NCBI GenBank assembly: GCA_016748015.1
Contig: JAAOMT010000586.1
Coordinates: 124,001-188,000, forward strand
Length of the DNA: 64,000 nt
Source of the DNA: Geosiphon pyriformis uo1
Lineage: Eukaryota > Fungi > Glomeromycota
Direction: 5' to 3'
A program made the translations under genes and the position numbers. Of the stretch, positions 1 through 64,000 are shown piece after piece. How positions within the stretch are numbered: the first letter of the stretch is position 1; the number at the start of each line of letters is the position of its first letter. Under the pieces are notes generated by a model, which saw only the letters and a program-made list of their open reading frames with translations, had not been told where the DNA came from and did not search any database.

Positions 1-149
1 GCAATTCCTTGTTAGAGAATTCTGAAATTCCTGGAATCCTGTAATTCTTCTGAAAAGAATCCTGGAATTCCACATTTACTATGTCTCCATCTGATTGGCT
101 AATATCTACTGACTAATAATACTATATTTCCTATATTCTATGAGTAACA
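1..149 (-). repeat. 3' LTR of element A (partial)
   Basis: Matches the right end of the LTR at 19435-20292; purine tract AAAAGGAAGGAATAA on the minus strand adjoins it. Confidence 0.9.
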
Positions 150-162
150 TTATTCCTTCCTT

Positions 163-818
163 TTAATATTGAGCTTTATTGAAATCTAATTTCTTTAATT
201 CCTCTTCTTGAATTATTTCTTGAATTTTTTTTTCGAATATAACTTGTGTTATTTTAGTTTGTAGTTCTTTAAATTGAGTATTGGTCATTTTTCTCAATTG
301 ATTACTCGTAATTGTATCCATGGCTGTGTTGAATAAGATTTCTAGTCAGTCTTGAAATCCCATATATAGCTGGTAGATGGCTCGAGCTTGTGTAGTTAGA
401 TTGTTTTTTTCCACAAATTGTTCCAGTTGTCTCAGTATTGTTATGTCGAATAACTATTTTGTTTTGTTGGTATACAAATTCTAGATATTTACATGTTGTC
501 TCAAATAGAAATGACAATAGTTTTTCGGAAATTGTTGCGTCCACCAAGTCCAAGTTTCTCTGGTAAGGTCTTGGTGTAATCTGACTATTTGTTGTTCATT
601 TATGGCCAATTTTATCTTGGTCATAATCTTGTCAACAACATTTTCAAGTCTTTTCTGTGCTTTGTGTTGTAATATTTTTGCCATATTTTTGTAATGAATG
701 GTTTGTTGATTGATTGTGATTTCTATTTCTTGGTGTTGGATCAATTGAAAGAGTTGTTGTGTTAGTAAGTAGATGTTGTCAGTTATTTCCATTTTTTTGG
801 TATCTTTTATCATGTCGA
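163..818 (-). pseudogene. ORF3 of element A (unknown ~220 aa protein), its first codons split off by insertion of element B
   Basis: Track ORF 481..828 (MEITDNIYLLTQQLF...WTWWTQQFPKNYCHFYL) is homologous to 9447-10106; ends LDFNKAQY* next to the PPT. Confidence 0.8.
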
Positions 819-1711
819 TGTTACTCATAGAAATATAAGAAATATATTAGCATAATTATTAGCCAATCAGAAGTAAGTGTAGTAAATATAGAATTTCAGG
901 ATTCCTCTCAGGAATTACAAGATTCCAGGAATTTTAGGATTCCCAATGAGGAATTGCAGGATTCCAGAATTGCAGGATTCCTCTCAAAGAAATCACAGAA
1001 TTCCAGGAATTCCAGGATTCCTGTCATGAAGAATCAAGAAATTGAAGAATCCCAATTATGTATATATAGCAGTAGTGTTAGAAACAGAAAAAACAGAATC
1101 GATACCACAGAATCCTTAGCCAAGAAACCAATTATCAAATAAATAATTATTCCATATCTCAATCCACTATTCACTATCAACACTTCATGTTAATAGTAAT
1201 TGCTATTTAACCACGCTGGAACAATAGCTCTTGATCACGGCTATTGACAAGATACTAACAGACCAAATTGCCTTGGCTTATTTTCTTCATTTTCTTTATT
1301 TTTATTTTCTTTATTTTATTTCCTTTCTTTCTTTGATTTTGTTGTTGTATACTAATTGATTAAAAGATTAAGCGCTGAGTTATTAATGTCAAGGATAGCC
1401 TGGTAAAAGACCCAGAAATAAGGGTAAGATTTTATATATATTATTGGATAGCTTACCAGAAGGACATGACTGCCAGACTAAATCTGGCCACCATGCTGAG
1501 AAAGAAATTAGGAAAACCACTTGAAGATACAACCACTATCAACCTTATTGAATCTCTGTTCATTATACAAAGAACTCCACAACAAAAATCTTCAGATCAA
1601 CCAAAACCTTCAGATACCATACCTTCTGCACATTATCTATGAAAGTAGCTTTTGAGCACCAAGTTACGGGTTTGTTATTCAATTCCACAACAGAAATAAT
1701 CACCTATAACA
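819..1711 (+). repeat. 5' LTR of element B
   Basis: TGTTACTCA...CCTATAACA, direct repeat of the 3' LTR, followed by TT+TGG PBS. Confidence 0.95.
861..1070 (+). promoter_or_regulatory. Putative U3 promoter of family A LTR: CCAAT box, GGAATTCC/TTCCAG(G)AA repeat array, TATA-like box
   Basis: AGCCAATCAG 861-870, degenerate 8-9 nt repeats ~890-1040, TATATATAG 1061-1069. Same layout in the other family A LTRs. Confidence 0.55.
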
Positions 1712-1730
1712 TTTGGTGCTCCCTGTGAGG
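1712..1730 (+). promoter_or_regulatory. Primer binding site of element B (TGGTGCTCCCTGTGAGG)
   Basis: 2-nt spacer then TGG, complementary to a tRNA 3' end ...CCUCACAGGGAGCACCA. Resembles elongator tRNA-Met or tRNA-Ile(UAU); identity unverified. Confidence 0.85.
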
Positions 1731-1773
1731 TATAATCCTACAGAGAACCAACACCGACAACACCAAACCAAAA

Positions 1774-4700
1774 GTGGCAGAATCAGAAATTATAGGAGCA
1801 AACCATTTAGAATTCGCAAAATTTTTATTTTAACACTATTGTCAATACTTGGGATTAAACCACAATCATATATCTGCTGAATCAGCCTTCAATTTCTACA
1901 TCAATGAAAAAATTTTCTCTTTATTAGGAACACTAGTGAATATTGAATCAGCAAGAGAAACTTTCTATAAGGAATTAATTCAAAACACCAATCTACCAAC
2001 AAACCATAATTTTGCATTCATCATCACTAAGATCAACAAAGAAATTGAACACCACACTCAACAAAGATATCCAACTACATACACTAGTAAAGGCAAGGGA
2101 AAATTATAAATACCAGCAGTAACACCCAAAAAAATACAGCCACCTGCTTGGAAGAAAAACAGAGTTGAATCCCTAAGCAACCCATTCTACCACTATACAC
2201 CTGGAAGCACCATCAACATATCATCAACAGACGCATTTTCATCAACTGCGACATCAGCATTTGGACAATTTTTATTCCAAAGTAGACAAAGGAAAACAGA
2301 ATTGTTAGGACCATATGGCGAATACTTTGAAGGATTTAATTCGCAATCATCAACCCCATCAGGACTTCAATCACCACCACCTCCACCAGATTTCGGAATC
2401 TCTGATCTGTGGAAAGCAGCAGAATCAGAAAAGGAGGAAGAAAAATCAGAGGATCAAGAATTTACTTACCAGCACCCGATCACTGAAAACCTGGAAGTTG
2501 AAACCCCAAACCTTCAAACTCAGCAACAGTTAGAAAATCCAGAAATCAAAACTCCGAATATTCGAATGCCACCAAATCAAAGAAATCAAAAACCTGAATT
2601 AATTAATCAGCAAAACTTACCTTCAATAATCTTCATCAATCAACTGCCGATTAATTCCATAGCCGCCATACAGCAGCCACTTTAGCTACCACCCCAACAG
2701 CCAGGACAATAACAACTGCTTCAACAGCCACCACAACCACCTAACTTAGATCCAATGGCCTATGCACCAATTGCAAAACTTGACAACTTTATGGGCAAAA
2801 AAGATGACGCTCAAATATGGCTGAATAATGTAGAAAAGGCCATCACAGCCAATAGATGGAATGACACTTGAGTAATGCAAGCCATTCTCTACTTTCTCAA
2901 AGATACTGCCAATTCATGGTACCAGAGCTTGATTAATAAACCACAAGATTTTAATGCCTTCAAAGCGGAATTCCTAAGATACTTCAGCAACAATAACAGC
3001 ATCAATCGCCTAGTTAATACATTCACCACCATGAAACAAGGAGAAACTGAAGCAGTTACCACTTACCTGGGATGCTTCTATTGAAACCTACACCAAATTT
3101 AAGCAATTGATGCCAACTATTTCACAGCACCACAGATACTCAATCAGTTTATCTGTGGCCTGTGCAGTAGCATCTTGCAACATGTACGTCCGTTGCATCC
3201 AGGCACCCTTCAAGATGCAGTCACATGCACCAGAGATTTTGAATCTGCTGAGTCAGAGACTAACTATGCCCAAGCCATTAATCTAGTAATGAACAGATCA
3301 TCTGAATTGGATTCCAAATTGGAGAAGTTCAGTGAATTAATCAATAAGAGATTAGAAGGATACTTAGCTGACAATCATGCCATTTATCAGCCTCCACAAT
3401 GACGCAATAATCAAAGAAACTCTAATTGTGTCCAAAATCAATCACATCCATCTTCATCAACCAATTGACAGTGGCAACAGAAAACGCATATCTGCCACTA
3501 TTGTGGTAAACAAAGACATATCCAAATTGATTGTTGCCAGCGTTTAAATAACCAACGATCAAAAAATCAATATCGAAACCCCGATTGCCAGTTCCAAACT
3601 TTGAATCAGTACCCAAATCAAAACCCACCCACTTACCTACTAGTAACGCAGTCATTAGTCTATCAGTCTCCAGTATATCAACCTCTGATTTATTAGCCGC
3701 AGCCACAAGTAATATATCAACCACAGCCACAAATAATCTATCAACCCCAACAGATCCAAACACTGCCCCAAAGCTTACTACCCAACGGAACTCAAAGACC
3801 GAAAATGACTCAACAGAGCTGGAGATCGGCGATAGTAGTCCATCAACCGATCCCCAGTTCTTCACAGCAATCATCTGGATTATGCCAGCAGAATTTGGGT
3901 ACTGGTCAACTCCAGAACTCGAATTTCCAGAACTATTTAAGTCTTCTGGTCACTCCAGAAGACGCTTTAACCAATAACCCGGCATTTACCCAAAAACAAT
4001 TACTTACCAGTAATATCTTACCCACTACCATCATCGAAGACAAGTCATTGGCTGCTATCTTCTCATTCGAATTTGAGGAAACAGCTGCAATGCCATTATT
4101 TAGTGGAGCCGCTCTTGAAGCCAAACTAATTACCACGATGTACACCAACGCCAAAGTAAAAGGACAATCCATCAAATTAATTCTGGACAGCAGTTCTGCA
4201 GACAGCATAATCACAAGACAACTCATGGATCAATTAGGTTGCCGAGTTGATCAAGCTGCCAGCGCCAGAATCATTACAGCCAATGGAGTGACCAAAACTC
4301 CAATCAGCAAAATCAACGACTTTCCTTTTGAAGTCAATGACATCATGACTCTCATTAAAGTTCTAGTGATGAAAACCACTCAATACCAAGCTCTCGTTGG
4401 TAATGACTGGCTATCCAAAGTCAATGCAACGTTAGACTGGAACACCCAGGAACTCCAGCTAATGTATCAGGGCCAACACATACATGTCTTGGCCATGTGT
4501 GGCCACTTTAAAACTCCTCCAAGAGAGAAACTATTGATCAAACTGGAGGAGAAGAAAGAAAAACCTACCTGAGAAGCCTACCAAGTGTCATGGGCAGACA
4601 AAAAGCACAACAAACTACCGCCAATACTCTCTTGGGATGACAGCAACAAGAGAAAAGGGAAACAGAAGGAAGAACTTATCTGGAAAACTGATGACCTGAC

Positions 4701-7700
4701 ATGGACCGACAATGACAAGAGCAAACCGATGTCAAACTGGGAATGGGAAGAGAACAAAGAAAATAAAGGAAAAGAGAAAGAAGAAGAGACCACCCAAACC
4801 ACAACTATTTATAATACCTACACTATATCACAATAATCTACCTATCGTCGACCTAAGCTTATATGCATTGATTGCAGCAAGAAATTGTCATCAATGGGTG
4901 CATGCTGTGGGGACGATGAGGAATATTCAACGGCAACTAGGTTTTATTGCCACCCATGCGTTCTTGAACACTTTGGAAAACCAAAATGAGTAGGAAAATG
5001 GGACAATCAGCCATGCTTAGCTTGTGAAAAGACTCTCTTGGACGAAAAAATGTGGCATGACATTCCCGGACGGGGAGGAACGTGCAACATAGAGTGTCAA
5101 TACATGATTCTGATCAGCAACTGGATTAAAAAGGGGACACCCATCAAAGCCACTTGGCAAAGAGCAGTGTGACAATTAGACAGTTGTCCACATAACAACG
5201 ACGAAATTTGGAGAATGGCAACTGCCAAAATTGAAGGCATGTTGCCAGAAGAAATCCGGACAATTAAAAACAACCCACCAGAACCCATCAAGCTCAACTG
5301 GGACGCAGAGCCAGTTATAAATTTTCTAAAACCAGAAGAGTTCTATAAACACTACCAAAACTTGGCACCCACTAGAGAAAAGCAAGAACAATGGCTAGCA
5401 CAGTTAAATACAAAACTGTGTTGTCATTGTTTAATTCTCAGTAACTTCAAATATTGTGACGATTGTGACCTTATTTACAATCCACCACCATGCATGATCT
5501 ACTCAATCCTTGAAGAAGAAGAACCAATCAGCAGCTGTGCGTCGGAATCAGAATTGCTGATCAATCGCAATTCAGACTTTGACAATGATGATGAAAACAA
5601 CGGTTCTAGCTCTGTTTAAAATGGCAATGACGACAAAAACAATTCAGACTCAAATTCAAAACCTGATTTAAACTATAAACAATATATTGCACTACCAGAT
5701 CTCTCCAAAGAACAAGAGTTGAAATGATATAGTAACAATGGTGAAGGTATTATGCTAGAATGTATGCATGATATGGATGCAGGGTTTGATCTGAAATATC
5801 CAGGAAAAGTTGCCATCAAATTAGAACTGCATTCACACATCTGCATTGATTTGAAAATAACACTAGAGATTCCGGCAACAACAATAGTTCAATTAGCATT
5901 TAGGAGTAGCTTAGCAAAAAAAGGGATCAATATAAGAGGAGGAATAATTGACATGGGATATGTAGGAAATATCATCACCATGCTACAAAATGATTCAGAA
6001 AAGGCCTATATAATAGAGCCCAATGAAAAGATAGCACAGGCAATATTCTTGCCTCTGATTAGAGTAGCTCAGTTAGTGTCAGTAAGAAAGAGGGAGAAAT
6101 TAGGAATAACAGTAAGAGGGATACAAGGATTCGGATCAACGGGTAGAACAGATGTACTAGTTAATATGGCGAAAGAAGAAATTGTTGGCCAAAGAAAAAT
6201 TATCTCAACTGGTCAAGCTATTTCCATTCCACCATATAGCCAGTACATGTTAACAATAGAAAAGAAGGAAAAGGAGCAAGAACAGATTTTTGAAGCAGAA
6301 GCAACCCTTTGTGAATCAGAAGAGATTGGGTTGATCAATCTCCACATACCAGCCAAAAGCTATAGCAGCATAAAAATTCCCATCTACAACAATACTGACA
6401 ATGTCATCAGCATACCAGAAGGAACTACCATCGGATATTTAACCACAGAAATAGAAGACCAACCACCAAACCTCATTCCAGACTTTCCACAACTTTGTGG
6501 ATATGTTGACATCACATCACAAACAATCTATAAATAAGACGAATGTTATTTGCTCCAACCAGAACAATTGAAACAAATGAACATGGGAAACTTAGATCCA
6601 CTTCAATGTATGCAGCTCAAGATGTTACTCAACAATTTCAATGACATCTTTGCCAGCAAAAATGAGTTTGGCTGAACTGACATCATCCAGCATCAGATCA
6701 AGACTGGAGATGCAATGCCAATCAAACAAAGAGCATACAGAGTACCACCAGCCAGCCACGAGATTATTCATCAAGAAATAAACAGAATGCTTGACAACGG
6801 GCTGATTCAATTATTAATGAGTCCATAGTCATCACCAGTAGTACTCGTTCGAAAGAAAAATAGAAAAATCCAGTTTTGTGTAGACTACAAAAAACTCAAT
6901 GGTGTAACTTGTGGAGACAGTTATCCAACTCCATGAATACAAGAATTATTTGATGCTTTCAGTGGGAACAAATGGTTCTCTACATTAGATTTGGACAGTG
7001 GTTATTGGCAAGTAGCCATGAATCCAGCTGACAAAGAGAAGACAGCATTTACTACTAGAGAAGGGAATTTTGAATTTGAAGTGATGCCATTCGGCTTAAC
7101 CAATGCCCCAGCAACTTTCCAACGGCTAATAGAAATCGTTTATACTGGCTTATTGTAGAAATCAGTAGTTGTATACTTGGACGACACCAATGTATTCTCA
7201 AAGAAGTTTGATGATCATCTTCATCATTTTCAATAAGTGTTCGAAAAACTAAGAAGAGCAGGACTAAAGTTAAATGCAACAAAGTGCTTCTTTGACAAGA
7301 CAGAACTCAAATTCTTGGAACACATAGTCAGCAAAGATGGCATCAAAACAGATCCAGAGAAAATAGAGATAGTAAAAAACTTTCCAGTGCTGACCAATAT
7401 AACAGAACTGAAATCATTCTTGGGATTAACTAGTTATTATTGTCATTTTATCAAAAACTTTTCTAAGATAGCGCAGCCACTCAATCAATTACAAAACAAA
7501 AATGCAAAATATGAATGGACAGAAAGTCAACAAGAAGCTTTTGATATTCTGAGGAAAAAACTCATCCAAGCTCTAGTACTGATCTATCCAGATTACAGCA
7601 AACCATTTATTATCACTACTGATGCATCTGGCCAAGCATTGGGAGCAGTATTATTTCAGAGAGGACCAGACGGCAGAAAACATCCAGTAGCATATGCCAG

Positions 7701-7976
7701 CAGAGGTTTAACACCAGCTGAAAAGAATTATGGAACACCAGAACAAGAACACTTAGCAATATACTGGGCTGTCATGAAATGGAAAGAATACTTGAGCCAG
7801 AAGTTTGAAGTATACACAGATCACAAGAGATTAACATCACTCCAAAAACAAGAATTTTGAGATGAAAGACAGTTAAGATGAAAAATGGCACTTACACTAT
7901 ACAATTATACTATACATTACAAAAAAAAAAAGACAATGGAAATGCTGACAGTTTATTACAAATAAGACAAATCTAA
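1774..7976 (+). pseudogene. gag-pol: Element B ORF1: N-extension, capsid, CCHC, aspartic protease, Cys-rich module, dUTPase, RT, RNase H (one frame, broken by transition stops)
   Basis: Track fragments at 1849, 2302, 2875, 3175, 3805, 4585, 5215, 5752 and 7237 share one frame. Motifs: CHYCGKQRHIQIDC, LILDS(G)S, ALVGNDWL, YLDD (~7173-7185), TDAS, YTDHK, NAD.L..IRQI*. Confidence 0.92.
5752..6150 (+). CDS. dut: dUTPase domain within element B ORF1
   Basis: All five trimeric dUTPase motifs in order: DAGFDL, RSSLA, GGIIDxGYVG, EKIAQ, RGIQGFGSTG. Confidence 0.92.
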
Positions 7977-8039
7977 GAACATTTCAACCCAAAAATATAA
8001 TAAAACCAGAACAATACCAATGGAAAAATACAACAAAAG

Positions 8040-9422
8040 ATGAACATACAAAAATATCAACAATTGCAACATTATCTAAACACTCAACAGTTCAAGGAGA
8101 ATTTATCTCATACGGAATGAAGAAGTATCAAACAACAATCAAAATATTTTATCACTCACCAAAATATACTTTATCGGAAAAATAGAAAGGATTCAGATCA
8201 ACCAACCAGAGTAATTACGGAGCCAGAAAAAGATACAATATTATTCAACATGCACTCAAATCCAACAGCAGGACATTTTCACAAAGAAGCAACCATGGAA
8301 AGAACTAGAAAAAGATACTATTGGCCATCAATGTACCCAGACATCATTCAATATGTTCAAAATTGTGATGCTTGTCAGCGAAGAGGAGAAACAAGATCCA
8401 GTGAACTATTAAGACCAATCAAAGTGAGACAACCATTTGATCGTATGGAAATTGATTTAGTTGGATCATTAACAATCACCAGCAGAGAAAACAGATACAT
8501 AGCAGTAGCTATGAACTATCTCACTAAATGGCCAGAGGCAAAAGCAATTCAAAGAGCAGATGCAGAATCCATTGCCGAATTCGTTCATCAGAATTTGATT
8601 TGTTGACATGGATGTCCAAAAGAATTATTATCAGACCAAGGAACTCATTTTGTGAACAGAACATTAACAGAATTGAGCCAAAGATTCGGAATCAAAAGAC
8701 CATTATCATTACCATACTATCCACAAACCAATGGATTAGTAGAAAGATTCAACCAAACATTGTGTGAAGCAATAGCCAAGCTCAGTCAAGAAAACCAGAA
8801 CAATTGAGATTTGTTCATACCATCAGTACTATTTGCTTATCAGACAATGAAACAGGATACTACACAAGCAACACCATTTGAATTAGTATATGGGAGAATA
8901 GCAATGTTACCAGTAGAAAGAGAAATTAATACATATCCAGCTGAACCAATAACAGAGAAAAATTTTCAAGAAACATTGCTGAAAAGAACATATGACTTAA
9001 TGGAAACATTGGAAAACAAACAAAGAAGAGCAGCTGATAATATCCAAAAGTCACAAAAAACACAGAAAGAAAGACACAATAGTCAACTACCAGACAAACC
9101 AGTTGAATTTAAGATCGGAGACAAAATATTACTACATTGTACCAAAGCAGAAAAACAATGGAGTGGAAAATTTGACCCCAAATGGGATGGACCATTTCAC
9201 ATAGAAAAAATTCTAGGAAATGGAGCTTACAAATTAAGATTGGATAACAAAATTTTAACCAAAGCAGCACATGGAGATCGACTGAAATCATATCACAACA
9301 TCACATTACTATCTACCAGTAATATTCCACAATTAAGAGTACAGAGAATACTAGTCCAACCAGATGAAATTCCATGAGATCTGGAACCAATCATTATTAT
9401 CAACAACAACATGTTAAATTGA
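8040..9422 (+). pseudogene. int: Element B ORF2: stand-alone integrase (HHCC, DDE core, GPF module, no chromodomain)
   Basis: ATG 8040 follows the RNase H stop. MHSNPTAGHF...CDACQ, IDLVG, SDQG, ERFN, WDGPF. Confidence 0.9.
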
Positions 9423-9446
9423 TCCATCAAAAGAATATATAAAGAC

Positions 9447-10106
9447 ATGGTAGACATGACAGGAAATATCAAAAAAATGGAAATTACAGACAACATTCAC
9501 TCACTAGCACAACAACTCTTTCAATTAATCCAACACTAGGAAATGGAGATTACAATCAATCAACAAACCATTTGATATCAAGATACTAGAAAAACATTTC
9601 AACTCAGAACACAAAAGAAAACTGAAAATACTATGGACAAAATCATGGCGAAAGTAAAATTAGCAATAAAAAAATCAACAAAAGAGTCACTATATTAAGA
9701 GTTGACTAAAGAAACTTGGAATTGGTGGATACAACAATTTCCACGAAACTATTGTTATTTTTACTTGGGACAACATGTAAATATCCAGAATCTATATATG
9801 GATAAAACAAAGTGATTATTCGACAAAAGAATACTACAACAATTAAAACATTTTGTGAGAAAGAACAATTTATCCACACAAGCCCAAGCCATATACCAAA
9901 TACACACAGTATTTCAAGATAAACCAGAAATATTGCTCAATAGAGCAATGAATAGGGTTATCAGTAATCAATTGGGAAAAATCACCAATGCTCAATTTGA
10001 AGAATTACAGACCCAAATAACACAAGTAATTCTTGAAAACGAAATCCAGAAAATACTTCAAAAGAGGGAATTACATGAGTTAGATTTCAATGGAGCTCAA
10101 TATTAA
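9447..10106 (+). pseudogene. Element B ORF3, unknown ~220 aa protein
   Basis: One frame with a few stops explicable as transitions; homologous to regions in A, C, F, G, H and I; ends LDFNGAQY* overlapping the PPT. Confidence 0.8.
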
Positions 10107-10119
10107 AAGGAGAGAATAA
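10105..10119 (+). promoter_or_regulatory. Polypurine tract of element B
   Basis: AAAAGGAGAGAATAA immediately before the 3' LTR TG. Confidence 0.85.
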
Positions 10120-10328
10120 TGTTACTCATAGAAATATAGGAAATATATTAGCATAATTATTAGCCAATCAGAAATAAGTGTAGTAAATGTGAAATTCCAG
10201 GATTCCTCTCAGGAATTGCAGAATTTTAAGAATTTCAAGATTCCCAATGAGGAATTGCAGGATTCCAGAATTCCAGGATTTTTCTCAAAGGAATCATAGG
10301 ATTCCAAGAATTCCAGGATTTCTGTCGT

Positions 10329-11060
10329 TGTTACGGGATGGTTTTCTTGTTATATTTAATTGCTGATATCCCGCTTTAATTGCAATCAGTCTTTCGTGAG
10401 TTCCTCAATTCTATTTGTGTGATAATGTCACTGTTACACTGAAGGCTTTCTTTTTACTGTTGCGATGTAAGTTATTCTTTAATTCTTGATTGTTGTGTGT
10501 GTTTATGTACTCCTTCTCAGAGGCTGAACTGAAATCTACCCACTGTCTGGGGTCTTCTCTGAGGCTATCCTTGCAATTGCCTGATGTGTTTCTCTAATCT
10601 AGAAACACAGAATGTTAATGGTCTTTAGCGCTTTTCTAATTCTTACAATAAAGCTTTTATCAATNNNNNNNNNNNNNNNNNNNNNNNNNNNNNNNNNNNN
10701 NNNNNNNNNNNNNNNNNNNNNNNNNNNNNNNNNNNNNNNNNNNNNNNNNNNNNNNNNNNNNNNNNNNNNNNNNNNNNNNNNNNNNNNNNNNNNNNNNNNN
10801 NNNNNNNNNNNNNNNNNNNNNNNNNNNNNNNNNNNNNNNNNNNNNNGAAAATACTTTCTTTTTGATATTTCAACCTGGTGCTTGCTGCTATCACCAGTTG
10901 GTGTTGGCTGCTATTGTGAACTGGTGCTTGCCACTATCGCGAGATGGTGTTTGCTACTATGTTAATCATTACCTTTCTAAGATTATTACTGTGCTATATT
11001 ATGATTGAATAGTTTGTATTATTTTTATGATTCTTTTTGCTAAATTCTTAAACCGTAACA
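10329..11060 (-). mobile_element. Family H LTR insertion (apparent solo LTR spanning an assembly gap), TSD TCGT
   Basis: Reverse complement of 51582-52447; TCGT at 10325-10328 and 11061-11064; N-gap 10665-10846. Confidence 0.9.
10665..10846. other. Assembly gap (182 N)
   Basis: Run of N. Confidence 1.
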
Positions 11061-11779
11061 TCGTGAAGAATCAAGAAATTGAGAAATCCCAATTATGTAT
11101 ATATAGCAGTAATGTTAGAAACAGAAAAGACAGAATTGATATCACAGAATTCTTAGCCAAGAAACCAATCATCAAATAAATAATTATTCCATATCTCAAT
11201 CCATTATTCACTATCAACACTTCATGTTAATAGTAATTGCTACTTAACCACGCTAGAACAATAGCTCTTGATCATGACTATTGACGAGATACTAACAGAC
11301 CAAATTGCCTTGGCTTATTTTCTTTATTTTCTTTATTTTTATTTTTTTTATTTTATTTCCTTTCTTTCTTTGATTTTGTTGTTGTATACTAATTGATTAA
11401 AAGATTAAACACTGAGTTATTGACGTCAAGGATAGCCTGGTAAAAGACCCAGAAATAAAAGTAGGATTTTATATATATTATCAGATAGCTTACTAAAAGG
11501 ACACGACTGCCAGACTAAATCTGGCCATCATGCTGAGAAAAAAATTGGGAAAACCACTTGAGGATACAACCACTATCAATCTTATTGAATCTCTGTCCAT
11601 TATACAAAGAACTCCACAACAAAAACCTTCAGATCAACCAAAACCTTCAGATACCATATCTTCTGTACATCATCCATGAAAGTAGCTTTTGAGCACCAAG
11701 TTACAGGTTTGTTATTCAATTCCACAACAGAAATAATCACCTGTAACATCGATCATGTCTTTATATACTCTTTTGTTGT

Positions 11780-13162
11780 TCAATTTTATGTATTTGGTTT
11801 AATGATTATGATTGGTTCTCAGTCTCGTGGAATCTTATCTGGTTGGACTAATATTTTTTGTACTCCCAGTTGTGGAATGTTATTGGTAGATGCTGATGCT
11901 ATCTGGTAATATGGTTTTAGTCAATTACCATGTGCTGCTTTGGCTAAGATTCTGTTATCTAGTCTTAATTTGTAAGCTTTATTTTCTAGAATTTCTTTTA
12001 TGTGAAATGGTCTGTCCCATTTGGGGTCAAATTTCCCACTCCATTGTTTTTCTGCTTTAGTACGATGTAAAAGTACTTTGTCTCTAATCTTGAATTCAAC
12101 TGGTCTGTCTGGTAGTTGGTTATCATGCCTCTTTTTTTGTTTCTCTTGTGTCTTTTTAATATTATCAGCTGTTCTTCGTCACTTGTTTTCTAGAGTTTTC
12201 ATTAAATCATATGTTCTTTTTAGTAACATTTTCTGAAAATTGTCTACAATTATTGGTTCTGTTAGATAAGTATTGACTTCTATTTCAACTGGTAGTGTTG
12301 CTGTTCTACCATATACTAATTTAAATGGTGTTGCTTGTGTAGTATCTTGCTTTATTGTCCAATAAGCCAATAGTATGGATGGTATAAACAAATCCCATTC
12401 GTCTTGGTTTTCTTGGCTGAGTTTTGCTATTGCTTCACACAATGTTCTATTAAATCTTTCAACTAATTCATTGGTTTGTGGATGGTATGGTGATGATAGT
12501 GGTCTCTTAATTCCGAATCTTTGGCTTATTTTTGCTAATGTTTTATTCACAAAATAGGTTTCTTGGTCTGATAATAGTTCTTTTGGACATCCATGTCAAC
12601 AAATTAAATCTTGATGAACGAATTTGGCAACAGATTCTGCATTTGCTCTTTGAATTGCTTTTGCTTTTGGCCATTTTGTAAGGTAGTTCATGGCTACTGC
12701 AATATATCTGTTGCCTCCACTGATAATTGTCAATGGTTCAACTAAATTAATTCCAATGTGGTCAAATGGTTGTTCCACTTTGATTGGTTTCAATGGTTTG
12801 CTGGGTCTTGTTCCTTCTCTTCTTTGACAAGCATCACAATTTTGTACATATTATATGATGTCTGGATACATTGATGGCCAATAGTATCTCTTTCTGGTTC
12901 TTTCCATGGTTGCTTCTTTATGAAAATGTTCTGCAGTTGGATCTGAGTGCATGTTGAACAGTATTGTTCCCTTTTCTGGTTCTGTAATTACTCTGGTTGG
13001 CTGATCTGAATCTTTTCTATTTTTCTGATAAAGTATATTTTGGTAGGTGATAAAATATTTGGATTGTTGTTTGATTCTCTTTTGTTCCAGTTGAGATAAT
13101 TTCTTCTTGAACTGTTAAGTATCTATATAATGTTGAAGTTGTTGATATTTTTGTGGGTTCAT
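11780..13162 (-). pseudogene. int: Element A ORF2 integrase
   Basis: ATG at 13162 (MNPQKYQQLQHY); fragments 12596..12793 and 12179..12550 with INLV, PYHPQTN, ERFN. Confidence 0.88.
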
Positions 13163-13223
13163 CTTTTGTTATATTTTCGTGAGTATTGTTTTGGTTTTGT
13201 TATATTTTTGGGTTGAAATGTCC

Positions 13224-16200
13224 TTAGATTTGTCTTATTCGTGATAAACCATCAGCATTTCTGTTGTCTTTTCTTTTTTTATAATGTATAGAATAATTAT
13301 ATAGTGCGAGTGCCATTTTCCATCTCCAAATTCTTGTTTTTGGAGTGATGTTAATCCTTTGTAATCTGTGTACACTTCAAACTTCTGGCTCAAGTATTTT
13401 TTCCATTTCATGACTGCCCAGTATATTGCTAAGTGTTCTTGTTCTAGTGTTCCATAGTTCTTTTCGGCTGGTGTTAAACCTTTGCTGGCATATGCTACTA
13501 GATGTTCTCTGTCATCTGGTCCTTTCTGAGATAGTACGGCTCCTAATGCTTGGCTGAATGCATCAGTGGTAATGATGAATAGTTTGCTGTAATCTGAATA
13601 GATCAGTACTGGAACTTAAATGAGCTTTCTTTTCAGAATATCAAAAGCTTCTTGTTGACTTTCTGTCCATTCATATTTTGTATTCTTGGTTTGCAGTTGG
13701 TTGAATGGCTGCACTATCTTGGAAAAGTTCTTAATAAAACATCGATAGTAGCTGGCAAATCCCAAAAATGATTTCAGTTCTGTCATATTGGTCAGCACTG
13801 GAAAGTTCTTTACTATCTCTATTTTCTCTAGATCCGTTTTAATGCCGTCTTTGCTGCCTATGTGTCCCAAGAATTTTAGTTCTGTTTTGCCAAAGAAGCA
13901 CTTTGTTGCATTTAACTTTAGTCCTGCTCTTCTTAGTCTTTTGAACACTTGTTGAAAATGATAAAGATGATCATCAAATGTTTTTGAGAATACATTGGTG
14001 TCATCCAAGTATACAACTACTGATTTCCACAATAAGCCAGTATAAACAATTTCCATTAGCTGTTGGAAAGTGGCTGGTGCATTGGTTAAGCCAAATGGCA
14101 TAACTTCAAACTCAAAGTTTTCCTCTCTTGTGATAAATGCTGTTTTTTCTTTGTTGGCTGGATCCATAGCTACTTGCTAATAACCACTATCTAAGTCTAA
14201 CATTGAGAATCATTTGTTTCTACCAAAAGCGTCAAATAGTTTTTGTATCCATGGAGTTGGATAGCTGTCTCCACAAGTTACACTATTTAGTTTTCTATAA
14301 TCTACACAAAATTGGATCTTTCCATTCTTTTTATGGACAAGTACTACTGGTGATGACCATGGGTTCATTGATGGCTGAATTAACTCATTGTCAAGTATTC
14401 GGTTGATCTCTTGACAGATGATTTCATGGCTGGCTGGTGGTACTCTGTATGCATGCTGTTTGATTGGCATTGCATCTCCAGTCTTGATTTGATGTTGAAT
14501 GATGTCAGTTCTGCCAAATTTGTTTTCACTGGCAAAAATGTTATTGAAATTGTTGAGTAACATCTTGAGCTGCATATATTGTAGTGGGTCTAGATTTCTT
14601 ATATTCATTTGTTCTAATTGTTCTGGTTAGAACAAATAACATTTGTCTTGTCTATAGATTGTTTGTAATGTGATGTCAACATATTTACAAAGCTGTAAAA
14701 AGTCTGGAATGGGGTTTGGTGGTTGATCCTCTATTTCAGGGTTTAAGTATCCCATGGTAGTTCCAGCTGATATCACTATGACATTTTCTGTGTTGTTGTA
14801 GATGGGAATTTTGATGTGGCTGTAATCTTTGGCTGGTATGTGGAGATTGATGAGTCCAATCTCTTCTGATTTGCAAAAGGTCAGTTCTGCTACAAAAATC
14901 TGATTCTGTTCTTTTTCCTTCCTTTTTATTGCTAACATATACTGACTATATGATGGAATAGAAATAGCTTGATCAGTTGAGATAATTTCTTTTTGGCCAA
15001 CAATTTTTTCTTTCACCATATTAGGTATATCTATTCTACCTGTTGATCCAAATTCTTGTATTCCTCTTGTTGTTATCTCTAATTCCTCTCTTGTTCCCAC
15101 TGACACTAAGCTAGCTACTTTGATTAGTAGCAGGAATATGGCCTGTGCTATCTTTTTATTTGGCTCAATAGTGTAAGTCTTTTCTGAATCATTTTGTAGC
15201 ATAGCACTGATATTTCCTGTATATCCTGCATCCACTATTCCCCCTCTAATATTAATCCTTTTTTTCACTAAACTACTCCTAAATGCTAACAGAACCATGG
15301 TTGTTGCTGGGATCTCTAGAGCTATTCTCAGATCAATGCATACTTGCGCATTTGGCTCCAATTTGATGGCATCTTTTTTTGGATATCTCAGATTAAACCC
15401 TGCATTAGTATTATGCATGCATTCTGGCATGATACCTTCCCCATTGTTACTATACTATTTCAACTCCTGCTCCTTGGAGAGATCTGGTAGTGCAATATAT
15501 TGTTCATAGTTTGTATTGGAGTTTGGATCTGAGTTGGAATTATTGTTGTTGTTATTGCTATTTTGAATGGAGCTTGAATCATTGTTGTCATTGTTGTTGT
15601 CAGAGTTTGAATCACAATTGATCAGCGATTCTGATTCTGATGTGCAATTGCTAATTGGTTTTTCTTTTTTAGAGATTGTGTAGATCATGCGTGGTGGTGA
15701 ATCGTAAATGAGGTTACACTTATTACAATATTGAAAGTCACATGGAATTAAACAGTAGTCACATAGCTGGGTGTTTAGCTGTGCTAAGCACTCTTCTTGT
15801 TTTTCTCTTATGGGTGCTAGTTACTAGTAGTGCTCATGAAATTCCTCTGAATTGTCTTTGATGTTGCCAAAAACATTGAAAGTTTGGACATATTCAGGCT
15901 TAGGTAGAAATAGTGGGTTGTTTTTAATTTCTCTCAGCTCCTCTGTTGTAGCATCTTCTGATATAGCATATGCCATTCTCCAGATCTCATCTTCATTGTG
16001 TGAGTATCCTTCTAGGCATCTTAATGCTTGCTTCCAGACGTTGTTGATGGGAGTTTCCTTTCATACCCAGTGATTGATCAGAATAGTGTATTGGCATGTC
16101 TTGTTATATGCTTCTCCTCTTCCAGAAATGTTTTTCCACATCCCTTCATCTAAGAGGGTATTTTCACAAGCTAAACACAAGATACTGTCCCATTTTCCTA

Positions 16201-19200
16201 TTTTTGGTGGTCATCTATCACATTCAAAGACACATGGACAACAGTAGTACTCAGTTACTGTTGTCCATTCTTTGTTCTTACTACAGCATATGTTCATTGT
16301 TGACAGTTTCTTGTCACAACTGATGCATACAAGTTTGGGTTGACAGTAAGTGTTTTAAAGTGGTGTTGCATATGGAATATGAGTAAAGAAAGTGGTTTGT
16401 TTTGGTTCCTCTTCCTGTTTCTTTCCTTTTCTCTTTTCTTCCCAACTCCATTCAGTGGCTGGTTTGCTTTGGCTGTCATCACTCCATGATCTTTGGTTTG
16501 TTCCCCAGGTAAGTTTTTCTTCTTCTTTCCTCTTTCTTTTGTCATTTCATAAGAGTATGGGTGGCAATTTGTTGTCGTTGTTGGCCCATGAGACTTGGTA
16601 AGCTTCTCAGATAGGCTTCTTTTCTTCTTCTTCCAGCTTTATCAATGGTTTCTCTCTTGACGGAACTTTAAAGTGGCCACATATGGCTGGCACACGTGTG
16701 TATTGACCATTGACACTTAGTTGGAGCTCTTGCATTATCTAGTCTAAAACAGTATTGGTTTTGGACAGCCAGTCATTACCAACTAGAGCTTGGTATTGGA
16801 TGGCTTCCATCATCAAGACTTTGATAAGAGTGATGATGTCATTAACTTTAAATGGAAATTCATCTATCTCGCCAATAGGCATTTTGGTCATTCCATCAGC
16901 TGTGATGATTCTGGCACTGGCAGCGCAATCAACTCAGTGATCTAATTGGTCTATAAGTTGTTGTGTGATAATACTATCTGCTGAACCACTGTCGAGAATC
17001 AATTTGATAGATTGTCTATTGACTTTGGCATCTGTGTACATTATGGTGATTGGTTTGGCTTCAAGAGTGGCTCTACTAAATAATAGCATTGCAGTTGTTT
17101 TCTCAAATTTGAATGGGAAGATAGCAGTCAAGAACTTGTCTTTAGTAATAGTAGCAGGTGGGATATTACTGGTAAGTGATTGTTTTTGGGCAGATTTTGG
17201 GTTATTGGCTAAGGTGTCTTCTGGAGTGATCAGGAGACTTAAATAGTTCTGGGAATTCAGGTTCTGGGGTTGACCAGTATCCAAATTCTGCTGGTGTAAT
17301 TCAGATGGTTGCTGTGAAGAACTGGGGATCGGCTGATGGACTACCATCACCGATCTCCAGCTTTGTTGAGCCATTCTCAGTCTTTGTGTTCTGTTGGATG
17401 GTAAGTTTTGGGGCAGTGTTTGAATTTGTTGGGGTTGATAGATTATTGGTGGCTGTGATTGTTGATAAATTACTTATAGCTGCAGTTAATAAATTGGAGC
17501 TTGATATACCAGAGGCTGATAAATTGATTGCTGCGTCATTGGTACATAATGAGGTAAGTGTTGGTATTGTTTTTGATTTTGCTGGGAACTCGAAGCTGGG
17601 AACTGGTAATCGAAGTTTTGATATTGATTTCCTGATTGTTGGTTATTTAAATGCTGGCAGCAATTGACTTGTATGTGTTCTTATTTACCACAATAGTGGC
17701 AAACACGTGTTTCTTGTTGCCACTGTTGATTGGCCGAAAATAATGGACGTGACTGATTTTGGATGCAATTAGAGTTTCTCTGATTGTTGCATTGTTGTGG
17801 TGGTTGATAGATTGTTCGATTGTCAGCTAAGTATTCCTCTAATTTTTGATTAATGAAATCACTGAATTGTTTTAATTTAGAATCCAATTCAGATGATCCA
17901 TTTATTACTAGATTAATGGCTTGGGCATGGTTAACTTTGAGTTCAGCTACTTCAAAATCTCTGGCGTTAGTGACAGCTACTTGTAAATCTGCTGGGTGTA
18001 GTGGACGTACGCACTGGAGAATACTATTGCATAAGCCTCTGATAAACTGATTTAAAATTTGGGCCACTGTAAAATAATCAGTATTGATAGCTTGGATCTG
18101 GCACAAGCATTTATGGAATCGTCCCAAGTATGTGGTAACGGCTTCAGTATCCCCTTGTTTGATGATAGTAAAAGTATTTACCAAACGGTTGATACTGTTA
18201 TTATTACTGAAATATCTTAGGAACTCCTGCTTAAATATGTTGAATGTTTGAGGTTTTGTAGCTAAGCTTTGATACCACAAATTCGCGGTATCTTGGAAGA
18301 AATATGGGATTGCCTGAAGAGCTCTGTTGTCATTCCAATTGTTTGCTGTAATTGCTTTGGCAACGTCATTCAATCAAGCTTGAGCATCATTCTCTTCACC
18401 GGTGAATTTTTCTAATTTGGTGATTGGTGCATAGGCCATCAGTACTATAGGTTACTGGGGCTGTTGAAGTGGTTGTTGTATGGGTTTGGTTATTGAATTA
18501 ATTGGCAATTGATTGATGATGATTACTGGAGGTAAGTTTTGCTGATTAATTAATTTGGGATTTGGATTGTTCTGCCTTTGATGATTTGGAGTTTCTATTT
18601 CCAAATTTTCTAGATTTAGATTTTGCTGAGTTTAAAGATTCGGGGTTTTAACTTCCAGGTTTTCAGTGATTGGGTTTTGGTAAGTAAATTCTTGATCTTC
18701 CGATTCTTTTTCCTCTTCTTCTTCAAATAGTTCCCATAGGATAGCAGTTCCAAAGTCCAGTTGAGGCAGTGGTGATCAAATTCCTAATAGTGTTGGTGAT
18801 TATGATTTAAATCTTTCAAAATATTTGCCGTATGGTCCTAATAACTCTGTTTTCTTTTGTTTACTTTGGAATAGAAATCATCCAAATGTTGATGTCACAT
18901 TTGATGTGGACACGCTTGTTGATGTTATATTGATGGCACTTTCCAGTGTGTAGTAATAGGATGGGGCAGTTGGTAATTCAACTCTTGTTTTCTTCCAAGT
19001 GAGTGGTTGTATCTTTTTGGGTGTTACTGCTGATGTTTGTAGTTTTCCTTTGCCTTTACTGGCATAAGTAATTGGATACTTTTGTTGGGTGTGATGTTCA
19101 ATTTCTTTGTTGATTTCAGTAATAATGGAGGCAAAATTGTAATTTGTTGGTAGGTTGGTATTTTGAATTAATTCTCTGTAGAAAGTTTCCCTGGCTGCTT

Positions 19201-19372
19201 TAGTATTCACTGGTGTTCCTAACAAAGAGGAAATTTTTTTGTTGACATAGAAATTAAAGACTGATTTGGCAGATATATGATTGTGATTTAATCCCAAGTG
19301 TTGATAATAATGTTGAAATAGAGATTTCACAAATTCTAAATGGTTTGTTCCTATGTTTTCTGATTCTGCCAC
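13224..19372 (-). pseudogene. gag-pol: Element A ORF1 gag-PR-Cys module-dUTPase-RT-RH
   Basis: Fragments 18878..19372, 17681..18373 (capsid, VCHYCGK), 16934..17374 (LILDSGS), 14627..15430 (dUTPase), 13616..14167 (YLDD); ends ADGLSRIRQI* at 13224. Confidence 0.92.
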
Positions 19373-19434
19373 TTTTGGATGGTGTTTGTTGGTGCTGGTT
19401 CTCTGTAGGATTATATCTCACAGGAAGCACCAAA

Positions 19435-19808
19435 TGTTACAAGTGATTATTTCTGGTGTGAGAATAAATAACAAACCTGTAACTTGGTACTCAAAAGCTA
19501 TTAATTTCTGTTAATATTGGTAATCTGAAGGTCTTATGTGATCTGAAGAGTTTTGGTGGAGTTCTTTGTATAATGAACAGAGATTCGACTGTATTTGTAA
19601 TAGTCTTCAGAATCGCAATTCCATCCAATTTCTTTCTCAGCGTGAAGGCCGGATTTAGTCTGGCAGTTGTGCCCTTTTGGTAAGCTATCCAATAATATAT
19701 AAAATTCTACCCTTATTTCTGGGTTTTTTACCAGGCTATCCGTGATGTCAATAACTCAACACTTCTAATTCTTAATCAATTAGTATACAACAACAAAACA
19801 ACACAAAG

Positions 19809-19839
<31 letters not shown>

Positions 19840-20292
19840 GAAATAAAGAAAATAAGCCAAGATGATTTTGATTTGTATCCCGTCAATAGTCATGATCAAG
19901 AGCTATTGTTCCAGTATGGTTAAGTATGTGCTATTATCAACATAAAATGTTGATAGTTGGGAAAGAATTTGAGATAGTGAATAATTATTTATTTAATATT
20001 TGTGATGTGAAAGATTGCTTAGAGGGAATCTAAACTTCCAAGATCTGTCTTTTCAGCTTTTAATTCTACTGCTATATATACATAATTGAGATTCCTCAAT
20101 TTCTCAATTCCTTACAACAGGAATCCTGGAATTCTGGAATCCTGTGATTTTTCATCAGAGAATCCTGAAATTTCTGGAATCCTGCAATTCCTTTGAGAAG
20201 AATCCTGGAATTCCACATTTACTATGTCTTCATCTGATTGGCTAATATCTACTAACTAATAATACTATATTTCCTATATTTTATGAGTAACA
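19435..20292 (-). repeat. 5' LTR of element A
   Basis: Family A LTR in reverse orientation, adjacent PBS TGGTGCTTCCTGTGAG. Confidence 0.93.
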
Positions 20293-21056
20293 ATGCATTT
20301 ATTTCATGAAGACTTTCCATCATTAACTGCCTGTTGTGGTTTGGAAGTGTCTTTATAACAGAAGCTACTCTAGTGTGCTGTGTTTATATTGTGGTTTTGT
20401 GGAGGTCTCTGATCATGCTTTTTCATGTAACATTGACAGCTCTGCTTGTCGATGGATATTGAATGCCCATGTGGCTTCCTGGAGGTTGATTTCTGGCCTA
20501 TCTCAATCTTTTTTGTGTGTGTTGCAGCTTTTGTTGTCATGCACTTCTGATACCTTTGTGTCTATGGCTCTTTATAAGAGTTTTGTTTTTAATGGCTGGC
20601 TTCGGAAAGCTGTTTCTGTCTTCTATGACCCCAAGATTGCTGGTGTGAAGGTTGTTGAGTTTGTGCATTCTCTTTGTTTTGCTTTCAGAAATAACATCTG
20701 ACTGGTTTGTACCAAACATTGGGCCTACATGAAGAAGAAAGAGCTGATCTCTTTGGATGGTTCGGCTGTTGTCTCAGTTTCTGGTTTGGCTTTGGGGTTC
20801 TCGGCTGGTGTGGTCAAGTTGCTTGACATCACTGAGACATTTGGCATAAGTTTTGGTTATCATAAGCATTGTTTATTTTTTTCAGGCATTAGTGCCTCTG
20901 TTTTGGTATATATATCTGCATAGTGTTGTTCTGATTGGCTTGAGTGGCTGGTTGTATGTAGAAAATGCATGATTTATGCGTAGTTTAGATTATTTCTTTG
21001 ATGTATTGTTCTATGTAGTGTTTGAATTTTATCCATTAAAGCAATAAAAAAAAAAA
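20293..21056 (+). mobile_element. 3' end of a non-LTR retrotransposon (LINE): ORF2 C-terminal CCHC region, 3' UTR and poly(A)
   Basis: YFMKxxHH*LPV...CLYCGFVEVSDHAFSC (CxxC-x7-H-x3-C, zf-RVT-like) at 20293-20923; higher GC than flanks; AATAAA 21043-21048 running into an A11 tail. Confidence 0.75.
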
Positions 21057-21153
21057 TTAAGAAAAATACTAAAAATTATTAATATTTTATGTTTTTAAAT
21101 TAGAAAAACACTTTAAGCAATTATAAAAATAGTTTTAAAAAAGACTTTATTAC

Positions 21154-22147
21154 TGTTACTAGAGATTTTTGGTCTCTTTTTTTGAATGTTTTTAATGTCT
21201 GTTTGCTGTGAATTTACATTTATTGAAAGTTATTAAATCTTTGATAACTGAATTTATTTTCAAATTATCTCTTATAATTTGAACTACTGAATTTATAAGT
21301 AAAATAGCCAATTTCATGCTAGTTACTTTGTATAGTTATGTTGTGTAAATGTCAACTTTTTTTCAGAAATTATTTGTCTAAAAGTTCACTAAAAATGTGT
21401 AGTTACTTTGCTGTAAAAGTTAACTCTTCTACAGGAATCTTATCTGTAAACTATTCTAATAAATATAATAAAAAAAATAAAAAAAAATGTAAAAAAAATA
21501 GAATTTTCCAAAAAAAACATTTTCTATTCAGGCCTGAAGTTACTAACAAATTTTACTGAAATTGGTAGCTAATCAATTTCAAAAATGTTAATTGAGTTTA
21601 AAAAATTTCAAGTATAATAATTAAAGATTTTTGGATTTTTAAATATTTGATTTTTTTTTATTTTAATTTGTAAAAGTGTGTAAAAAATGATTGATTCTAA
21701 TTAAAATATCTAAAATAAGATATATTTTCTTGAAAAGAAAAGCTTTTTTTTATACAACTTGTTGTAGTACTAGTTTTTGAACTTGTACTTTTTTCTTTGT
21801 TATTGTTTTTAATGAACTAAAAATACATTTTGATAAACTAAAAATATATTTCAGCAAACTACAAGTTATTTTAATGAACTATTAATTATTTTGGTAAATT
21901 ATTTATTATTTCAGCAAATTTTTACAAATTTTAACAAATTCTTAAATATTAAGTAATTTAGAGTATTGTGTAATTTAATCATCTTAATTTCTATAGTACA
22001 AATCGGATTATTAATTAAATAGTAATATTTAATAATTTGATTAAATAATAAGTAATAATTGAAATGATTAATAATATATGCTAATTAATAATAAAAATTA
22101 TAAAGATAATTTCATGCTAGTTAATAGCTAAAATTCTACTAGTAACA
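21154..22147 (-). repeat. 3' LTR of element C (family D)
   Basis: TGTTACTAGAG...CTAGTAACA, collinear with element I LTRs. Confidence 0.85.
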
Positions 22148-25100
22148 TAATTTTCTACTCAAAACTGAACTCTATTGAAATCCAATTACTATCTGTAATA
22201 TTAAGAAAGTAATCCAAAATAATTGTAGTAATTTGGTCTGAAAATTGTTAAAATTTTAGTTTTGTAAATTTGCCAATATATTGAATCTTCATTGATTAGA
22301 GTATTGAATTTTATAGGATGTTTTCACAAGTGTTAAACAAATCATAGAGTCTAAAAGCTGCTTTTAATTTGTAACAAGTGTTTGTTAATTCAGCTGCTGT
22401 TTTAAATTCATTGTGAATTTGTTTTTGTATAGCTTCACAAATGAGATTTGTTGCTTTAAGTTCCAGTTTTTGTTTATAAAGTATTTTTCCAATATGAAAA
22501 TATTTATAGATAAGAATATGTTCATTGTTCTGTTTATTGAGAAATAGTAAAAGTTTTTGTTAAGTTGTAACATTTGGTAAAATATTGATAGGAGCAATTA
22601 AAAGGTTTTCTTTTAAGATTTGCTTTAAAAGTTCTGATAATTAATTTTCAGAATAATTTCTTGTTTTTTTTTATAGAAATGATAATTTTGCGAATTAAGT
22701 ACTATTAGTATTGTAGTTTTTTTTTAAATATAACTAATTTGACTTCTATTAATTATTATGGATAAGTTAGAAAGTATTCTCAATGTTAACATTAATTTTT
22801 AAAATATTTGCTAAATGTTTTGAGAAATAATTATGATAAAAAGTAACAAACTAAAAATAAAAATTTAAAAAAAATAAAGAAATTATTTTTGAATATAGCA
22901 GTTTTATATGTTTTTGGATTTGGGTATTTTTTGTAATTATTTACTATTTTTGTTTTATGTTTGTGTATTACTAAAAAAAGTTATAATGTTAAATTAAGTG
23001 TTTTAAGTTTAATTATTATTTTATTACAACTATTGGTTTTAAGTTTCAAAAAATATCTTCAGGATTAATTAAAAAAGATTATATACCAATTTGTGAAATT
23101 AATAGTTCAAGATTTGTTCTAAAGTAATAGTGTTTTAATTGATTTCTATGTATAATTTTTGCTAGAACTTTGGTATTAAGTCTTTACTTGTATAATCTAT
23201 TGCTTAAAACTTTATGAATATGGAATGATCTATCTTATTTATGTTCAAATTTCTTACTTTATTGTTTTTCAGTCTTAATTCTGTGTAAAAGAACTTTATT
23301 TCCAATTTTAAATTCATTGAAGACTGGTAGCAGTTTATTATTATAACATTTTTTTGTTAAGCTTAAAAGTATTTAATATGGATGGTTGCAATTTGTTGTT
23401 TTCCTTCCAATATACTGAGAAGAATATAAACTCTTTGTTAAAGTGTTTTTTGAAAGTTTTTTTCATTAATTGGTTGCACAGAGTATGTTTCCACAGTAAA
23501 ATTAATTAGTAATATTGCTGTTTTTCTATAGATTTAATTAAAAGATATGTGTTTTGTGGTATTTTATTTTAATGTTCTGTATACTAGTAATATTAATAGA
23601 ATAAAAATATTCTATTCTTGCTCAAAATTAGTTGAGACTTTGGCTAATAATTCACACAATGTTTTGTTAAAACATTCTACTAATCTATTTGTTTATAGAT
23701 AATATAGTAATGATAAAAATTATTTAACATTGAACTGTTTACAAATTTTTTGTATTAAGTTGTTTACAAAGTGTATTTTTTGATCAAATAAGAATTCAAT
23801 TAGGTATCTATGTCTACAAATGATGTTTTTTATAGATAAAATTTGCTACTAATTTTGCATCTGCTTTTTAAATGGCTTTGACTTTGGACTATTTGATAAA
23901 ATAGTCTACAGCAACTACAATGTAATAATTTTCTTGAGTAGTAATAAATAATAGTCCAACTAAATTGATTTCTATTTTGTCAAAAGGTTGTCCAACTTTG
24001 ATTGAATTTAAAAGTTCAGTAAATCAAATTCCTTTTTTTTTTGACAACTATCATATGATTCTATATACTGTCAAATGTCTTAATACATATAAGACCAAAA
24101 ATAATGTTTTAATGTTTGCTGTATTGTGCTGTTTTTTTTCAGATATGCTAATGAAAAGTCTGTGTACATGTTATATAAGATTGTTTTTTTTTTGTTAGAC
24201 TAATCTGAATAGATTTGTTAAATTTTGGCAGTTTTGATAATAAATTTTGTTATGATGCAGAAAATATTGTTTAAATTGGTATTGTAATCAGTGTTTTTTA
24301 GCTGGAAATCAGTTTTCTGGTATTTGGGAAGTCTCTAGATAATTTTTAATATTGTTGTAGTTTTTGGGGTGCATTGTTTGTTAATTTATTATTTGTTGTT
24401 GAGCTGTATATTATAATAAAATTGTGTTGGTATTAATTTTGTTTTATCCTTGAAAAGCTGTCAATGTTTGTGTAATTTACTTGGTTTATAGTAAACAATA
24501 AATTTGTAATCAGTAAAAAATCAGTTCATTAGAATTGTTTGGTACTAAGTTTAGAACTCTTTTTGTTGAGCCATTTAAAGCCAAGATTATCAGTTATAAT
24601 GTTAAAAATTCAAAACTGTTTTGGAGATATTGTTAAAAGTATTTGAGAGCTTAGATAATGACTGTTGCTTTTAATTCTGTTGAATCATACTTAAGTTTTG
24701 TTGGTTTGAATGTTCTACTAACATAAGCAATTACTTGCTTATTGCCATTGTTATAAAATAGCACTAAAAATTATGTATAAAGCATTGGTGGCTAACTGAA
24801 ACTTTTTATTGAAATCTAAATATGTGAGAATTAGGACTGTAATAAGTTTTTTTTTAAGAATGTTAAATGCTTGTTGTTAAGCTTGTGTTCATTGATATTT
24901 CACATTTTTGTTGGTTAAATAGTTAAGTGGTTTGGCAATTTTGGAGAATTTTTTGATAAATTTTTGGTAATAAGAAACTAATTCTACAAATCTTCTTAGT
25001 TCTGTTGTGTTTTGGGGAATTTTGAAATTTTTAACAGCACTAATTGTTTCTGGATAGGATTAAACTCTATTTTTGCTAACAATATGTTCAAGAAAGATTA

Positions 25101-25559
25101 AACTTGTTTTTTCAAAGTGACATTTTTCAATGTTTAACTTTAATCCTGTTTTTTGTAATTATTAAAAAACTTTTTGTAGGTAGATTAAATAGGCTTTGAA
25201 ACTTAGAAAGTATATATTAGTGTTATCTAAGTAAATAATTACTAATTGCTATAAAAGTTTTTTGTATACAATATCTATAAGTTGCTAAAATATTGCTGGT
25301 GTATTACAAAGTCCAAAAGGCATAACATTGAATTTGTAAATTTTTTTTGTGTAGTAAATGCTATTTTTAGTCAATTTTTAAAGTTTATTTTAACTTGCCA
25401 ATATCTGCTTTTCAAGTCTAAAATTGAAAAAAACTTGGCTTTTTTCAGAGCATCTAGTATATTGTTAATTCTTGGTAAAAGGTATATATCTCCAATTGTG
25501 ACACTATTTAATTGTCAATAGTCTATATAAAATCTAATTTTGCCATTTTTTTTTTATGA
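21154..25559 (-). mobile_element. Element C: heavily decayed Gypsy element (LTR family D); 3' part only, interrupted in RT by element E
   Basis: LTR 21154-22147 homologous to 60982-61958; PPT-like tract; ORF3 remnant ~22150-22830; integrase 24374 to ~23000; RH/RT 24433-25559. Confidence 0.85.
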
Positions 25560-26554
25560 TATTACTCATAAAATGTAGGAATTATATATTAATATACAAA
25601 TTAACCAATCAAAATAAGATGCAGTAAAAGTGAAATTTCAGAATTCCTCTTAGAAAAATTACAGAATTCCAAGAATTCCAGAATTCTTGACTAAAAAATT
25701 AAAGAATTTAAGAAATCTTATATAACAAAATTTATATATATATAGTGGTAGTAATAGAAGCAGAAAAAACAAAATCTTTTGAGTAAAAATTTTTAGTTTA
25801 GAATTCAGTTTCAATTTCCCATTTATCTCTTTATGTGATAGTATTCTATGACTTAAAGTGAAAGCATTAAATATAAATAAAATACTTATTAACACATTAC
25901 AATCTATCTTTTCACTATTAACAACTTATGTTAATAGTTACTAATACTTAACTACACTGAACCAATAGCTCTTGATTACACCTATTAATAGAATACTAAC
26001 TTTTTTTTTTGTCTTAACTTATTTCTTTCTTTTCTTTTCTTTTCTTTCTTTTTTTTGTTTTGTTTTGTTTATTATTTACTAATTGATTAAAAATTAAAAG
26101 TGTGGAGTTATCAACATCAAAGAAACTGATAAAAAACCCAAAAATAAGAATAGAACACTTATTATTAAGAATAACTTACCAGAAGAATTACCAGTTATCA
26201 TGCTGAAAAAAAATTTGACAGAATTGCAATTCTAAGAAGCTATAAGGAAAACAACACTTAAATTTCTGTTTATTATACAAAGAACTTCAACAAAAGAAAC
26301 TTTCAGATCACAAAAACTTTTAGATACCAACACTATTGTACTAATTGAATATCAAGTTATGAATTTGTTATTGTTTTCAGACCCTAAATAATTATCTGTA
26401 ATATTTGGTGCTTTCTATAAGGTATAATCCTACAGAGAACTAGTACCAACAACAATTATTCAAAAGTGGCAGAATTAGAAAGAAGAAAAACAAATCATCT
26501 AAGATTTACCAAATCCTTATTTCAATACTACTATTAACACTTGAAATTAACCAG

Positions 26555-27525
26555 TATTATGAAGCAACTAGATAGAGTATGGTAATAATGTTTGGTACTC
26601 TAGTTTTGGATTATCTTTCAAAATTGTCTGTTTTTTCTGCTGTGTCAGTGTTATTAGTCTCTGAAAGTCTATTCCTGGCTGTGAATTTACCCATTGAGTT
26701 CTTTGGTTATAAGGCACAGAGTTTGTCTTTCGTCAATTACAACATTTTTCGTAAATGTAAGCTTTCTTCTTCATATTAACAAGTGCAGTTATTAGGATCT
26801 AACATTGTCTTTTCACCCTTCTGGTAAGCTACCAAGGTAATGTTAATATCTAGAACTTAAGAGAAGCTTCCCTCTTTTACCAGGCTATCACAAAATCTAT
26901 TCCAAGACAGTCAATTTTCTTATGTTGCCGCTCCAAAAAAAAAAAAAAAGAATTAGTTTTCATTAATTACCATGATCAAGAGTGATTGGTCCTAATTGTT
27001 TTTAAGGGTTTGAGGCATTTATGTCAATGACATCTGTCCCAGAACAAAAGTAGGAAATACTGATTTCAATTTCAGTTAAAATTTGTAAGATTAGAGAACA
27101 TAAATTGGTGAATTGGATTTGGTTTTGATAATTTATTGTATTTCAGACTATGGATATATGATAAGTATACTACAAAATAAAATTGATTCTTTACTAACTG
27201 TTTTTTTATCTATTACAATTACTTGCTTTTATACTTTCTTTTGGTTTTATAGGATTGCTTCTGATTGTTTTGTTATTGCTAACTATTGCTTTGTTATTTC
27301 TGTTATTGCTTTTCTCTTCTATGTTATTACTAGTTATTTTACATTATAACACATTATCTGGTATTATTACATGTTATTTTGTGTTATTTTGCATTATAAC
27401 ACATTATCCTGCACTATTCTAAGTTATAATATGTTATCCAACATTATTGCACACTATTTTGTACTATGTTATATTCTGGTCATATTACTTCCTAACTTCA
27501 GATTGGTTTTTTTACTCAGGTAACA
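26555..27525 (-). repeat. 3' LTR of element F
   Basis: Direct repeat of 36567-37550; contains degenerate TATAACA-type tandem repeats at ~27340-27480. Confidence 0.93.
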
Positions 27526-27539
27526 TTATCCCTCTCTTT

Positions 27540-28330
27540 TTAGAATTGAGCTCCTGTGAAATCATATGTATCTGTTCCTATGTCTTTGTTCATATAATGT
27601 TCAATAATTGCATCGAGTATTGTTTATCATAAGTTTTTGAACTGTTGATTGGTAATTTATTCTATATTGTTAACTGTTATCATTTTTATAGATTCATACA
27701 ATAGTACATTTGGACAATGTTAGAAAGTGGCATATAGTCAGTATGTTGCTTTGTAATATAGGGTCAGATTGATTCTTCCTATGAATTATTCTACTTGTTG
27801 CATTGCTTTTTTGTTAAAAGTTTTTTGGCTGAAGTCTCTATATGGCATCTTTAAGTCTAATTGTTCATTTACTTTGTAGAACCAATAAGCTGGAGGAAGT
27901 TTTTCTTTCCATTCCTTTGCATTGTCTAGTGTCTATTCCTCTGTTTCAGGGAAATTGATCTTATAAGTTAAAGCTTCTTTGATTTCTTCTAGCTTGGGGA
28001 CCAAGTATCTTCTTTTATAAACTTTTTCTCATTCCTCCATGCTTTCTTCAAGCCCTGCCCGAAATGATTTAATTCTTTTCTGTAAAATTCCTTTCTTGGA
28101 TGAAGTGTAGGAATGGGAACAGTTAGTTCTAATTAAACTTGTGCCCATCTTTTTCTTGTTCCTATCTTTATAGCATATTTCTTTTCTATTGATTATCACT
28201 TCTATTTGAGCAAAAGATTGTTGAATTGTGTTAAATAGTTGTTTCGAAAGTTGTAGAATTTGATCTGACAAGTCTATGTTGAAAGTTCTATCATTTTTTG
28301 CTGTTTTTTAAATACTATATATATTTGAAT
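27540..28330 (-). pseudogene. Element F ORF3
   Basis: LSDQILQLSKQLF...IEVIINRKEICY...; ends YDFTGAQF* at the PPT. Confidence 0.75.
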
Positions 28331-28357
28331 TCCCTAATTTAATTTGTTGCACATTGT

Positions 28358-29721
28358 CTATGTTTTGATGACAATGATTGGTTTCAAATTTCGTGGTATA
28401 TTTTCTGGTCTGATTAATGAAATTTGTGTTTCTAGCTGAAGTATTAATGATGATGATTCCTGTTTTGTATGATAAATTTTTAACCAATTTCTATGCACTA
28501 CTTTTTTTAAAATCCTGTTTTCTAATTGTAATTTGTAAGCACCATTTCCTAAAGCTTTGTGTATGTGGAATAGACCATTCTATTTTGGATCAAATTTTCT
28601 ACTCCACTGTTTCTCAGCTTTTGTACGATGTAATAGTATTTAGTCTCCAATTTTGAATTCTATTGGTTGTTCTAATAAGTGGTTATTATGTTTTTTTTTT
28701 GTTCTTAAGTGTTACTAATATTGTCAGCTGCTATTTTATGATTGTTTTCCAATGTTTCCATTAGCTGGTACGTTCTTTGGCATAAGGTATCTTCAAAATT
28801 TTCTTTATTGATAGTTTTTGTTAAGTAGGATATTATTTCTTGTTCAATAGATAATGTTGTTTTTCTTCCATAGACTAATTTGAATGATATAAACTGTATC
28901 ATATTTTGCTTTAATGTTTGATATGCAAAGAGTATTGAAGGTATGAATAAGTCCCATTCTTGTTCATTTTCATAACTTATTTTTGCTAATGCTTCACATA
29001 ATGTCCTGTTAAACCATTCCACCAGTCCATTTGTCTGTGGATAATATGGTGACAATAGAAGTTGTTTTATACCAAAATGTTGACTCAATTCAGTTAACAT
29101 AGTATTGACAAAATGTGTTCCTTGGTCCAATAACAGTTCTTTTGGGCATCCATGTCTGCATATTAGATTTTGGTGTATGAATTCAGCTACTGTTTTGGCA
29201 TTAGCTACTTGGATTGCTCTGGCTTCTGGCCATTTTGTAAGGTAGTTTATAGCCACAGCAATATAACAATTTTCTTTAAATGTAATTGAAAGAGGACTAA
29301 CCAAATTGATCCCAATTCTACAAAATAAATTTCCAACTGGAATGGGTCAAAGTGGTTCCGTTATCCTGGCTCCTTCTCTTCACTGGCATAAGTTACAATT
29401 GAGAACATATTTGAAGATATCCTTATATATCATAGGCCAATAGTATAGATTTGTTGTTCTTTCCAGAGTCACATTTTTGTTGAAGTGTCTTGCAGTTGGG
29501 TTGGAATGCATACTATATAATATAGCTTCTTTTTCACTGTCCTTAATCAATTGTTGTGGGATAATGTGGTTTCATCATTTTCAACAATAGAGTTGGTCAT
29601 TTTGAATAAAGTAATTTTGTGCTTGTTTCTATATGGTATTTTGTTCCTGTTGAGATAATATCTCCTTGAAATATAGTATTGATAAGTATTAATGTAATTA
29701 CTGATATGTAAATGTGTCCAT
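28358..29721 (-). pseudogene. int: Element F ORF2 integrase
   Basis: ATG 29721 lies 10 nt after the RH stop; 28705..29304 carries the DDE core (LDQG, EWFN). Confidence 0.87.
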
Positions 29722-29731
29722 GGATCTGAAA

Positions 29732-32700
29732 TTAGGTTTGTGGTATCCTTGACAAGCTGTTGACATTGGTGTTTTTGGATCCTTCCTTGTAATAAACTTT
29801 GAGTGAGAATTGTTGCAGATAAGTACTTCATCTCACATATTTTTCTTCTAGCTGTAAGTTATTGAGTAACCAGATGAGTTCCTTATAATCAGTATATAGG
29901 TCAAATAGTTGTCTAAGGTAGTGTTTCTTTGTTTGTACAGCCTAATAAATGGCAAGACATTCCAAATCCATTGTGCTATATATTTTTTTTGCTGGACTGG
30001 TACTACAACTAATATAGGCGATTGGATGTTCTCTTTTGTCTAGTCTTATTTGTAATAATACAGCTTCTAGTGCATTTTTTGATGCATTTGTAGTAACAAT
30101 GAATCATTTGGTAAAGTCGGGATAGATCAGTATTGGAGATGTGATTAATTGCTGTTTAAGATAGTCAAAGACTTTTTGTTGCTTTTTTTTCTACAGATAT
30201 GGCACATATTTTGACAACAAGTGATGAAAAGGTTTTGTAATAGTTGAGAATTCTTTGACAAATTGGTGGTAGTATCCAGCCAGTCTTAAAAATCTTTGTA
30301 GCTCTTGTAGATTGATTGGGGCTAAAAAATTCTTGACTTTTTGGATTTTGTCTGGATCAGGTTTTATTCCGTTCTTGCCAATCACATGTCTTAAGAATTT
30401 CAGTTTGGTTTTTCCGAAGAAGCATTTATCAGGGTTGAGTTTCAATCTGGCACCTTAAAGGCATTTGAAGACTTGTTGTAGGTGAAGCAAATGTTTGTCA
30501 AATATTTCCAAGAAGACATTGGTGTTGTCTAAGTATACTACAACTGATTTCCACAAAATTCCTTTATACATGATATTCATAAGATGTTAGAATATAGCGG
30601 AAGCATTGCACAGTCTGAAAAGCATCATGTTAAATTCAAAATTTTCATCTCGGGTGGTGAATGCCATTTTCTCTTTGTCTTTTGGATCCATTTTGACTTG
30701 CCAATATCTACTGGCTAGATCTAATGACAAGAATCATTTCTTTTTTCCTAAGTTGTCTAGGATTTCTTGGATAAGAGGAGTGGAATAGCTATCTCTTCAG
30801 GTAATGCTATTTAATTTTTGATAATCCATGCAGAATCATATCTTTCCATTTTTTTTGGTGACTAAGACCACTGAAGAGGACCAAGAGCTTAATAATTCTT
30901 TAATTAGTCTATTGTTAAGCATTCATTCTACTTCTTGCTTAATCAGATTATTGTCAGATGGAGGTATTTGGTAAGCTCACTGCTTAATGGGTTGAGCATC
31001 TCCAGTGTCAATCTGGTGTTTTATGATGTCAGTGTGTCTGAACTTATTTTTATTGACAAAGACATTGGCATATTGGTTCAATAGAATCTTAAGTTGCATT
31101 TGCTATAAAGTGCTTAGGTTTTCCAAATTGAGTTTATTAATTTTTTTTGACATGAACAAGTAACTTTCCTTTGGCAGGTTCCATACTTGTGAGGTAATAT
31201 CACAGAACAAGAACAATTGAATAAAATCTGAAATAAGCTGGAGTTTTTTTGGATTCTGAATATTTGAAAATATGGAACCAATAAGAATTCTTTCAGGAAT
31301 TTCAATAATGTTTTTGGTCAGATTGTGGATGGGAATTTTGAAGTGTTTATGAGCTTTGGCTGGTAAGTACAGGTTAACAACATCAGCTAGTAAGCAGATT
31401 TTGAGATTGGCCTCGAAAACTAGTGCTTGGTTTTGAATCTTTTGGTTGACTTTGAGAATATACTGCCAATAAGAAGGGATGGAAATGATGGTGTTGGTGT
31501 AGATAAGTTCTACCTGGTCACTATCTTCTACCATAAAATTGACCATTATGTTGTCTCTTCTACTTGAGCCAAACCCCTTGATTTTTTGAGCAGTAAGGCC
31601 TAATTCTTCTTGGGTGGTAACTGGGACTAGTTGGGGTATTTTGATTAAAGGTAGAAAAATGGCTTGGGCAATTTTTTTGTGAGATTTGATCTTGTAGAGT
31701 TTGTCTGAATTGTTCTGTAGTATCACAATATTACTCATAGAATATAGGAAGTATATTAGCATATAAATTAGCCAATTAGAAGTAGACATAGTAAATGTGA
31801 AATTCCAGGATTCCTCTCAAAGAAATTGCAGGATTCCAGGAATTTCAGGATTCTTGTATGAGGAATTGCAGAATTCCAGGAATTCCAGAATTCCAGGAAT
31901 TCCAGAATTCCTGACATAAAGAATTGAGGAATTGAGGAATCTCAAATACATATATATAGCAGTAGTATCAGAAGTTAGAAAATTAGTCAACGAGACTCAG
32001 AGTTAATTGATTTGCAGAGTTAATTAGATTCATAGAATCAATTAGACTTGCAAATTATAATTATTAAAAATACAAAAAAAAAAAACAAACTCTTTTAGTT
32101 TAGACCTCTCAGTTTAAATTTAATCTAAGCAACATTCCAGTTCTCAATCATCAAATAAATAATTATTTCATATCTCAACCCACTCTTCACTATCAACACT
32201 TCATGTTGATAGTAATTGATACTTAACCACACTGGAACAATAGCTCTTGATCACAGCTATTGATGAGATACTAACATACCAAATTGCCTTGGCTTATTTT
32301 TTCTATTTTCTTTATTTTTATTTTCTTTATTTTATTTTCTTTCTTTCTTTGATTTTGTTGTTGTATATTAATTGATTAAAAAATTAAGTACTGAGTTATT
32401 GATGTCAAGGATAGCCTGGTAAAAGACCTAAAAATAAGGGTAGGATTTTATATATTATCAGATAGCTTACCAGAAAGGCACGACTGCCAGACTAAATCCG
32501 GCCACCACACTAAGAAAGAAATTGGGAAAACTCTTGGAAAGATACATCTACTATCAACACTATTAAATCTCTGTTCATTATACAAAGAACTCCATCAAAA
32601 CCTTCAGATACAACCCTTATAAAACATCATCAATAGAAGTAGCTTTTGAGCACCAAGTTACAGATTTGTTATTCAATTCAACAGCAGAAATAATCACCTG

Positions 32701-35700
32701 TAACAACAATAATGTTTCCCATATATCTAGCATCGATAATTTCTCTTTTTATGTTAATTTTTTTCTTTACAAGGCTTAATCTAGATGCTACTTGTACCAT
32801 GGTACTAACAGGAATTTCTAGCATTATTTTGAGATCTATTTTTACCAGGGAATGTGGGGCTATAACTATGAATGATTGTTCAGGGTATTTTAAGTCAAAA
32901 CCTGCATCGGTCTTGTGTGTTTTTTCTGGGCATATTCCTTTGTCATTGTCACTATACCACTTTAATTCTAATTCTTTGGAGAGATTGGGATACACAAGAT
33001 ATTGTTCTATTTTAGTAGTCTGATTTAGTTCTTAAAATAATATGTCTTTTGCAAGTAATTCCTCTTTTTCCTCAGGCTTAAGTAATTTGGTGATTGGGTA
33101 TAGGATTCTGGGAGGCGGGTTAAACATGAGATTACATTCATTGCAGTATTGAAAGTGGCAAGGAATTAAGCAGTGATCACATAGTTTGGTATTTAGATCA
33201 ACTAGCTGCTGTTCTTGCTTTTCTTGGATCAGGACCAATTCTTGATATCAGTTCTGAAATGCATTGAAGTCATTTGTGAAGAAATCCTCCATGGGGTAGT
33301 TGGGTCCATTATATTTGGGTGTTCAAGGGTTGTCCTTGATTTTTCGTATTTCTTTGGGCATGGCACCTTCAACTTTGGCACTTGCCATTCTCCAAATTTT
33401 GTGATTATCATATGGATAGCTGTCCAGCTTATTGAGTGTTTGTTTCCAAGCATTCTCAATGGGGATTCTCTTTCATACTCAATCATTGATTAATATGGTG
33501 TATTGACAAGCCTTGTTACATGTTTTTTCTCTGCCAAGTACATTATTCCAGAGTCTTTTATCGGGCAGGATCTTGCCACATGCAAGACATGGCATGTTGT
33601 CTCACTTGCCTTGTTATTTCAGTCATCCAAATTTTTTTAGTAAACAAGGTCTGCAGTAGTATTTGGTGGTGGTGGACTATTTTTTATTATCTCCAATACA
33701 TGCACTCATTGTGGATAGCTTTTTTCCACAATTGACACATATTAGTTTTGGAGATTGGTAAAATAAATTTTTTTGATCCAAGATTACATATTCTAATGAT
33801 GACAATTGGAGTTTTTCTTTGGCTCTGTCTTTTCCTTTTTCTTTCCAGGTTGGTGGTAGAAATAGTTTAGTTCAATAATCGTCCACCCATGAAACCTAAT
33901 AGATTTTGATGGTTGGTGGTAGCAGTGTGTCTTCGAATTCAATTAAGAGTTCCTCAATAGGTTGGGTTTTGAAGTGTCTGCATATAGCTGGAACTCAGGC
34001 ATACTGTTTGTTAAATGTGAGTTGAAGTTCTTGGGTGTTCCAGTCAAGTATAGCATTGGCTTTTGACAACCAATCATTTTCTACCAGAGCTTGATATTGA
34101 GTAGCTTTCATAATGAGTATCTTGGTAGGGATCTGAATCCCATTAATCTCAAAGGAGAAGTTGTCAATTTCTTCTATTAGAGTTTTTGTGTTTTCATTTG
34201 CTGTAATAATCCAGATAATAGTAATATGGTCTACTTAGTGACCTAATTGATCCATGAGTTGCTTTATAATTATGCTACTGGCTGATCCACTATTCAGGAT
34301 TAATTTAATGCCTATTTTTTTGACTCTGGTATCAGTGTATAGAGCCATTATTGGTTTATCCTGATTGATGGCTGCTCCACTAAAAAAACTATGGGTGTTC
34401 AAATTATTGATGTCAAAAAAAAAGATGGTGGCTAGGATGGTGTCCTCGGTAATAATGGCTGGTGGGATGTTGCTTTTTATTTGCTTGGAAGGTTGGAAGA
34501 TTTGTTCTACATTCCTCTCTTCCATAGGTATAGATTTATCAAAATCCTGGTCTTCCATGAGACTGAAATAGGAAGCTTAATTCAGGTATCCAGTTGGTGC
34601 TGGTCAAAATTGGGCAGGACCACAAGAAATTGGTTGAAATGGTCTACTGTTGGGTTGTGTCTGATTGTTGTTGGGAGTCCTCCATCCTTGATTATAGTCT
34701 ATGGCTCGAGGTTTGGGCTGGCTGTAAGGAAGAATTTGATAGCAAGAGATTTTTTATGTCATTAGTGATAGTTGATAATAATTCCAGAGCAGTGGTTGAA
34801 TGTACGGGATTTGTTGTGTATACTGGGGTGATTGATTTTAAGGTATAGAATATTGAGATATTATGTTTTGCTAATATTTTGGTTGCTGGTATTGGTTTCC
34901 TTGAGTTTGGTCCATCATTTTTTTTCTGCAGTCATGGACAATGTGTTCAGATTTCTGGCAGTAGTAATAGTTGTGAGGATTGGATCTCCAAGGTTGTTGC
35001 TATTGTTGATGGTTCTGTTGTTGTGAGTATTTGCTGTTGTTGTTATTTTTTCTTTGTTGTGGCAGTTGGTAAGTTTCTGTGATTCTGGCTAAGAATCCCT
35101 CAATTTTCTGAGTTAATTTCTCACTTAATTGGGTTATCTTTGTGTCGATGTCAGAGGTTTTATTGATGGCTAAATTTACATCTTAGGTATGGTTTGTTTC
35201 TTGTTTTGTGGATTCAAAATCACAAGCAAAAGTGACTGCTTCTTGTAGGTTTGCTAGATGGCAAGGTTATATGGGTCTTAGGAGACTGCTCCTTAGTTTT
35301 TTAACAAATTGATTGAGAATTTGTGTGGTGGTATAATAATTCTGCTCAATGGCTAGGATTTGTCAAAGGACCTGATTGAATCTTCCAAGATAAGTAGTTA
35401 CTACTTCATGGTCATTTTATTTTATTATACTGAATTGATTTTGCAATCAGATGAGTGTATTAGGGTCACAGAAGTATTGCAAAAATATGAGTTTAAACTT
35501 TGTAAAGGAGGTAGGTTTCTCTGCAAGACTCTGATACCATGAATTGGTGGTTCTGGTCAGAAAAAATGACAGTGTCTGAATTGTGTGGTCATTGTCCCAA
35601 CTATTAGCAGTAATTGCTTTCTCAGCATCCGTGATCCAAGAATATGTGTTATCTTCTTTACCAGAGAATTTCTCCAATTTAGCAATATCCTGGTAAGCCA

Positions 35701-36505
35701 TGATTCAGTTAATGGGTGGGGTGTTACTGGTTACATTTAAGGAGATTGGTGTTTGTGTATTCGAGTGTTCTCTGAGTGCTAATGCTAGTTGCTTTCCTTT
35801 GTTATTTGAACCAATAAATTGTAAGATAGCTGTTCCTTCCATTAGGAGAAATGCTGATTCTGCTGGATTTTGTGCTGGTGGTTGTTCCCAAGTTGATGTG
35901 TTTCCTTCTGTTTGACTGGCTATTGGGATAAGATTTCCAAACAGTGATTTGTATTCTTTTAGTGATTTGGTTTAACTTTGTTGATCCCAAGGGTGTAAAT
36001 TTTTAGGAGTTCATGGTGTTTCTGACTGGGTTTCTGGGGATGGATTAAATACAATTCTATTTTGGAATGTCTGATAATATGATGAAGTTGTTGGGGAGAG
36101 GAACTTTGGTTTTTTGTTGACTGTGAACTTGTCTTAAGCAGTTGTAAGATTATTGAATCTATTCTCATATTCCTCTAAATTGGATTCTACTGGTTGTTGT
36201 ACTTGAGGGAATTATTTTATTATGTAGTGTTTAATGTCTGTATTGACTATGCATAGAGTTTCAGTAATTGCTCAAGTAGTAGTAGTTGTTAAGTATCCTA
36301 GTAAGCTTTGATAAATTTGTTTTTCAAGTCTTTCTATATCAATTGCGTGGCCTAACAAGCAGTTGATTTTTGCATTAATATAGTTGTAAAAATCATTTTC
36401 TGCAATGGTGGTTTCTGCTGGTATTCCTAGATCTTTTCAAAAGTATTGAAATAGTGCTTTTTCATATGAGAAGTGGTCCTTTCCTATTGTTCTAATAGTT
36501 ACCAC
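29732..36505 (-). pseudogene. gag-pol: Element F ORF1 gag-PR-Cys module-dUTPase-RT-RH (dUTPase split by a solo LTR)
   Basis: MAYQDIAKLEKF capsid start 35701; LILNSGS; DAGFDL (32678..32995) continued by KIAQ/GFGSS (31103..31728); RT fragments 30191-30900. Confidence 0.9.
31729..32705 (+). mobile_element. Solo LTR, family A, TSD ACAA
   Basis: TATTACTCATAG...CCTGTAACA; ACAA at 31725-31728 and 32706-32709; removal restores dUTPase GNIIVILQN. Confidence 0.95.
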
Positions 36506-36566
36506 TTTTGTGTATCTCTGGGGTGCTCTGTCTCTGTGGATTTATAACTTCACAAAGAGCACCAAA

Positions 36567-37550
36567 TGTTATGAGTCAACTGGATAAGGTATGGTGGTAA
36601 TATTTGGTGCTCTAGTTTTGGGTTATCTTTCAAAATTGTCTGTTTTTTCCACTGTGTCAGTGTTATTAGTCTCTAAAGATCTATTTCTGGTTGTGAATTT
36701 ACCTATTGAGTTCTTTGGTTATAAGGCACAGAGTTTGTTTTTTGTTAATTACAACGTTTTTCATAAATGTGAGCTTTCTTCTCTGCACTAACAAATGCAG
36801 TTGTTAGGGTCCAGCATTGTCTTTTTGCCCTTCTGGTAAGCTACCAAGATAATGTTAATATCTAAAACTTAGGAGGAGCTTCCCTTTTTTATTAGGCTAT
36901 CATGAAGTCTATTCTAAGACAGTTAATTTTCCTATGTTGCCACTTCAAAAAAAAAATAAAAATAAAAAAAAAAAAAAAAAAAAAGAATTAGTTCCCATCA
37001 ATTGCCATGATCAAGAGTGATTGATCCAAATCATTTTTAAGGGTTCGAGGCATTTATGCCAATGGCATCTGTTCCAGAACAAAAATAGGAAATACTGATT
37101 TCAATTTCAGTTAAAATCTGTAAGATTGGAGAACATAAATTGGTAAATTGAATTTGGTTTTGATAATTTATTGTATTTCAGACTATGGATATATGATAAG
37201 TATACTACAAAGTAAAATTGATTCTTTACTAACTGTCTTTCTACTTACTACAACTACTCACTTTTATACTTTCTTTTGGTTTTACAGGATTGCTTCTGAT
37301 TGTTTTGTTATTGCTAACTATTGCTTTGTTATTTCTGTTATTGCTTCTTTCTTTTACATTATTACTAGTTATTTTATATTATAACATGTTATTCTGTATT
37401 ATCTTGTATTATAACATGTTATTCTGCACTATCCTAAGTTATAATACATTATCTAACGTTATTGTGTGCTATTGTGTGCTATTTTGTGCTATGTCACATT
37501 CTGATCACATTACTTCCTAACTTCAGATCAGTTTTTCTACTTGGGTAACA
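36567..37550 (-). repeat. 5' LTR of element F
   Basis: TGTTATGAG...GGGTAACA with adjacent PBS TGGTGCTCTTTGTGAAG. Confidence 0.93.
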
Positions 37551-37644
37551 CCAGCAACCAACTATTAACAAAATTAGCCTTCAACTTTTATGTTAATGAA
37601 AGAATTAAATATTTTTTAAGTGAACCAATAAATACAGAATCCAT

Positions 37645-38471
37645 TATTATAAGTGATTATTTGAGGTCTTAAATTAAATAACAAACTCATAACTTGGTGC
37701 TCTATTGTTATTACAGTTGATAATATTTGAAGATGTTATGACCTGAAGGATTTGGTTAAGTCTTTTGTATAATGGATAAAGATTTAATTGATAGTTTTAT
37801 TCATAGCTTTCCGAAACTGCAGTTTTGTCAATTTCTTTCTCGACATAATGGCTGGTAATCTTCCTGATAAGATATTCTCAATTCTAAGTGTTTATTTTTA
37901 TTCCTGGGTCTTTTACCAGTGCTATATCCTGATGTTAATATCTTTGTGTGTAAATCTTTTTAAGCAAGTTAGCAAAATAATAATGAAAATAAAGCAAGAA
38001 AAAGAAATAAAAAAATAAACCAAGACTATTTACACATTAGTATTCTGTCAATAGTTATGATCAAGAGCTATTGTTCCAGTATAGTCAGGTATGTATAACT
38101 ATCAACATAAAGTGTTGATAGTGAAAAGTAAATTGAGATAGTGAATAATTATTTATTGATATTTGTGTTATAGAAAAGTTGTTTAGATCAAATCTAAACT
38201 AAGAAGTCTGTCTTTTTTTACTTCTAATGCTATCACTATATATACATAATTAAGATTCCTCAATTTCTCAATTTTTCACACCAGAAATCCTGCAATTCCT
38301 TTGAAAGGAATCTTGGAATTCTGGAATCCTGCAATTTCTTATATGAAAATTTTGAAATTTCTGGAATTCTGCAATTCCTTTAAAAAAAATCCTGGAATTT
38401 CACATTTACTATGTCTATTTCTGATTGGCTAATTTATGTGCTAATATACTTTTTATATTCTATGAGTAACA
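37645..38471 (-). repeat. 3' LTR of element G
   Basis: Family A LTR in reverse; decayed left terminus TATTATAAGTGATTATT. Confidence 0.9.
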
Positions 38472-39165
38472 TTATTTTCTCTTTTTTAATATTGAGTTTC
38501 ATTAAGATCTTCTAATTTTAATTCTTTATCTTTGAGTATTTCTTGAATCTTTTTTTCGAGAATTACTTGTGTTATCTGGTTTTGTAATTTTTCAAATTGG
38601 ATATTGGTTATTTTTCCCATTTGGTTAACAATAATAGAATCCATTAGTAGATTTAGTAAGATTTCTGATCAGTCTTAAAATCCAGTATATAGTCTATAAA
38701 TAGCTCTTGCTTGTGTGGTCAAATTGTTTTTTTCCACAAATTGTTCTAGTTGTTGTAGTATTTTTGTGTCAAATAATCATTTTGTTTTATCTGTGTATAA
38801 ATTCTGAATATTCAAGTGTTGTCTTAAGTAAAAGTAACAATAGTTTCTTGGAAATTTTTGTATCTACCACTTCCAAGTTTCTATAGTCAACTCTTAATAT
38901 TGTGTGACTTTTGGTTGTGCTTCTATTACTAATTTTACTTTTGTAATTATTTTGTCAATAGTGTTTTCTGTTTTTCTCTGTATTTTATCTCATGGTTTTT
39001 TTCTGGTGTTTTTGTATCTGATAATTTGTTAATTAATTGTGATTTCCATTTTTTGTTGTTGGATCAGTTAAAAGAGTTATTGTGCTAAGTGGATATTATC
39101 AGTAATTTTCATTTTCTGATATCTTTTGTCATGTCTACTACATCTTTATATATTTTTTTGGTTGT

Positions 39166-40547
39166 TCAATTTGACATGTTAGTGTCAATAATAATAATTG
39201 GTTCTAGATTTTATGGAATTTCATCTGGTTGGACTAGTATTTTCTGTGCTTTCAGTTGTGGAATATTACTGATAGATGCTAATGCTATATTTTGATATAG
39301 TTTTAGACAATCTCTATGTGCTGCTTTGGTTAAGATTTTGTTGTTCAACCTTAATTTATAAGCTTTATTTTCTAGAATTTCTTCTATATAAAATGGTCCA
39401 TTCTATTTGGGGTCAAATTTTCCACTCCATTGTTTTTCCACTTTGGTATAATGTAAAAGTACTTTGTCTCCAATCTTGAATTTGATTGGTTTATCTGGTA
39501 ATTGGTTATTATGTCTTTCTTTTTGTTTTTCTTGTAACTTTTAGATGTTATTAGCTGCTCTTTGTCATTTGTTTTCTTGTGTTTTCATTAAGTTATATGT
39601 TCTTCTCAACAATGTTTTTTGAAAATTCTCTTCTGTTATTGGTTCTGTTGGATATGTTTTGACTTTTATTTTAACTGGTAATGTTGCTGTTCTACTGTAT
39701 ATTAATTCAAATGGTGTTGCTTGTGTAGTGTTTTACTTTATTGTTTAGTAAGCAAATAATACTAATGGTACAAACAAATCCCATTCATCCTGGTTTTTTT
39801 GGCTGATCTTGGCAATTGTTTCACACAATGTTCTGTTAAACCTTTCAACTAGCTCATTTGTTTGTGGATGGTATGGTGATAATAATGGTCTTTTTATCCT
39901 AAATCTTTGACTTAATTCTGTTAATGTTCTATTTACAAAGTAAGTTTCTTGATCTGATAATAGTTTTTTTGGATATTCATGTTAACAGATCAAATCTTAA
40001 TGAACAAATTTGGCAATGGATTCTGCATCTGCTTTTTGAATGGCTTTTGCTTCTGGCCATTTAGTAAAATAGTTCATGGCTATTGCAATATATCTGTTGT
40101 CTTTGCTGGTTATTGTTAATAATTCGACTAAATTAATTTTAATGTGATCAAATAATTGTTCTACTTTGATTGGTTTTAATGGTTTCCTGGGTTTTGTTCT
40201 TCTTTTTCTCTGATAAGCATTACAATTTTAAACATATTGAATGATGTTTGGATACATTGATGACCAATAGTATCTTTTTCTGATTTTTTTTATGGTTGCT
40301 TCTTTGTGAAAATGTCCTGCTGTTGGATCTGAGTGCATGTTAAATAATATTGTCTCTTTTTCTGGTTCTGTAATTACTCTGGTTGGTTAATCTGGATTTC
40401 TTTTGTTCTTTTAGTAAAGTATATTTTGATGGTTAATAAAATATTTTGATTGTTGTTTTATGTTATTTTGCTCTTTTGAAATAATTTTTCCTTGAACAAT
40501 TGGGTATTTATATAATGTTAGAATTGTTGGTATTTTTGTATATTCAT
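39166..40547 (-). pseudogene. int: Element G ORF2 integrase
   Basis: ATG 40547 (MNIQKYQQ); MHSDPTAGHFHKEAT; collinear with element B integrase. Confidence 0.85.
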
Positions 40548-40576
40548 CTTTGGTTATGTTTTGGGTTAAAATATTC

Positions 40577-43500
40577 TTAGATTTGTTTTATTTGTGACAA
40601 ACCATTAGCATTTTTTTTTTCTTTTTCTTTTTTGTAATGTATGATATAATTATATAGTAAAAGTTCTATTTTCTATCTGACATGACAATTGTCTCTAAAT
40701 TTTTGCTTCTGAATTGAAGTCAATCTTTTGTGATCAGTATACATATTAAACTTTTGACTTAAATCTTCTTTTCATTTGATAACAGCCCAATAGATAGCTA
40801 AGTGTTCTAATGCTAAAGTTCTATAATTTTTTTCAGTTGAACTTAAGCTTCTGCTGGTATAAGCTACTGGGTGTTCTTGTCCATCTGGTTTTTTCTGAGA
40901 TAGTACCACTTCTAATGCTTGACCAGATATATCAGTAGTAATAATAAATGGTTTGTTGTGATCTGAATAAATTAATACTGGGGCTTGAATAAATTTTCTT
41001 CTCAGTATGTCAAAAGCTTTTTGTTGAGTTTCAGTCTATTTGTATTTGGTGTTTTTTGTTTGAAGTTTGTGTAATAGTTGAGCTATTTTGGAAAAATCTT
41101 TGATAAATTGGCAGTAGTATCCAGCAAATTCTAAGAATGCTCTTAATTCTGTAAGATTATTTGATATTGGAAAGTTTTTAACAATCTCAATCTTATTTGG
41201 ATCTGTTTTGATACCATTTTTGCTCACAACATGTCCCAAAAACTTGAGTTCAGTTTTTCCAAAGAAACATTTGATTGCATTTAGTTTTAATTCAGTTCTT
41301 CTTAGTGTTTTAAATACTTGTTGAAGATGGTGCAAATAATCATCAAATGTTTTAGAAAATATGTTGGTGTCATTCAAATATACTACTACTGATTTCCATA
41401 GCAATTTAGTATAGATAATTTCTATAAGCTGTTGAAATGTGGCTGAGACATTCATCAAACCAAATGGCATTACCTTAAATTTGAAATTTTTTTCTTGAGT
41501 TATAAAAGCTGTTTTCTCTTTATCTTTTGGTTTCATGGCTACTTGCCAATAACTACTGTCTAGATCTAAAGTTAAGAACTATTTCTTTCCTCTAAAAGCA
41601 TTAAACAGTTCTTGAATCTTTGGAGTTGGGTAGTTATATCTTTGGTTACTTTATTCAATTTCCGGTAATCTATACAAAAATGGATTTTCTTATTTTTCTT
41701 ACAGACTAGTACCATTGGTAATGATCATGGACTTATTAATGGCTAAATTAGTCTATTGTTGAGCATCTAATTGATTTCTTGATGAATAATCTTATGGCTG
41801 GCTGGTGGTACTCTGTATGCTTTTTGTTTAATTGGCATTATATTTCTAGTCTTAATCTAATGCTGAATTATGTCAGTTCTGCCAAATTTGTTTTTACTGG
41901 CAAAGATGTTATTGAAGTTGTTAAGTAATATCTTGAGCTATATATATTATAGTGGGTCTAGATTTCCCAAGTTCATTTGTTTCAATTGTTTTGATTAGAG
42001 CAAATAACATTTTTTTTGTCTATATATTGTTTGAGATGTGATATCCACATATCTACACAGTTATGAAAAATCTGGAATGGTGTTTAGCAATTGGTCCTCA
42101 ATTTTGGTGGTTAAATATCTAATAGTAGTTTCTTCTGGTATTTTGATAATGTTTTCTATATTGTTGTAAATAAAAATTTTGATGTGACTGTGATTCTTGG
42201 CTGGTATGTGTAAGTTAACTAATACAATTTCTTCTAATTCACAAAGAGTTGCTTTGGTCTCAAAAATCTGAATCTGATCTTTTACTTTTCTCTTTATGGT
42301 TACCATGTACTGGTCATATGGTAAAATGGAAATTGATTGACAGATGGAGATAATTTCTCTCTTGTTAATAATTTCTTTCTCAGCCATATTAACTGGTATA
42401 TCTATTCTACCTGTGGATCTAAAACTCTATCTCTCTAGCTGTAATCCTTAATTTTTTTTTGTTTTTTACTGATACTAATTGAGCTATTTTAACCAGAGAC
42501 AGAAATATTGTCTGTGCTATTTTTTTGTTTGGCTCTATGATATAAGCCTTTTTTGAGTTATTTTGTAGCATTGCAATAATATTTCTCACATATCCTGCAT
42601 CAATTATTCCTTCTCTGATATTGATTTTTTTTTTGTTAAACTACTCCTAAATGCTAGTTGAACCATTGTTGTTGCTGGGATTTTCAGTGCTACTTTGAGA
42701 TTAATGCAGGTGTGTGAATGTGATTCCAATTTAATGGCATTTTTTTCTAGATATTTCAGATCAAATCCTGCATCAGTATCATGCATGCATTCTGGCATAA
42801 TATCTTCATTATTATTGCTAAACCATCTCAGTTTCTGCTCCTTGGTAAGGTTAAGAAGTATAATGTATTGTGTGGAGTTTGAATTTGAGTTTGAATCATT
42901 GTTATCACTATTGCCAATTTGAATGGAGCTGGAACTATTGTTATTGTCATCATTATTGTTGAAGTTTGAATCAGGATTGAATGATAATTCTGATTCTGAT
43001 ATGCAGCTGCTGATTGGTTTGTCTTCTTCTGTAATCATGTAGACCATGCGTGGTGGTAGATTGTAGATAAAATTATACTCATTACAATACTGGAAGTCAT
43101 ATGGGATCAAACAGTAGTCACATAATTGGGTGTTTATTTCTTCCAAATGTTGCTTTTGTTCTTCTCTTGTTGGTGCCAAGCACTGATAGTGTTCATGAAA
43201 TTCTTTAGGATTGTCCTCAATGTTGCCAAAAACATTGAACATTTGGACATATTTGGGTTTAGGAAATGATAAGGGGTTGTTTTTGATTTCCAGTAGTTCA
43301 CTGGTCATTGCATCTTCTGCTTTTGTGCTTGCCATTCTCCAGATCTTATGTTTGTTATGAGAATATCTTTCCAGTTATTGCAATACTTTTTTCCATGCAT
43401 CGTCAATTGAAGTTTTTTTGTATACCCAGTCATTTATTAAGATAATATATTGACACATTTTATCACATGTTCCTCTATGTTCAGGAATGTTATTTCATAT

Positions 43501-45071
43501 TTCTTCATTAGACAAGATTGTTCCACAGGCTAAACAAGATTTATTGTCCCATTTTTTTTGCCTTTTTGGTCTTCCAAACCATTTCAGAACACATGGGCAG
43601 TAATAGAACTTGGTTGTGGTAGAGTATTCCTTATTATTGCCACAACACATGTCTATTAACAACAATTTCTTATTGCAATCAACACATACTAGTTTCAGTC
43701 AATAATAATTAGACTGGTGTGATGAAGAGTAGGTATATGGTGTATAAGTGAAAGTAGTGGTTGGTGCTAATTTTTCTTCTTTCTCTTTTTTTTTTCTTTT
43801 TCTTCTCAAGTCCAAATTGGTGGCTGTTTACTTTGGTTGTTATTATTCCAATAACTTTGGATGGTTTTTCAGGTATGTTTTTTTTTTCTTTTTTTCTTTT
43901 TTTTGTTGTCTTATGATAGTATTAGTGGTAATTTGTTGTGGTCAGCATTGGTCCAGGAAATTTGGTATGCTTCTCATGTAGGTTTTTCTTCTTTGTTGTT
44001 GAACTTAATGAGTGGTGCTGGCACATTGTTACTGGATTTAAAATGATCACATGTTGTTGGTACTTGTGTGTATCATCTATTCTGACTGAGTTGCAATTTC
44101 TGAGTGGTCCAGTTAAGTGTTGTATTTGTTTTGAACAGCCAATCATTACCAATGAGTGCCTGGTATTGAGTGGCTTCCATGACTAATATCTTAATTGGTA
44201 CAATAATGCCATTAACTTCTATAAAGAAGTCATCAATCTTGCCAATTGAAGTTTTGGTTACTTCATTGGCTGTTATGATTCTGGTGCTAGTAGTGCAATC
44301 AACTCGGTGACTTAATTGGTCTATGAGTTGTTATGTAATGATGCTGCCTGCTGAACTACTATTTAGGATCAGTTTTATGGCCTGATCATCAACTTTAGCA
44401 TTGGTGCACATGGCAGTAATAGGTTTTTTTTTGAATACAGCTCCACTGAACAATGGTGTTTGTGATGGTTCTTCAAATTCAAATGAGAAAATTGCTGCTA
44501 ATAATTTGTTATTGGTTATAGTGGCTAGAGATATGTTGCTGGTAAATGATTTGTTTTGGTTGGGTTTCTGGTTGTTGGATGAGGTGTTTTTTGGAGTAAC
44601 CAGAAGACTTAAATAGTATTGGAAATTTGGATTTTGGGTGTATTTAGTCTCCAAATTCTGAGAGCATGTTTCTGATTGTTGAGTAAAAAAGCTGAAAATT
44701 GGTTAATGGACAATCATCACCAATCTCCAGTTTTGTTGTGTCATTTTTGGCCTTTGTGTTCCAGTTTGAGGTAAGTTTTGTGGTGGTGTTTGAATTTGTT
44801 AAGGCTGGTATATTATTTGCAACTGTGGCTAATAAATGATGGGTGTTATCAGCTGATAAATTGGGGCTTGATATACTGGTAGTTAATAAATTGGCTGTTG
44901 TATCATTTGAGTGTAATGAAATAAGTATTAATCTTGATTTAAGTATTGATTTGGAGTTTAAAACCTGCAATTAGGGTTTTAATATTGATTTTTTAATTAT
45001 GGATTATTATTATAAAAATGGCAGTCAATTTTCAAATGGCTTTTTTTACCACAATTATGGCAGATACACAT
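40577..45071 (-). pseudogene. gag-pol: Element G ORF1 (CCHC to RNase H)
   Basis: 44331..44654 protease start, 42604..43335 Cys module plus DAGFDL, 41036..41536 RT. Confidence 0.9.
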
Positions 45072-45946
45072 TGTTATGGTTTAAGAATTTAGCAAAAGAA
45101 TCATAAAAATAATATAAACTATTTAATCATAATATAGTGCAGTAATAATCTTAGAAAGGTAATAATTAATATAGTAGCAAACACCATTTTGTGATAGTGG
45201 CAAGCACCAGTTCACAATAGCAGCCAATACCAATTGGTGATAGCAGCAAACACCAGGTTAAAATATCAAAAAGAAAGTATTACAATGTGTTTTCTCATAG
45301 AACTACAAACATGTATATATACAGTAGCTTTAATATTGAGAAATGTCAATAAAGTAATAAAAATCATAACTTATTAAGCAATAGATCCAATTTATCCAAC
45401 AAACTCTACTTTAAATTATACCTTTAAATTAAATATCCCAAGAAACCTTTAAATCAAAAAAAAATGAAAAAAAATATTTAAAACTGAATTATCACAACCC
45501 CAAAGTAGTAAGAAACTCATTTGAATTAATTATTGAATGAAACTAACATTCATCAGTTGAATTCTTTGGAAGAATAATTTCTGATCAAGATTATTTACGT
45601 TGTTACTAATTAATAAAAGCTTTATTGTGAGAATTAGGAAAAGTGCTAAAGACTATTAACATTCTGTGTTTCTAGATTAGAGAAACACATTAGACAATTG
45701 CAAAGATAGCCTCAGAGAAAACCCCAAACAGCAGGTAAATTTCAGCTCAGCCTCTAAGAAAAAGTATATAAACACACACAACAATCAGGAATTGAGAAAT
45801 AACTTATATCATAACATTAAAAAGAAAGCCTTCAGTATAACAAGTGACATTATCACACAAATAGAATTGAGGAACTCATGAGAAACTGATTGCAATTAAA
45901 ACAGAATATTGGCAATTAAATATACCAAAAAAACCATTCTGTAACA
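45072..45946 (+). repeat. 5' LTR of element H
   Basis: TGTTATGGTTTAAG...CTGTAACA; homologous to 51582-52447. Confidence 0.93.
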
Positions 45947-46028
45947 TTTGGTGAACCTTACGAGGGAAGAAAATCAAAAAAGAAATAATAATTAGCAATA
46001 ATTCATTGCTAAAAAGAAAGAGATAAAA

Positions 46029-49000
46029 GTGGTGACAAAAACTCTTAATCTTACTATTTTTGAATTCTGCCATGCTATTTACACACAAAATCAAAGTGAT
46101 CTTGGATTACCAGAAGGGTGTTGTCCAGCAAAATCTGCTCTCATTTATTATATCAATGCCAGAATAAATTATCATATAGGAAAGGAAGAAGAACCACATG
46201 ATGCAAAACTTGGATTGTATAGAGAATTATTACAATACACTACAAAGAAAGTAGCAGTAATAGCCGCAACTATTGTCAAAATCCATCAAGAAATTGAGCA
46301 ATACGCCAACAAAAATTTTCTAATATCCACAGGAAACACTAGAGAATGTGCCAACAAAACCAAAGAAAATTTAGAAACTAATCAGGAAAGTAACCAGCAA
46401 AAACTAGGAACACCTGCTCAAATACCCAAAAAAACTGTCACTTAATCAATAAAAAAACAATGTATTTATTTACCAGAAGATAAATCATATCATTTTTTAC
46501 CAGAAAATAAGATACAAATTCCATTAGGAGCTGCATTATTATCAACATCAACTCCACAAACGCCAAGAACTCCTAGTTATACTGATAAAATTAAACAATG
46601 TAACTGGAAAGACATACCAATTACAAGAGGATATTTATCGCTATTCCAAAACCCTCTTTTTCAGCCAAAATTTGAAATGGGGTTTGAAAACCGTGAAGAG
46701 AAGTCTGAATCAGAATCTGAAAAAAAGACCAGCAAAAAAACAATCACAAGACTGGTCACTGAAACAAGCAGCCAGTCTAGAAACCAAGAAACTTGTGATT
46801 AAGAAGAAGAACTGGATATAAGAGAAGCCACTTTTAAGAATGCTCAAGGAAATATCATCCCACTTTCTCTTAGACCAATAAGCCCATCAGCAGAAAATGG
46901 CAACAAAATGGCCACACTATACATTGCAAGACTAACAGATTTCTCAGAAGAGGAAGAAGAAACAGACATGTATATGTGGCTCAGAGAAGTGCAAAAAGCC
47001 ATTTAGGCAAATAACTGAAATGACCAAAGAGCAATTTAAACATTACTTTTCTTTCTGAAAGACAGAGCCGACTTGTGGTATCAAAGTCTGGAAACAAAAC
47101 CCACGAGCTTCACCAAATTTAAAAATGCACTCCTGGAGTATTTTAGTGACCCAAACGTCATAATCCAATTACAGAATGAATTCAATACTATCAAGCAAGG
47201 TACTGGTAAAACTGTCACCCAATACTTTGCTCGATTCAATTGAATTTGCTATCAGATTAAAGTGATTGAACAAGGATACTACACTAATTCTCAGATTTTA
47301 AATCAGTTTATTAGAGGATTAAAAAGCAGTATTTTAGGAAGAGTATGCCCTGCCCACCCTAATTCCTTATCAGAAGCCGTTACGCTTGCCAAAGCCCTTG
47401 AATCAGCTAAGAAAGAAGCTAACCATAGTCAAATAGTTAATATGGTAATGGAGAAAAATAAGACAGAAACATTAGAAAAAAGAATAATACAATTAGGAGA
47501 GAAACTCTCTAAGAAAATAGAAAGTTACCTCATCTTAGATCCAAAAAAAATACATACCAACCATCCCAAAGATGTAGCCAGGAAGTCAGCAACAGTTAAA
47601 ATAATTGCTTGTCATGCCAGAAATTCAGAACAGAAATGCACATCTGCCATTTTTGCAAATGCGTAGGACATTTGATTAGTCAATGTTGAATATGAATAAT
47701 GCAGGAAGCATGCAAAAATAATTATTATGTGCCACCCCAAATGTCCAGAAACCAGTACATGCCAATACTATGCTAATATCTCACCATGTATCAAAATCAA
47801 GGAACTTACTAGCAACAGCCCATGATAGCCAACCCGAATTGGCATTCTGAGCCCTGAAATCAGCCCATGTGGAACCAGAATGTGTTGGTCCAGAGGAATT
47901 CAAACCACACTAGAACCAGTCAGTAAACCAATCTAAACTACCAAAATTATCAACAAACTTACCTTAATATACCAGAAAATCTGATCATCAAAAACAATGA
48001 CGGTTGAAACATAAACAAAACCAAAAATTTCTCCAACAAATTGAGCCAAACAATACTATCAGCAGTTGTCACTGAAGATAGCAGCCTCATAGCTATTTTT
48101 TCTTTTGAATTAGAGGAAAATGAGGCTATGTTCAGTGGAGCAGCATTGGACAGAAAATGCCCAATCACTGTTATGTATATGGAAGCCACTGTAAACAATA
48201 CTCCAATCAAACTTATCTTAGATAGTGGATCCGCTAAAAGCATTATAACACTTCAACTAGTAAACCAACTGGGTTTCAAAGTTGATTATGCTGCGACGTC
48301 CCAAATCATAACAGCTGATAGAAATACAAAGCTGCCTCATGGCAAAATTGACTCATTTTCTTTCAAAATTAATGGCATAGTAATATCTACAAAAGTATTA
48401 GTAATAGACATTACATAATATCAAGTATTAATAAAGAATAACTGGCTAACAAAAGCCAACACCACCCTAAACTAGACCACCCAAGAGCTTTTGATCAATT
48501 ATAATGGCCACTAGACCAGAATTCCAGCCACTTGTGGCCACTTTCAAAAACCTAACACCAACTAAAGACCTACCTTCAAATTTGAAAAAAATCCAGCACT
48601 ATCAGCCATTGAAACCTATCAGCTCTCTTGGGCTAATGACCAAAAAACAGGACTACCAGCCATACCAATATGGACCAGTAAAGAAAGATCTGAATGGAAC
48701 CAGATAAGTCCACAAAAAAACCACCAGTGATGCAGACCAAAGCTAGAATGCTCGGTTTGCAAGAAGAAACTCTCATCTATGACTGCATGCAGCATACCAG
48801 ACAAAGACCCAAGAAACCCCATTCACTACTATTATAACCATTGTAACAAAGAAAAATACAGTTACCCAAAAAGACATAAAAAATGGGACAAGGAATTGTG
48901 CCTTGCTTGTGAAGAACCATTACCAAGAGGGTACAACTGGAACAACATACTAGACAGAGAAAGAATATGTGACACAACTTGCCAATACATGATTCTCATC

Positions 49001-51204
49001 TGTGACTGAGTAAGAGGAGGAATACTGTTCGAAGCAGTATTCAACAGAGCATTAAAAAGACTACAGCACTACTTACATGACAAAGACAAATTGTATAACA
49101 CCACACAGGCCAAAGTAAAAAGAGGAACTGCTGAAGAAATATGACGTTGGAAAGAGTCAGCCGAAGTAGCCAATGAAGTTGCCAGCTACAACATATTTGA
49201 CTTAGTAGATGAATTCCAGGACTACTAACAACAACTATGCCTCACTCAACAAGAGCAAGAACAATACTTTGTCCAAATCAACACTTACCTCTGCAAAAAC
49301 TGTCTTATTCTATGCCAAAATCAGTGTTGTAAAAAGTGTCAAGATGAAAGGGACTTAGAAAGAAAAATGGGAATTGAGAATCAGCAGTCTCAAAATCAAT
49401 TAATAAATCAATAAAACTCACTTAATGGTCCCGAGTCAGAAAAATTTGTAGCCTATACTAACCTAAAACAGGTAATCAACATCTGATATTTTGACAATGG
49501 GCACTTAGGAATAATACCTAAAAAAACCCATCCAACCAATGCCAGATTTGATCTACATTATCTAGAAAACAAATTCACAATATTACCACCCAGAAGTATC
49601 ACCAAAATTGACCTGAAAATAGCAGTTGAAATTCTGCCAGGAATAATAATTTAAATAGTGTCATGATTAAGCCTCACAAAAAAAAAATAAGCGTTTAAGG
49701 AAGAGTAATTGACTCTGGATATACTAGAAATTTAATAGTTTTGCTACAGAACAATTCAGAAAAGCCTTATACTATTGAATCTAAGAAAAAAATTGCACAA
49801 GCAATTTTCCTACCATTGGTAAAAATTGGGAAATTTGTGCCAGTGGAAAATCATGAGGAATTGTTACAAACAATGAGAGGAACTTTTGGTTTCAGATCAA
49901 CAGGAAAAGAAATTGAAGCGAATTTCATTGAAACAATAGAGGAAAAAAGCAAAGTAATTAAAACTGAGTGGTCTATCATACTCCTACCATATAAAAAATC
50001 AGAAATAAGAATAAAAAAGACAATTAAAAAAAAAGACCTAATATTTGAGTCCTATCCAGAAACTTGCCAACAGTTTCTTATAGGACTTACTAACCTTTTT
50101 ATTCCAGCTAATAAAGCTCAATAGATAAAAATTCCTATCACAAACACCACAGAAGAACCCATCTATATTCTGGAAGATACCATTATTGAATACCTCAGAA
50201 CGGAACTAGAAAACATGTCAACACCACAAAAAATTCTAAATTTCCCAGAAATCGCCTTCTATTGTGAACTTACTTCAATAAATTGGCAGCAACTATTGGA
50301 ATGCTATCAATTTACGCTAGAAAAATTGCCCAAATTAAACATTGGAACAATGGATCTTAACCAACAGCAACAATTAAAAGCATTAATTTTAAAATACTCT
50401 GATATATTTTCATGAAATAGTGAATTTAGAAGAACCAACTTGGTTCAACACCAAATTTCCACTGGAGATGCCAGACCTGAAAAACAACACACTTACCATG
50501 TCCCACCAATGAAGCATAATTTTATCAGAGAAGAAGTCCAAAACATGTTGGAAAAAGAAATAATTCAATCATCAATGAGCCCATGGTTCTCACCAGTTGT
50601 TTTAGTAAAGAAAAAAAACAAAAAAATTAGATTTTGCATCAACTATCGCAAACTAAACAGCAAAACAACTAAAGACTCATATCCAATACCATTAATTGAT
50701 GAAATCTTTGATGTTTTTGGAGGAACAAAATGGTTTTCTACACTTGACTTGACCAGTGGGTACTGGCAAGTGGAAATGGACCCAAAGGACAGGCATAAAA
50801 CAGCATTCACAACACAAAATGGCAATTATAAGTTCAATGTAATGCCATTTGGATTAACAAATGCTCCTGCGACATTCCAAAGACTAATGAATGTAATTTA
50901 CTCTGAAATTCTATGGCAATTCATTGTTGTCTACTTGGATAATACAAATGTTTTCTCATCAAAATTCACAGATTATCTCCAATATTTGCAACAAGTTTTT
51001 GAGAGATTGAAACATACTGAACTTAAACTAAATCTAGAAAAATGTTTCTTTGGGAAAAATGAGCTAGTATTTTTAGGACACATAGTTGGAAAAGATGGAA
51101 TAAAACCAGATCCATCAAAAATAGACAAAGTGAAAAATTTTCCAGTATCTCAAAATGTTTCAGAAGTTAGAAGCTTTTTAGGATTTGCATTTTACTACTG
51201 CTGC
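46029..51204 (+). pseudogene. gag-pol: Element H ORF1, gag to RT (continues at 61963-62496)
   Basis: GTG start 46029; capsid 47262..47666; LILDSGS 48041..48418; dUTPase ~49500-49910; RT 50440-51204. Confidence 0.9.
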
Positions 51205-53052
51205 TGTTACCAGAGGTTTTTGGTCTCTTTTCCTAAATGTTGTTGATGCCTGTTTGCTGTGAATTCATGTTTTCTGGATGTGGTTGAACCTCCAGTAACT
51301 GAATTTATCTTCAAATTATTTCCTATAATTTGAACTGCTGGACTTATAAGTGGAATAGCCAATTCTGTGCCAGTTGTTTTGTGTAGTTATGTTGTAGTAA
51401 ATGTCAACTCTTTCCCAGAAATTGCTCATCTGGAAGCTCACTAAAAATGTGTAGTTACTTTGCTGTGAAAGTCAACTCTTCTACAGGAATCTCGTCTGTA
51501 GATTACCCTAATGATTATGATAAGAAAATAAAAAAAAATAAAAGAAATGTAAAAGAAATAGAATTTTATCAAAAAAAACGTTGTTACGGTTTAAGAATTT
51601 AGCAAAAAGAATCATAAAAATAATACAAACTATTCAATCATAATATAGCACAGTAATAATCTTAGAAAGGTAATGATTAACATAGTAGCAAACACCATCT
51701 CGCGATAGTGGCAAGCACCAGTTCACAATAGCAGCCAACACCAACTGGTGATAGCAGCAAGCACCAGGTTGAAATATCAAAAAGAAAGTATTTTCTTGTA
51801 GAACTACAAACATGTATATATACAGTAGTTTTAATATTGGGAAAGAATCAATCAAGTAATAAAAATCATAACTTATCAAGCAATAGGTCCAATTTTATCC
51901 AACAAACTCCACTTTAAATCATACTTTCAAATTAAATATCCCAAGAAACCTTTAAAATCAAAAAGAAATGAAAAAGAATATTTAAAACTGAACTATCACA
52001 ACCCAAAGTATTAAGAAACTTACTTGTATTATTTATTGAATGAAACTATCATTCATCAACTGAATCCCTTGGAAGAATAATCCTTGATCAAGATTATTCA
52101 CGTTGTTACTAATTGATAAAAGCTTTATTGTGAGAATTAGAAAAGCGCTAAAGACCATTAACATTCTGTGTTTCTAGATTAGAGAAACACATCAGGCAAT
52201 TGCAAGGATAGCCTCAGAGAAGACCCCAGACAGTGGGTAGATTTCAGTTCAGCCTCTGAGAAGGAGTACATAAACACACACAACAATCAAGAATTAAAGA
52301 ATAACTTACATCGCAACAGTAAAAAGAAAGCCTTCAGTGTAACAGTGACATTATCACACAAATAGAATTGAGGAACTCACGAAAGACTGATTGCAATTAA
52401 AGCGGGATATCAGCAATTAAATATAACAAGAAAACCATCCCATAACAACGTTTTCTATCTAGGCCTGGAGTCACTAACAGTTTATTGAAATTGGTAGCTA
52501 ATCAATTTCAAAATGTTAGTTGGGTTTTGGGGATTTTCCAAGTGCAATAATTAAAGAATTTGGTTTTTTGAATTATTTGATATTTATTTCTTTTTGTGTG
52601 TGTAGGAATGATTCTAAGTGATAAATCTAAAGTAAAATACATTTTTTCGAAAAGAAAAGTTCTTCTTTTATACAACTTGTTATAACACTATTCTATAAAC
52701 TTGAACTTTGCTCTTTTCTACAATTTCACTGAACTAAAGATACATTTCAGCAAACTACAAGTTATTTCTGCAAACTATTAGATATTTTGGTGGACTATCA
52801 ATTATTTCGGCAAATTTCTACAAATTTTGGCAAACTTTTGAATGTTACATATTTCAGGGTATTGCATGATTAATCATCACACTTAGATTATATTTGTGTT
52901 ATGTACAAATTGGGTTATTAATTAAATGATAATTTCGGACATTTTGCTAATGTAATAAGTGATAATTTGAAACGATAATATATGCTAATTAATGATAAGA
53001 TTTATAAGAGTAATTTCATGCTAAACAATATTTCTAATTTCGTCTGGTAATA
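51205..53052 (-). repeat. 3' LTR of element I (interrupted at 51582-52447)
   Basis: Collinear with 60982-61958, which has the empty site AAAACGTTTTCTATC. Confidence 0.93.
51582..52447 (+). mobile_element. Solo LTR, family H, TSD ACGT
   Basis: TGTTACGG...CCCATAACA; ACGT at 51578-51581 and 52448-52451. Confidence 0.96.
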
Positions 53053-53740
53053 TAATCTCCTTCTCAAGACTGAGCTCCATCAAAGTCCAACTACTGTCTG
53101 TAATTTCCAGATAATAATCCAAAATTCTTGAAGAAATTTGGTCTGAAAATTGTTGAAATTTCAGTTCTGTAAGCTTTCCAATGTATTGAATCTTCAAAGG
53201 CTGAAAAATTGGGTTTTGTAGAACGTTTTCACAGGTGTGGAATAGGTCATAAAATCTAAGAGCAGCTCTTAGTTTATAATGACTGTTTGTAGGTCCAGTT
53301 GTTGTTTTGAATTCATTGTAGAGTTGTTTTCAAATAGCTTCTTTTGTGAGGTTTGCTGCTGTAAGCTCCCATTTTTGTTCATGAAGTGTTTTTCCAATGT
53401 AGAAATATCTATATATTGGAGTATAGTTGTAGTTTTCTTCATTAAGACACAGTTGAAGTTTTTGTTGAATAGTAGCATTTGGTGGAATACTAATAGGAGT
53501 GAGCATTAAGTTTTCTCTTAAAGCAAGCTTTAAAAGTTTTGGCAGATGAATTCCAGAATAACTTCTTGTGTTTTTCTTATATGGGTGATATTTTCATGAA
53601 TTTGGGGCTAAATTTGTGACTACTTCTGTTTGGGTATAATTAATATGGTTTCTAGTAACAGTAATAGATAATTCGGGTATTGTTTTTAAAGCTAACATTA
53701 GTTTTTGGAATAATTGTTGAATGTTTTAAGGAATAGTCAT
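53053..53740 (-). pseudogene. Element I ORF3
   Basis: ATG 53740: MTIPxNIQQLFQKL...YRYFYIGKTL...RAALRFYDLF...IGKLTELKF; the frame runs through the PPT into the LTR. Confidence 0.75.
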
Positions 53741-53862
53741 TATAAGAGATTTGAAAATAAAAGAAAATTATTTTTGGTGTATGGGTTTTTATGTTATTTT
53801 TGTTTTGTTTTTGTGAGATTGTTTCTAAATTATAAGAAGATAACTATAATAATAAATTTAAA

Positions 53863-55245
53863 TTAAGTGTTCAAGTTGGGAGGTTGTTTAATAACAATTA
53901 TTGGTTCTAAATTCCAGGGAATATCTTCGGGATTGATTAAAGGGGAATGTGTGCCAATTTGTAGAATTAATGGTTCAGGATTGTTTCTGGAATTATAGTG
54001 TTTCAAACAATCTTCATGTGTAACTTTTGCTAGGATTTTGTCATCAAGTCTTAGCTTGTATGATCCATTGCCTAGGACTTCATAGATAAAGAATGGTCCA
54101 TCCTATTTATTTTCAAATTTTCCACTCCATTGTTTTTCAGCTTTAGTTCTGTGTAAGAAAACTTTGTTTCTGATTTTAAATCCATTGGTAATTGGAGACA
54201 ATTTGTCATCATGCTGTTCTTTTTGTTGAGCTTGGGAGTGTTTAATATGGGTGGTTGCTATTCGTCATTTTCCTTTCAATGTGCTAAGCAGAGTGTAGGC
54301 TCTTTATTGTAGTGTTTCCTGGAAATTGTTTTTATCAATTGGTTGTGCTGGGTATGTTTCCACTGTAAAACTAATTGGTAATATTGCTGTCCTTCCATAA
54401 GTTAAATCAAATGGTGTGTGTTTTGTGGTATTTTGTTTTAATGTTCTATATGCTAGTAACACTAATGGAATAAAGAGATCCCATTCTTGCTCAAAATTGG
54501 TTGAGACTTTGGCTAATAATTCACACAATGTTCTGTTAAAACATTCTACAAGTCTATTTGTTTGTGGATGGTAGGACGAAGATAATGGTCTCTTGACATT
54601 AAATTGTCCACAAATTTCCTGGATTAAATTGTTCATAAAATGTGTTCCTTGATCAGATAAAAGTTCTATTGAACATCCATGTCTACAAATGATGTTTTCA
54701 TAGATGAAGTTTGCTACTAATTTTGCATCTGCTCGTTGAATAGCTCTGGCTTTAGACCATTTGGTAGTCTACTGCTACTGCAATATAACAGTTTCCTTGG
54801 TTTGTGATAGGGAGTGGTCCAACTAAATTGATACCAACTCGGTCAAAAGGCTGTCCAACTTTGATTGAGTTTAAAGGTTCTGTAGGGTGAGTTCCTCTTT
54901 TTCTTTGACAATTATCACAAGACTTAACATATTCATGAATGTCTTTTCTCATTTGAGGCCAAAAATAATATTCTAGTGTTCTCTGAATGGTGCTGTCTTT
55001 TCCTAGGTGTGCTGATGAAAGATCTAAGTGCATGTTATATAAAATGATTTTTTTTTTTCATGTTCTTGTATTAATCTAAGCAGACTGTCTGGGTTTCTGA
55101 AGTTTTGATAATAAATAATGTTGTTGTGTAAGAAGTATTGTTTGGCTTGTTGTTGTAACTGACGTTTTTCATTTAGAGACCAATCTGTTGGGATTGTTAA
55201 TGTCTCCAAATATTGTTTAAGATTGTTGTAGTTTTTGGGGTTCAT
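53863..55245 (-). pseudogene. int: Element I ORF2 integrase
   Basis: 55024..55245 MNPKNYNNLKQYLET, 54752..55033 HHCC, 54304..54636 core. Confidence 0.88.
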
Positions 55246-55285
55246 TGTTTGTTGTTTTGTTGTTGTTAATTCAAATGAGTGTTGG

Positions 55286-58200
55286 TTAATCTTGCCTCAT
55301 TCTTGAGAGACAATCAACATTGGTGTGGAGTTTTTCTAGTTTGTGGTGTACAATGTATTGGTAGTTGGCTAAAAATTCTGTCCATTGGGTTTGTTTTGCA
55401 TTCAGTTGGGTGTTTTTGTTCTGAAGCCATTTGAGTTCAATATTATCAGTGATAATATCGAATTTTTTAGGCCTGAGATAAAGGTTGAAGTGGTGTAGGG
55501 CCCAGATTACAGCTGCTGTTTCTAGTTCTATGGCAGAGTAGTTTTTCTCAGTTGGTTTTAATGTTTTGCTAGCATAAGCAATTACTCACTCATTTTTGTT
55601 GTCATCTTATTGTAATAAGATGGCACCAAAGACAGTATAAGAAGTGTCTGTAGCTAGTTAAAATCAGTTACTGAAGTCTGGATAAACAAGAATTGGAGCT
55701 GTTGTTAGCTTTTTCTTAAGAATTTCAAAAGCTTTTTGGTGTTTTTCTGTCTATTTGTATTTAACATTTTTAGTAGTGAGCTGGTTAAAAGGTTTTGCGA
55801 TTTCTGAGAATTCTTTGATGAATTTTCGGTAATAGGAAGCTAATCCAATAAATCCTCTCAATTCTGTGGTATTTCGTGGAGTCTTGAAGTTTTTGACAGT
55901 GCTGATTTTTCCGGAGTCTGTTTTAATTCCATCTTTGCTTACAATGTGGCCAAGAAAGGCCAAACTCATTTTTCTGAAGTAGCATTTTTCAATGTTCAGT
56001 TTCAATCCTGCTTTCCATAATCATTGAAAAACTTTTTGCAGGTGTTTTAAGTGTAATTCAAAAAATGGTGAATAAACATCAGTATCATCGAAATAGACAA
56101 CTACTGATTTCCAAAGGAGGTCTTTGTAAACAACATCCATGAGTCTTTGGAATGTTGCTGGTGTATTGCATAATCTGAAAGGCATTACATTGAACTCGTA
56201 ATTTTCTCCTTAAGTGGTGAATGCTGTTTTGGGGTGATCTTTGGGATCCATGACAACTTGCCAGTATCTACTTTCTAAATCTAATGTCAAAAAGTATTTG
56301 GATTTTCCAAGAGCGTCCAACATATTATTAATTTGGGGAAGGAAGTAGACATCTCCAATGGTGACACTGTTGAGTTGTCGATAATTAACACAAAATCGTA
56401 TCTTTCCATTTTTCTTTTTAATTAAGACCACAGGTAAGGCCCATAGACTCATTGATGGTTGAATAAGCCCATTGTTGAGCATCCGTTATATTTTTTCACG
56501 GATAAATTGGTGACTTCCTAGAGCAACTCAGTAGGCTTGTTGTCGCCTTGGTTTGGCATCTCCTGTATAGATTTGGTGTTGAACCAAATTGGTTCTTCCT
56601 AAGTCATTGTTGTTTTTAACAAAGATATCAGCAAATTCTACAATTAGCTCTTTAAGCTGGTTCTGTTGTTGTGGTTCAAGTTGTCTCATGTTGATTTGAG
56701 ATAGTTTTTCTATGACAACATGATAGTTTTCAGAGCTGGGGTTTGGGTTGATTTTTGGTAGTAAATGTTCAATAATTTCAGAGAAATTGGAGACTGTTTG
56801 GGGTAATTTTTGTTGAAAAATATTACTATAAATAACTCCAATTTCTAAGTTATTTAATAAAACTATGGGGAAATTGTTGAGATTGTAAAAAGTAATTCAG
56901 ATTTTCTTTGTTTTTTCTGGAATATAAATGTTTGGAATCGAGATATTATATTTCAAGCAGATTTGTTTGTTGGACTCAAAAATTTGTTGTGTGGTTGTTG
57001 GCTTTTCACAAGTATAAGTTTCAAGGTGTTCTTCAAAGAGTAAAATGGTAATTGGTTGTGTAAGTTGTAAAATTTGGTGAGATTCTTTCTGTTCATTGAG
57101 AGCTATGTTTACTGGAACTGTGAATCGTCCAGTTGAACCAAAACCTTAAGTTCCTCTTTCACTTTTTCCCAATAGTTCTCTTTGATTGACTAATTGTAAA
57201 CCCGAAATGTTGATTAAGAGTAAATAAATGGCTTGAACAATTTTCTCAGCATGTTCAATCTTAAATGGCTTGTTAGTTTCATTTTGGAGTATTACTGTTA
57301 TGTCACCAGTATATCCAGCATCAATTATTCCTCCTCTAACATTGATTCCTTTGCTTGTCAGAGAAAACTAGGAGGCAATTTGAATCATTGCTCCTAGTGG
57401 AATTTTGAGAGCAATTTTGAGGTTGATTTTTGTGAGAGATTTGGGTTTAAAAATAAGAGTATCTTTGTCTGAATATCTTAGGTCATATCCAGCATCAATT
57501 TCATGTGCTTTTTCAGGTTTTATTCCTTGTCTATTGTTGTTGAAGTATTTGAGTTGTAAGACAGGCTGGTTTTTAATAAGATAGATAAGTGTTGCTTCAA
57601 TTTCTTCTGTTGCTTTGGGTTCTCCAAATTCAATTTTGTTTTCATCGTTTTTACTGGGCAGAAGAATGCTAAGAGCATAGCATTCAGGACACCACTGTTC
57701 ATTACAAGGCATAATGCATTCTTCACATAGCCTAATATTCATTTGCTCTAATTGTTGAATTTAAGCTTCTTGGGTTAAGTAGGTGTAACTTGCAATTTGG
57801 TGGTAGACTTCTACTTCATCTTCATAATCAAATCCAGCTAATTCCATAGTGTATTCAATGTATTCTGCTTCCTTCATTTGACAGACATCTTTTTTGGTAG
57901 CTCTATTAATTAATGCTATTGCTAGGTCGAAAATCATCTCAGCATTATGGGAGTAGTGATAAAGTTTGTTAAAAGCACTGTTGTATGTCACATTAAAGGG
58001 TGTTCCTCTTTTTACTTTTTCTGAAATTGATAAAGCATATTGGCAGATCTGATCACAGACTCCTCCTCTCATTGCTATATCAATTCAATTGCATTCTTCT
58101 GGTAGCATATCTTCACAAGTCAAACAAGGGGTGTTGTCCTATTTTCTACTTCTTTTTATTAGATGGTCCTATCATTCTCTGTGACAAGCCTTGCAGTAAT

Positions 58201-60936
58201 AACAAGTATAATTTTTATATTCTTCTTCAGATGAAATGCAGGCTCTCATTGAGAAGAATTTCTTGTGACAGTCCTTGCATTTGAGTGGAATGTAGGGGCG
58301 TTGTTTTCATGGTTCTGGTTTTGAATAGGGAACATTCTATCCAGTTGTCACTGGTTTTTTTGTTTCAAGAGAATTATTTGTTGAAAAGTACTGTTGTTTA
58401 GTTTTATTGGCCCAATTGGAGGTTGATCCAAGTGCCATAAATGTTTCAATAATGGGCTTTTCTTCTTCCAGTTCGAATTCAAAAGCCAGGGCTTTTTCGG
58501 AGCGTTTGTTGAATGTACCACAAGTGGCAGATACCCAGGTGTGTTGTTTTTGGTAGGAGATTGTTAACTCTTGTGTTTCCCAATTCAGATTAGCATTGGC
58601 TTTTTGAAGCCAATCATTTCCAATGAGAGCTTGATACTGGGGTGCATCTATTACAAGAATTTTGACTGGAATGGTGATTCCATCAAAAGTGAATGAAAAA
58701 TTGTCAATTTCTCCTACTGGAGTCTTTTTCATCCCATCGGCAGTAACAATTACTGTTTAAGCTGGTCAGTCAACATTTCTCTTTAACTGTTGCATTAACT
58801 GGTAGGTAATGATGCTTCTGGCAGATCCACTGTTTAGAATTAAGCAAATTGCCTTTCCTTCGACTTCTGCTTTAGTGTACATAGCAGTGATTGCTTTTTG
58901 TTCATTGGCAGCTGCATTGCTAGAAATGGCGACTCATTTGCTTCAAACTCAAAAGGAAATATGTCTAAAAGGTTGGCGTTTTCAGCAATTCTGGCTGGTG
59001 GGATTGTGGTAGGAGTATAGAAAAGGTTTTGTTGTCATGCTGCAGCTCTACCTTCTGAGAATGCAGTATAGTCAAAATCCTGTTCTTCAGGTATTGTAAG
59101 ATAGCTAGATTGAGTAGAATAATGGGTGGGTTTTGGCTAAGCTGGATTTCTGGGAACTAATTAGTTGTTCAAATTGATTCTATTGTTATTTACTTGGTAT
59201 CAGTTTTGTGGTGTAAATTGATTTTGTGGAATTAATCTTCGAGCAGGCACTTGATAATATTGTGTGGGTGGTTGTTGGTATTGCTGTTGAATTGGCTGTA
59301 GGGCAGGCTGATAATAGTTACTTTGATATTGGGGTTTTGGTGGATAGTAAACTGATGGTAGTGGTTGATAATAAAATTGCTGTGGTAAAGGGTAACGTTG
59401 ATTACTTCTATTTTGTTGGTTTTGTTGTAGCTTTCTGCAATTTCTTTTCCAGTGACTAGGAATTCCACAGTAATGGCAACTCTGAGGCTGGTTATTAAAG
59501 GATGATGTGAAGTTGTTTTGATTCTGTCTTTGGGGTGGTTAATATCTTTGGGGTTGCTGTTGTTGTTGGTTGGTAAAATAGTTTTCGATTTTCTTTGTAA
59601 GTTGGTCAATTTTCTCTTCAGCTGCTGAGTTAGTCTCTCCAATGGCTAAGTTCACAAGCTTTGTACTATTGGCTTCTTTCATGGCCATTTCATATCTCTT
59701 TGTATGCTGAATGACAGAGTTTAAATTTTCTGGGGCATGTGGGTGAACTTTTTTAATCAGTTTATCTTTTAAACCAGCAATAAATTGATCCAGAATTTGA
59801 GCATCAGAATAATAATCATTAGTTTTAAGTTGGTGAATTTGTCTGAGAAGTTTGTTGAATTTCCCAATATAAGTCATAACAGATTTGGAGGGTTCTTGTT
59901 TAATATTGCGAAAATGATTTTGAAGTGTGATTGAGGTGTTGTTATCGGTAAATTGTTCTAAGAAGGCAGTTTTGAAAGCTGTCCAGTCATTAAAAGGGGT
60001 GGTCAAGTTTTCAAACCATTTGCCTACTGTTCCTTTGAGAAAGTAAGGAATTGTTCTTAACATTCTGGCAGCATTCCATCCATTTGTATCTCCAGCTTTA
60101 GTAACTTGGTTGAGCCATTCTTGGGGACTGGTCTCAATATCTTCTTCATTAAATTCAGGAATTTTTGCAATATAAGCTGTCATTTTGTCTTCTTTCTTGT
60201 TATCTGTTAATTCACTTTCTTCTTCGGATTCTACTTTTTCTTCAATGAATTCAGAAATGTTTTCTTCATTGGCTAATGTTTCAGAGTGTTTGCTTGTGTT
60301 TTCTGCTAAATAGTCAAGAAAATTGGTACTAGTCTGAAGGGTTTCTTGTTGTCTGGTGAGACTTCTGGGTAATGTATAATCTTCTAGTCTTGAAAATCGA
60401 TTTAAAAGTAAATTAGGAGTTTCTACTTGTGCAAGTGAAGCTAGAAAAGATGTAATAGTGAGTGGAAGTTTTGAATTGGTTCTTTGTTCAGGTGTTTGTA
60501 AGTATTTGGCAGTTGTTTTTGGTAGTATTGGAGTATTTAGGGTGGTTTTTGAGTATTGCCTCAATATTTGTTTGCCTTTGTTGCTTGTTTTTGTCTCTGA
60601 TTCAAAGTCAAAAGAGTATTTAGACTGTACTGGGTATTTTTCTTCACAGTACTCAATAATGTTAAAATTAAGTTCTTAGAAGTAGGTAGCAAGTGTTTCA
60701 CTGTTCAGGTTTTCTGTTCCCAATTGTGAATAATGCACTAAATTATTGTAGAGGTTGCTTCTAACTTCTGAAATGTTGTAGTTTCCAAAAATATAATTGT
60801 TGATGCAGTTTTCAATGTATTGGTATACTGATTTTTTGACAATTTCAATTCCGTCTGGAATGTTGAATTTTTGCTTGCAGTGTGTATAAATTGACTGGTA
60901 ATACTCTAGAGTTACTGTGTCTGGTGTGGTTGCCAC
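55286..60936 (-). pseudogene. gag-pol: Element I ORF1 gag-PR-Cys module-dUTPase-RT-RH
   Basis: 60676..60936, 59539..60564 capsid, 58337..58732 protease, 57368..57742 DAGYDL, RT YFDD ~56085-56096; ends DCLSRMRQD*. Confidence 0.92.
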
Positions 60937-60981
60937 TTTGAATTTGTTGTTGCTGTGTTATTTCCATGGGAGAGCACCAAA

Positions 60982-61958
60982 TGTTATTGAAGGTTTTTGG
61001 TCTCTTTTCCTAAATGTTGTTGATGCCTGTTTGCTGTGAATTCACGTTTTTTGGATGTGGTTGAACCTCCAGTAACTGAATTTATCTTCAAATTATTTAC
61101 TATAATTTGAACTGCTGGGCTTATAAGTGGAATGGCCAATTTCATGCCAGTTGCTTTGTGTAGTTACATTGTAGTAAACATCAACTCTTTTCCAGAAATT
61201 GCTCATCTGGAAGCTCACTAAAAATGTGTAGTTACTTTGCTGTGAAAGTCAACTCTTCTACAGGAATTTTGTCTGTAGGTTACCCTAATGATTATGATAA
61301 GAAAATAAAAAAAAATAAAAGAAATGTAAAAGAAATAGAATTTATCAAAGAAAACGTTTTCTATCCAGGTCTGAAGTCACTAACAGTTTATTGAAATTGG
61401 TAGCTAATCAATTTCAAAACGTTAGTTAGGTTTTGGGGATTTTCCAAGTACAATAATTAAAGAATTTGGTTTTTCGAATTATTTGATATTTATTTTTTTT
61501 TGTGTGTATAGAAATAATTCTAAGTAATAAATCTAAAGTAAGATATATTTTTTCGAAAAAAAAAGCTCTTCTTTTATACAATCTGTCATAACACTATTCT
61601 ATAAACTTGAACTTTGCTCTTTTCTACAATTTTGCTGAACTAAAGATACATTTTGGTGAACTACAAGTTATTTCTGCGAACTATTAGATATTTCAGTGGA
61701 CTATCAATTATTTCAGCAAATTTCTACAAATTTCGGTGAACTTTTGAATGTTACATATTTTGGGGTATTGCATGATTGATCATCATACTTAGATTATATT
61801 TGTGTTATGTACAAATTGGGTTATTAATTAAATAATAATTTTGGACATTTTGCTAATGTAATAAGTGATAATTTGAAACGATAATATATGCTAATTAATG
61901 ATAAGATTTATAAGGATAATTTTATGCTAAACAATATTTCTAATTTTGTCTGGTAACA
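60982..61958 (-). repeat. 5' LTR of element I
   Basis: TGTTATTGAAGG...CTGGTAACA, adjacent PBS. Confidence 0.94.
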
Positions 61959-61962
61959 CTGC

Positions 61963-62496
61963 TTTGTAGAAAACTTTTCAAACATTGCCAAACCCCTTAA
62001 TTACCTACTATCCAAAAATGTGAAATTTGAATGGACTGAAGCACAACAAAAAGCTTTTGAGTATCTTAGACAAAAGCTCATTGAATCACCAATAATGATT
62101 TATCCAAATTTCAACAAAAAATTCATTTTGGCCACAAATGTCTCTGGAACTGGACTTGGAGCCATTCTGTCACAAAAAGATGATAATGGAAGAGAATGTG
62201 TAATTGCTTATGCTAGCAGAAGTCTCAGTATGGCAAAGCAAAACTATGCAGTACACGAACTTGAATACTTAGCAGTAGTTTGGAGTTGTGTTCACTTTGA
62301 TACATATTTACGGTACTAACTCTTTGAGATTACCACAGATCATAAAAGTCTGGTCTGGTTAAATAACAAGAAAGTGCTAAAAAAAAAATACACCAGATGA
62401 TCACAAATATTAGTACCATACAATTATATTATCAAATACAAAAAAGGTACCAAAAATGCTAATGCTGACTGTTTGTCAAAAATAAGACACACATAA
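61963..62496 (+). pseudogene. Element H ORF1 end: RT connection and RNase H
   Basis: 62020..62319 (FILATNVSGTGLGAIL, ELEYLA), TDHK, NADCLSKIRHT*. Confidence 0.9.
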
Positions 62497-62525
62497 AAAT
62501 CACCAACCCACCCACAACAACAACA

Positions 62526-63401
62526 ATGAACAACCACTTTTACAAAAACCTCAGCCAATACTTGGAAACACTATAAATAGACAAAGAAATGCCAGTAAAA
62601 GAGCTAATTAAGCTCGAAAAATTAGCAAAACACTATTTTATCCAAAATCACATACTTTATTACTAGAATCAACAAAATCTAGATAATCTATTAAGAGTTA
62701 TAACTATGAATAAAAAAGAAACTATTTTATTTAACATGCACTCAGATATTTATTCAGGCCACTTTGGAAAAACAGCAATCATCCAATGTGTAACTAGCTG
62801 TTACTATTGGCCAAAAATGAGTTCAAACATAATCCAATACATAAGAAATTGTGACCCATGTCAACAAAAAGAAGGAGTAAAAACAATGGAATTATTAAGA
62901 CCAATAAAAGTTGGACAGCCATTTAACAGAATTGAAATTGATTTAGTTGGACCCTTACCAATAACAACAAGAAACAACCATTATATTACAATAGCTGTGG
63001 ACTATTTCACCAAATGGCCAGAAGCTAGAGCTATTAAAACAGCTAATGCTATTTCCGTAGCTCAATTTGTACATGAAGACTTAATTTGCTGGCATCTTAA
63101 AAAAACTTAGCCAAAAATTTGGAATCAAGCAACCACTGTCATTACCATACCACCCACAAACAAATGGGATAGACCATTTTATATTCACAAAATACTTGAA
63201 AATGGAGCATACAAACTAAAACTAGATGACAAAATATTAAGAAAAGCAGCACATGATAACTGGCTGAAATTCTATTACAGTAAACCAGTAATAACAACAA
63301 AGACACCCAGAATTGGAACACAATTACCTTTAATTTTACCAGAACAAATTCCATAAGATTTAGAACCAATAGTTTTAATTGAACATTATTCAAAAAAATA
63401 A
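62526..63401 (+). pseudogene. int: Element H ORF2 integrase with internal deletions
   Basis: ATG 62526; MHSDIYSGHF...CDPCQ; IDLVG; the SDQG and ERFN segments are missing. Confidence 0.85.
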
Positions 63402-63443
63402 TTAATCTTAAATCACAGCAAAAATGATTTAACAACCATAAAA

Positions 63444-64000
63444 ATGCATACAAAAGATTCCAAAATAGCAGTCAAAATTAAAACAATGATACTTATTTCA
63501 GAAAACATCAACAATATAACTCAACAATTAGTTGAAAGCTTACAACAATTAAAATCCGATCTGGAAATCACAATTAATAGCTCCAAAATAACATACATAA
63601 AAAGAACAATAGAAAATCCAAAAACAAGAAAAGAACATAACTTTGAACCATATAATATTACCAAACATAACAACAAATTTATCAGCAAAGTTATTGAAAA
63701 ATTAGAGATAGCATTGGGCAATACATTAATAATGGAAAAAATAGAAATAAGTGAATTAACATCAGACACATTTAACAACTTGAAAATGAAATTTCCAATT
63801 AACTACTGTTATTATCAACTAGGAAAGTACTTAAACATACAAACATTATACTCAAAAGACTTAACTAGAGTGTTTGACAAAACAACAATCCAACTATTAG
63901 AACCTTTTATTGGAAAAACCAACACTACATTCCATTCAAAAACAGTTTACAGAATTTTCAAAGCATTTGAAAACTGTCACAAACTATTATTGGACCCAAC
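63444..64000 (+). CDS. Element H ORF3, open to the window end (absent from the ORF track because it has no stop)
   Basis: MHTKDSK...MILISENINNITQQLVESLQQLKSDLEITIN...FPINYCYYQLGKYLNIQTLY...KTVYRIFKAF; homologous to B ORF3. Confidence 0.8.
   Translation, partial: MHTKDSKIAVKIKTMILISENINNITQQLVESLQQLKSDLEITINSSKITYIKRTIENPKTRKEHNFEPYNITKHNNKFISKVIEKLEIALGNTLIMEKIEISELTSDTFNNLKMKFPINYCYYQLGKYLNIQTLYSKDLTRVFDKTTIQLLEPFIGKTNTTFHSKTVYRIFKAFENCHKLLLDP

Follow-up and report, generated by a model that had tools for sequence, protein, structure and literature searches.

The window analysed here, a 64,000-nt stretch of Geosiphon pyriformis DNA, carries at positions 819-11748 a decayed Ty3/Gypsy LTR retrotransposon, element B, all of whose features lie on the forward strand. 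It is flanked by a TCGA target-site duplication (TSD; 815-818 and 11749-11752, no length but 4 matches) and has the hallmarks of the superfamily: direct LTRs with TG...CA ends, a primer binding site (PBS), a polypurine tract (PPT), Gypsy-type reverse transcriptase (RT) and RNase H (RH), a GPY/F integrase (IN) and, with protease (PR), the order PR-RT-RH-IN (Pfam). The 893-nt 5′ LTR (819-1711) contains a TATA-like motif near 1061 and a T-rich tract followed near 1350 by an ATTAAA-containing motif, likely a poly(A) signal and found at the same position in the E-family LTR. It is followed by the PBS (1714-1730), which begins with TGG. The 3′ LTR (10120-11748) is 92.8% identical to its partner and is interrupted by an E-family LTR on the reverse strand (10329-11060; TSD TCGT). 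An assembly gap within this insertion (N, 10665-10846) could conceal an internal region.

The main frame of B begins at a likely GUG (AAAA-GTG-G) and opens with a four-helix N-terminal domain (1774-2100), both located 5′ of the first in-frame ATG. It then holds the Gag capsid (Retrotrans_gag, Ty3_capsid) with a CCHC-type knuckle near 3493 (2755-3560), an aspartyl protease (4090-4560), a Cys-rich module with several CxxC motifs (4840-5520), a dUTPase (5650-6150; PF00692, E 2e-20) and RT, with YLDD at 7174, plus RNase H (6541-7976, ending with TAA at 7974-7976). The Cys-rich module is without a Pfam match in B and recurs in 6/6 window copies covering that region. From the GTG at 1774 the frame shows 24 stops in 2049 codons, compared to 139 and 131 in the alternative frames. 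It reaches ~7920, beyond the 7860 to which an earlier note had followed it, and there an A-run frame slip confined to the B copy shifts the last 14 codons before the true end at TAA 7974. A 63-nt A/C-rich, G-poor spacer (7977-8039) leads to a free-standing integrase ORF (8040-9422, ATG at 8040, four internal stops) made up of an N-terminal extension resembling the YPYY region, an HHCC finger, a DDE core and a GPF/SH3 module; its nearest solved integrase is that of Ty3 (7q5b, E 1e-50). A chromodomain (PF00385) was not found after the GPF/SH3 module, in agreement with the earlier note, and the integrase ends ~75 codons past GPF in all copies read. Nor was a second, archaeal-type RNase H, a Tat/Chronos/Archon trait, found in B. 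ORF3 (9477-10106; 209 codons, with internal stops in the B copy) overlaps with its stop the PPT (10105-10119), and each of the window's four families has its ORF3 ending at the PPT.

The other elements are nested around B. Element A, of the same family (11753-20292, reverse), received B in its IN/ORF3 junction, its ORF3 and the start of its 3′ LTR continuing at 1-814. Element H (21154-25559, reverse) is a very decayed F-family copy comprising part of RT, RH, IN, ORF3 and the 3′ LTR, and element I (25560-26554, forward) is an A/B-family 5′ LTR with PBS and GTG leader cut by the insertion of D. Element D (26555-37550, reverse), a complete element of a second family, carries a B-family solo LTR (31729-32705) within its dUTPase, while element C (37628-45071, reverse) belongs to the A/B family and has its 5′ part cut off at the insertion of E. 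A third family is represented by E/G (45072-64000, forward), which runs off the window and is split inside RT-RH (45072-51204 and 61959-64000) by F, the complete member of a fourth family (51205-61958, reverse), which has an E-family solo LTR (51582-52447) in its 3′ LTR. LTR identity is 64-86% within the A/B/C/I family but 46-49% between families, against 42-45% for shuffles, so the description of four diverged families with barely alignable LTRs was accurate. The same is true of the 4-bp TSDs, found in 6/6 insertions with both ends readable (TCGA, TCGT, ACAA, CCAG, CTGC, ACGT). The contrast drawn with the 5-bp TSDs of chromoviruses carries little weight because the elements are not chromoviruses and because 4-6 bp is the general Ty3/Gypsy range in the part of PMC12440569 consulted.

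All window copies are heavily mutated, and the differences within LTR pairs are almost only transitions. A third-position transversion excess in capsid, protease, dUTPase, RT and integrase nevertheless indicates past selection on protein; the evidence of selection is weak in the N-terminal region (P 0.008 for transitions, P 0.19 for transversions), and ORF3 gives a mixed picture (P 0.001-0.4). A single Gag-to-RNase H frame, claimed for the lineage by the earlier note, is directly visible in B, A and D, whereas in E and in F the frame is continuous only if one single-base slip per element, within sequence that is otherwise conserved, is allowed for; we read these slips as decay. The proposed GUG start is likely for the window's sub-lineage since the motif is present in 6/6 leaders and in the Gag frame in 5/5 checkable copies. 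The domain that follows is 22-25% identical across families and its predicted structure in copy A has a pLDDT of 81.5 and a pTM of 0.76. Several upstream ATGs precede the weak GUG in the B leader, so that plain scanning does not explain Gag translation.

The break between RNase H and integrase

A stop, a spacer and an ATG separate RNase H from integrase in 7/7 window copies belonging to four families, and the integrase is thus free-standing as the earlier note had it. It is encoded apart from the Pol polyprotein, against the usual Ty3/Gypsy layout (which is not a taxonomic criterion), and this split is the unusual feature of the lineage. The spacers measure 63, 61, 29, 10, 40, 29 and 58 nt, the shortest being that of D, and cover all three phases, which argues against a fixed readthrough or frameshift. 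They contain 5% G and are AUG-free in 6/7 copies; a purine occupies position -3 of the integrase ATG in 6/7 copies and of the ORF3 ATG in 5/5 (the ORF3 ATG of D reads ATA).

Introns inside pol regions are known from plant Ogre elements, and one removing the stop and spacer would restore a normal fused RT-RH-IN Pol. In favour of such an event, the integrase ATG of A, B and C immediately follows an AG, with a branch-like motif upstream. However, the D spacer has just 10 nt, those of F and E/G are devoid of AG, and no consensus donor was seen before the stop. The integrase Met and its -3 purine are kept, and 19 relatives have long conserved coding tails past RNase H, each ending at its own stop (no RNase H match in the tails of the 17 tail-bearing relatives scanned). 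We therefore regard an intron as very unlikely.

Database relatives bear directly on the nature of the break. Among the best 120 long RT-RH matches, 47 were classed as ending at RNase H or after an IN-less tail; 45 of these, together with six window rows and one fused protein (P0168), form a 52-row group with an SH-aLRT of 99, and when a subset of 65 rows was analysed with a mixture model the split-type group received 97. The integrase tree contains a matching group (SH-aLRT 99). Support for both groups is given as SH-aLRT only, with no bootstrap values, and the tree references are database matches, not curated GyDB entries. The integrase search was restricted to 244-779 aa and, as gene callers also begin proteins at Met, is biased toward free-standing matches; with this bias, the best 120 are all Met-started, with the Met 74-79 residues before the HHCC histidine in 92 (78 in B), and all lack the RNase H end motif. 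Identical longest-contig sizes, in a comparison of 27 IN with 43 polyprotein rows, suggest that seven IN/polyprotein pairs lie on the same contigs. At locus L013 the RH-tail and stop are followed by a ~100 nt spacer, an intact 409-aa integrase, another spacer and an intact 146-aa ORF whose end is at a PPT, and then by LTR, PBS and Gag.

These relatives refute the idea that the separate ORFs are an artefact and the stop just another decay mutation among the many that dead copies collect. The state of the window copies, with the 24 stops of B and their transition-dominated LTR differences, might invite this reading, but the stop has the same position in all seven copies while the spacer lengths vary; above all, 45 intact IN-less polyproteins group with the window copies, free integrases form a matching clade and an independent contig has the same three-ORF plan. 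Decay as the source of the split is hardly credible.

The three-ORF layout is conserved and clusters in one clade of both trees, and the earlier view of an old, selected plan agrees with its persistence in four families, the transversion excess and the intact relatives. The lineage extends well beyond the window, with dozens of database relatives; those named, from Geosiphon pyriformis (an ORF3 piece 86% identical), Rhizophagus irregularis and R. clarus, are all Glomeromycota, on which the clade is likely centred. One lineage inside it, P0168 and P0327, has RNase H fused to integrase; the split is therefore not universal, but it is clade-wide apart from these. ORF3 is probably clade-wide as well. 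The full combination put forward in the earlier note as a defining trait does not hold up: the 45 split-type relatives have a dUTPase in 4 cases, a NUDIX domain in 2, no match to the Cys module and Gag in the RT frame in 22, and most full-length ones are ATG-started. About ten clade members start 110-190 aa before the protease, without capsid, and the single Gag-RNase H frame is thus not clade-wide. The dUTPase and Cys module are local, and the GUG start is nearly so.

ORF3 and the production of integrase

The ORF3 product is, according to prediction, soluble and mostly helical. No hydrophobic or membrane segment was detected in six sequences, two intact homologues of the window family among them (maximal 19-residue hydropathy 0.30-1.29), and ORF3 thus lacks a segment fit for a transmembrane anchor, which speaks against the signal peptide and anchor expected of an env-bearing, errantivirus-like Gypsy. 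With the structural model (pLDDT 73), Foldseek found nothing at E 0.001 and the best Z was 6.1; neither an env or capsid fold nor a known transactivator was matched. The term "virus-like" used earlier is accordingly justified only in the sense valid for any Metaviridae element. Comparison of the L013-type ORF with window ORF3 is suggestive of homology (hhalign P 0.018, with the score reached by 1 and by 5 of 500 shuffles), two other comparisons being not significant or weak. We take it to be a soluble accessory protein, not an envelope; a role as adaptor or regulator would be a guess.

We consider it probable that these elements form a non-chromoviral Ty3/Gypsy clade, likely Glomeromycota-centred, whose polyprotein ends after RNase H while integrase and ORF3 are separate genes, likely with their own subgenomic RNAs. 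The full-length RNA would yield one Gag-PR-(Cys)-dUTPase-RT-RH protein, to be cut by the protease; its start in the window's sub-lineage is likely the GUG. Each Gag would bring an RT, and with integrase outside the polyprotein its dose would be set separately. Integrase and ORF3 would be translated from subgenomic RNAs, spliced or internally started; rather than through a Gag tether, free integrase would reach the cDNA by attaching to RNA, to RT or to the TG...CA ends, and it would cut with a 4-bp stagger.

For the route of integrase production itself, judged from sequence, a subgenomic RNA has about an even chance, reinitiation on the full RNA is a lesser though real possibility and any other route is improbable. 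Spliced messages are described as the typical source of downstream ORFs in LTR elements in the part of PMC5408684 consulted. We found no splice acceptor conserved in position across families, AG being absent from the F and E/G spacers, and no conserved splice donor in the leaders; the branch-like motif close to the end of RNase H is dictated by the protein sequence. The same layout might alternatively be served by one full-length RNA for all three ORFs, with ribosomes stopping after RNase H, scanning a short unstructured spacer and restarting at the ATG of integrase; ORF3 might assist, by analogy with the caulimovirus transactivator. Short spacers (10-63 nt; ~100 in L013 and L014), G-poor, AUG-free and leading to a good start context, would suit this mechanism, as would the missing conserved splice signals and a soluble ORF3 placed last on the genome, and initiation must already be unusual, given a long leader, ATGs upstream and a non-AUG start. 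On the other hand, the restart would have to follow a 2,000-codon ORF, past which reinitiation is normally inefficient in eukaryotes. Moreover, a TGGGA TURBS-type motif occurs in 0/7 copies (120 nt before the stop), stop and start do not overlap, ORF3 resembles no known transactivator, and the T-rich tracts and branch/AG-like site before the L013 integrase fit separate transcripts. We hold restart on a single RNA to be possible but doubtful.

The integrase of LTR retrotransposons and retroviruses normally enters the particle through fusion to Gag-Pol. A whole clade without this fusion must express, package and dose its integrase otherwise, which makes the rule testable. The clade has intact members, among them integrases annotated in Rhizophagus irregularis, for which RNA and small-RNA data are available. 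Free integrases of the clade are annotated as host genes or transposases, and tools requiring a fused pol would miss or mislabel the elements.

Comparison with known systems

Ylt1 has one Gag-Pol frame and a 4-bp TSD. The published comparisons that follow rest on portions of the papers cited. Ylt1-like elements and SN_1006 (PMC2864245, PMC3248453) are, like the present ones, fungal and non-chromoviral, and a YPYY motif is reported in Gypsy-1-I_RO of Rhizopus (PMC2836005), with the integrases of our clade beginning with a similar stretch. The clade could belong to a lineage described before, either Ylt1-like or that of the YPYY integrases with Gypsy-1-I_RO and DGLT-A, its split layout recorded in Repbase or a paper. 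An LTR expansion has been reported from G. pyriformis, at 41.2% of the genome (PMC11952901), and the clade likely accounts for part of that in Glomeromycota. Yet the portions consulted do not mention a separate integrase ORF: in the fungal surveys the ORFs described are gag and pol, with no Glomeromycota genome named, papers on transposable elements of arbuscular mycorrhizal fungi go no deeper than superfamily level, and no separate integrase is reported for Ylt1-like elements or SN_1006 either. Our literature searches found no published description of the split layout, in line with the earlier note, which knew of no described clade with this combination, and we think a prior description unlikely. 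Publications already record dUTPase, a single Gag-Pol frame and 4-bp TSDs as traits; the RH|IN split was found in no published clade.

Fungal chromoviruses, including PosPlaTy3 of Postia and Tmt1 of Tuber (PMC2864245), share the fungal host, and PosPlaTy3-5 (PMC2864245) the dUTPase between protease and RT. The window elements differ in having no chromodomain, a 4-bp TSD and a split pol. Their RT-RH and integrase stand apart from chromodomain rows in both trees (in that of RT-RH, P0137, P0141 and P0147 on a separate branch, P0222 also outside the split-type group), which together with the missing chromodomain rules out a chromovirus. Bdelloid rotifer elements (PMC5408684) share the dUTPase position and a non-env ORF3, some also an extra Zn motif before RT or the lack of a gag-pol frameshift, but they have a canonical fused PR-RT-RH-IN pol, and their ORF3 types (GDSL, DEDDy, TM, coiled-coil) are not matched by ours. 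Troyka, which mostly has one Gag-Pol frame, has CG termini, a 3-bp TSD, no GPY/F, a fused integrase and animal hosts only (PMC12440569), and is ruled out by the TG...CA ends, 4-bp TSD and GPF of the window elements.

YPYY-motif Gypsy integrases (Athila/Tat, Cer1, Gypsy-1-I_RO, DGLT-A1) and Ginger1 share with ours a ~400-aa unit with a YPYY-like stretch, H2C2, DDE and GPY/F; the motif is described as ~40 aa just before the H2C2 finger, and Ginger1 DNA transposons as having a free-standing integrase-like gene, TGT termini and a 4-bp TSD (PMC2836005). Compared by eye with that wording, our integrases have a conserved aromatic-Pro-aromatic-aromatic pattern in the 75-78 aa before the first His, and a free YPYY-type integrase bears on the relationship of Ginger1 transposases to Gypsy integrases. 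In contrast to Ginger1, the window integrase is part of an LTR element that also encodes Gag, RT and RNase H, without terminal inverted repeats or an OTU/Ulp1 domain and without CCGG/CCGT-specific TSDs; LTRs, RT and six varied TSDs rule out a Ginger1 DNA transposon. By analogy one might still picture a large undescribed fungal Gypsy clade turned polycistronic, with a non-AUG Gag-RT start, ORF3-driven restart at a free integrase as in caulimoviruses and untethered integrase on the cDNA ends, whose stand-alone YPYY/GPY-F integrase with 4-bp stagger would be a living intermediate from Gypsy to Ginger1; we rate this as quite improbable. With Ty3/Gypsy (Metaviridae) at large the elements share TG...CA LTRs, a tRNA-type PBS, the PPT, the order CA-NC-PR-RT-RH-IN and the GPY/F module, and the clade differs by an integrase outside Pol and a third conserved non-env ORF, the window's sub-lineage in addition by its likely GUG start and extra N-terminal domain.

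The separation of integrase from RNase H

Element B, a Ty3/Gypsy retrotransposon of the window, has a layout that represents a real and conserved organisation within this group. The integrase (IN), described as free-standing in the earlier note, indeed stands alone: in all seven copies (7/7) RNase H (RH) stops at one and the same codon after an LSR-type motif and is followed by TAA, a spacer and an ATG. In agreement with this, Pfam places the integrase of element B in a second ORF apart from the Gag-RH frame, and integrase stops at most about ten codons from a conserved EPII-type motif. The codon-position test likewise bears out the supposed past selection, with three separate ORFs affected. 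The RH-IN spacers measure 63, 61, 29, 10, 40, 29 and 58 nt and all three phases are represented, a pattern incompatible with a fixed readthrough or frameshift. Integration occurred with a 4 bp stagger. We infer that a Gag-to-RH polyprotein would be processed by its own protease and that IN and ORF3 would be initiated independently.

How the downstream ORFs might be expressed can be judged from the sequences around them. The reading we favour, with about an even chance of being right, is that IN and ORF3 would be made from subgenomic RNAs, since spliced messages are the usual route for downstream ORFs of LTR elements (PMC5408684, in the part consulted) and since T-rich tracts and an acceptor-like site lie 5′ of IN in L013, an independent locus from a prokaryote genome contig. 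No splice signal is kept in position across the window copies. The spacers are A/C-rich, with 5% G, mostly lack an AUG and have a purine at −3, and no TURBS-type motif is present in the window copies; synthesis of IN by reinitiation would be a tentative alternative to the subgenomic RNAs.

The integrase query retrieved 599 proteins of 244–779 aa, a length range that favours free-standing forms; the best 120 of them all start with Met and 92 are in register with element B. Because of this bias, longer proteins were also searched with RT-RH, giving 7561 matches; among the best 120 of these, 27 end directly after RH and 20 have a tail of ~90–410 aa without IN. The RT-RH tree was built from 118 of these 120 proteins (P0142 and P0159, short matches, were omitted) and six window rows (E has none and G is too short). 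In this tree, 45 of the 47 IN-less proteins join the window rows and the fused protein P0168 with an SH-aLRT support of 99, while the other 70 rows, a ‘fused or other’ class that includes chimeric gene models, fall outside this 52-row group. The RH|IN split is found in 51 of the 52 rows, and is thus nearly clade-wide. The same group was obtained with a mixture model on a 65-row subset (SH-aLRT 97), and a matching one (SH-aLRT 99) in a tree of IN sequences from three window copies, 24 selected free integrases and 31 fused proteins (two dropped). The fused proteins P0168 and P0327 are nested within the latter on a long branch and keep a Met where free integrases begin; they have possibly re-fused RH and IN.

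Named members of the lineage come from Geosiphon pyriformis (the closest), Rhizophagus irregularis and R. clarus, which makes Geosiphon or a close glomeromycotan the likely host; most relatives are metagenome proteins. L013 and L014, at 46–47% identity, were the only loci assigned to the lineage among 76 from prokaryote genome contigs. The order in L013 is intact: RH tail, stop, IN, ORF, PPT, LTR, PBS and ATG-Gag. In both loci (L013, 1–4638; L014, 1–1435) the retroelement DNA is of fungal type and sits in bacterial bins of metagenomes. L013 is built around a single LTR at which one unit ends and another begins, an arrangement that a tandem array, a circular molecule or a collapsed assembly would give. 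When metagenomes were scanned with part of the RT, eight loci of 31–39% identity emerged, none of this lineage, and a viral scan yielded only four weak integrase matches.

Nested families and their decay

The interval 819–11748 singled out in the earlier note corresponds exactly to element B (5′ LTR 819–1711; 3′ LTR 10120–11748; TSD TCGA). Its 3′ LTR is split by an LTR of another family (10329–11060), which holds the sole N gap of the window, and the element itself sits in the IN/ORF3 junction of A, a relative on the opposite strand. The window consists of nested LTR retrotransposons of one clade, with B in A, D in I and F in E/G, and further LTRs inserted within B, D and F. We noticed no host gene across positions 1–64000, and Rfam gave no match within 1–21000. 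The four diverged families proposed before are recovered from eight elements or fragments (A/B/C/I, D, E/G and F/H), with LTR identities between families of 46–49% as compared with 42–45% for shuffles. Equally, TSDs are exactly 4 bp in all six insertions with both ends readable; three of the six have a central CG.

No window copy remains functional. Comparison of the paired LTRs of B (819–1711/10120–11748), D (26555–27525/36567–37550) and F (51205–53052/60982–61958) gives 236 transitions versus 4 transversions, with C-to-T change at 74% of CpG sites and also at 16–25% of CpA, CpC and CpT. This pattern suggests methylation-driven or RIP-like change beyond CpG, and dating these LTRs with a normal clock would give ages that are too high. 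The contigs of run X1 contain very many diverged copies in which change is solely transition-dominated. Element H (21154–25559), an F-family copy at 19–25% GC, is much more decayed than its neighbours.

The Gag-to-RNase H frame, its likely GUG start and ORF3

In stop-read-through translations of element B, Pfam detects capsid, protease (PR), dUTPase, RT and RH in one frame opening at GTG 1774. The single Gag-to-RH frame proposed for this element is upheld by 24 stops in 2049 codons versus 139 and 131 in the other two frames. An AAA(A)GTGG motif occurs 45–80 nt 3′ of the LTR in 6/6 leaders, and its GTG matches the Gag frame in all five leaders where the frame is traceable. Just 5′ of the GTG is an in-frame stop, and the first in-frame ATG comes only ~200–310 codons 3′ of it. 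Translation of Gag likely starts at this GUG in the window elements, since the ~100 following codons are kept as protein across the four families (22–25% identity) and the N-terminal domain of copy A has a predicted four-helix fold (pLDDT 81.5, model from five sequences). The codon-position test gave a weak signal in this region. A splice donor at the GTG was ruled out by its poor consensus and the constant frame. A second sub-lineage, the P0157 cluster (same length in 8 of 12 members) and P0158, has a GTG called in register. The GUG start proposed earlier is likely for the window, given motif, frame and conserved N-terminal protein, but is not clade-wide: most full-length relatives, and L013, have an ATG start and a different N-terminal domain, to which homology of the window domain is not detectable. 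The window domain gave no fold match (best Z 6.7, with no matrix protein among those listed).

Other features lie along this frame. Within the low-complexity Gag-PR linker, a 141-codon overlapping frame is open at 3552–3977; it shows no selection signal between B and A and is probably a by-product of composition. Between dUTPase and RT, a second conserved segment of ~130 aa (6151–6540) is under selection and has no Pfam match; a similar stretch seems to be present in P0168. The B-family and E-family LTRs, otherwise barely alignable, share a TACTAAT...AAAAG motif at about position 530 (1350–1366; 45604–45619). It contains ATTAAA or AATAAA, likely a poly(A) signal, and is also legible as a branch point plus AG.

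In each of the four families, ORF3 follows another spacer of variable length and terminates on the PPT; identities between families are 19–33%. The window type gave 83 matches, of which most are closely similar fragments and two (P0317, P0321) are more distant homologues in intact form; the shorter ORF3 of L013 type is weakly similar to it. ORF3 is probably not an envelope protein, since it has no hydrophobic segment and no fold match; it matches no Pfam family. Its top Atlas match is a cluster most common in Mucoromycota (0.94). An Atlas assignment as closterovirus coat protein (0.93, 156/256 features, recognition below threshold) was dismissed.

Clade-wide traits and comparison with described elements

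Several traits listed for element B are local. Gag lies in the RT frame in the window element but in only 22 of the 45 split-type relatives; about ten of these begin shortly before PR and may have a separate or frameshifted gag. Similarly, the dUTPase and the Cys-rich module between PR and dUTPase are present in element B but are not clade traits (4/45 and 0/45). The dUTPase lies between PR and RT in three relatives and after RH in one, and NUDIX is found in two. Nucleotide-sanitising enzymes were gained at differing sites (P0163, P0165; P0160, P0169, P0184; P0219), namely NUDIX before PR, dUTPase between PR and RT, and dUTPase after RH.

One sub-lineage (P0161, P0164, P0172, P0178, P0179, P0199 and others; L013 100–1149) has a His/Cys motif in the N-terminal domain of its Gag and, after RH, an acidic Cys/His-rich tail of 200–400 aa, which matches no Pfam family and contains a conserved CxxxC-ENHH-H-YC-xC motif. 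No relationship was detectable between this tail and the window Cys module, and a scan of post-RH tails ruled out an extra RNase H.

The earlier note knew of no described clade with this layout. None was found in the literature searched, neither a Gypsy clade whose integrase has its own ORF nor one with a GUG-started Gag, most subscription journals, supplements, Repbase, GyDB and REXdb being outside its scope; the split-integrase organisation is apparently undescribed. The parts consulted of PMC10508981 and PMC2774666 contain no match to such a clade, and those of PMC2836005 cover Ginger1 and YPYY integrases. Papers on AMF handle Gypsy at the superfamily level, as far as the sections consulted extend (PMC11075540, 10.1101/2021.03.30.436303, PMC11952901, PMC13465315). 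From similarly partial sources, the norm for such elements is one or two ORFs and 4–6 bp TSDs (PMC12440569), the chromoviruses and Ylt1-like elements of fungal surveys have gag and pol ORFs (PMC2864245; PMC3248453), and a dUTPase between PR and RT is known in fungal elements (PMC2864245; PMC6431247). Of the combination of traits put forward initially, the RH|IN split stands as the core and the apparently new part, while the remainder are local or already published.

Follow-up and report, generated by a model that had tools for sequence, protein, structure and literature searches.

The question raised by this locus is where the translation of gag begins and whether a single RNA could give rise to two forms of Gag. 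The window, a stretch of 64,000 nucleotides from Geosiphon pyriformis, is a nest of decayed Ty3/Gypsy LTR retrotransposons. The gag frame opens at AAAGTGG in six copies (A, B, E, F, H and I). A preliminary description had read this GTG as the start of a long Gag and a conserved ATG at the capsid as the start of a short one. The analysis supports that reading, in which both products are predicted from the sequence.

Elements in the window and their relatives

The domains found with Pfam follow the Ty3/Gypsy order (gag, protease, RT, RNase H and integrase). The LTRs end in TG...CA and a PBS lies behind the 5' LTR, as in Ty3/Gypsy-type elements. Retrotrans_gag is above the Pfam cut-off in all five read-through gag frames, and Ty3_capsid is matched in four of the five, in three of them above the cut-off. 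All six AAAGTGG sites are found where the preliminary description had placed them, the one in E (26466) on the + strand. The copies had been counted as 6/6, but they are not independent; they represent four families, with A, B and E belonging to one, and E is cut by element F about 30 codons past its GTG. In most of the family comparisons made, F, H and I share 20-29% identity with the other families over the first 105-115 residues. The positions of the features are given in Table 1.

Table 1. Features of the gag region, leader and pol domains in the window.
Feature	Position	Strand	Basis
5' LTR of B, TG...CA, long U5	819..1711	+	matches to other LTR copies and alignment
TATA-like box in the LTR of B	1061-1069	+	sequence; putative role
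AATAAA in the LTR of B	1138-1143	+	sequence; putative role
7-codon uORF in U5, weak context, sole ATG kept in all A/B/E LTR copies	1187..1210	+	6/6 aligned LTR copies
PBS of B, with an in-frame TGA 16 codons before the GTG	1714..1730	+	
Candidate GTG start of B gag, context AAA GTG GCA	1774..1776	+	
N-terminal helical domain (predicted), about 105 residues, common to four families	1774..2090	+	alignment; model of the element A copy
Low-complexity in-frame linker of B, AUG-poor	2091..2754	+	
Conserved ATG of B at the capsid, where the Ty3 capsid domain has its N-terminal edge	2755..2757	+	
Protease, element B	3697-4569		Pfam
dUTPase, element B	5728-6534		Pfam
RNase H, element B	7237-7857		Pfam
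Integrase zinc finger, element B	8121-8603		Pfam
Element A, GTG (19372) to capsid ATG (18439)	18437..19372	-	
Element E, GTG (26466), truncated by the 3' LTR of element F	26466..26556	+	
Element F, GTG (36505) to capsid ATG (35701)	35699..36505	-	
Element H, GTG (46029) to capsid ATG (46908)	46029..46910	+	
RVT_1, element H	50416-51243		Pfam
Element I, GTG (60936) to capsid ATG (60183)	60181..60936	-	

The named relatives of the gag N-terminus are, among the matches listed (120, 120 and 118), all hypothetical proteins of G. pyriformis, and one of them is identical to element A across 44% of the query. Related loci gave no match in viral contigs, searched with the gag alignment and with RT, and none in metagenome contigs. 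All named relatives of these gags come from one species, in the genome of which LTR sequences make up 41.2% (PMC11952901).

The elements are nested at 45068-63110, where I is inserted in H and the RNase H and integrase of H resume at 61957. The 3' LTR of I is in turn split by a solo LTR of the H type (51578-52447), which shares 99-100% identity with pieces of LTR located at 10326-11064 around an N gap. The PBS of H (45949-45965) is unlike that of A, B, E, F and I; the GTG context is nonetheless the same. No tRNA gene was found within the 64-kb window. A dUTPase domain is located between protease and RT in B, in A (14630-15454) and at 31106-31816; this placement of the domain is known from other fungal Gypsy elements (PMC2864245). 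Element B has a single frame for gag and pol through RNase H (1774-7857). Stops at 3694, 4570, 4834 and 5725 are common to B and A and could reflect decay or a read-through site. Since gag and pol share one frame in B, both starts might also yield a polyprotein.

A GTG codon at the opening of gag

As claimed earlier, no in-frame ATG lies between the PBS and the GTG in the copies examined. Element I has an out-of-frame ATG at -31, inside the PBS; the gene models read R, W or Q at this position, which suggests a CGG that has decayed. That AAAGTGG is overrepresented in the window (24 against 12.6) is no evidence by itself, since only six of the sites follow a PBS.

The state of the codon was followed by mapping 460 gene-model proteins onto each window copy and counting residues per column. 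Val occupies the GTG position in 276 of 309 gene models across the genome, the others having Met (22), Leu (9) or Ile (2). Val is found in 114 of 133 models for family I, 103 of 113 for A/B, 42 of 45 for H and 17 of 18 for F, and in 255 of the 258 models that read through from the preceding Lys. The family state at the start is thus GTG, and not ATG. The minor residue is Met at this column and mostly Ile at other Val columns; with Met as the minor residue, the codon fits a GTG that decays by G>A. Gene callers prefer ATG, so their bias would oppose the Val result. GTG makes up 31 of the 192 Val codons in the frames of the window, and the probability that all four families would share it by chance is about 7e-4. 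The following residue is mostly Ala in all four families. In the start context AAA GTG GC the base at -3 is A and that at +4 is G; both positions are kept constant at a conserved fungal non-AUG start (PMC5487733). A stable hairpin after the GUG is absent in 6/6 copies.

A spliced upstream exon could provide an AUG instead, either by an in-frame join before Lys-Val or through a split codon A|TG at AAG|TG, and is considered quite unlikely. The sequence AG|TG is present in all six copies with CAG or TAG 14-35 nt upstream, and automated gene models enter the frame via such sites, a few of them with Leu or Met joins. A branch-site match is nevertheless absent within 60 nt in 6/6 copies, the share of pyrimidines is 0.32-0.44, AGs compete and the position of the acceptor varies by family. 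The LTR alignments, inspected by eye, have no common upstream peptide or donor, and an ordinary AUG start would leave the AUG-free interval without a reason.

The interval between the GTG and the capsid

Similarity between the families begins in the alignment at the GTG codon and spans about 105 residues, and the peptides upstream of the GTG differ between families. In-frame stops are found 8-16 codons upstream of the GTG in the six copies. The stop of A/B/E falls inside the PBS; that of I may be a product of decay, as the gene models read through the PBS. The interval of 251-327 codons between the two starts is coding, as indels keep the frame, stops occur at Gln, Arg or Trp columns and the N-terminal domain is predicted to fold. 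A and B differ by six indels over this stretch, each a multiple of three in length. The 19 stops in five intervals are without exception at Gln, Arg or Trp columns, one of these columns being only two deep.

The N-terminal domain of element A was modelled with AlphaFold2 from 44 sequences as a compact, helical structure (mean pLDDT 86.4, pTM 0.80). It is followed by a low-complexity linker of 146-222 residues, with 51-55% P/Q/S/T/N/E in five copies. Searched against PDB and viral structures, the domain has no fold match at E<=0.001, and the best comparison (Z 6.6, rmsd 4.7, 109 aligned) is within background. No retroviral matrix entry is among the best 50 matches listed per fold search, a result that does not by itself make the fold a new one, and a search of the ESM Atlas yielded no match at 0.9 or more. 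A profile search with the domain gave 203 matches at E<=0.001. Among the best 150 of these 203, 114 are new; all fit a window family, nine of them at <55% identity, and the ten profile matches looked up are all from G. pyriformis.

Myristoylation at Gly2 or a net basic surface are features of retroviral matrix. Residue 2 is mostly Ala in these domains, and the first 105 residues contain 6-11 K+R against 8-12 D+E, so neither feature is present. A membrane anchor is also absent, the highest 19-residue hydropathy being 0.87-1.17 in five copies.

The capsid ATG

The ATGs proposed as second starts, at 2755, 35701, 46908 and 60183, were located and are in frame with the GTG. The distance from GTG to capsid ATG is 327 codons in B, 268 in F, 293 in H, 251 in I and 311 in A. 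Met is the top residue at the capsid start in all four families and appears mostly with Ile as its decay product (62 Met and 16 Ile in the B column, 40 and 8, and 27 and 4); in family I the 25 Met are counted with some alignment slippage. In B this Met is residue 328, and position 9 of the Pfam Ty3_capsid profile is at residue 331. The Met is thus about three residues before the match to the profile, and would therefore sit where a plain Ty3-type Gag begins. The capsid ATG is preceded by A at -3 in the families of F, H and I, and by C in A and B.

Shortage of AUG between the two starts

The ATG counts of the preliminary description are exact, with three in B and one in I between the starts in any frame and nine in B at 2755-2879, the start included. 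The corresponding counts are 5 in A, 8 in F and 10 in H. Dinucleotide shuffles give an expectation of 11.6 for B (P 0.002), 13.7 for A and 7.5 for I (0/1000 shuffles as low in either case), 15.1 for H (P 0.044, marginal) and 9.3 for F (P 0.37); pooled, 27 ATGs are observed against 57 expected. The depletion that had been asserted is accordingly strong in A, B and I and marginal in H, but not present in the raw sequence of F. The density of ATG in the downstream gag-pol is 18-22 per kb.

The interval ATGs are found at columns with a CpG-decay pattern in 24 of 27 cases, the pattern being defined as Thr/Met, Arg/Cys/His, or, in the codon that follows, about 24-50% G>A. The remaining three comprise two that are private to copy F and one in A that is GTG in B. 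The heavier decay suggested for F and H is supported, as such columns hold 10/10 of the ATGs in H and 6/8 in F. For B, two of the ATGs had been ascribed to decay; the number was too low, since all three look derived. The background of G>A after purine-ending interval codons is high (median 0.19 against 0.35 at NAY|G sites), and single decay sites are therefore not certain.

Founder-like ATGs, called by one rule in both regions with thresholds of our own on automated gene models, occur in 0 of 1076 interval columns and number 20 in the 797 columns that run downstream from the capsid (P=3e-8). The interval and downstream values are 0/289 and 2/230 for A/B, 0/263 and 1/144 for F, 0/291 and 4/212 for H, and 0/233 and 13/211 for I. 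Family I thus contributes 13 of the 20 downstream ATGs, and without it P=0.002. A normal AUG density in the interval, which would have spoken against the earlier reading, is not what these counts show. A direct comparison of A and B, made without gene models, gives no shared ATG in 909 aligned nt of the interval, where 12 CAT are shared, and 4 in 600, 8 in 1239 and 56 in 4055 nt downstream, the last of these being pol. The 527 aligned nt from the U5 uORF to the GTG likewise hold no ATG common to A and B. As far as the homolog columns show, the founders would have had no AUG in any frame of the interval.

A further alternative, in which decay turned an ATG into the GTG or a Val codon stands there by chance, and low-complexity composition accounts for the AUG shortage, is extremely unlikely. 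All copies are decayed, Met is found at the start in a minority of gene models and F is not depleted in raw counts, yet decay proceeds by C>T and G>A and would turn GTG into ATG, not the reverse. The agreement of four families, the fact that shuffles keep composition and the absence of CAT depletion also speak against this explanation, which is largely refuted by the shuffles, the gene-model columns and the founder-ATG and A/B comparisons.

The GUG start could be real and the capsid-first form still come from a shorter internal transcript or from internal ribosome entry, or the capsid Met could merely be a conserved internal residue. Ty1 is a precedent, having a truncated Gag from an internally started RNA (PMC5408680). 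This alternative is nevertheless unlikely, as an internal transcript would leave unexplained why all three frames lack AUG over the whole interval up to the capsid ATG, and why AUG is also missing from the 527 aligned nt before the GTG. A leaky GUG would in any case send scanning ribosomes on to the capsid AUG.

The leader

Measured from the TATA-like box, the leader ahead of the GTG has a length of 643-764 nt. The ATGs conserved in the LTRs amount to one 7-codon uORF in A/B/E, two short uORFs in H, six in F, a number that rests on two copies only, and none in I. Because short uORFs occur in the leaders of A/B, H and F (640-760 nt), simple scanning would depend on leakage past them or on reinitiation.

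Ribosomes could thus also be brought to the GUG by shunting or by reinitiation after the short U5 uORF, as happens in plant pararetroviruses, and then leak to the capsid AUG, a variant of leaky scanning that is judged very unlikely. The mark of such a shunt is a 5' uORF that ends ahead of a large leader stem-loop. The 7-codon uORF, besides being kept in 6/6 A/B/E copies, is found in the two H copies that cover it, about 492 nt before the GTG in the H LTR, and ends about 12 nt ahead of a small hairpin; in A the AUG is within a small stem. The uORF of rice tungro bacilliform virus (RTBV) likewise has 7 codons (PMC5902531). Family I, however, has no conserved uORF, the hairpin, about 530 nt away from the GTG, is a small one, and the U5 past the uORF is without a shared AUG, which suits scanning.

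Proposed translation of gag

From one RNA, leaky scanning probably yields two products, a long Gag begun at the GUG in minor amount and, as the major form, a capsid Gag begun at the AUG. As a near-cognate start GUG ranks among the better ones, but AUG is far stronger (PMC5666671). Initiation at the GUG, by a minority of ribosomes, would produce the long Gag, with the predicted helical domain of about 105 residues and the linker. The remaining ribosomes would scan the interval, which was probably purged of AUG, and start at the capsid AUG; by the rules of translation, a leaky GUG should let most scanning ribosomes reach this codon, the first AUG met. Out-of-frame AUGs would be harmless to ribosomes begun at the GUG, so their removal would serve the delivery of scanning ribosomes to the capsid AUG. 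The long form may, speculatively, co-assemble as a minor component of the particle, and our guess is that the N-terminal domain could target or regulate the particle.

Comparison with known systems

In MLV glyco-Gag a longer Gag is started at a CUG from an upstream in-frame position, and the extension holds a membrane anchor. The analogy drawn earlier with glyco-Gag holds for the in-frame, non-AUG start of a longer Gag; the Geosiphon elements differ in having GUG in place of CUG and an extension without an anchor. RTBV is a closer analogue because the extension has no hydrophobic anchor.

In RTBV and the badnaviruses (Caulimoviridae) the genomic RNA of a reverse-transcribing element likewise has a non-AUG first start, followed by about 900 AUG-free nt (PMC5902531). 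For RTBV, an AUU start used by about 10% of ribosomes together with 900 AUG-free nt has been shown experimentally, and a capsid-bearing ORF begun at a downstream AUG and a short 5' uORF are further likenesses (PMC5902531). The sequence signature of this type of leaky scanning, a non-AUG start and then a long AUG-free stretch, is present in the Geosiphon elements. RTBV is described as differing in that the AUU is reached after a ribosome shunt and in having separate ORFs I, II and III (PMC5902531). Separate consecutive ORFs are not found here, the GTG and the capsid ATG being in one frame; the GUG would open the frame of the capsid itself and give nested isoforms, in a fungal LTR retrotransposon.

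PEG10 also combines an in-frame non-AUG start with a downstream AUG in a Gag-like protein, both being used experimentally, but its CUG is only 102 nt (34 aa) upstream and it is a domesticated mammalian gene (PMC2800197). The starts of the Geosiphon elements are 750-980 nt apart, with a whole domain between them, and the elements are multi-copy. Ty1 p22 resembles the proposed short form as a shorter Gag from an internal AUG in a fungal LTR element; it is described as the C-terminal half of Gag, made from a separate internal RNA, Ty1i, and restricting mobility (PMC5408680), whereas the short form of the Geosiphon elements would be a whole, capsid-first Gag. Filamentous fungi have conserved non-AUG N-terminal extensions with A at -3 and G at +4 (PMC5487733). 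Neurospora cpc-1 is alike in its conserved near-cognate starts, the same two context positions and long N-terminal extensions, but is described as a host transcription factor with several near-cognate starts, and not as part of a mobile element (PMC5487733).

The single ingredients are thus already known: CUG and AUG starts in PEG10, a long AUG-free scan in RTBV and a CUG start in glyco-Gag. A literature search, in which subscription papers were sparsely covered, found no report of such a start in an autonomous Ty3/Gypsy element or in these families. Rather doubtfully, a clade of autonomous fungal Ty3/Gypsy elements may have converged on a pararetrovirus strategy. The low ratio of long to short Gag would then be fixed by the GUG start together with some 1.3-1.5 kb of AUG-purged RNA, and the N-terminal helical domain, of undescribed fold, would be exposed on the particle for targeting and so replace retroviral matrix in function.

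Retrotransposon gag is annotated from the first ATG, so that gene callers miss this architecture; public gene models come to the frame via many different predicted upstream exons. If the proposed translation is correct, a mobile Ty3/Gypsy lineage sets the ratio of its Gag isoforms by leakage at a start codon, what lies upstream of the capsid is a candidate for a new Gag domain, and an early-diverging fungus has a long natural substrate for leaky scanning. Reading the absence of AUG via CpG-decay signatures across copies is applicable to other repeat families.

Other features of the LTRs

The U5 hairpin has a stem of 8-9 bp and a 9-nt loop made up of 2 nt, a 6-nt palindrome and 1 nt, a layout reminiscent of the HIV-1 dimerisation loop. 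It is located at 1222-1246 (+) in the 5' LTR of B, 52075-52099 (+) in the H-type solo LTR and 52485-52511 (-) in the 3' LTR of I. The palindrome is UGAUCA in A/B and H and UAGCUA in I, the stem sequence varies by family, and F carries the same palindrome by eye. Of seven segments folded, three gave the hairpin (z -1.4, -0.2 and -5.4); the remainder were off-centre or decayed. The U3 of B at 860-1050, like other copies of the LTR, has a CCAAT box followed by tandem GAATTCC/GGATTCC repeats that resemble heat-shock elements.

Follow-up and report, generated by a model that had tools for sequence, protein, structure and literature searches.

In LTR retroelements of the textbook type, fusion of Gag to Pol sets the amount of integrase (IN) and carries the enzyme into the particle. 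The ICTV profile of the Metaviridae places IN inside pol (PMC7879559). According to passages of PMC5972666, LINE-1 ORF2 is reached across a 63-nt spacer, for which reinitiation has been proposed, and ORF2 of SART1 follows an overlapping stop/start (UAAUG, per a title cited there); the same passages give victoriviruses and hypoviruses as stop/restart precedents and CaMV as a case of reinitiation. Foamy viruses, in passages of PMC7019881, produce a retroelement enzyme, the whole of Pol, without a Gag tether, and Ginger1, in passages of PMC2836005, encodes a gypsy-like integrase of about 400 aa with its own starting Met. A separate IN is not described in the passages of PMC3248453, PMC2864245, PMC13468544, PMC6839031 and PMC5035971, nor in those of bioRxiv 10.1101/2021.03.30.436303 and 10.64898/2026.05.21.726589. 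Searches by title and abstract start, with most subscription journals, Repbase, GyDB and Dfam lying outside their reach, found no paper on gypsy elements with a separate IN.

The window analysed here, a stretch of 64,000 nt from Geosiphon pyriformis, is AT-rich and CpG-depleted (observed/expected 0.2) and contains seven copies of such elements, denoted A, B, C, F, G, H and I. Of these, B is a full-length element running from LTR to LTR:

819 to 1711, plus strand: 5' LTR, 893 bp, with a TCGA target-site duplication just 5' of it
1714 to 1730, plus strand: PBS-like site, starting with TGG, 2 nt past the 5' LTR
1702 (approximate) to 7976, plus strand: decayed gag-PR-dUTPase-RT-RNase H frame (Pfam), ending with TAA at 7974-7976
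7977 to 8039, plus strand: unstructured, A/C-rich spacer of 63 nt
8040 to 9422, plus strand: stand-alone IN ORF with H2C2, rve and SH3_Tf2-1 and with four internal TGA
9477 to 10110, plus strand: decayed ORF3 (tblastn of the ORF3 of locus L013: 9477-10031, E 2.6e-8)
10107 to 10119, plus strand: polypurine tract
10120 to 11748, plus strand: 3' LTR, split by an insertion at 10329-11060, then TCGA

The two LTRs of B share 92.8% identity over 893 columns, and 63 of the 64 differences are transitions. Pfam detected Retrotrans_gag, aspartyl protease, dUTPase, RVT_1 and RT_RNaseH in the gag-pol frame; the position of the dUTPase between protease (PR) and RT is that of PosPlaTy3-5 as described in passages of PMC2864245. 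Further in-frame ATGs are available to ORF3 of B at 9447 and 9456, and a Pfam search of this ORF gave no match. The insertion in the 3' LTR measures 732 bp, includes an assembly gap and is later than the LTR. The whole of B (819-11748) is seemingly nested in A in opposite orientation, the 3' end of A appearing to resume at 816-1. Between protease and dUTPase, the window elements have a long Cys-rich, acidic stretch (4600-5700 in B) without a Pfam match.

Likeness to Ty3/gypsy elements extends to LTRs, PBS, polypurine tract, Gag and the domain order PR-RT-RH-IN. The internal region of B lies between 893-bp LTRs with a 4-bp duplication, a TGG-starting PBS-like site and a purine tract before the 3' LTR are present, and a gag capsid, the domain order and an RVT_1-type RT were found by Pfam in B, A and I. 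The difference is that IN forms a separate ORF, followed by ORF3 of 130-230 aa without a Pfam family. Since IN lies outside pol, in 7/7 window copies as well as in all 49 relatives with a resolved junction (see below), the split elements are Ty3/gypsy variants by descent rather than canonical members. A chromodomain, as found in chromoviruses, was detected neither in the three window INs scanned nor in the Pfam lists of 120 homologues.

The remaining six copies have the following junctions between RNase H and IN:

13160 to 13226, minus strand: copy A; TAA at 13226, 61 nt, ATG at 13162
24372 to 24435, minus strand: copy C; TAA at 24435, 58 nt, ATG at 24374; ORF3 remnant at about 22143-22598
29719 to 29734, minus strand: copy F; TAA at 29734, 10 nt, ATG at 29721; ORF3 remnant at about 27573-27896
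40545 to 40579, minus strand: copy G; TAA at 40579, 29 nt, ATG at 40547; ORF3 remnant at about 38507-38857
55243 to 55288, minus strand: copy I; TAA at 55288, 40 nt, ATG at 55245; ORF3 remnant at about 53036-53584
62494 to 62528, plus strand: copy H; TAA at 62494, 29 nt, ATG at 62526; ORF3 remnant at about 63789-63992

The original prediction, that IN in these elements is a separate ORF behind the stop of RT-RNase H, is confirmed. All seven RNase H frames end with TAA four residues 3' of an xAD-LSR-like motif (LLQ, LSR, FSR, LSR, LSQ, LSR and LSK in the order B, A, C, F, G, I, H), the spacers up to the new ATG occur in all three phases (0, 1, 1, 1, 2, 1, 2 in the same order), and A occupies position -3 of the ATG in 6/7 copies. 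Two details had been drawn too broadly. The IN N-terminus M-x4-Y-x2-L is homologous throughout, with L replaced by I in copy C and by F in copy G; a C/A-rich spacer is present in six copies (A+C 0.72-0.97) and absent from F (A+C 0.5). All seven spacers fold at -1.1 kcal/mol or weaker, and that of B contains one upstream ATG. Junction identity sorts the copies into four groups (A/B/G, 76-91%; C/I, 65-72%; F; H). The last RNase H codons of copies B and A contain frameshifts. Random stops number 24 per approximately 2,050 codons in the gag-pol frame of A, and likewise in that of B, with TAA accounting for 8 and 10 of them; at this frequency, decay is not expected to yield a shared TAA in four independent families. 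Between 7948 and 8048, no position, those of the TAA among them, had an alternative letter reaching 5% in 814 contigs from one sequencing run; the test is weak, because the contigs are short and rare variants are dropped.

A search with the IN of B retrieved 547 proteins (267-853 aa, E 1e-20 or better). Among the 120 homologues listed (390-451 aa), 101 start exactly at position 1 of a profile built from 42 of them, that is, at the same Met, and none reaches more than 10 residues beyond the profile start. Named eukaryotic sources were Rhizophagus irregularis and, in further searches, R. clarus and Cetraspora pellucida; going by these names, the host would be a Glomeromycotina fungus. The split-IN elements represent a large gypsy group, likely one of mycorrhizal fungi. 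Viral contigs yielded merely distant integrases (23-31% identity) or short matches for 27 loci.

The best 80 of the 547 metagenome loci were fetched; as the scan was seeded with split INs, this set samples only this lineage. RT-RNase H was found upstream on the same contig in 50 of the 80, and the IN start was resolved in 49; the 30 loci without an upstream RT match on the contig and L052, with its IN start not resolved, were left out. All 49 resolved junctions are split and none is fused, with both frames open in 25 (RT-RH at least 430 codons, IN at least 395). The pol stop is TAA in 25, TAG in 14 and TGA in 10 of them; stop and IN start overlap or lie within 2 nt in nine loci, are 3-170 nt apart in 32 and farther apart in eight. 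The overlaps, such as ATGA in L070, are scattered over several branches of the tree, and pol ends anywhere from 1 to 404 residues past the LSR motif across lineages. Terminal direct repeats of 95-100% identity flank intact ORFs in element order in L010, L012, L037, L055 and L065. The intact, LTR-flanked relatives retain the stop and a frame-free gap and show no constant in-frame linker; this supports the earlier proposal that IN needs an expression route of its own. A packaging route of its own, also proposed earlier, may be required as well.

Two further traits of the pol region were observed among the relatives. Pol runs 256-404 residues past RNase H in L015, L037, L046, L053, L059, L061, L062 and L065, the extension comprising an acidic stretch and a Cys/His-rich motif without a Pfam match in the two scanned; these loci belong to the clade that carries the RNA motif described below. 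An in-frame TGA followed by CTA or CCA lies between gag-protease and RT in seven of eight loci checked (L026:2882-2884, L036, L032, L055, L057, L076, L054), which likely represents programmed readthrough sited after protease, not after gag.

A search for longer proteins yielded seven above 40% identity, five of them gene models from fungi and two of them from metagenomes. The gene models P0230-P0232, P0234 and P0235 (Rhizophagus, Cetraspora) fuse RT-RH or gag with IN; in four of them the AD-LSR end of RNase H is missing and the join points differ, for which reason we read these four as predicted introns across the stop. P0233 and P0238 look like true fusions. In an IN tree of 166 rows (seven of 173 omitted for short coverage), all 52 split INs and three gene models fall into one group (SH-like 92); in an IQ-TREE analysis of 34 rows, a branch (SH-aLRT 84) sets the 18 split INs apart from the remaining rows, of which P0233 and P0232 come next. 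The grouping of the split INs is thus moderately supported, and a single origin of the split seems likely. The RT tree, in which fused rows were thinned and 150 of 245 rows retained, does not resolve its base and joins P0233 to P0398, which lacks IN (97), so that P0233 may be either ancestral or re-fused. The nearest rows outside the split group are fused RT-RH-IN proteins in both the IN and the RT trees, which contain no named reference elements.

Behind IN, an ORF of at least 90 aa lies within 400 nt in 30 of the 47 loci with room for it, and 28 of these ORFs can be aligned as one family (ORF3; for example, L030:1915-2364). The family comprises 605 clusters at 50% identity, with a median length of 142 aa; the ORF3 proteins measure 130-230 aa. 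Pfam gave no credible match for the 28 members, and a search against the Atlas gave none. The predicted model is all-helical and confident (pLDDT 92.6); Foldseek found no match at E <=0.001 in PDB and BFVD, and the best VIA Z was 5.6; a new fold is not implied. ORF3 remnants follow IN in window copies B, C, F, G, H and I, and another lies at 238-792. Read from its ORFs, the element is polycistronic, with gag-pol, then IN, then ORF3. A different type of ORF occurs behind IN at L010:6546-6941 and L045:1524-1886, with a C-terminal helix-turn-helix in L010. The R. irregularis gene model P0147 seems to fuse IN with ORF3-like sequence, as an artefact or by a real splice.

As to how IN would be expressed, the spacers are informative. 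Across 32 spacers 20-170 nt long, none of the 64 triplets is as depleted as ATG (7 found, 26.1 expected from dinucleotide shuffles; 4 versus 16.1 in a thinned set of 20), L075 being excluded from the counts for its broken pol extension. Each half of the spacer is depleted (2 versus 15.3 and 3 versus 17.1; 28 spacers, mononucleotide shuffles), while the 120 nt past ORF3 are not (83 versus 70.7), and ATG density amounts to 12-33 per kb in the last 600 nt of pol, compared with 2.7 per kb in the spacers. The N-x-D codons some 20-30 nt 5' of the usual stop show no clear avoidance of ATG formation (AAT 31/47 versus 358/482 in the background; GAT 25/32 versus 424/554). Because both halves are depleted and the pre-stop codons do not clearly avoid ATG, the zone free of AUG starts with the pol stop, and it does so whether pol ends 1 or 404 residues past LSR. 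These sequence counts show selection against ATG between pol stop and IN start, with P values that are optimistic because related loci are not independent. A purine at -3 is found at 43 of 48 IN ATGs, as compared to 162 of 274 internal Met codons. Small ORFs that open shortly after the stop are present in long spacers, and in L057, L058 and L060 such an ORF terminates at the IN start or beyond it. In L057 (6969-8635), pol and IN are linked by a NUDIX/dNK (deoxynucleoside-kinase) ORF, TAATG, a 127-aa ORF and an 11-nt overlap with IN; a 44-aa spacer ORF of L060 ends on the IN start with ATGA, and L032 and L058 have a homologous small spacer ORF in common. In L033 and L080, what could be taken for a long spacer seems instead to be a pol extension that has been broken.

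Reinitiation with short scanning predicts AUG-free spacers, overlaps and relay ORFs, which makes it the best supported of the four routes that had been listed originally, and on balance we think that IN is probably made by termination-reinitiation on the full-length RNA. Some ribosomes would remain on the RNA at the pol stop and restart at an overlapping AUG, or scan an AUG-free spacer of 10-170 nt to the IN AUG. IN made on genomic RNA might then bind that RNA in cis and enter the particle without a Gag tether. The layout of a long first ORF, a stop and a second enzyme ORF is shared with LINE-1 and SART1 (passages of PMC5972666), which differ in being non-LTR elements with an RT/endonuclease as the downstream product and no capsid for packaging. 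According to the same passages, stop and start also overlap or lie close together in victori-, hypo- and caliciviruses, and CaMV, in which reinitiation is driven by TAV, has a tightly spaced ORF chain and tolerates gaps of up to 700 nt. Unlike in caliciviruses, UGGGA occurs upstream in just 3 of 55 junctions and, unlike in CaMV, no TAV-like transactivator was found here, ORF3 being without a fold match. Several observations speak against reinitiation: GTA is depleted almost as strongly as ATG (7 versus 20.5) and equally strongly in the thinned set (4 versus 16.5), a pattern that the 5' UTR of a separate, capped mRNA might show as well; the spacers between IN and ORF3 show no ATG depletion (23 versus 28.3, n = 25); upstream ATGs are present in L035, L055, L061, L071, L074 and L079, and a uORF overruns the IN start in L035, L061 and L079; no cis-element is common to the whole lineage. 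Moreover, the in-frame stop between protease and RT in several relatives would allow few ribosomes to reach the pol stop, leaving IN scarce.

The joint depletion of ATG and GTA would fit a cap-proximal UTR. Transcription from an internal promoter within the 3' end of pol, which would yield a capped subgenomic IN(-ORF3) mRNA with the spacer as its 5' UTR, is possible although rather unlikely. Foamy virus Pol, translated from a separate mRNA (passages of PMC7019881), is a precedent, with the difference that there the whole of Pol is detached and here IN alone. The conserved spacer motifs (repeated AACGGA, GGAY-ACCC and TTGAT) right 5' of the IN ATG in L001, L003-L010, L020, L029 and L044, which yielded no consensus structure (14 AACGGA-type sequences), could be DNA elements in this clade, and the many upstream ATGs in long spacers of some elements also agree with such an mRNA. 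However, its start site would have to match the pol stop although pol ends 1-404 residues past LSR, and the stop/start overlaps and relay ORFs would be left unexplained.

A sister clade carries a roughly 40-nt motif whose end lies a few to about 30 nt 5' of the IN ATG (for example, L046:4463-4503). It was found at 21 loci by pattern and at 22 by a model with scores of at least 48 bits; 18 of these 22 had served to build the model. In these 18 sequences, 98.5% of cells pair, and compensatory changes occur in 5 of 11 pairs; the covariation score, which relatedness inflates, was reached by 0 of 500 shuffles, and slid controls were also far off. RNAalifold recovered the two outer helices and not the 2-bp inner helix. 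The motif appears to be a new three-way junction: Rfam gave no match up to E 1 for nine loci, exact matches to the pattern were absent (0) from viral and prokaryotic genome contigs, and literature look-ups for the motif and for ORF3 found nothing. Judged by consensus features and Rfam, none of hammerhead, twister and a GT-AG mini-intron fitted this RNA. The motif is missing from the window junctions, the best match in the window scoring 17.6 bits at a site unrelated to a junction, so that the putative cis-control it reveals at the start of IN applies to the lineage and not to the window copies. An IRES, unstructured and A/C-rich in the window clade and structured as the three-way junction in the sister clade, would accommodate this covarying element at 22 loci, the two ATGs tolerated inside it in L061, and the weakly folded window spacers, six of seven of them A/C-rich. 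We nevertheless regard it as unlikely, as the motif is missing from the window and most clades, an IRES would not require the 5' half of the spacer to be poor in ATG, and overlap junctions have no spacer. The TMV-omega-like CAA leader that had been suggested fits the window clade with its unstructured spacers, not the lineage, in which many spacers are U-rich or overlapping.

Splicing that re-fuses RNase H with IN, or joins the IN ATG to a 5' leader, could be read from the five Rhizophagus and Cetraspora gene models mentioned above; it is very unlikely in view of the missing RNase H ends and differing joins in four of them, as for predicted introns, and of the spacers themselves. YAG, contrary to what splicing into the spacer would entail, is not enriched in the last 40 nt (23 of 46 spacers, 27.8 expected); 17 of the 46 lack it entirely, and window spacers H and I (2/7) contain no AG at all. 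Decay as the origin of the stop, by a change of CAA or CGA in dead copies whose Pol had been fused in the normal way, can practically be dismissed, as had been argued from the window: although the window is CpG-depleted and rich in transition-born stops and the close relative P0233 is a real-looking fusion, the TAA is shared by four independent families, the IN Met is conserved, and the split in intact relatives involves each of the three stop codons and every phase, the 25 loci with both frames open refuting decay.

A stand-alone gypsy-like integrase is also the product of Ginger1, whose TIRs and lack of RT differ from the direct LTRs and the upstream RT-RH (50 of 80 loci) seen here. OTU- or Ulp1-bearing proteins, as expected for Ginger1 (passages of PMC2836005), are among the near IN matches, and P0237 starts near the same position; Pfam found neither domain in B, A and I. 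In the trees the Ginger1-like proteins fall outside the split group, farther from it than the fused P0233; with weak support near those rows (68), a Ginger1 origin of the split IN is neither shown nor excluded. Tentatively, and as a reading we would call doubtful, the lineage may be a polycistronic, CaMV-like LTR retrotransposon in which IN and the helical ORF3 would be made by relay reinitiation, with ORF3 or the three-way-junction RNA driving the restart or delivering IN to the genome. In the extreme, IN would never be packaged and would act as a free transposase meeting cDNA ends in the shared cytoplasm of the coenocytic fungus, a living Gypsy-to-Ginger intermediate.

The fused gene models in the genomes of mycorrhizal fungi look like predicted introns across the stop. 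Element finders built on the assumption of a single pol ORF would likely miss or mislabel split-IN elements. The lineage offers a new RNA motif, a protein family of 605 clusters and putative natural signals for reinitiation in eukaryotes. Since this large lineage, with intact and recent-looking copies, has no Gag-Pol link to IN, integrase can be supplied in another way, and the need for IN packaging becomes a testable question.
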